A stretch of 28,191 nucleotides of DNA from Paraspadella gotoi (taxonomy: Eukaryota; Animalia; Chaetognatha): NCBI GenBank assembly GCA_051294375.1, contig JBJCIZ010000090.1:1-28191 (forward strand), read 5' to 3'. Under the pieces are notes generated by a model. The model did not search any database and was not told where the DNA came from. It saw only the letters and a program-made list of their open reading frames with translations. Positions within the stretch are counted from its first letter, which is position 1; every line of letters begins with the position of its first letter. A program made the translations under genes and the position numbers. This document shows, piece after piece, positions 1 to 28,191 of the stretch.

Positions 1-300
1 CACTTCCGTCCACCACCCATACTTCCGGTATGACATGACGCTCATCGGAAAGGATGTACATCCGCATTCTCGGCATTTTTGCAATAGAACAGACCTTTTT
101 TTATCCTAACAATTCTTTTTATATTTTTATCGATATGACCATTCATGACGTCACACTTCCGACCACACCCACTACTCCCGGTATTACACGACGTCATCAC
201 TTTAGAACCACACCCACTACTCTCGTATTTATACGATTGGCATCAATTTTGACTGTACTAACTTCTTTTTGTATGGACATGACGTCATCACACGTCATCG
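1..300. promoter_or_regulatory. Cluster of CRE/ATF and ETS-like motifs with short direct repeats (possible subterminal/TIR region)
   Basis: TGACGTCA at 146 and 280, CGACGTCA at 189, CACTTCCG at 1 and 154, ACTTCCGG at 21, and ACCACACCCACTACTC at 162 and 207. Confidence 0.45.
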
Positions 301-959
301 GACTCTTTAGCGCGCTACGACTTTTTTCGTATGACACGGCGTTGTTATTATTGCATCATAACATATTTGCAATAGTATAGATTGCTTTTTCTAACGGACA
401 TCTTTTAATAACTTTATCATTGCTTTAGTATTTTAGATTATGTCATAGTTTTAAAAAACAAACTAGTCAGTATATTATTATATTAACATGTCTATATAAT
501 AAACTTAGAAACGTACTAAAATCAAGGTCATTGTTATTAACTTCGACTAGAAATGTGAAGGCGTGGCATCGAAAAGACGGACGGATTCGTAAACAATAAG
601 AACTTTATGAGGAAAATAAGGACTTGCAAAAGAAATGAACTAATAATGGTAATCGAATTGGAATACGATAGCAAAAATGCAACGGGGAAGCGAGCTTCCC
701 CGGTGGGATTTTTAACTTTAGGTATAAAGTTTGGCGGGGTCATGCGAAGCATGGGCCGCCAAACTTTAAATTAAAAACCTATCATTTCGGAGGACAACTT
801 GTTTGTCCTAACTAGAACAATTTGGTTCGCAAATCTTATTACAATTGTCGCATCTTATTGGAAACATATAATTTATCGCTTCGCTTTGAAATGTTTTAAA
901 AAATTTAAGAAAATCGACAATTAAAAAATGCCCCTTAATTATGAACGGTCCAAAGTCTT

Positions 960-1620
960 TGGCTTCGTGTAATTCGTCGTTCCTCGTTGTCGCACCTTTT
1001 GACCAGGGACGAAAACTTTATGTTGCTTCTTCTTCTTCGTTTTCTAACTGTAATATACTTCTAAGTAAATTTGTCCATCTCTATTCGTAGTGTGTCTTCG
1101 TCTTCTCCTGGATCGTCGAAATCATTTCTTTCAGGATCGCACATAAACTTGTTTAATTTTTGTAAAGACTTAGGGAAAATTCTTAAAGTCGTTGAGACTA
1201 AAAACTTTATTACAAGTTTCTACTGCGAATGGATCATTTGTTCTAAATTTAATTATTTTGAGCTTTTCTTTTTTTAGTTCCCATTATGTAACCCCCTTCG
1301 CACATTCATATTCTTACATTAATTCCATTTTTTTAGTTATAAATTTTTCATCTTATTGCGTTCTTCCAGTAAAATTATAATTAGCGAATTTTGATGGTTT
1401 TCTGGTTTCCCTTACCTGCAAAGTCTAATTCGCTTTTTCTTTCTTGACCGAGTTCTCTGATAAAAGAGTTTATTTTCTCTTCTGGATTTCTGCCACTTTT
1501 TATATGAGTTCATATGTTCGAGTTTTTCTCCTAATTGATCGCGTTTGCTTGTAGTTGCTCTTCGTTCAGACGTTTCATAAAATGGATAAATTCTTCTAGG
1601 TTACTCTTTTGATGCCATTT
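960..1620 (-). pseudogene. Frameshifted coding-like remnant of unknown function
   Basis: Protein-like segments lie in changing frames (NLEEFIHFMKRLNEEQLQ; KIIKFRTNDPFAVETCNKVFSLNDF; FMCDPERNDFDDPGEDEDTLRIEMD), with a CAG|GTAAG donor at about 1415. Confidence 0.3.
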
Positions 1621-2815
1621 AGAAATCTTTAAAGTCCATGAATTAATTTATTTATTGTAAAATCATGGGCTTGGTTTTTTAGTTTGTAATATATCAAATG
1701 TTTTTGATCTTTGGGCAATTTGTATAGTAAATTCTATTTTGATGACAAATGTTTAATGCGATCCGCTTGCTCGTGACGATTTTTAAAATGCGCTGTCTGA
1801 AAAAGGACTCACCGTCTTTTATGTTATATACCTGCTTATCTTTCTATTGCGGCAAATGGGCGTGAATGACCTGCCACTTACATTGACACGCTTATCCTTT
1901 AATAAAAAAGATTAAAGAGATGATATAAGATCGTTACGCACTAGAATCTATTCACGTAATAGAAATCCATTTGTAATGTGAAAAAAAAAATCCGTTTTCA
2001 ATATTATACAATAGACATTGGAATGCCATTTGCGCTGCCACATATATTTTTTTCTTGCTTAAAAGATTTAAAAACCTAGCGCATGGCCAATGTACTGCTT
2101 AAAAGATTTTACATAGATTCTTTATTTTGAAAAAAATGGAATCTTGTAACACTTGGCACTTAATCACCTGATCGCTGGTTTATTTAGTACATTTATCTAA
2201 CCTCATTAATATTTATTATGTTGCTATACATATATGAATCATTGTCAGCATTCTGTAGTCCATCACTCCATTTGTATCCATCCTAGATCAACGACTGTCA
2301 TCTCGTGATGTAAGAGAAATTAAAAAGGTGATTTAATACCTCTATTTTTAGAAAATAGTTTAATCTTTAATTTTTTTACCTATTTCTTCGGGTATCCTCA
2401 GAACGTCCGCTCCACTGCTTCGCTCGGGTCCATCCCTCTTCTTTCTCTCTTCTTTCTTCTTCTATGTCTCTTTCGCCTTCCTCCTTTCTCTGTTTGCTAG
2501 CTTCTCTCTCTACTCCCTCATAAATTCTGTCGTATTTCGTCTTTCCATTTCAAATTCTTCTTGTTTCTCGTGTGTCTCTCTTTATCTTAAGTTCTTGTTT
2601 CATCCTGTTTCTTGCGCGGCATGCACACCCATTCTACAAGCCATCTTGCACTCTGCTGTAATTATTGAGAATCGCTCTTGCCACTTCTCTTCATTTCCGT
2701 CTCTCTTTCCCTCGAACTCGTTCGTGAGGCTACTTGGCAGTAAAGTTGTAATTCTGTCCATCTCTTCGTTTCGGTTATTTCTTTGCCATTATCGCTGAGT
2801 CGAAGTGGTTTGCTA

Positions 2816-3887
2816 AATATTCGCTGCTACCCCACTCTCTTTTCCTCTCACCTTGCCTTGCTCTCTTCTTTCAATTAAGTCCTTGTCATTTCTAGGTATT
2901 CTTCTCTGTCCTCTGCCTTGAAAATTCCATGTTCTACGCCTCTTTAATGACAGATCCGGATGCCCAATTGGAGCAAAGACGATCACTTGACGACGTATGA
3001 TGATTATATCGAAAATTAGAAGAAGTTCTTTTCCATTCTAATTGTCTAATATGTATACCTATTGAATTTAATGAAATCTATATTAGCCGCGCCATCTTTT
3101 ATAAGATGTATATAGAAAATATTTACTCACGCGGTTGTCGATGGGAGTGCTGAAGAATTCGATGAGGGCGTCGTTTTCGTAGCGTTTTTCTTCGTTGGAT
3201 TCCTCTCGTTGAAAGACTTGATGACTGTTCTTCGTTGGCTTGGATCTTGTAATACTGTGCTGATGAAAATGAGGGAAGAGGTGTGTTGGACTGCGACTGT
3301 GGATGGTTCTTCTGTCGATGAAATCGAAGTTGGCCTCTCGGTTGCAATTTGTAGCTCGTAGATATGTGTGATAAAGGATGTGGATTAATGAGTTTGATGT
3401 AGTTGATTTGTGGACGTGTGTTTATTGAAGCTCGTAATATCCATGCGATGAAATTGATGGAAGAGGTGTGGTTGGACTCAATTGTGATGCGTCTAGTTGA
3501 AGAAATCAAGTTGGGCCTTCGTTGCAGATTGGACTTGTAAACATCTCGACGAATGGATTGATGAACGTCTGGATTGTGGTTGATTTGTGGGCGACGTTGT
3601 CGTGGAAAAGATTGTAGTTCTTTGTAGTGGAGTATTGCTGTGTCGTATTTGTGACTTAAAGTGGATGGATAAGATTTGCATTCGTTAATACCTCGAGATG
3701 ATTGATGATCTTGCATGTTGTTAAATGTGGGCGACGTTATTGAAGAGAGTGAGTCCTTTGTTAGAGCAAATGAAGTGGGAGTAGAAGTCGTGAATAGGGA
3801 GTTTATCGAAGTGACGATTGCCGGCGTTGTCGTTGACGTCAGTGAGACTTTCGTCGAGCGTTTCCAAGGCGGAATGTNNNNNNNNNN
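2816..3887 (-). CDS. Ser/Thr-rich hypothetical protein, probably spliced and indel-damaged; ATG hidden in the N gap
   Basis: A 266-codon ORF. The duplicate copy reads GCGATGAACATT.. at the position of the gap. There is a donor-like GTGAGT near 3130 and an acceptor-like TCAATAG near 3060, with an open frame beyond. Confidence 0.4.
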
Positions 3888-6800
3888 AATTGTTTCCAAC
3901 TTTAAGAGAAAAAAAAAATTCATTCTTTTGCCAATTGAAAGGCGAAAAAGATAATAAACAATAGACCTACATCGCCAGGTCCTAAACTCCTAAGATGTTT
4001 GGAATTAAAGAAAAGAATGAATGATGACAAAGAGATGCATCCTTTGAAAATGGCGGAAAGGAGACGCGAAGGCGGTGGAATGAATGAATGCGAGAACAAT
4101 CGAAATAAAAGATTCGGATTAAAAAGAAACTTAAAAAAAAAGTTGTCTGGGGATAAGAAAGAATAATGTCTTTTGGCCCGCCTCTAAAAAACCCTTATCT
4201 TTAGAATTTGATCTCTTCTTTAAGACGAACATTCCGCAATGTATTTTGGGGGGGAAAAAGGGTTTAAACTTTTAACAATCTACTTTGTTAAAATTCTACC
4301 ATCTACTTTATTTTTTTTTTAATCCCTTTTTTTTTTCGTTTGTCGCCCTCGCAGATTTCTCATGGGACGTCATCGGAAAGGAATGTACTATCCGCATTTC
4401 TCGGCATTTTCGCAATGATAATTAACCTTTTTTTTATCTCTAACAATTTCTTTTTATAATTTTTACCGAACTATGCACATGATCCGTCATCCACTTCGAC
4501 CTTACACCCACTACTCCCGGCTATTACACGCACGACGTCCATCACTTTAGGACCAACCACTACCTCTCCGGTATTATACGACACGTCATCAATTTTGACT
4601 GTACTAACTTCTTTTTGTATATGACATGCACCGTCATCACCACGTCATCGACTCTTTAGCGCGCCCTACGACTTGTTTTCGTATGACACGGGTCGTTCCG
4701 TTTGTATATTGCATTCATAACATATTTGCCACAAGCTATAGACTTGTCTTTTTTCTAACGGCAATTCTTTTATTAATAACTTTATCAAATTGCTCTTTAG
4801 TATTTTAGATAATGTCACTAGTTTAAAAAAAACCAAACTACGTCAGTTATTTAATATTTAACGATTGTCTATATAATAAACTTAGAAACGTTAACTCGAA
4901 AAACACAGAATCATTTGTTATTAAACTCGACTAAGAAAATGTGAAGGCCGATAGTCTTATCCGAAAGACGACGATCGTTAAACAAAAAGAACATTTTTAT
5001 TGACGAAAATATAGGACATGCAAAGAAATGGAAACTAATAATGGTAAACTCGAATTTGGAACTACGAAGCAAACAATCCACAAAGGCGGACGAAGCTTCC
5101 CCTGGGCGGATTTTAATTAGTATTAAAGTTTGGCGGTCACGCGAAGCGCATGGGCGCCTAACTTTAAATTAAAAACCTTTCAATTCGGAGACAACTTGTT
5201 TGTCCTCTAGAAAATTGTCGGCAAATCTTATTTACAATTGTCGCATCTGGTATGTCAAACATATCAATTATCGCTTCCGCCTTTGAAATGTTAAAAATTT
5301 AAAAATCGACAATTAAACAAATGCCCCTTAATATGAGCCGGTTCAAAGTCTTCTGCTTCGAGCTAATTCGTCGTCCTCGTTGTCGCCCTTGTTTGACCCA
5401 GGACCGGAAATGAATGTTCTTCTTCATTCTTCAGATTTTATACGTCAATATACTTCTAAGTCAAAATTTGCTCCATCATCTATTCGTAGTTGTGTCTTCG
5501 TCTTTCTCCTTTGATCGTTCGAAATCGATTCTTTCAGTGATCGCCACATAAACTTGTTTTAATTTTGTTAAAGGACATTAGTGGAATAATCTCTTTAAAG
5601 TCGTTGAGACTAAAACTTCTATTACAAGTTTCTACGCGCAATGGGATCATTTTTTTCTAATCTTAATTATTTTGAGCTTTTCATTTTTTAGTCCGCCATT
5701 ATGTAAACCCCTTCGCACATTTACATATTCTTGATTTAATTCACATTCTTTTAGTTATAAATTTTTCAATCTTATTGCGTATTCTTCCCAGTAAAAATAG
5801 TATTACGCGATTGATGTTTTTCGTTTCCCCTTACTGCAAAGTCTGAATTCGCCTTTTTTCTTGACCGAGTTCTCCTGATAAGAGTTTATTTCTCTCTGGA
5901 TTTTTGCCACCTTTTTTATTATTGAGTTTCAATTTCGAGTTTTTTCTCCTATTGATCGCGTTTGCCTTGAAGTGCTCTTTCGTTCAGACGTTTCCATAAA
6001 TGGATAAATTCTTCTAGGTGTTTACTCTTTTGACTGCATTTAGAAAATCTTTTAAAGTCCATGCAAATAATTTATTTATGCTAAAATAATCTTTGGTTTT
6101 GTTAGTTTTAATATGCAAATTTTTTGATCTTTGGCAATTTGATATAAAATTCTAATTTTGATGACAATTTTTATAATGCGATCGCTTCTCGCTGACATTT
6201 TTTAAAATGCGCTCTGTCGAAAGGACGATCACCGTCTATTATTTATATACCGCTACTTCTATGCGCAAATGGGGCAGTGAATACCCTCACCCTACATACA
6301 CCTTATCCTTTAATAAAAAAGATTAAGAGATTTAAATCCTACGCACGAATTTTACTATTCACTTAAAAAAATCCATTTGTATTTGAAAGAAAAAATGCTC
6401 CGGCTTTCCTATTATACAAATAACGATAATGCCATTCGCCCCACATATATCTTTTTTCTTGCTTAAAAGATTTAAAACCTACGGCATGAGCCAATTGTAC
6501 GTCTTAAAAGATTTTACATAGATTCTTTTATTTTGAAAAAAAGATCCTCGTAACACTTGGCACTTAACACCTTGACGCTGGTTTTATCTTAGTACATTTA
6601 TCTAACTCATAATATATTATGATTCGCACTATACAATATATACATGTCACCATTCGATAGTCCATCACCTCCATTCTGATCATCCCAGATCACACGACGT
6701 CATCTCTGAATGAAGAGAAATAAAAAGTGAATTTTAACTACCTCTACTTTTTAAAAATAGTTTACAACTTTAATTTTCTTTAACCTATTTCTCGTAATCC

Positions 6801-8763
6801 CTCCAAACTCGCTCCACTCTTCGCCGGGCCATCCCTCTTTCATTCCTCTTCTCATCTCTTCTATGTCTCTATCGCCTCCCCTTTTCTCTTCAGCTCTCTC
6901 TCTACTCCGCTCATAAATCTTCGTATTCCTCTTCCATTTCAATTCTTTCCTTAGTTTTCTCGTTCTCCTTCTACAAATCTTGTTTCAATCCTGTTCTTCG
7001 CCCATCACACCCATTCACACCCATCCAAGCTCTGCTGTAATATTGAAATCCTCTTCCACCTTTCTTCTTCCTCTCTCTCTTCCCCCGGAACTTCGGAGCT
7101 ACTGCAGTCTAATTGTAAGTTTCTTCTCATGCTCTTGTGCGTTATTCTCTGCCATTATCCTGAGCGAAGGTGGTTCCTAAATATTCCTCTACCCCACCTC
7201 TTTCCTCTTCACCTTCCTCTCTCTCTTCAATTCAGCCTTCTGTCATTTCTTAACTATCTCTTTCTCCTCTCCTGAAAATCCATTTGTCTCTACGCCTCTT
7301 TAAGCTAAGATTCCGATGCCCATTGCACAACAGACGATCACCGACGACGATTGCTATGATTAACGAAATTAGCAAGTCTTTTACCATTCTAATTTTAACA
7401 TTAACCTATTAATAAAAACTATATTAGCCCCCATCTTTATAATATTAAAAAAAATATTTACTCACTCGTTGCTCGATGGATGCTGAAGAGTCGGAGGCAG
7501 CCGTTTTCGTTAGCCCGTTTTTTCTCGTGGATCCTCTCGTTTGAAAAAGACCTGAACGTTCTTCTAGTTGGCGTTGGACTTGTAATACCTCGACTGAAAT
7601 GAGGGAAGAGGTGTGGTTGGACTCTACTGGTGGATTGCGTCTCGTCCGCATGAAAATCCAAGTTGGCCCTCGTTTGCCCAATGGACTCGTAATATGTGAC
7701 TAAGGATGTGGATAGTATGATGATGTAGTTGCATTTGTGGGACTGTGTTATTGGGACTCTAATACCCGATGAAATGATGGAACGAGGTGCTTGGTTGGAC
7801 TTCAAATTGTGGATGCGTCTAGTTGAAAGAACTCAAGTTGGCTTTCGTTGCAATGGGACTTGTACAACTCGACAAACATGATTGATGACACTCGATTGTG
7901 GCCTTGATTTGTGGGCCGACGTTGTCCGTGGAAAAGATTGAGTTCTTGTGTATGTGAGTAATTGCTGTCGTATTTGTACATAAATGTGGGGGGAATGGAG
8001 ATTTGGATTCGATATATATCCCTGATGATGATCGATGTTGTTAAGTGTGGGCCTCCGCGACGTTATTGAAGAAGTGAGTCTCTTGTTAGAGCTAAATGAA
8101 GTGGAGTTAGAAGTCGCCTCTTGATGATTAAGGAGTTTTATCTGCAACAAGGTGACGATTGCACGGCGCTTGCCGTTGGAGTCTAAATAATCGTCTGAGT
8201 GAGGACTTTCGGACTCGAGCGTTTCCAAGGCGAATGTTCATCGCGGACAATTGTCTTTCCAACCTTTAAAGAGAAAAAAAAAATTCATTCTCNNNNNNNN
8301 NNNNNNNNNNNNNNNNNTCTTTTGCCAATTGAAAGGCGAAAAAGATAATAAACAATAGACCTACATCGCCAGGTCCTAAATCTCCTAAGATGTTTGGAAT
8401 TAAAGAAAAGAAATGAATGATGACAAAGAGATGCATCCTTTGAAAATGGCGGAAAGGAGACGCGAAGGCGGTGGAATGAATGAATGCGAGAACAATCGAA
8501 AATAAAAGATTCGGATTAAAAAGAAACTTAAAAAAAAAGTTGTCTGGTGATAAGAAAGAATAATGTCTTTTGGCCCGCCTCTAAAAAAAACCCTTATCTT
8601 TAGAATTTGATCTCTTCTTTAAGACGAACATTCCGCAATGTATTTTGGGGGGGGAAAAAGGGTTTAAACTTTTACAATCTACTTTGTTAAAATTCTACCA
8701 TCTACTTTATTTTTTTTTAATCCCTTTTTTTTTTCGTTTGTCGCCCTCGCAGATTTCTCATGC

Positions 8764-8798
8764 TATAAAAAGCCTCGTCTTTTTTGATCTTTTCAGAT
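8764..8798 (+). promoter_or_regulatory. TATA box plus initiator for the + strand arm
   Basis: TATAAAAAGCC at 8764, TTCAGATT with its A at 8795 (31 nt from the TATA start), and the RING ATG at 8827. Confidence 0.6.
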
Positions 8799-8826
8799 TG
8801 TCGGTTTTTAAGATCATTTTCTTTAT

Positions 8827-9597
8827 ATGGAGGTTGACCAAGACATTGTTACATCTTTAAGTTGTCCAGTTTGTTTTTTGCATTTTACGACGAAAGATAA
8901 AATTTATACCTGCACTCAAGGTGAGAATAAAAAATGTGTGTCTTTTGTTTTTTTTTTAATTTTTTTATTTTCTCATCGATCCAAAAGATCGCTCTTATTA
9001 AAGTATTTTCTCGTTTAAAAACATAAGATTCCCTTTTCCCCTTACCCTGTTAAAAATAGGGCACCCCATCTGTTCTCAATGTTTTGAAAAAATTATTTGC
9101 AATAAAAACCCAACCTGCGCAATCTGTCGAAATTCGGTAATTAATATTAAGAAGTTAATGGAATAAAATAGAAATATTGTATATGGTTTATTTATTTAGT
9201 TTATAACTCGCTGCGAAATTTGCCATCAGTTTAAGTTTACAACATATTCAAGAGGCAGAGCTTTGGAAGAAGCTATCGCCATCATTGAAAAAAACAAGTA
9301 ACACCCCATTAATGATACCATTATTAATATTATTCTTTAAATATTTATATCTGTCTCTATCTCAGATCTGACATCCAATCTCGTGACTTGACCATTAATT
9401 TCTTACAAAGTTCTTTAAGAGAAAATCAATTGGACTTGATTCGTTTAAGAAGAGAAATTAGACGCAGAGATGAATTCGAACAAAACAATGCCCGCAAAAA
9501 GGTTAATACCTATGTCTATATCATTAATTTATATATTTTTATTATCAAGGTTTGTATTATTTAGGCGCTTGGATTTGACATCGAGTCAGGGAGATGA
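8827..9597 (+). CDS. C3HC4 RING-finger plus coiled-coil protein (putative E3 ubiquitin ligase), 5 exons (8827-8920, 9060-9136, 9200-9297, 9366-9501, 9565-9597), 145 aa
   Basis: The spliced product reads CPVC-x12-CTQG|HPICSQC-x10-CAICR, then CEIC..RGRALEEAIA and a charged helical segment. All four introns are GT..AG and the exon sum of 438 nt is in frame. Confidence 0.85.
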
Positions 9598-9734
9598 CGT
9601 AATTCCTATCGATCAATCGGTCGTTTTAATCGAAAACGATTTCTTAGCGGACAATGTCGCCAATCAGAGTGCCGGCAGTGTCTCGTCGACAATGGCTAAG
9701 AAGCAATGCAAGAGGTAAATGAAAAAAATATATA

Positions 9735-9765
<31 letters not shown>

Positions 9766-10393
9766 GACTTTTTTCTCTCGCTTAATCTTTTTAATTTTAC
9801 TTTTTTTAAGACCTCAAAATCTGTCTCTACGCCAATCAACCCTACACGAGTCAGATGGATTTGACGACATGCATCGTGGGTCAAAGATGGTCTTGTCTGA
9901 CTACTGGGTTCTTTCTCCCTACGTCATTGTCAAGTTCACCGAGGATGAGAGTGGCATTTGGATCTACAAGGAGAGATACATCCCTAATCCTCATATTGGC
10001 CACGGAGATGCATCGGTTACTACGATCGTTTCAAAATCTCGAGCCATCGAACCGGTCACAAAAATCACCGTGAACAAAGAGGAGATGGAACGTCTCATTC
10101 ATCTGTACGAAACGAAAGCCAAAGACGAGCTGAAGAAGCTGGAGAGTCTCAGCGACATCGCCGACACAGTTAACGGCCCGCGTTATGCCGTGACGGAGAG
10201 TTTGGGAATTTCGATGAGCGTCTACAAGACTAAGGACGACTCGTCGAAGGTTAACGTGTCTTTGCGTCCATATTTTATGGATCCAAATCTGGGTTTGCTA
10301 TTCGTCACGTCTAATCTGGCCGGAATCTCTTTAAGCGCCGATGAATTCCATGGATTGCTTAAATTGATTCAAAAGATCGTCAAAGTGATCTAA
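9470..10393 (+). CDS. PC4/Sub1-like ssDNA-binding protein (probably tandem domains), 3 exons (9470 or 9488-9501, 9565-9714, 9811-10393), about 250 aa
   Basis: The C-terminal VNVSLRPYFMDPNLG..AGISLSADEFHGL resembles the PC4 pattern vdIReyy.d....kGISL..eqw..L. Introns 9502-9564 and 9715-9810 keep the frame (765 nt). Confidence 0.75.
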
Positions 10394-10563
10394 AAAAAAA
10401 AAAACTTAAAAAGAAACATTAATAATCGTTTATAATTGGGAAATGCCATCTATGTAATCGTTACTATTAAGCTTGCAAAAAAAAAAAAATAAAATAAAAT
10501 AAAATGCGCGCGCATTATGCTTAATCATATTATTATTAATATATCAGATGAAAAGAAAAAAAA

Positions 10564-11386
10564 ATGGACGACGCCGAGATAGATTCGCTTAAAGAGGAAG
10601 ACTTTGTCGATGATTCGTCAAAAGACTTTTGGTTTATGACTCCGGGAGTGGGCGTGAGAGTCTCTTCGCCACCGAGAAGTTATCACAAATCGCATTTTGG
10701 CTTTTTAGCGAAACGTCTTCTTCAGTCTCTCATCGAGGTGGATCGAATCTTTCACGACAATTTTCGCCCCGCTCGATCACGCCGCTAACTTGACCGACGT
10801 AATCTATCGTCGTCGTCGGAGCGATTCGCCTCAATCCTGGCGAGAGGCGAAGGAAGATGTTTGTAGAACTCTGAGCACCTGCGCGGCGCCCGACCTTCAT
10901 TTATTGGGGATGTTTATGGATAGGGCTCTTTACGACGCTACTTCGATGACCGATATTATATCTGGTTTAAAACTAACTCAAAACTATTTTTCTCAAAACA
11001 ACGAAAATAGTCGTCATCTTCCGAAGGAAATGATTGTCATTCTCAGCACCATTGGTTGTGAGCTTCATCATTTATGTAAATGGTTCGAACGTTACGACGC
11101 CTGCTTGCCTTTAGCCATTTTGCTAAATGCGGAGGGAAAGATTTGGCGTTACAATGTTATCAGTCATAACAACATCTTTAAGGAGGACAATAAAAATCTT
11201 TTTAATAAGTATCATTTATATTGGCAGAGAGAAGTAAATATTTTGTGTCATGTAAATTCTCCTCACGTTTATTTTTCAGATCCGTATGAGGGTAATTGTA
11301 CTTGTAAATATTTTGAAGGTAGAATTTATAAAACAAGAATTTTAAATTTTTTAAATTGTGCGATTACACCCCCCTCTCTCGTTTAG
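10564..11386 (+). CDS. Hypothetical protein, probably one gene of about 270 aa broken by a 1-nt indel near 10765
   Basis: The 74-aa ORF with an A-rich ATG context abuts a 198-aa ORF that begins at TTG and whose frame is already open upstream (DHAANLTDVIY). No family recognised. Confidence 0.5.
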
Positions 11387-11388
11387 AC

Positions 11389-11994
11389 ATGACAGATTTT
11401 GTTCTCGTAGCTCTTCAAATTCTTAATAAATTTGGAAACGTCACCTTGGGAATTGATCAGATATACTTATCTCTCACTAAACTGGTTTATAACGTTGGAA
11501 GAAAGGACGACAAAAACTGTCAAATATCTCACGTCGTGTGTCTATTGGAAGATCTGTCTACTAACATTCTTTACGCAAAACTAAAACTGAACAAATATAA
11601 AAAATGTAAATATTTAGCGCATCAAAATATAAACCTCTTTCAGCGAGTCTTCGAAATGGTGGAAAATCGCCCAGTCAAACGAGAAATCGACCATCGTCTC
11701 AAAGATCTGTATCGCGGCGTCGTTGTCTCGATGCTCCACGATCTTTCTCGCTTCGTCATTAAAATTCGACACATCAGAAAATGCATGGAAACTATTAACG
11801 GTTCTTTAAAACATATGGGCGTACAAGCGATGGCCTTTCGTTATTTGCTTCCCACTATCAGTACTCTCGGCAATGTGGTTACTTTGACAGACAATGTTAT
11901 GAATGCCGTTTATAGCGATTGGTGTAATGATTTTCAATCTTCTTTGGGTTTAATGACGGAAGAAAAAGTTAATCAATTTAGACTATTTAATTAA
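11389..11994 (+). CDS. Hypothetical helical protein, 201 aa from ATG 11389
   Basis: Uninterrupted ORF with globular composition, packed between the previous stop (11386) and the pPolB start. No family recognised. Confidence 0.65.
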   Translation: MTDFVLVALQILNKFGNVTLGIDQIYLSLTKLVYNVGRKDDKNCQISHVVCLLEDLSTNILYAKLKLNKYKKCKYLAHQNINLFQRVFEMVENRPVKREIDHRLKDLYRGVVVSMLHDLSRFVIKIRHIRKCMETINGSLKHMGVQAMAFRYLLPTISTLGNVVTLTDNVMNAVYSDWCNDFQSSLGLMTEEKVNQFRLFN

Positions 11995-12032
11995 TATGTT
12001 AATTTCACTCTCTTTCTCTTTCTTTAGATCAA

Positions 12033-15000
12033 ATGTCGAACGTTATTATCGATTTGATTAACGACGCCGATTCGTCAGAACCATTGGATCTTAGCGCCGA
12101 CAAGACATGGCGCCTAAAACTAGAAGAGGAAAAAAGAGACGAGGGTCCCCCTCGGGCTCTACCACCCCCTCCCCCCTTTATCCCTCGCAAATTAACTTTT
12201 CCCTTCGAGAGCCGACGCGCGAACAATTTGACTTTTCCTCGGTCACCATTACAGTCGCAACGGTTACTGCAGCCACAGCAGCTGCAGCGAATGCGGCGAC
12301 GCTCGCAACTGCTTTTTCGCATCGCCTCGATAGATCCTGCGAAATTGAAAAACGACTCTCCCTCGCTCTTTTCTCCATCGCCTCCTCGACGGCCTCCATC
12401 GCCTCCTCGACGGCCTCCATCGCCTCCTCTCTCGCTCTCTCTCTCTCGGTCAATGACGTCGCCCCAATCCAAAAAAACATCTCCGTCGGAGTTCAAACGG
12501 AAATGGGAATCGAAACCGCCGATATTTATGACGGGAGGGGGGCTTTCAAACGAATCGGACAAAACCTTTGGTCCCTCTCGAGAGACATCGACAGAGAGTA
12601 CGAACTCAAAAACGACCAAGGCTCGTTTTAAAGCTCGAGAAGCGGGAGAGGAGGACGTTGAGGAGGTGAATGAGGTGGAAGAAGACGACGACGACGATAA
12701 AGTCAACAACGAAGGTTTAACCGCCCCCAAGTTTTCTAGATTCGACGTAAAGTGTAAAAAGTTTAAGAGAAACGTATTGATTAATGTACAGTTGATTCCT
12801 CTCGAAGGCAGTTTTCATTCTCACAAAACCTACGAGATAGAGTCAAGACATTTAAAAAAAGAAATTCTACCAATTATTGAAAAGGAATTGAGAAGGAGAG
12901 GAGTGATTAAACTCCATTTATGTTTTTTGATTAGGTTTTATAACGAAAGAGAAAGATCATTCATTTCCTATTTTTTTGATCAAAAGAGCATCGTATTGTA
13001 TCAATCTGACGATATAATGCAAATTCTCAGTTCCATGATGGCCAGACTACTCAACCAAATATCCGATAGGGTAGAATTAGGTTCTGATATTAGTTATGAC
13101 AAAATAGAAAGAGCCGATCTCACTTTAGCTGGATTTTATCCCAATTCTGGAAAAAACACCTTTTTTGGCTGCTACATCGCCACGCCAAAATGGCTAAAAG
13201 TTAAAAAATGCACGGTGAATGTAAAAACTCGATATCCCTCTTGTTTAAAGATGTCGCTCTTAAGTTGTCTTTATAAACCTACTCATCACCCGGAATTAGA
13301 GAGCAGTTATAAAAAATATGCCCATAAAATTAACATGACTAACGTCTCTTGTCCAGCCACGCCCAATTCGTTTTTACACGTCGAAAGATTGAATCAGGAT
13401 CTCTGCATCAACGTCTATGGCACCATGAAAAGGCGAGAAAAGAGAGGATATAGGCGAATTGTCTACCCCTATCGAATATCGAAGAGGAATGGAATGTTAG
13501 GAGTGAAAGTTTGTAATTTGCTCATATTAAAAAAGAGAGAGGGCGATGTTGTTCGTCGTCATTTGGTATCTATTTCCGATCTTTCTCGTTTAACATCGAG
13601 CCAATTTTGTAAGCAAACTGGTCGCCGCTTCGTCTGCCCCAAGTGTCTTTTTAGCACTCGCTCTCCCAACGCCTTCTCTCTTCACTCTCGCTTGTGCGGG
13701 CGAGAGACGGCGACCGCTCAATTAGAAACCTTTCCACCAGAGGGCACGTTTTTAAAGTACGACGCTCGTGAAAACTTTTTTCATTCTCATTTTTGCTTCG
13801 TTGCCTACGGCGATTTTGAGACGAGGTCCCTGACCACTCATTCGGTAGACAGAGAAGATGCGGAACGGATGCCGCGACTCGACTGGTCGTGGATCAAGTA
13901 CTCTTATCAAAACAATCACGCGAAAAAATGTAATAAATGTAACGAGTATGGACCATGCGAAAAAGTAAAGGAAAGAGTCGAACCGATCGCTCAATTGTCC
14001 GCCATCAGTTACTCTTACAAAATTCAATCATCGTTTCCCTCGGACAATTTTCGCATTCGTAGATATCTTGGCGAGGATGCGGGTCTTCATTTTCTTCGTC
14101 AAGCTCGTTTAGATTCGATGACTATTGGCAAACTATTGCGAAAAAATGCGCCTATGATCATGACGGAGTCAGACGCGATCGATTTCGATTTGAAAGAATT
14201 TTGTTATTTTTGTAAAGAAAAATTTTTACCCGGAGACCGAGTCTGCAGACACCATAATCACCGTTCAGGAGCCTATGAAGGCAAATCTCACGTAATATGC
14301 AACGCCAAAAACAATTCGGCCGACAGATGGATCATGTATTTTCACAAGTAAGAAATTAATTATTTAAAAAGTTTATAACAAATTTGTAATCGTCTCTATC
14401 TCTCTNNNNNNNNNNCTCTCTCTTTTTTTTTAGCGGGGGCAAGTTTGATTCCAATCTTATTTTACAAGCCTGCGCCCTGAAGGAAGCCAACAAGTTGGTT
14501 AGAAATATTCGCAATGTATTAGCGAAGGGAAATACCTTCTACACTTTAGACATCAATTTTTTATGCGATTATTGTTCTCAGCGAGTAAACGACGACGCCA
14601 TAGACGATCGAGATGAAAATGACGACGACGACGATGACGACGACAGCGACGATGAAGACGATAAAGAGGACGAAGGTGAAGAAGAAGAAGAAGAAGAAGA
14701 AGAGAACGACGTCGATCGACGTTTATATTGCAAATGTTACAAGATGGCGACCTTAACCATCAGAGATTCTTATAAGTTTCTCATAACTTCGCTTAGCAAC
14801 CTCATAAGCTCGAGAGTCTCCGAATGTTTTCAGATTTCGTGCGCTCTCTGCGGAGGTGGGGGAGGCAGAGTGGAATGTGTCAGTTGTCGAGATAAGAGTC
14901 ACCCCTCTCTAGTTTTTCCTCTCGCTTACGACCACGTGATTGAGAATTTTGGGGAAGAGAGCTTGTTCGACCTCGTTTCCATAAAGATGACCATGCCATT

Positions 15001-15171
15001 TAACTACCTGACCCTGGAGACGATCAAGGAGACTCAACTTCCGCCCAGAGACGAGTATTTTGACGAGTTGCGTCAAACGTTGATCTCTCAAGAAGAATAT
15101 CTCAAGATTTGCGAGATTTGGGACGTTTTAAAGTTTAAAAACTTAGGAGAATTTCTTCTCTTTTATAACGT

Positions 15172-15211
<40 letters not shown>

Positions 15212-15742
15212 AAAAAGAAAGAAAGAAAGAAAGAATCTAATTATATCATTTTTATTTAGGATTTGGATTCGTTGTTTTTAGCCGATATCTTTGAAAATTA
15301 TAGACTGATGAATAGACAGAATTTTAATCTGGATCCGGCCTTTTATGTTAGCGGAGCGGCCATAAAGTAAGCGATAATCAATCAATCAATCATTCAATCA
15401 ATCAATCAATCAATAATCGTTTTTTCAGTCAGGACATTATGCTTCAGTTTTCGAAGATAAAAATCGAATTATTTTCTGCGGCAAAACGACAAGAGTTTCT
15501 GGCGTTCGAATCTATGCTGAGGGGTGGTTTCGTTGCCGTCAACTCCAGATACTTTTCCGGTTCTTCGAACGAATTGGGTTACAACGACGACGACCCTGAA
15601 TTTCCGGCGCGCCTGATCGTTCACGAAGATGCGAATAATTTGTAAGTCTCTCTCTCTCTCTTTTTTTTTTTTTATTATTAAACGTCGATCGATCTACTTA
15701 TCTCTCTCTCTCTGTCTCTCTCTCTCTGTCTCTCTCTCTCTA

Positions 15743-15775
<33 letters not shown>

Positions 15776-17783
15776 CGCAGGTACGGATACGCCAGTCGCT
15801 TAGCCTTACCCTACGGAGGTTACGCCTTCGTGAATCGGGAACGATTGAACGAAATTAAACGAGATATAGAGAGAGGCGCCTGGCGAGATTGGACGCATAG
15901 GGACGAAGAGGGAGAGGGGCTTATTCTCGAAGTCACTCTGCGTACGCCGGATCATCTGCATCACGCCATGAAAGACTTTCCCATCTTACCGAGAAAGCGT
16001 AAGGTGCGAGCGGAGGATCTCAGTCCCTTTAGCCGTCGATTGGCCAAAAAATATCGCCACAAAACGGGCGTCGTCGAAAAGCTCGTAGCCTGTCTAACGC
16101 CCAAGGAAAAATATTTCTTGACCAGAGAGAGCCTCGCCTTCGCCCTCTCGACCGGTTTGGAGTTGATCGAACTTCATTCGGCGATTCGATTCGATCAAAA
16201 GCCCTTCATGAAAGAGTTCGTCGACCACTTTTCTCAAAAAAGGAGAGAGGCTAAGACCCCCTTTCTCAAAACATTTTACAAGCTTTGCGTTAATTCGGTC
16301 TTCGGTCGAACCATAATGAATCGACGCCTCTTTCAAACGGTCAAGCTGGTCAGGAGTCCCGAATATCTGTCCAAGCTCGTCTCCAGAGTAGATTTTCATT
16401 CCGTTAACTTGATCTCCTCGAGTTTAGCCATCGTTAAATTAGCCAACGTCAAGGTCAAATTGAACTCGCCCATTATGGTGGGCGTGTCCATCTTGGATAG
16501 TAGTAAACTTTTAATGGGTAGATTCTTTTACGAAGGGGTCAAACGAATCTTTCCGGATTCGAGAGAGGACGCCAGAGTTCGCTTAGGCTTGACCGACACG
16601 GATTGTATTCTCATATCTCTCGAATATAGACAAAAAGAAACCCCGCGCTCCAATTTTTGGCGCGATTTGGGCAAGTTGACGCCGTGGTTGGACACCAGCA
16701 ACTACTCTTTAGACCACCCGTTGTTTTTAAACGTCTCTAAAAGAGCCCTTCCCATCGTGTTAGCCTATAGAGAGAGAAATAAAACCAGAGTGGGATTCTT
16801 CAAGGGTGAGTTTTTTTTTTTTTACTTTTTTACTTTTTTTCTTTCTTTCTATCTTTCTTTCTTTCGTTAATTCCTTTTCATCTCCCTCTCGACCAACCGC
16901 AGACGAACACCCTAACCAATATTTGGCGAGTTGCGTGAATCTACTGCCAAAATGTTACTCTCTCTCCCTCGTCGACCAACCGGCAAACCCTCCCTTACGA
17001 TTCGGAGATCTAGACGACGACGAGGACGACGACGACGACTCTCCTCCTCCGCTACCCGACGAAGAGGAGATTGGCGGGGATTTAGAGTCTTACCACGTAC
17101 GACGCAAATTACCATGTCCTCCGCCCGTTCCTCGTCCCTTCGATCGCGAGGCGGATTGGCGTCGACTCTTGGAAATGATTTCTTCCTCGTACTCCTCCTC
17201 TTCCTCCTCATCCTCCTCCTCCGACAACGACGACGACGACGGCGTCGACGAGAAAGAAGACGAGGAAGAAGACGTCGCCGCGGCGGCGTCCTCGCCGCCG
17301 CGAATCGCAGCGGCGGCCTTGCCGCTGCGCGCCGCCGCAGTGCGGCGGCGACGGGACATGCCACCGGCCGTCGCGGCCGCGACGGCCGCGTGCACGCAGG
17401 GCGTGCACGCAGCGTGCACGCAGGGCGTGCACGCAGCGGGGACTCCGACTCCGACGGAAGAAATAAGGGCCAAGGGGACTTGTAAATCCACGATTAGAAG
17501 AGAGCTGACTCACGAAAAGTTTCGAGACGCCTTGAAAACTTTAATCCCCGTCAGAACGACTCAGAGACAGATCAACGCCGACAAGCTAATTCTTTATTCA
17601 AAAAAAATGATCAAGAAAAGCGTAAGCGCTTCGGACGATAAGAGATTCTGGCTGAATAAATTTCACTCTCTAGCTCTGGGCGATTATCGGATCGATCGTT
17701 GGGAGGAAAGGGAAAGGGAAAGGGAAAGGGAAAAAAGACAAAACAAAAATAAAAGGAACGTGGAAACGATAATAATTGATTAA
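12033..17783 (+). CDS. pPolB: Protein-primed family B DNA polymerase, 6 exons, about 1758 aa: 12033-14347, 14434-15169, 15260-15366, 15429-15641, 15781-16805, 16903-17783
   Basis: Splicing at GT..AG gives one frame of 5277 nt. It contains ExoI YGDFET, ExoII YFHN|GGKFD, ExoIII YN|DLDSLFLADIFENYR, MLRGG, motif A EDANNL|YG, motif B KLCVNSVFG, motif C TDTDC, VGFFK|DE..LLPKCYS, RAKG and DDKR. The N-terminal part has the Polinton-type YIxxP..VNV..C / HLVSISDLSRL region (vOTU-like Cys/His), a zinc finger (CPKC..H..C) and an EndoVII-like CxxC..RHHNH..H..CN insert. Confidence 0.96.
12373..12429 (+). repeat. 21-bp in-frame tandem repeat (about 2.7 copies) encoding PSPPRRP
   Basis: CTCCATCGCCTCCTCGACGGC repeated. 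Confidence 0.9.
17365..17435. repeat. 24-bp perfect palindrome followed by four GCGTGCACGC palindromes (24-bp unit x2)
   Basis: CGGCCGTCGCGGCCGCGACGGCCG at 17365-17388; GCGTGCACGC at 17388, 17401, 17412 and 17425. Confidence 0.9.
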
Positions 17784-17886
17784 TTGATTTAATTGATTGT
17801 TCGTTTATAAACAATACATACTATACACAATATATACAGACGTTTCGTTTCATTTATTTAATTAAGTTAACAACTTCTCCAATATT
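17784..17886. terminator. Convergent 3'-end/polyadenylation region between the two gene arms
   Basis: AT-rich gap between opposing stops, with AATAAA on - at 17858-17853 and on + at 17748-17753. Confidence 0.4.
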
Positions 17887-18500
17887 TTAGAGACGTCGTC
17901 TTCGTCGTCGTAATTGTTGTCGTTGTTGTTGTCTCTCCCCCCTTCGAGAGCAACGGCGTCGTCGTCCCTTGTTTTTTTCGTTTCGACGACGCCTTTTGTT
18001 TTTTTTACCGTCGACGGTGAGAGAGGGAGAGGGAGAGGGAGGAGGAGGAGGAGGAAGAGGAGGAGGAGGAGGGAGAGAGGGAGGAAGAAGAGTAAGAGGA
18101 GAATGTGGGGGAGAGAAAGGGAGGGTGAAGGATGGCAATAGGTCGACGTTGAAGACGACGACGACGATGACGACGACGACGTCGCCGACGCGGTCGATGA
18201 CTTTTTCTCTTACTCTCCTCGACGACAAACTGATCGCCGCCTCCCGCGGCGAATGGAATTTCGCCGAGATATTCGGCCGCTCCCGAAGCGGCGATGGCGG
18301 CGTTTAAGGCGCCTTCGTCCGAGTTTATGAGAGAGAGATTTAACCTCTCTCCAAATCCGGAGTCTTTGCAGAACGCGGCGACGATCTCGTTCGTCGACTT
18401 CGCCGCACGCTCGCGCGATTCAAAATTGTCGATGCTGAGGCATCGACTAGAATTTCGTCTCAACGCCGAGGTTACCGCCGAGGAGACGAATCTGTAAACG

Positions 18501-18532
<32 letters not shown>

Positions 18533-19076
18533 GTTAGTAAAAAGAATGTACATCCGAAGAAACGAACGAACTAACGAACGAACTAACGAACAAATAATTA
18601 CCTCAGAGTTNNNNNNNNNNCGGGTTCGAGGACGAGGGCAGTTCCGTAGGGTCCCATTTCTGATTTCCAAGAACTCGCCGGATTCCCGGCAAACTTCGGG
18701 AATCGGCCGCGTCCTTCGCCACCGTCGACGAAGGCGAATCCCCTTATCGCCACCCTGGGGAAAATTCGTCCGTCGATTCGAAGATGGAAACGACTAGCGA
18801 CCATCTGTCGCTGAGTATTTTAAACCGCGGCTCCATGCCACCCATTCTCCCGCCGACTCTATTTAGTCTACTCTCGACGTAAGTAAGTTCTTCGTCTCCA
18901 AAGGCTAACGCCTCCACCAACGCCCTCCACTCGGCGAGCTTAAACCACAGAGTCGAGAGTTCGCTTCCATTCGGTTTTGTCTCTTGAATTCTCACGGAAT
19001 TTGTCTCTAGGTTTGCGTGACAAGTGACGCTAATGCGCTCTCCGATTGAAAACCGAGCAAACACGGACGAGTTCAT
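17887..19076 (-). CDS. Second PC4-like protein with low-complexity tail; intron 18601-18492; frameshifts and an N gap; 3' end uncertain
   Basis: From ATG 19076 it reads ISVTCH..VRIQETKPNG..LWFKLAEWRAL, then after a frame change VAIRGFAFVDG..FPKFAG. Both resemble PC4 strands plus helix. Splice sites are GAG|GTAATT and TTTACAG. Confidence 0.5.
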
Positions 19077-19240
19077 CTTCTTTTTTTTTTTTCTTCTTTC
19101 ACCTTCGATGTAATAAAAAAGACGAGGGCGATGATTTAAGAGATCGCGATTGTCACGAAGATAAGTTTTGTTTGATCTTTTAATGGATCCTCTTTTATAC
19201 TCTGGTTCGCTAAGAGCGTCTTTCTCGAAGGAAAAAAAGA

Positions 19241-19280
<40 letters not shown>

Positions 19281-19906
19281 AAATGCGGGATCTCTTAGTA
19301 CATCACTCTCTCTCTTTTTTTTCTCCCCGATGTTGTCTCGCGATAAGTTATCGTCATTTTGGCTTTTTTTTTTTTTTATTTGGAATCGATTCAACTTTTT
19401 TTTTTTTTTATATTTAAAAACAGATATCTCCGCCTCTACATTAGCCGCTCTTTAACATCTAGAGTCGTCGATGGGGGCGAGGGAAAGGACTCTCTCTCTC
19501 TCTCTCCCGCCAACCAAACGTCGTCCCTTCGCCATTCCGACTAGACATCGCGTCCCTTTGCCATCTTTGCCATCGTCGTCTTCTCTCACATTTTTTGGAT
19601 TATTTTTTTGGATTAAACAATGTAAGTTGATTTATTTTAAATTTTTAAGTTTTTTTTGTAGAGATTTAGTCGCGACATATTATCGCCAGTTAATGAATTA
19701 TCCGATGCCGCTTTTTTTTTTGGCGATCGCCTCCTGGAACGTCGCCCGCTACCCGTTTGATTTTTTTTTTTTCCAATTTTTCTCCTTCTTTTTCTTCCAC
19801 CAAATTGAGTCGCCGTTGTTTTTTTCTCCCCCCTCGATCGCGCTTTCTTCTTTTAACCATTTTTTTTTTTAACGACGATTTTTTTCCCGCTTTGCTTTTA
19901 TAGTCT

Positions 19907-20413
19907 TTAGTAATGGTTTGGGGGTGATAGTATGGGAATAATATGTCCGTCTCGAGCGTCTAATGACCTAATTAGCAGCGTCGCCACGACGTCGTGTTGA
20001 AGAGTGTCCTTGACCCTGGGATAGTCGTAGACCTCGGTCATTATTTGTTCGGGGGTTAATCCTCTGCCGAGAAAGAGTAAAAATACCAAACAATGAGCGA
20101 AGCAAGTTTGAGTTTCGGGCGATTGAATGGGCGTGTCCAAGTAAACGATGGGTTTTTGCTCGTTCGTGAAGATGTGAGGGGGGAGATTTAATTCTACGGG
20201 AGTTCTGCCAAAACTGTCCATCAAAAAGTATCTCTCGGGGTCTGAATATAGTAAAACCCAATGGTTCCCGGGTAGAGAAATTTTTTGCAAATTTGAAAAA
20301 TAAGCCACCCCCTCAACGAGGGGGGGGACCGTATCAATCGCGTAAATGCCGCCGTAAATCGAGCGGGCGGGGGGGTCGGAGAGGGCGATTTTATTCATTT
20401 CGTCGCTGTTCAT
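19907..20413 (-). CDS. PRO: Adenain-like (clan CE) cysteine maturation protease, 168 aa
   Basis: Catalytic His (GNHWV), Asp (MDSFG) and Gln/Cys (IQSPETQTCFAHC) occur in adenain order, directly downstream of the MCP gene. Confidence 0.93.
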   Translation of the reverse strand: MNSDEMNKIALSDPPARSIYGGIYAIDTVPPLVEGVAYFSNLQKISLPGNHWVLLYSDPERYFLMDSFGRTPVELNLPPHIFTNEQKPIVYLDTPIQSPETQTCFAHCLVFLLFLGRGLTPEQIMTEVYDYPRVKDTLQHDVVATLLIRSLDARDGHIIPILSPPNHY

Positions 20414-20433
20414 TTTTTTCTTCTTCTTATTTT

Positions 20434-21878
20434 TTAAAAATCTTTGATTACGCGGCGTTGAGCGTCAATCGCAATCGTTGCGCTGTATTCGCAAAATAAA
20501 AGTAAAGTTAAACTTTTATTAGAACTCGTTGGTTCAAAAACGGCCTCGACGCGACAACTGACGAGCTTTCTCGGCATCACGTGATCGGCGAACGGCCCTG
20601 AATATCTCCCATTCGACATTACGTAAATGGCGTATCCTCCGTAAGCAAATTGTTCCATGGTGATCGGGAGACCCGTGTTAAAACGAAAGTCGGATTCGTA
20701 AAGACGATAATAGGCGAGAGAGAAATCCTTTTCCGCCGAAGTCTTTGTAAAATTAGTTTGGATTCCTCCCTTCGTAGGTAAAGTTTCATCCTCCGCTATC
20801 AACTTGAGCGACGTTAGAGAAAAATTTTTAAATTCGAAGGGATTCGTGCCAAAACTACCGAGGTAAGCCTCCGTCTCGCAGAACGCAATGGCGCAAAAGT
20901 CCGGGAAGATGTTATTAGGGAAAACATTTTCAAACGTGACGCTTTTAGCGTTCGCCGCAATCGTAAACACTCGAGTCGACGTTTCTCTGGTGTGATATCT
21001 GGCGCTTTTAGTCTGAAGAGATCTCTCTATGTTAAGTTTGACCGATGGCAAAACTTGAAGCTTGCGCAAATGCAATTGCATTTGTTTGACGTTAAGGGCG
21101 AAATCTGGCGTCGTGGCGCTGCTGAGTAAACAGAAAGCGTCGTTTGATTTTACGAATTCTAAGGAACTCGTTACTTGCGGAATGAGACACTTGTTTTGAC
21201 AAAAAAGACCCAGATTTATGAAGCCAATCAATCGCACGACATTTCCACGACCAAATAATTGGGCTCTAGTTTTAAAACCAGAGGCCGAGGCGGCGTCTTG
21301 AGACTCATTCGCCGCAAAGTCATCGTCGAAGGCAAATCCCGTGGTCAATAACTTGGGATAAGCTTCTTGAGAATAGTTGAGAATGGTATTGAAGTAAGAC
21401 GTAAAGGCGTAGCTAAAATAAAAATAAAGAGGGGGGGAGAGGGAGAAAGGGATAAGACGACGAACGAGAGAGAGAGAGAGAGAGAGAGAACTTACGTGGA
21501 ATAGTTGTCGCTTAGATTTTCCGAATTTATTTTAAAGTTAACATTTTGCCATATGCTCGATGAAATTGCATTAACGATTCCAACGCTCGTCGCCGCATCC
21601 GTTATGGCCGGGATCTTACCACCCGATTTTGTCGTGATTGTTAAGTCGACGGTGTAAAAAGTGCCATTCATGTCCAGAAAATCCGAAGACGGCGGTAGAT
21701 CGAACAAGATGGTGTTATTGTTGGAACCGCTGTCGATCGCATTGGTGGGGTTAATGACGTCATATCGAACTCGTTCGATACCGACGGCTTCGTTGACGGC
21801 TTCAAAAATATCCAAAGCACTTTCAACACACGGCTCTCCTTTCTTAATGCCAGCGGCGCGATTCAGTTTATTTTCCAT
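20434..21878 (-). CDS. MCP: Major capsid protein (double jelly-roll, Polinton PY-type), 2 exons (21878-21496, 21412-20434), about 453 aa
   Basis: An intron 21495-21413 (GTAAGT..(CT)n..TTTTAG, phase 2) joins the 128-aa and 304-aa ORFs through NYST|YAFTSYFNTILNYS. Polinton-MCP-like motifs include SALDIF, GSFGTNPFEF, FAYGGYAIY and a C-terminal CEYSATIAIDAQRRVIKDF. Confidence 0.92.
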
Positions 21879-21906
21879 TTTCTGTTTTTTTTATTTTCCT
21901 TTTTAT

Positions 21907-22467
21907 TTAATAAAAGATTTTTAAACGGTGATTAATTTTTCTCTTCTTTCTCTTTCTCTTTTTACCCCTACCCCTTTGCGCTTTGCCTTTTATAACAATT
22001 TTGGCTTTAGGATTTTTTGTTTTTTTGTTGTTTTTTTTAAGTTGAGCTGCGAGAGGTGATTTAGAAATTAAATCGCCGATGGTTCGAGTCGTTCCTTCGA
22101 CTAATTCATCTTTCGCTATTTTTCCAACTCGTTTAGCGCCTAACTTCAAAGATTTCTTAGGCGATTGACCACTGGTCAAATCACCCAAAGCCGATACGCC
22201 CGACGAGAGAGCTTCCTTGGCTATGGCTTTGCCCGTGCGTTTTAAGGATTTTTTAATGGTGGGCGCGACTGCTTCTATGCTCGGTTTGATGAGAGACACC
22301 CCCTTTTTAAAAAAGGGGACTACGTATCTGGCTAAACGAGAAAAAACTGATCCAACGCCTCGACCAACCATCGGTTGATAGGGATGAAAGGGCGCCAGTC
22401 TTCTGAGAGGATAACCCCGCCCTCTTCCCCGATGAAACGGAAGTTTTATATATTTTATTTCACCCAT
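21907..22467 (-). CDS. Basic virion core / membrane-lytic protein (adenovirus pVI-like), probable ATG 22467
   Basis: MVGRG matches the adenain consensus (M/L/I)xGx-G and is followed by an amphipathic helix, VGSVFSRLARYVVPFFKKG. The tail is very Lys/Arg-rich. The gene lies between penton and MCP. Confidence 0.72.
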   Translation of the reverse strand: MGEIKYIKLPFHRGRGRGYPLRRLAPFHPYQPMVGRGVGSVFSRLARYVVPFFKKGVSLIKPSIEAVAPTIKKSLKRTGKAIAKEALSSGVSALGDLTSGQSPKKSLKLGAKRVGKIAKDELVEGTTRTIGDLISKSPLAAQLKKNNKKTKNPKAKIVIKGKAQRGRGKKRKRKKRKINHRLKIFY

Positions 22468-22499
22468 TTTATGATGATTTTTGTTTTTGTTCTGTATTT

Positions 22500-23532
22500 T
22501 TAAAACCTTTGTAGTTTTCGACGAAAATGAAGCAAAGCCCAAGTCAATCCTTCCTAAGAAAAAAAAGGGGGGGTTTTTATAGAGACGAGACGGCGAGAGT
22601 TAAAACAAAATTATTTTTTTATTTACCTCAAAAACGATAGTTTGACCAAAAAAGTTTTTAACTATCAGATGCAAAACGTCCAAATGCATTCTCTCAACCT
22701 CCAAGTATATGGGAAATTTAATGTGGACCAAAATGCGAGACGGTTGTTCATCCTTTTTTTCTTTTTCTACCGGAATGACCTTCAACAAATTAGAATAGAC
22801 GCCCGAAGTGCGCCACCTCTTTAAAAAATTTGCATAAATTAAAATTGCCGTGTTTACGTCGAGTTGAATCGGGAATTCAAACTTGGTATCCTCATCGTCG
22901 TATTTACATATCATAGTCAAGTTTGGATTCGCAAAATGTCTCTTAACCTTGTGCCCAGTGCCATCCATATCGTTATATTCATAGTCGTAACTCGTTCCTT
23001 CTTTAGTTTTTCCAATCGTCACCACCTTTCCACTTTGAGGCGCGGTATTCATACCCAAGAGATAAAGAATACTACCAACTATCTTCATTGTAACATATTT
23101 ACCCCGCAATTTGTAACCAATTTTTCTGTCATCTTCGTCAAAATAGAAGGCGTCTTTGACGCGAGGAACTTCCGAGGCGATTAACTTGTTCAATTCGACG
23201 CACAGTTCTTTCCCAGTCTGATAATTCCCCGAGGGGATCCGAATATACGTCAGTCTTCCCCAAAGGGGAAATGGGGGTGCATCCGATACCTTATAGAGCC
23301 AGTCATAAATCTGGAGATAGTTATCTTCCGGATTGTGTATGTTGTAAAAATGATTAATGTAGCTGAATTCTAATATGGCGCATTCCCATATTCCTCCTTC
23401 CAACTGAATCGGATCCGGAAGTCGATTTTTAAAATCTCCGCTTTTATTGCCCTTGACGTAGGTTCCTTCATCCACGTCAGACGACATCATGACGTAGAAA
23501 TCGTCCTCCCCGGTCGATAAGGTCGTTGACAT
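22500..23532 (-). CDS. mCP: Minor capsid/penton protein (single jelly-roll), 2 exons (23532-22627, 22553-22500), about 319 aa
   Basis: The N-terminus FYVMMSSD..NKSGDFKNRLPDPIQLEGGIWECAILEFSY is typical of Polinton pentons. An intron 22626-22554 (GTAAAT..TTCTTAG) supplies the expected C-terminus IVFE|EGLTWALLHFRRK. Confidence 0.88.
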
Positions 23533-24712
23533 CTTCTTTACTCATCCAACGCCCTAAATCGGTGTCGCTCGATTTAACCAAGTAGGAGGTCGACTGACCC
23601 GATCTACGACCAGATCTTAATTTTCTGCCTTCGATTTTCCGCGTTTTAACGACAAAATAACGATTTTCTTGCGGCGTCTTAGGTTCTTTAGCCGCAACCA
23701 ATTGATGTTCGTAGTAAGTTTTGCGCGAGTTTTTTAATTCTATCACTGTCACCCCGGACGGCGCGCGGTTTTGACTCTTGAATCCGAGACACGCCGAAAA
23801 CAACTCATTCCCAACTTTTGAAGATATCCTCTGGAGAAAGTTGTTTTTTTCAGAGCTCTTTTCAAACTGACCAACCTTGAAGAGAGGGCGCCTTTTAGCA
23901 AATTTAGCGCGGTGAACCGTCGTCTAGCCTTTAAATATTTCTCTCTCAAAAAGGCTTCGTTTTTAGCCAGATGAGCTTGGAGGGCGATAAACCAAAGAGA
24001 CCCGCTCTGGTCTGGCGTTGTAGGCAACGACGCAAGGTTCCAAATACTTGGCAAAGTTCCAATCGGACATAGCATACATGACTCTATACAGGTAAGATTC
24101 TATGGTAGAGTTGAAGGATTCGGCGAGAGGAGCTTTGTTTCCCGTCGACGGGTAAATCGGTTCGATCTCTAAAGCCTTCATTAGTTTGGCAAAGTCACCA
24201 CTCCACTCTCTTCCGGCGTCCATGACATGTAGTCCGGCGCTTGAAAGTCATTAGCCTCGATGATAGAGGCGAATGCCGAAGCAACTTCGACGGCTCTCTT
24301 ACTCTTAAAGCCCTACACCAACCCTTTTTACTAAAAGCAGTCGACGCATGAAAAAAAGTAAGCGTAGCCATTAGAACGGGTCTTCAAGGCTTGAGCGTCT
24401 ACGAGATCGATGCTAAATTCTGAGTTCTTCTTCTTAAAACATAATATTTTCTAAAAATCGCTTAGGGGGGCGTTTATAATCTGTAAAAACTCTCTGCGCA
24501 CTAAGAAAGGATTTCACATCGGCTTTAGTGATAGATTGATCCCGTCGACGAGCCGCTTGAAGGACTCTAGAGATTGTTGAAAAACCAGCCGGATGCTTAG
24601 GATCGTAAATAATATCACCTATAATCACATTTTTTTTCCCTTCAGAGTCCGATGTAGCCGCAAATCCTTTTTTAGCGACGGAGGGTTGGGCATCTTTGTC
24701 CAAGGATACCAC
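23477..24712 (-). CDS. INT: Retroviral-like DDE integrase with C-terminal chromodomain-like tail; several frameshifts (sequence error or pseudogenisation); start uncertain
   Basis: The N-terminus IYDPKHPAGFS..VKSFLSAQRVFTDYKRP is Maverick-type. Catalytic segments are FSIDLVD..GYAYFFSCVDCF (about 24415-24333), MDAGREW and KAPLAESFNSTI, then YNARP and TFSRGYLQK. The tail reads YLVKS..RWMSKEDV. The pieces lie in different frames. Confidence 0.9.
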
Positions 24713-25523
24713 GCCAATTTCGTCGTTTGCTTTCTCGATCTCGTTTTAGGAGGCGACGACAACGTCGTCTGAGTGACGGGAGTTTTTTTCTTCTTTGGAC
24801 TAACCTTCTTTTTTTCTTCTTTTTTTTCGAGGTGGCGACGATAATAAAGTCGACGTCAACTTTCCAACGGCCGTCTTAAAGGGGGACGATTTTACCGGCG
24901 AGGTTTTGGTGGGTGGTAAAATTGGCGCAATTTTTGGTCTGGTAGATGGCGATAGAGTGGCGGTAGCTTGAAGGCTCAACTTTTGAAAGGTAGGGGGGAA
25001 TCTGCGATAGGTTTTTTAGTCCTTTGACTCTTCAACCAAAATAGATAATTTTGAATTTGATCCGGGGTGATTGATTTGGTGTAGGATAGGTGATTAGCAA
25101 TCTCATCTAAATCACCAATCGGCGTTTTGTCCAAAAAAACTCTTCCTTTTTGCGATTTAACGCCCTCTAGCGAAACGATCTCTTTTTTTATTTGGTCGCG
25201 ATTTCTCGACCATCTGGCTTTGTTAATGTTTTCTATGAGAGGCGAGATTCTCGACTCGAGCCCTTCCAATCTCTCTCAAGCTGATTTTCCGCCAATTTTC
25301 TTGATTTGACGAAGTCGCTGTGGAAGTCAATCATATATTGATCCTCCGGGACTTTGATAGATTTTGGTGGAATTGTAGGCGTGGCTGCTTCAAAGGCGGC
25401 GGAGTCTACCGGGTGAGTGGGAGAAGAAGAGAAAGGGAGAGAAGAACCAAACCTTCTCTTAAGATCTCTTTCCGAAAGAAGAACCATTCGCTCCGCATAT
25501 TTCATTGGTCTTTGCGCCGCCAT
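24700..25523 (-). CDS. Polinton-associated hypothetical protein (KYAERMVLL N-terminus), frameshifted; 3' end uncertain
   Basis: ORFs 25523-25233 and 25269-24976 overlap in different frames. Coding-like Lys/Pro-rich sequence continues toward the integrase start. Confidence 0.5.
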
Positions 25524-25546
25524 TTAATAGTTTTTTTCTTTTTTTT

Positions 25547-25917
25547 TTATTTTTTGTTAGCCGCGGCTTCAGGCATGAGACTGATAAGCGTTGGCGCTAG
25601 AATAGATAGTAGGGCGCCTAACATACCTCCCTTTTGTACCATTCGCTTGCGGAGCTTCATGGGCGAACTTCTCAGAGAAAGGGCGTGCATCTGTTTCTTA
25701 TATGGGCGAAGTCTCGAAAGTTGGCGCGGCGTTGTAGTAATGTTTCGCTTGAGAACATTGAGACAAATTTCACTCAAACAAATGCAGGCGTCGTTAGACT
25801 TTTTAGAACGCCAAAAAGCTTTTTGTTGTTTGGGTGGTAACTTGTTAACCCTTTTTAGGAGCGGAACCTGATTGGCAAATCGCTCCCTAAGGCTTCTGCG
25901 TCGTTTCTGGGCTTCAT
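25547..25917 (-). CDS. Small basic pX-like core protein; probable ATG 25917 overlapping the ATPase stop, needing one frameshift near the 5' end
   Basis: The frame is open from about 25930 to 25547 and reads ..CLSEICLNVLKRNI..RKRMVQKGGMLGALLSILAPTLISL. The xxGG+hydrophobic tail resembles adenovirus pX (LRGGFLPALIP). Confidence 0.7.
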
Positions 25918-26768
25918 GATCTTTTGCTGCGATAGGCTATCATCGGCGCCTCAAAAGGAAATATTTTTGTTCTGACTTTTAACGATTCGCACTTGCTATG
26001 ACAATGACAATCGACGAAAAAGATAAGGAAAGGAATGATTAGTATTTTCCAGATTATCCACATAACATTCGATGAGAAAATTGGGTTTATCCGGATATAA
26101 TTGACGCCCAAGCGTTTGAAATATCGTGCGGTCTCGTGGGATATTTTGTCAAGACTATATAGGATGCGTTAAGATTCAATAGACGCAATACTGGATTTTG
26201 TCTCGAATACAAATTGTGCACGATAAAAAATGCAGCTCAATCTCTGAAAAGAAGAGAGAGAGAGAGAGAGAGGTTATTATTTAAATTTAATCAATGAATC
26301 AATCAATCAGTCTCACCGTGTGATGACTGAGAACGCAAAATATTTTTCTCATTAAGTTTGGATCCACCGTGTCTTCGATGTCGTCGCAGATCAAAAGGCT
26401 GTTTGGGGTTTCCGCAAGGTCGTCAACTTGATCAAATGTGGGTGGGCCTTGAGAGAGGGTTGCGCCTGGGAAGTTTTCCGAGTTATATTGTTCCCCACCG
26501 GCTTGATAACAAATTAAAATTTTCTTGAAGGGTACGTCGACGATTTCTTCGGCGTTTTTCACAAGATTGGAGCAAAATGTAGTTTTTCCTAAAAGATTTA
26601 TATAATAAAACCATCTGTTATATACGCGCGGGGGGGAGGGGGTGGGGGAGATAAAAAGTAATTAAAATAAAAAGTACCAGAATTACTCGCTCCGCAAAGA
26701 ATCATACAAAACGGGGTCAATAGGCTGACATTATATACGTTTTCTTCATTTAATATATTATCGCCCAT
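25914..26768 (-). CDS. ATP: A32/FtsK-like genome-packaging ATPase, 3 exons (26768-26678, 26588-26317, 26243-25914); exon 3 has several 1-nt indels
   Basis: ATG at 26768. Walker A GASNSG|KTT is rebuilt across intron 26677-26589 and Walker B is LLICDD. SHHT|RLSCIF spans intron 26316-26244. HNLY, LNASYIVL..P, LGRQLYP and VRTKIFP follow in shifting frames. Confidence 0.9.
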
Positions 26769-26776
26769 TTTTATTT

Positions 26777-26810
26777 ACTGTAAAATAGAGAAAACAATCT
26801 GGCTTTTATA
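26777..26810 (-). promoter_or_regulatory. TATA box plus initiator for the - strand structural arm
   Basis: TATAAAAGCC starts at 26810, CAGT has its A at 26779 (again 31 nt), and the ATPase ATG is at 26768. Confidence 0.6.
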
Positions 26811-27056
26811 TAATACCTCCGTGTCCCCCCCTTTCCCCCACCCTTTTTTTTTTCACTTTCTTCGTTTTCAGATTATGGATTTGTCGCGACAAAAGAAGGA
26901 GAGAGAGGGGGGGGAAAAACGAAAGGAAGAGGAAGAGAGAGGAACGAAGAACAACACCGATGAAGTAAGAACTTAACGCAAAAGACACTCGCAATCACAA
27001 CATCCGCCATTACTTTACATACGGGTAGCGTCATACCAATTTTTGCTACACCACAC

Positions 27057-27671
27057 GTGAGGATACCCCCTACTTTAATGTGGGGGGTTATTGGTGCCCC
27101 TAATCCGCTGTTATTAAATTATAGACAATACATACCGAGACACCCACCCACTATAAATCATTATTATTTAAATTCTGGATTCCTAATTAACCAATACTTT
27201 CCACCCCAATGCCCCAATCTACAACAACAACAATGGCAACAAGCACCGCAAGCTCCCATTTCTATACCACGCACACTATCGACACCGTCCCAAACACAAA
27301 ATGAACCTTTAAATTTATGTAAAAACAATAGTCACAAAGTTTATCAGCAAGAGAAAAAGCGGTTAGCATTAAGCCAAGAATTAAGGGATCAAAGAAGAAA
27401 AGAAATAAATAAAATTGAAAAGCTAAGATTTAACAAAAGACAAAAACATTTGAAATATATAGAATCTTTAGGGTTAATAAAGAAAAAACGGCAAGAGAAG
27501 AATCAACAATCAAAAAATCAATCAAAGTTAAAAATGCAAAAAACAGCGAAAGACGAAAGCAAAGATAAAACCGAGTCAACATCAATAGAAAAAAAATCAA
27601 CATTTAAATATTCAAATAGTACACTTTTAAATGACGATGAAGATGAGGAAGAAGAAAATGACGAAGATTAA
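27057..27671 (+). CDS. Hypothetical Pro/Gln-rich, basic coiled-coil, acidic-tailed protein; true start may be ATG 26875 via an indel or splice
   Basis: 204-codon ORF whose frame is open from 26964, divergent from the ATPase. It contains EPLNLC. Confidence 0.5.
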   Translation: MRIPPTLMWGVIGAPNPLLLNYRQYIPRHPPTINHYYLNSGFLINQYFPPQCPNLQQQQWQQAPQAPISIPRTLSTPSQTQNEPLNLCKNNSHKVYQQEKKRLALSQELRDQRRKEINKIEKLRFNKRQKHLKYIESLGLIKKKRQEKNQQSKNQSKLKMQKTAKDESKDKTESTSIEKKSTFKYSNSTLLNDDEDEEEENDED

Positions 27672-27980
27672 ATATTAAAAATTAGAGGGGAGAAAAATTC
27701 AAAGTAAAAAAGTATTTTGAGAAAAAGGAAATGAGGTGACAGAAAGAATACAAGAGAGAAAGCGAGAAACGGAGGTGAAAGAAAGACCATACTTTTTACT
27801 TTATATTTTTCAACTTTTTTAAAATAAAGGTACTCTTTTTTCTTTTACAATATTTAGTTATCTTAGTTTTTATATACTAGATATAATATATTTATTAGTC
27901 CTCAAATATTTTAGTTAAAGATTAAAGGCTCTTTAAAGGATTACAAATAATGTTTTAACTTTTTTTCCTTCACTTTTTAG

Positions 27981-28185
27981 ATGGCGCAAATGAAGAAAAG
28001 AAAACCACCACCAACTCCTCCACCACGTCCAAGTTTAAAAATTATAAAATGTTTAGAAACTACGAGAGGTACTTTTATGAAAATATATTGGTTTATCTAT
28101 ATTTTAATATATAATAATAATGTGCTTTAAACATTTTATCTTAGAGCTGTTCGAAGATCTAGCAAAATTTTTTGAAGAAAATTAA
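27981..28185 (+). CDS. Short spliced ORF or terminal exons (27981-28068, 28145-28185)
   Basis: TTTTTAG|ATG start, reading MAQMKKRKPPPTPPPRPSLKIIKCLETTR E|LFEDLAKFFEEN* across a GTACTT..TCTTAG intron (28069-28144). Confidence 0.4.
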
Positions 28186-28191
28186 AAAGAA

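Follow-up and report, generated by a model that had tools for sequence, protein, structure and literature searches.

The element in the 28,191-nt window (the whole stretch of DNA analysed) is, judged from its sequence, of the Polinton/Maverick type, with predicted introns splitting its protein-primed DNA polymerase (pPolB), capsid, ATPase and accessory genes. We give a probability of about 0.8 to the reading that the host spliceosome likely removes these GT-AG introns and that this copy may be competent. The gene content spans about 18 kb, plus a probable 4.4-kb arm, and includes the Polinton hallmark genes: pPolB, rve integrase, packaging ATPase, adenain-like cysteine protease and double jelly-roll major capsid protein (MCP). 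Intronless core ORFs are described for intact Polintons in the available text of PMC8097293, as a trait and not as a definition, and this trait is violated here by nine introns in core genes. The original prediction of host-like spliceosomal introns in Polinton core genes was borne out by the GT-AG signals and by continuity with intron-free homologs. The ends of Polinton terminal inverted repeats (TIRs) are expected, in the published descriptions as far as available, to be (AGT)2 or (AG)3, with a 6-bp target site duplication. The suggested look-up found neither feature inside the window: no inverted repeat was detected between the window ends, and the record seems to end short of the element termini. 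The nearest Atlas clusters are mostly from Mollusca or Arthropoda, and the one named pPolB homolog is that of a mussel (30%).

All 15 introns claimed earlier were located, each running from GT to AG, with lengths of 62-139 nt (median 86). The donor sites have a purine at +3 in 14/15, A at +4 in 14/15 and G at +5 in 8/15. GC content is 30% in the introns and 45% in the exons counted, and microsatellites occur in 12 of the 15 introns, making up 29% of intron bases as opposed to 0.2% of exon bases, which confines their slippage to the introns. Among the 14 correctly anchored introns, 12 have at least 10 pyrimidines in the 15 bases before the acceptor, and 5 carry a branch-point-like YTRAY. By their ends, donor consensus and pyrimidine tracts these are likely U2-type GT-AG introns, and from these signals we infer their splicing. 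Of the 15, a strict splice-pair scan picked up only 4. Intron-free homologs fix the junction boundary at 7/15 (pPolB 1-5, MCP and ATPase 1), and the motifs FHN, YN..D, DANNLY, G.FKDE and Walker A are split. The second ATPase intron, the penton intron, RING introns 2-4 and the intron at 9715-9810 were placed by splice signals and frame, and the intron at 18601-18492 by splice signals only, as the frame could not be used with a frame break and an N gap upstream of it. Exons were translated one by one in the intron-given phase to test for internal stops. None was found in spliced pPolB (six exons, 1758 codons), MCP (453 codons), penton (319), RING (145) or the gene overlapping RING (254); the claim that intron removal restores the frame thus holds for these five genes but not for ATPase exon 3, where the assembled sequence contains an internal stop. 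We rejected a common origin of the introns from introners, since pairwise intron matches comprised only microsatellite or T-rich words of at most 21 nt, in a comparison with 1 of the 15 intron rows mis-anchored.

The pPolB gene (12033..17783, plus strand) contains in-frame low-complexity inserts and all of the motifs ExoI, PolB, PolC (DTD) and KxY-like. Its exon 5 alone matched the Pfam family DNA_pol_B_2 (PF03175; E 5.5e-8), and 39 homologs were found. Intron 1 (14348-14433, phase 2) splits the ExoII motif FHN and has a 10-N gap inside, with both ends sequenced. Intron 2 (15170-15259, phase 0) lies in the ExoIII motif YN..D, carries (AAAG)n and has a stop in every frame. Intron 3 (15367-15428, phase 2) carries (AATC)n, intron 4 (15642-15780, phase 2) splits the PolA motif DANNLY and carries (TC)n, and intron 5 (16806-16902, phase 1) splits G.FKDE, a motif present in 32/33 homologs. 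The exons tile the profile free of gaps, with edges at columns 559|561, 705|706, 740|742 and 807|809, as extrapolated by up to 4 residues. A GC-rich 500-nt insert in exon 6 was considered as a sixth intron and rejected; it keeps the reading frame, and nothing turned up there in the strict splice-pair scan, which detected 4 of the 15 known introns. In a tree of exon 5 (41 rows, with P0039 left out and P0032 dropped for want of the anchor motif), the window forms a long branch that falls into none of the supported groups, and its join with L001-L003 was flagged as possibly false. Sequencing run X1 yielded short, diverged pPolB pieces in which 13 of 18 differences fall at third codon positions of the spliced frames (p=0.0009). 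These pieces lend thin support to the idea that the element represents a lineage. No close relative was found in viral contigs or GTDB. The candidate relative L004 was rejected, its match being 35 residues long on a contig unlike a Polinton.

The MCP gene (20434..21878, minus strand, two exons) has its intron at 21495-21413 (phase 2), and the junction is contiguous in 6/6 of the closest homologs tested. A structure model of exon 2 (pLDDT 92.6) revealed matches with the PBCV-1, SGIV, Sputnik and mavirus capsids, and by this model the protein is a double jelly-roll MCP; a single-sequence fold attempt gave a pLDDT of 30 and was not usable. A full HMMER search returned 3002 MCP matches, and word-index protein searches found no relatives of MCP exon 2 or the penton. 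The two-exon gene at 22500..23532 (minus strand; intron at 22626-22554, phase 0) we tentatively take to be the penton from its position and a C-terminal motif; Pfam and protein searches gave no homolog or family match for it. The adenain-type cysteine protease (19907..20413, minus strand) has one exon of 168 codons and no direct Pfam match; it matched the L003 protease (E 3.6e-5), itself a weak Peptidase_C5 match. The basic ORF at 21907..22467 (minus strand), with no significant Pfam match, is possibly a core protein from its composition.

The packaging ATPase (25914..26768, minus strand) has three exons, the third frame-shifted as assembled. Intron 1 (26677-26589) splits the glycine codon of Walker A, which is contiguous in L001, and intron 2 (26316-26244) follows SHH. 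Exons 1-2 matched the A32-like ATPase of L001 (E 3e-6). The retroviral-type integrase (23480..24745, minus strand) is in several frames as assembled and matched the rve integrase of L003 (E 1.4e-9); no intron and no acceptor-like site were seen in this interval. Two small conserved-looking genes at 24800..25936 (minus strand), presumably PZ-like and PW-like, are each frame-shifted as assembled.

On the plus strand, the RING-finger (C3HC4) gene (8827..9597) has five exons and GT-AG introns at 8921-9059, 9137-9199, 9298-9365 and 9502-9564. Support for intron 1 comes from the C3HC4 pattern and from weak Pfam matches, exon 2 matching positions 19-40 of 40 of zf-C3HC4 below the cut-off. TATA-like boxes precede this gene (at 8764), the ATPase (at 26810) and other genes. 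The intron at 9502-9564 is common to RING and an overlapping three-exon gene (9470..10393, plus strand), which uses it in a different frame and has its own intron at 9715-9810. Two further accessory genes (10564..11994, plus strand) have no recognised introns, and in the assembly one frame break interrupts the first of them. Another small gene, at 18008..19076 (minus strand, 3' end approximate), contains the intron at 18601-18492. It and the overlapping gene had been labelled PC4-like, a label that Pfam, PDB and the Atlas did not bear out; nothing significant came from the PDB sequence searches.

Run X1, possibly from the source sample, was compared over positions 8700-16800. Its depth is flat across introns and spacers with no spliced joint, and its reads behave as DNA, not RNA. 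In its contigs all four RING introns are complete and pPolB intron 1 is present at its start, with zero differences; small indels separate the X1 contig from the window in 10564..11994, and the single frame break within the covered stretch is absent from it. Assembly noise is also evident on the left, where 1..8762 (no strand assigned) holds two noisy copies of one 4.4-kb stretch. The copies differ by about 240 small indels on each side and by 177 mismatches in about 3.5 kb aligned. A true tandem repeat was rejected, as the differences are mostly indels on both sides; the 4.4-kb stretch probably represents the left arm of the element, with raw long reads used as filling. Near the window start, a 45-bp repeat bears an AGTAGT motif on the minus strand.

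The claim that the core genes were kept intact stands for pPolB, MCP, the putative penton and the protease, which read through, but not for the integrase, ATPase exon 3 and the neighbouring genes, which are frame-shifted as assembled. It is possible, if not the reading we favour, that the introns are real but that what we see is a remnant, dying or partly domesticated and no longer mobile. Tentatively, pPolB and the capsid module would then have kept their frames up to recent times, and decay would have struck the integrase and ATPase. The clustering of frame shifts in the integrase, the PZ-like and PW-like genes and ATPase exon 3, the lack of TIRs in the window, the long pPolB branch and the large low-complexity inserts agree with such decay. 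However, the breaks lie in one stretch of an assembly with raw-read noise elsewhere, the single testable break is absent from the X1 contig, and X1 contains another pPolB copy that has diverged, apparently under purifying selection. For the frame shifts between 23.9 and 27 kb we favour errors of assembly over decay (about 60:40), and this copy may therefore still be competent.

The genes would be transcribed by host polymerase II in the nucleus and the introns then removed by the host spliceosome. The lineage may have long resided in an intron-rich eukaryotic host, probably an animal, where introns were gained singly, without an introner sequence in common, and the exons were held in frame by selection; replication in the nucleus would make the introns tolerable. 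Every core intron (n=9) has a length that is not a multiple of three or a stop in every frame, so that none can be read through and translation of an unspliced transcript would yield a shortened protein. Host splicing would be needed for every core function, implying a nuclear, spliceosome-dependent life cycle. Adenoviruses have such a life cycle.

The introns might also be adaptive, either as host-gene mimicry against surveillance of intronless RNA or as a splicing gate on the polymerase through its catalytic motifs, which we regard as unlikely. All five pPolB junctions lie at the 86th-99th conservation percentile (p=5e-5 over all columns, 7e-4 from ExoI onward), but this test covers five sites only, with homologs picked by exon 5 similarity. 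Because exon 1 and exon 5 each form a long open frame, the placement in conserved motifs is not simply due to introns missed elsewhere. However, the MCP junction reaches just the 67th percentile, and the integrase and protease have no intron. HUSH repression is counteracted by introns in human cells, according to the available text of PMC8770142, but this is a vertebrate result. That the segments are instead unspliced, microsatellite-rich insertions inactivating the genes, or assembly artefacts, is very improbable: two introns adjoin or contain N gaps in a noisy assembly and X1 has no RNA joint, but GT..AG occurs at all 7 homolog-fixed junctions (chance about 7e-11, with 13 slides allowed each), the X1 contigs carry five of the segments in whole or part unchanged, and the pPolB exons stay open over 1758 codons.

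The gene set read here as that of an intron-bearing Polinton resembles several published systems, each described below from the available text. Animal Polinton/Maverick elements (PMC8097293, PMC10748475, 10.1101/2022.07.12.499685) have the same pPolB, integrase, ATPase, protease and MCP genes, and a minor capsid gene to which the putative penton would correspond. The core genes of the vertebrate (PMC8097293) and nematode (10.1101/2022.07.12.499685, PMC10748475) elements are described as intronless, with introns in the nematode Mavericks only in captured cargo genes, whereas here pPolB, MCP, the putative penton and ATPase have introns, and TIRs and the target site duplication are not in the window. 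Alpha-class adintoviruses (PMC8502044) share a PF03175-type PolB, integrase, capsid and protease module; their definition adds an OTU-like domain at the N terminus of PolB, an integrase chromodomain and an animal host, and splicing appears nowhere in the main text available. Dinoflagellate maverick-polinton-like proviruses (PMC11957031) likewise have intron-type sequences inside full-length elements, but these are repeated introner families, mostly inserted after integration, whereas the present introns share only microsatellites and the exons are in frame with homologs. Cryptophyte PLVs (PMC12220804) also have introns within a Polinton-like genome; those are self-splicing group I introns of 309-376 bp in a small gene beside MCP, in contrast to the short GT-AG introns in core genes found here.

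Surveys take Maverick core and endogenous viral genes as intron-free, including in their pipelines, in the available text of PMC8097293, PMC10120064, PMC9356565 and PMC10748475. The ORF cut-offs given in the accessible part of PMC10748475 are 900 aa for pPolB, 390 aa for MCP and 190 aa for ATPase. The longest open pieces here, from stop to stop, are 782, 365 and 120 aa, respectively, and the element therefore fails that filter. Since pPolB exon 5 alone matches DNA_pol_B_2, a survey would detect the element and score it as degraded; the expectation that it would be largely missed was a little strong. The nine core-gene introns show that genes of this kind need not be intron-free, and in hosts rich in introns the numbers of intact and degraded Polintons may therefore be biased. 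We doubt the wider proposal that intron-bearing Polintons form a widespread, still mobile class hidden from ORF surveys, with introns adaptively placed in catalytic motifs as a host-gene disguise, pPolB and capsid output under host splicing control, and an N-terminal product lacking the polymerase whenever pPolB intron 1 is retained. The element offers a compact system for studying intron gain in genes with intron-free relatives. In a distant Polinton-type element (L001/L002), pPolB is interrupted by an intron at another place in the gene, and both indels between its two copies lie inside that intron, with none in 3900 exon bases.

Between 8.8 and 27 kb, the window carries a Polinton/Maverick gene set. 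The RING gene, three accessory genes and the protein-primed DNA polymerase (pPolB) lie on the plus strand, and the packaging ATPase, two small genes, the integrase, a putative penton, a basic protein, the major capsid protein (MCP), the protease and a further small gene lie on the minus strand. Exon 5 of pPolB matches Pfam DNA_pol_B_2 and has 39 homologs with 29-37% identity. With an E cut-off of 0.001, MCP exon 2 matched 3002 proteins, and structure comparison of its predicted model (pLDDT 92.6, built from 117 sequences) revealed resemblance to the capsids of PBCV-1, SGIV, Sputnik and mavirus. The integrase, protease and ATPase were identified through their relatives in L001 and L003, two of three distant loci recovered from metagenomes. 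By gene content, the element is of the Polinton/Maverick type. The penton, PZ-like and PW-like names are our assumption, made in part from gene position, and searches of Pfam, PDB and the Atlas gave no backing to the PC4 labels of the original prediction.

All 15 segments predicted to be introns were located, and each has GT-AG ends. At the sequence level, homology provides the strongest test of these introns. A pPolB profile was built from the 33 of the 39 homologs that have at least 1000 residues. Aligned to it, the exons on either side of each of junctions 1-4 reach consecutive profile columns (559|561, 705|706, 740|742 and 807|809, with extrapolation of up to 4 residues), and junction 5 rejoins G.FKDE, a motif found in 32 of the 33 homologs. 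The MCP junction is contiguous in all six of the closest homologs tested, and ATPase intron 1 interrupts the Walker A glycine codon, with the joined exons in register with L001. The probability of finding GT..AG at all seven homolog-fixed junctions by chance is about 7e-11; support for the remaining eight introns is weaker. Long in-frame low-complexity inserts (D/E/S, P/S and A-rich) at 16960-17460, 14585-14710 and 12100-12700 give the polymerase about 470 more residues than the median homolog has.

The introns are 62-139 nt long (n=15), with a GC content of 30% compared with 45% in the counted exons. When exons were translated singly, each in the phase that the introns dictate, no internal stop was encountered in pPolB (1758 codons), MCP (453), the putative penton (319), the RING gene (145) or the gene overlapping it (254). 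Non-triplet microsatellites were found in 12 of the 15 introns and make up 29% of intron bases versus 0.2% of exon bases, the pattern to be expected if only stretches excised from the RNA can tolerate slippage. On DNA evidence, the intron-bearing structure is genuine and has good support. The RING gene overlaps the next gene at 9470-9597, and the intron at 9502-9564 is common to both, in two different reading frames. Within 12003-12033, a strong acceptor-like site ends 5 bases upstream of the pPolB initiation codon and has no convincing donor close by; a spliced leader from upstream may be joined there.

One public read run, X1, contains the stretch and could be the one from which the assembly was made. 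Over 8700-16800, its contigs cover spacers and introns at a flat depth of ~12-14, and its reads include RING introns 1-4 together with the beginning of pPolB intron 1. No exon-exon joints were found at any intron in X1 contigs over this interval; the run behaves as DNA and is uninformative on splicing. At 15551-15952, X1 also includes short contigs from a pPolB copy that has diverged. In the spliced frames, 13 of 18 differences fall at third codon positions (p=0.0009), which hints that the family has a second member and that purifying selection acts on it.

In the sections consulted, intact vertebrate Mavericks are described without introns and Genewise "introns" are taken as decay (PMC8097293), core genes are intronless and cargo alone has introns (10.1101/2022.07.12.499685), and ORF callers are justified by intron-free viral genes (PMC10120064 and PMC9356565). 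The ORF minima stated in PMC10748475 are 900 aa for pPolB, 390 aa for MCP and 190 aa for ATPase, whereas the element offers 782, 365 and 120 aa, respectively. Among the nearest precedents, as far as the consulted text goes, are dinoflagellate Polinton-like proviruses with introners (PMC11957031), cryptophyte PLVs with group I introns (PMC12220804) and giant-virus insertions whose captured genes retain introns (PMC11244446). In the portions of the literature searched, including PMC8502044, PMC11296320, PMC6431247 and preprints, no account was found of a Polinton whose core genes carry in-frame spliceosomal introns; the 2006-2007 founding papers, Repbase entries, subscription papers and supplements could contain cases.

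No close relative of the element was found among viral contigs, metagenome loci or GTDB. In a phylogeny, its pPolB sits on a long branch within no supported group, and each of the closest MCP representatives is a continuous ORF, 439-459 aa in length. The L003 pPolB is also continuous. L001 and L002, which are 99% alike and come from two metagenome collections, each have a GT-AG intron in pPolB near profile column 759 (L001:5568-5875, 308 nt; L002:6536-6842, 307 nt), a position unused in the window's pPolB. Both indels between the two loci fall inside the intron, and the 3900 exon bases contain none. This element is thus not the only one in which a Polinton-type polymerase has gained an intron.

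Transcription would most likely be nuclear, by host polymerase II, and TATA-like boxes lie upstream of RING, ATPase and other genes. Splicing would most likely be performed by the host U2 spliceosome. All nine core introns (five in pPolB, two in ATPase, one each in MCP and the putative penton) introduce a frame shift or a stop in every frame; because they block read-through, the core proteins would depend on splicing. We favour the introns being a tolerated gain in a nuclear lineage long resident in its host. All five pPolB introns lie in the 14% of the profile with the highest conservation (p=7e-4, ExoI onward), but the MCP junction, at the 67th percentile, does not share this bias. The bias may be a by-product of which introns persist, or it may be adaptive, as a splicing gate or as host-gene mimicry against surveillance of intronless RNA, reported for human cells (PMC8770142). 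A single introner family is ruled out, since no similarity beyond microsatellite repeats was found among the 15 introns compared.

The original prediction also held that the core genes are intact. This is correct for pPolB, MCP, the putative penton and the protease, but not, as assembled, for the integrase, whose coding sequence is spread over several frames, ATPase exon 3, two genes between integrase and ATPase, the second small gene and one accessory gene. The single frame break within 8700-16800 is absent from the X1 contig, and the remaining breaks are, on balance, probably assembly errors. Positions 1-8760 hold a 4.4-kb stretch in two copies, with ~240 small indels on each side; we consider the assembly noisy because the copies differ by indels, as raw long reads would give. 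No inverted repeat was found between the window ends. The two copies (1-8762) are likely raw long-read fill, and the region seems to contain minus-strand genes with introns of their own. A 45-bp repeat with AGTAGT near the start of the window may be subterminal, and the right end (26840-28191) has AT-rich plus-strand genes, of either the host or the element, with splice-like signals.
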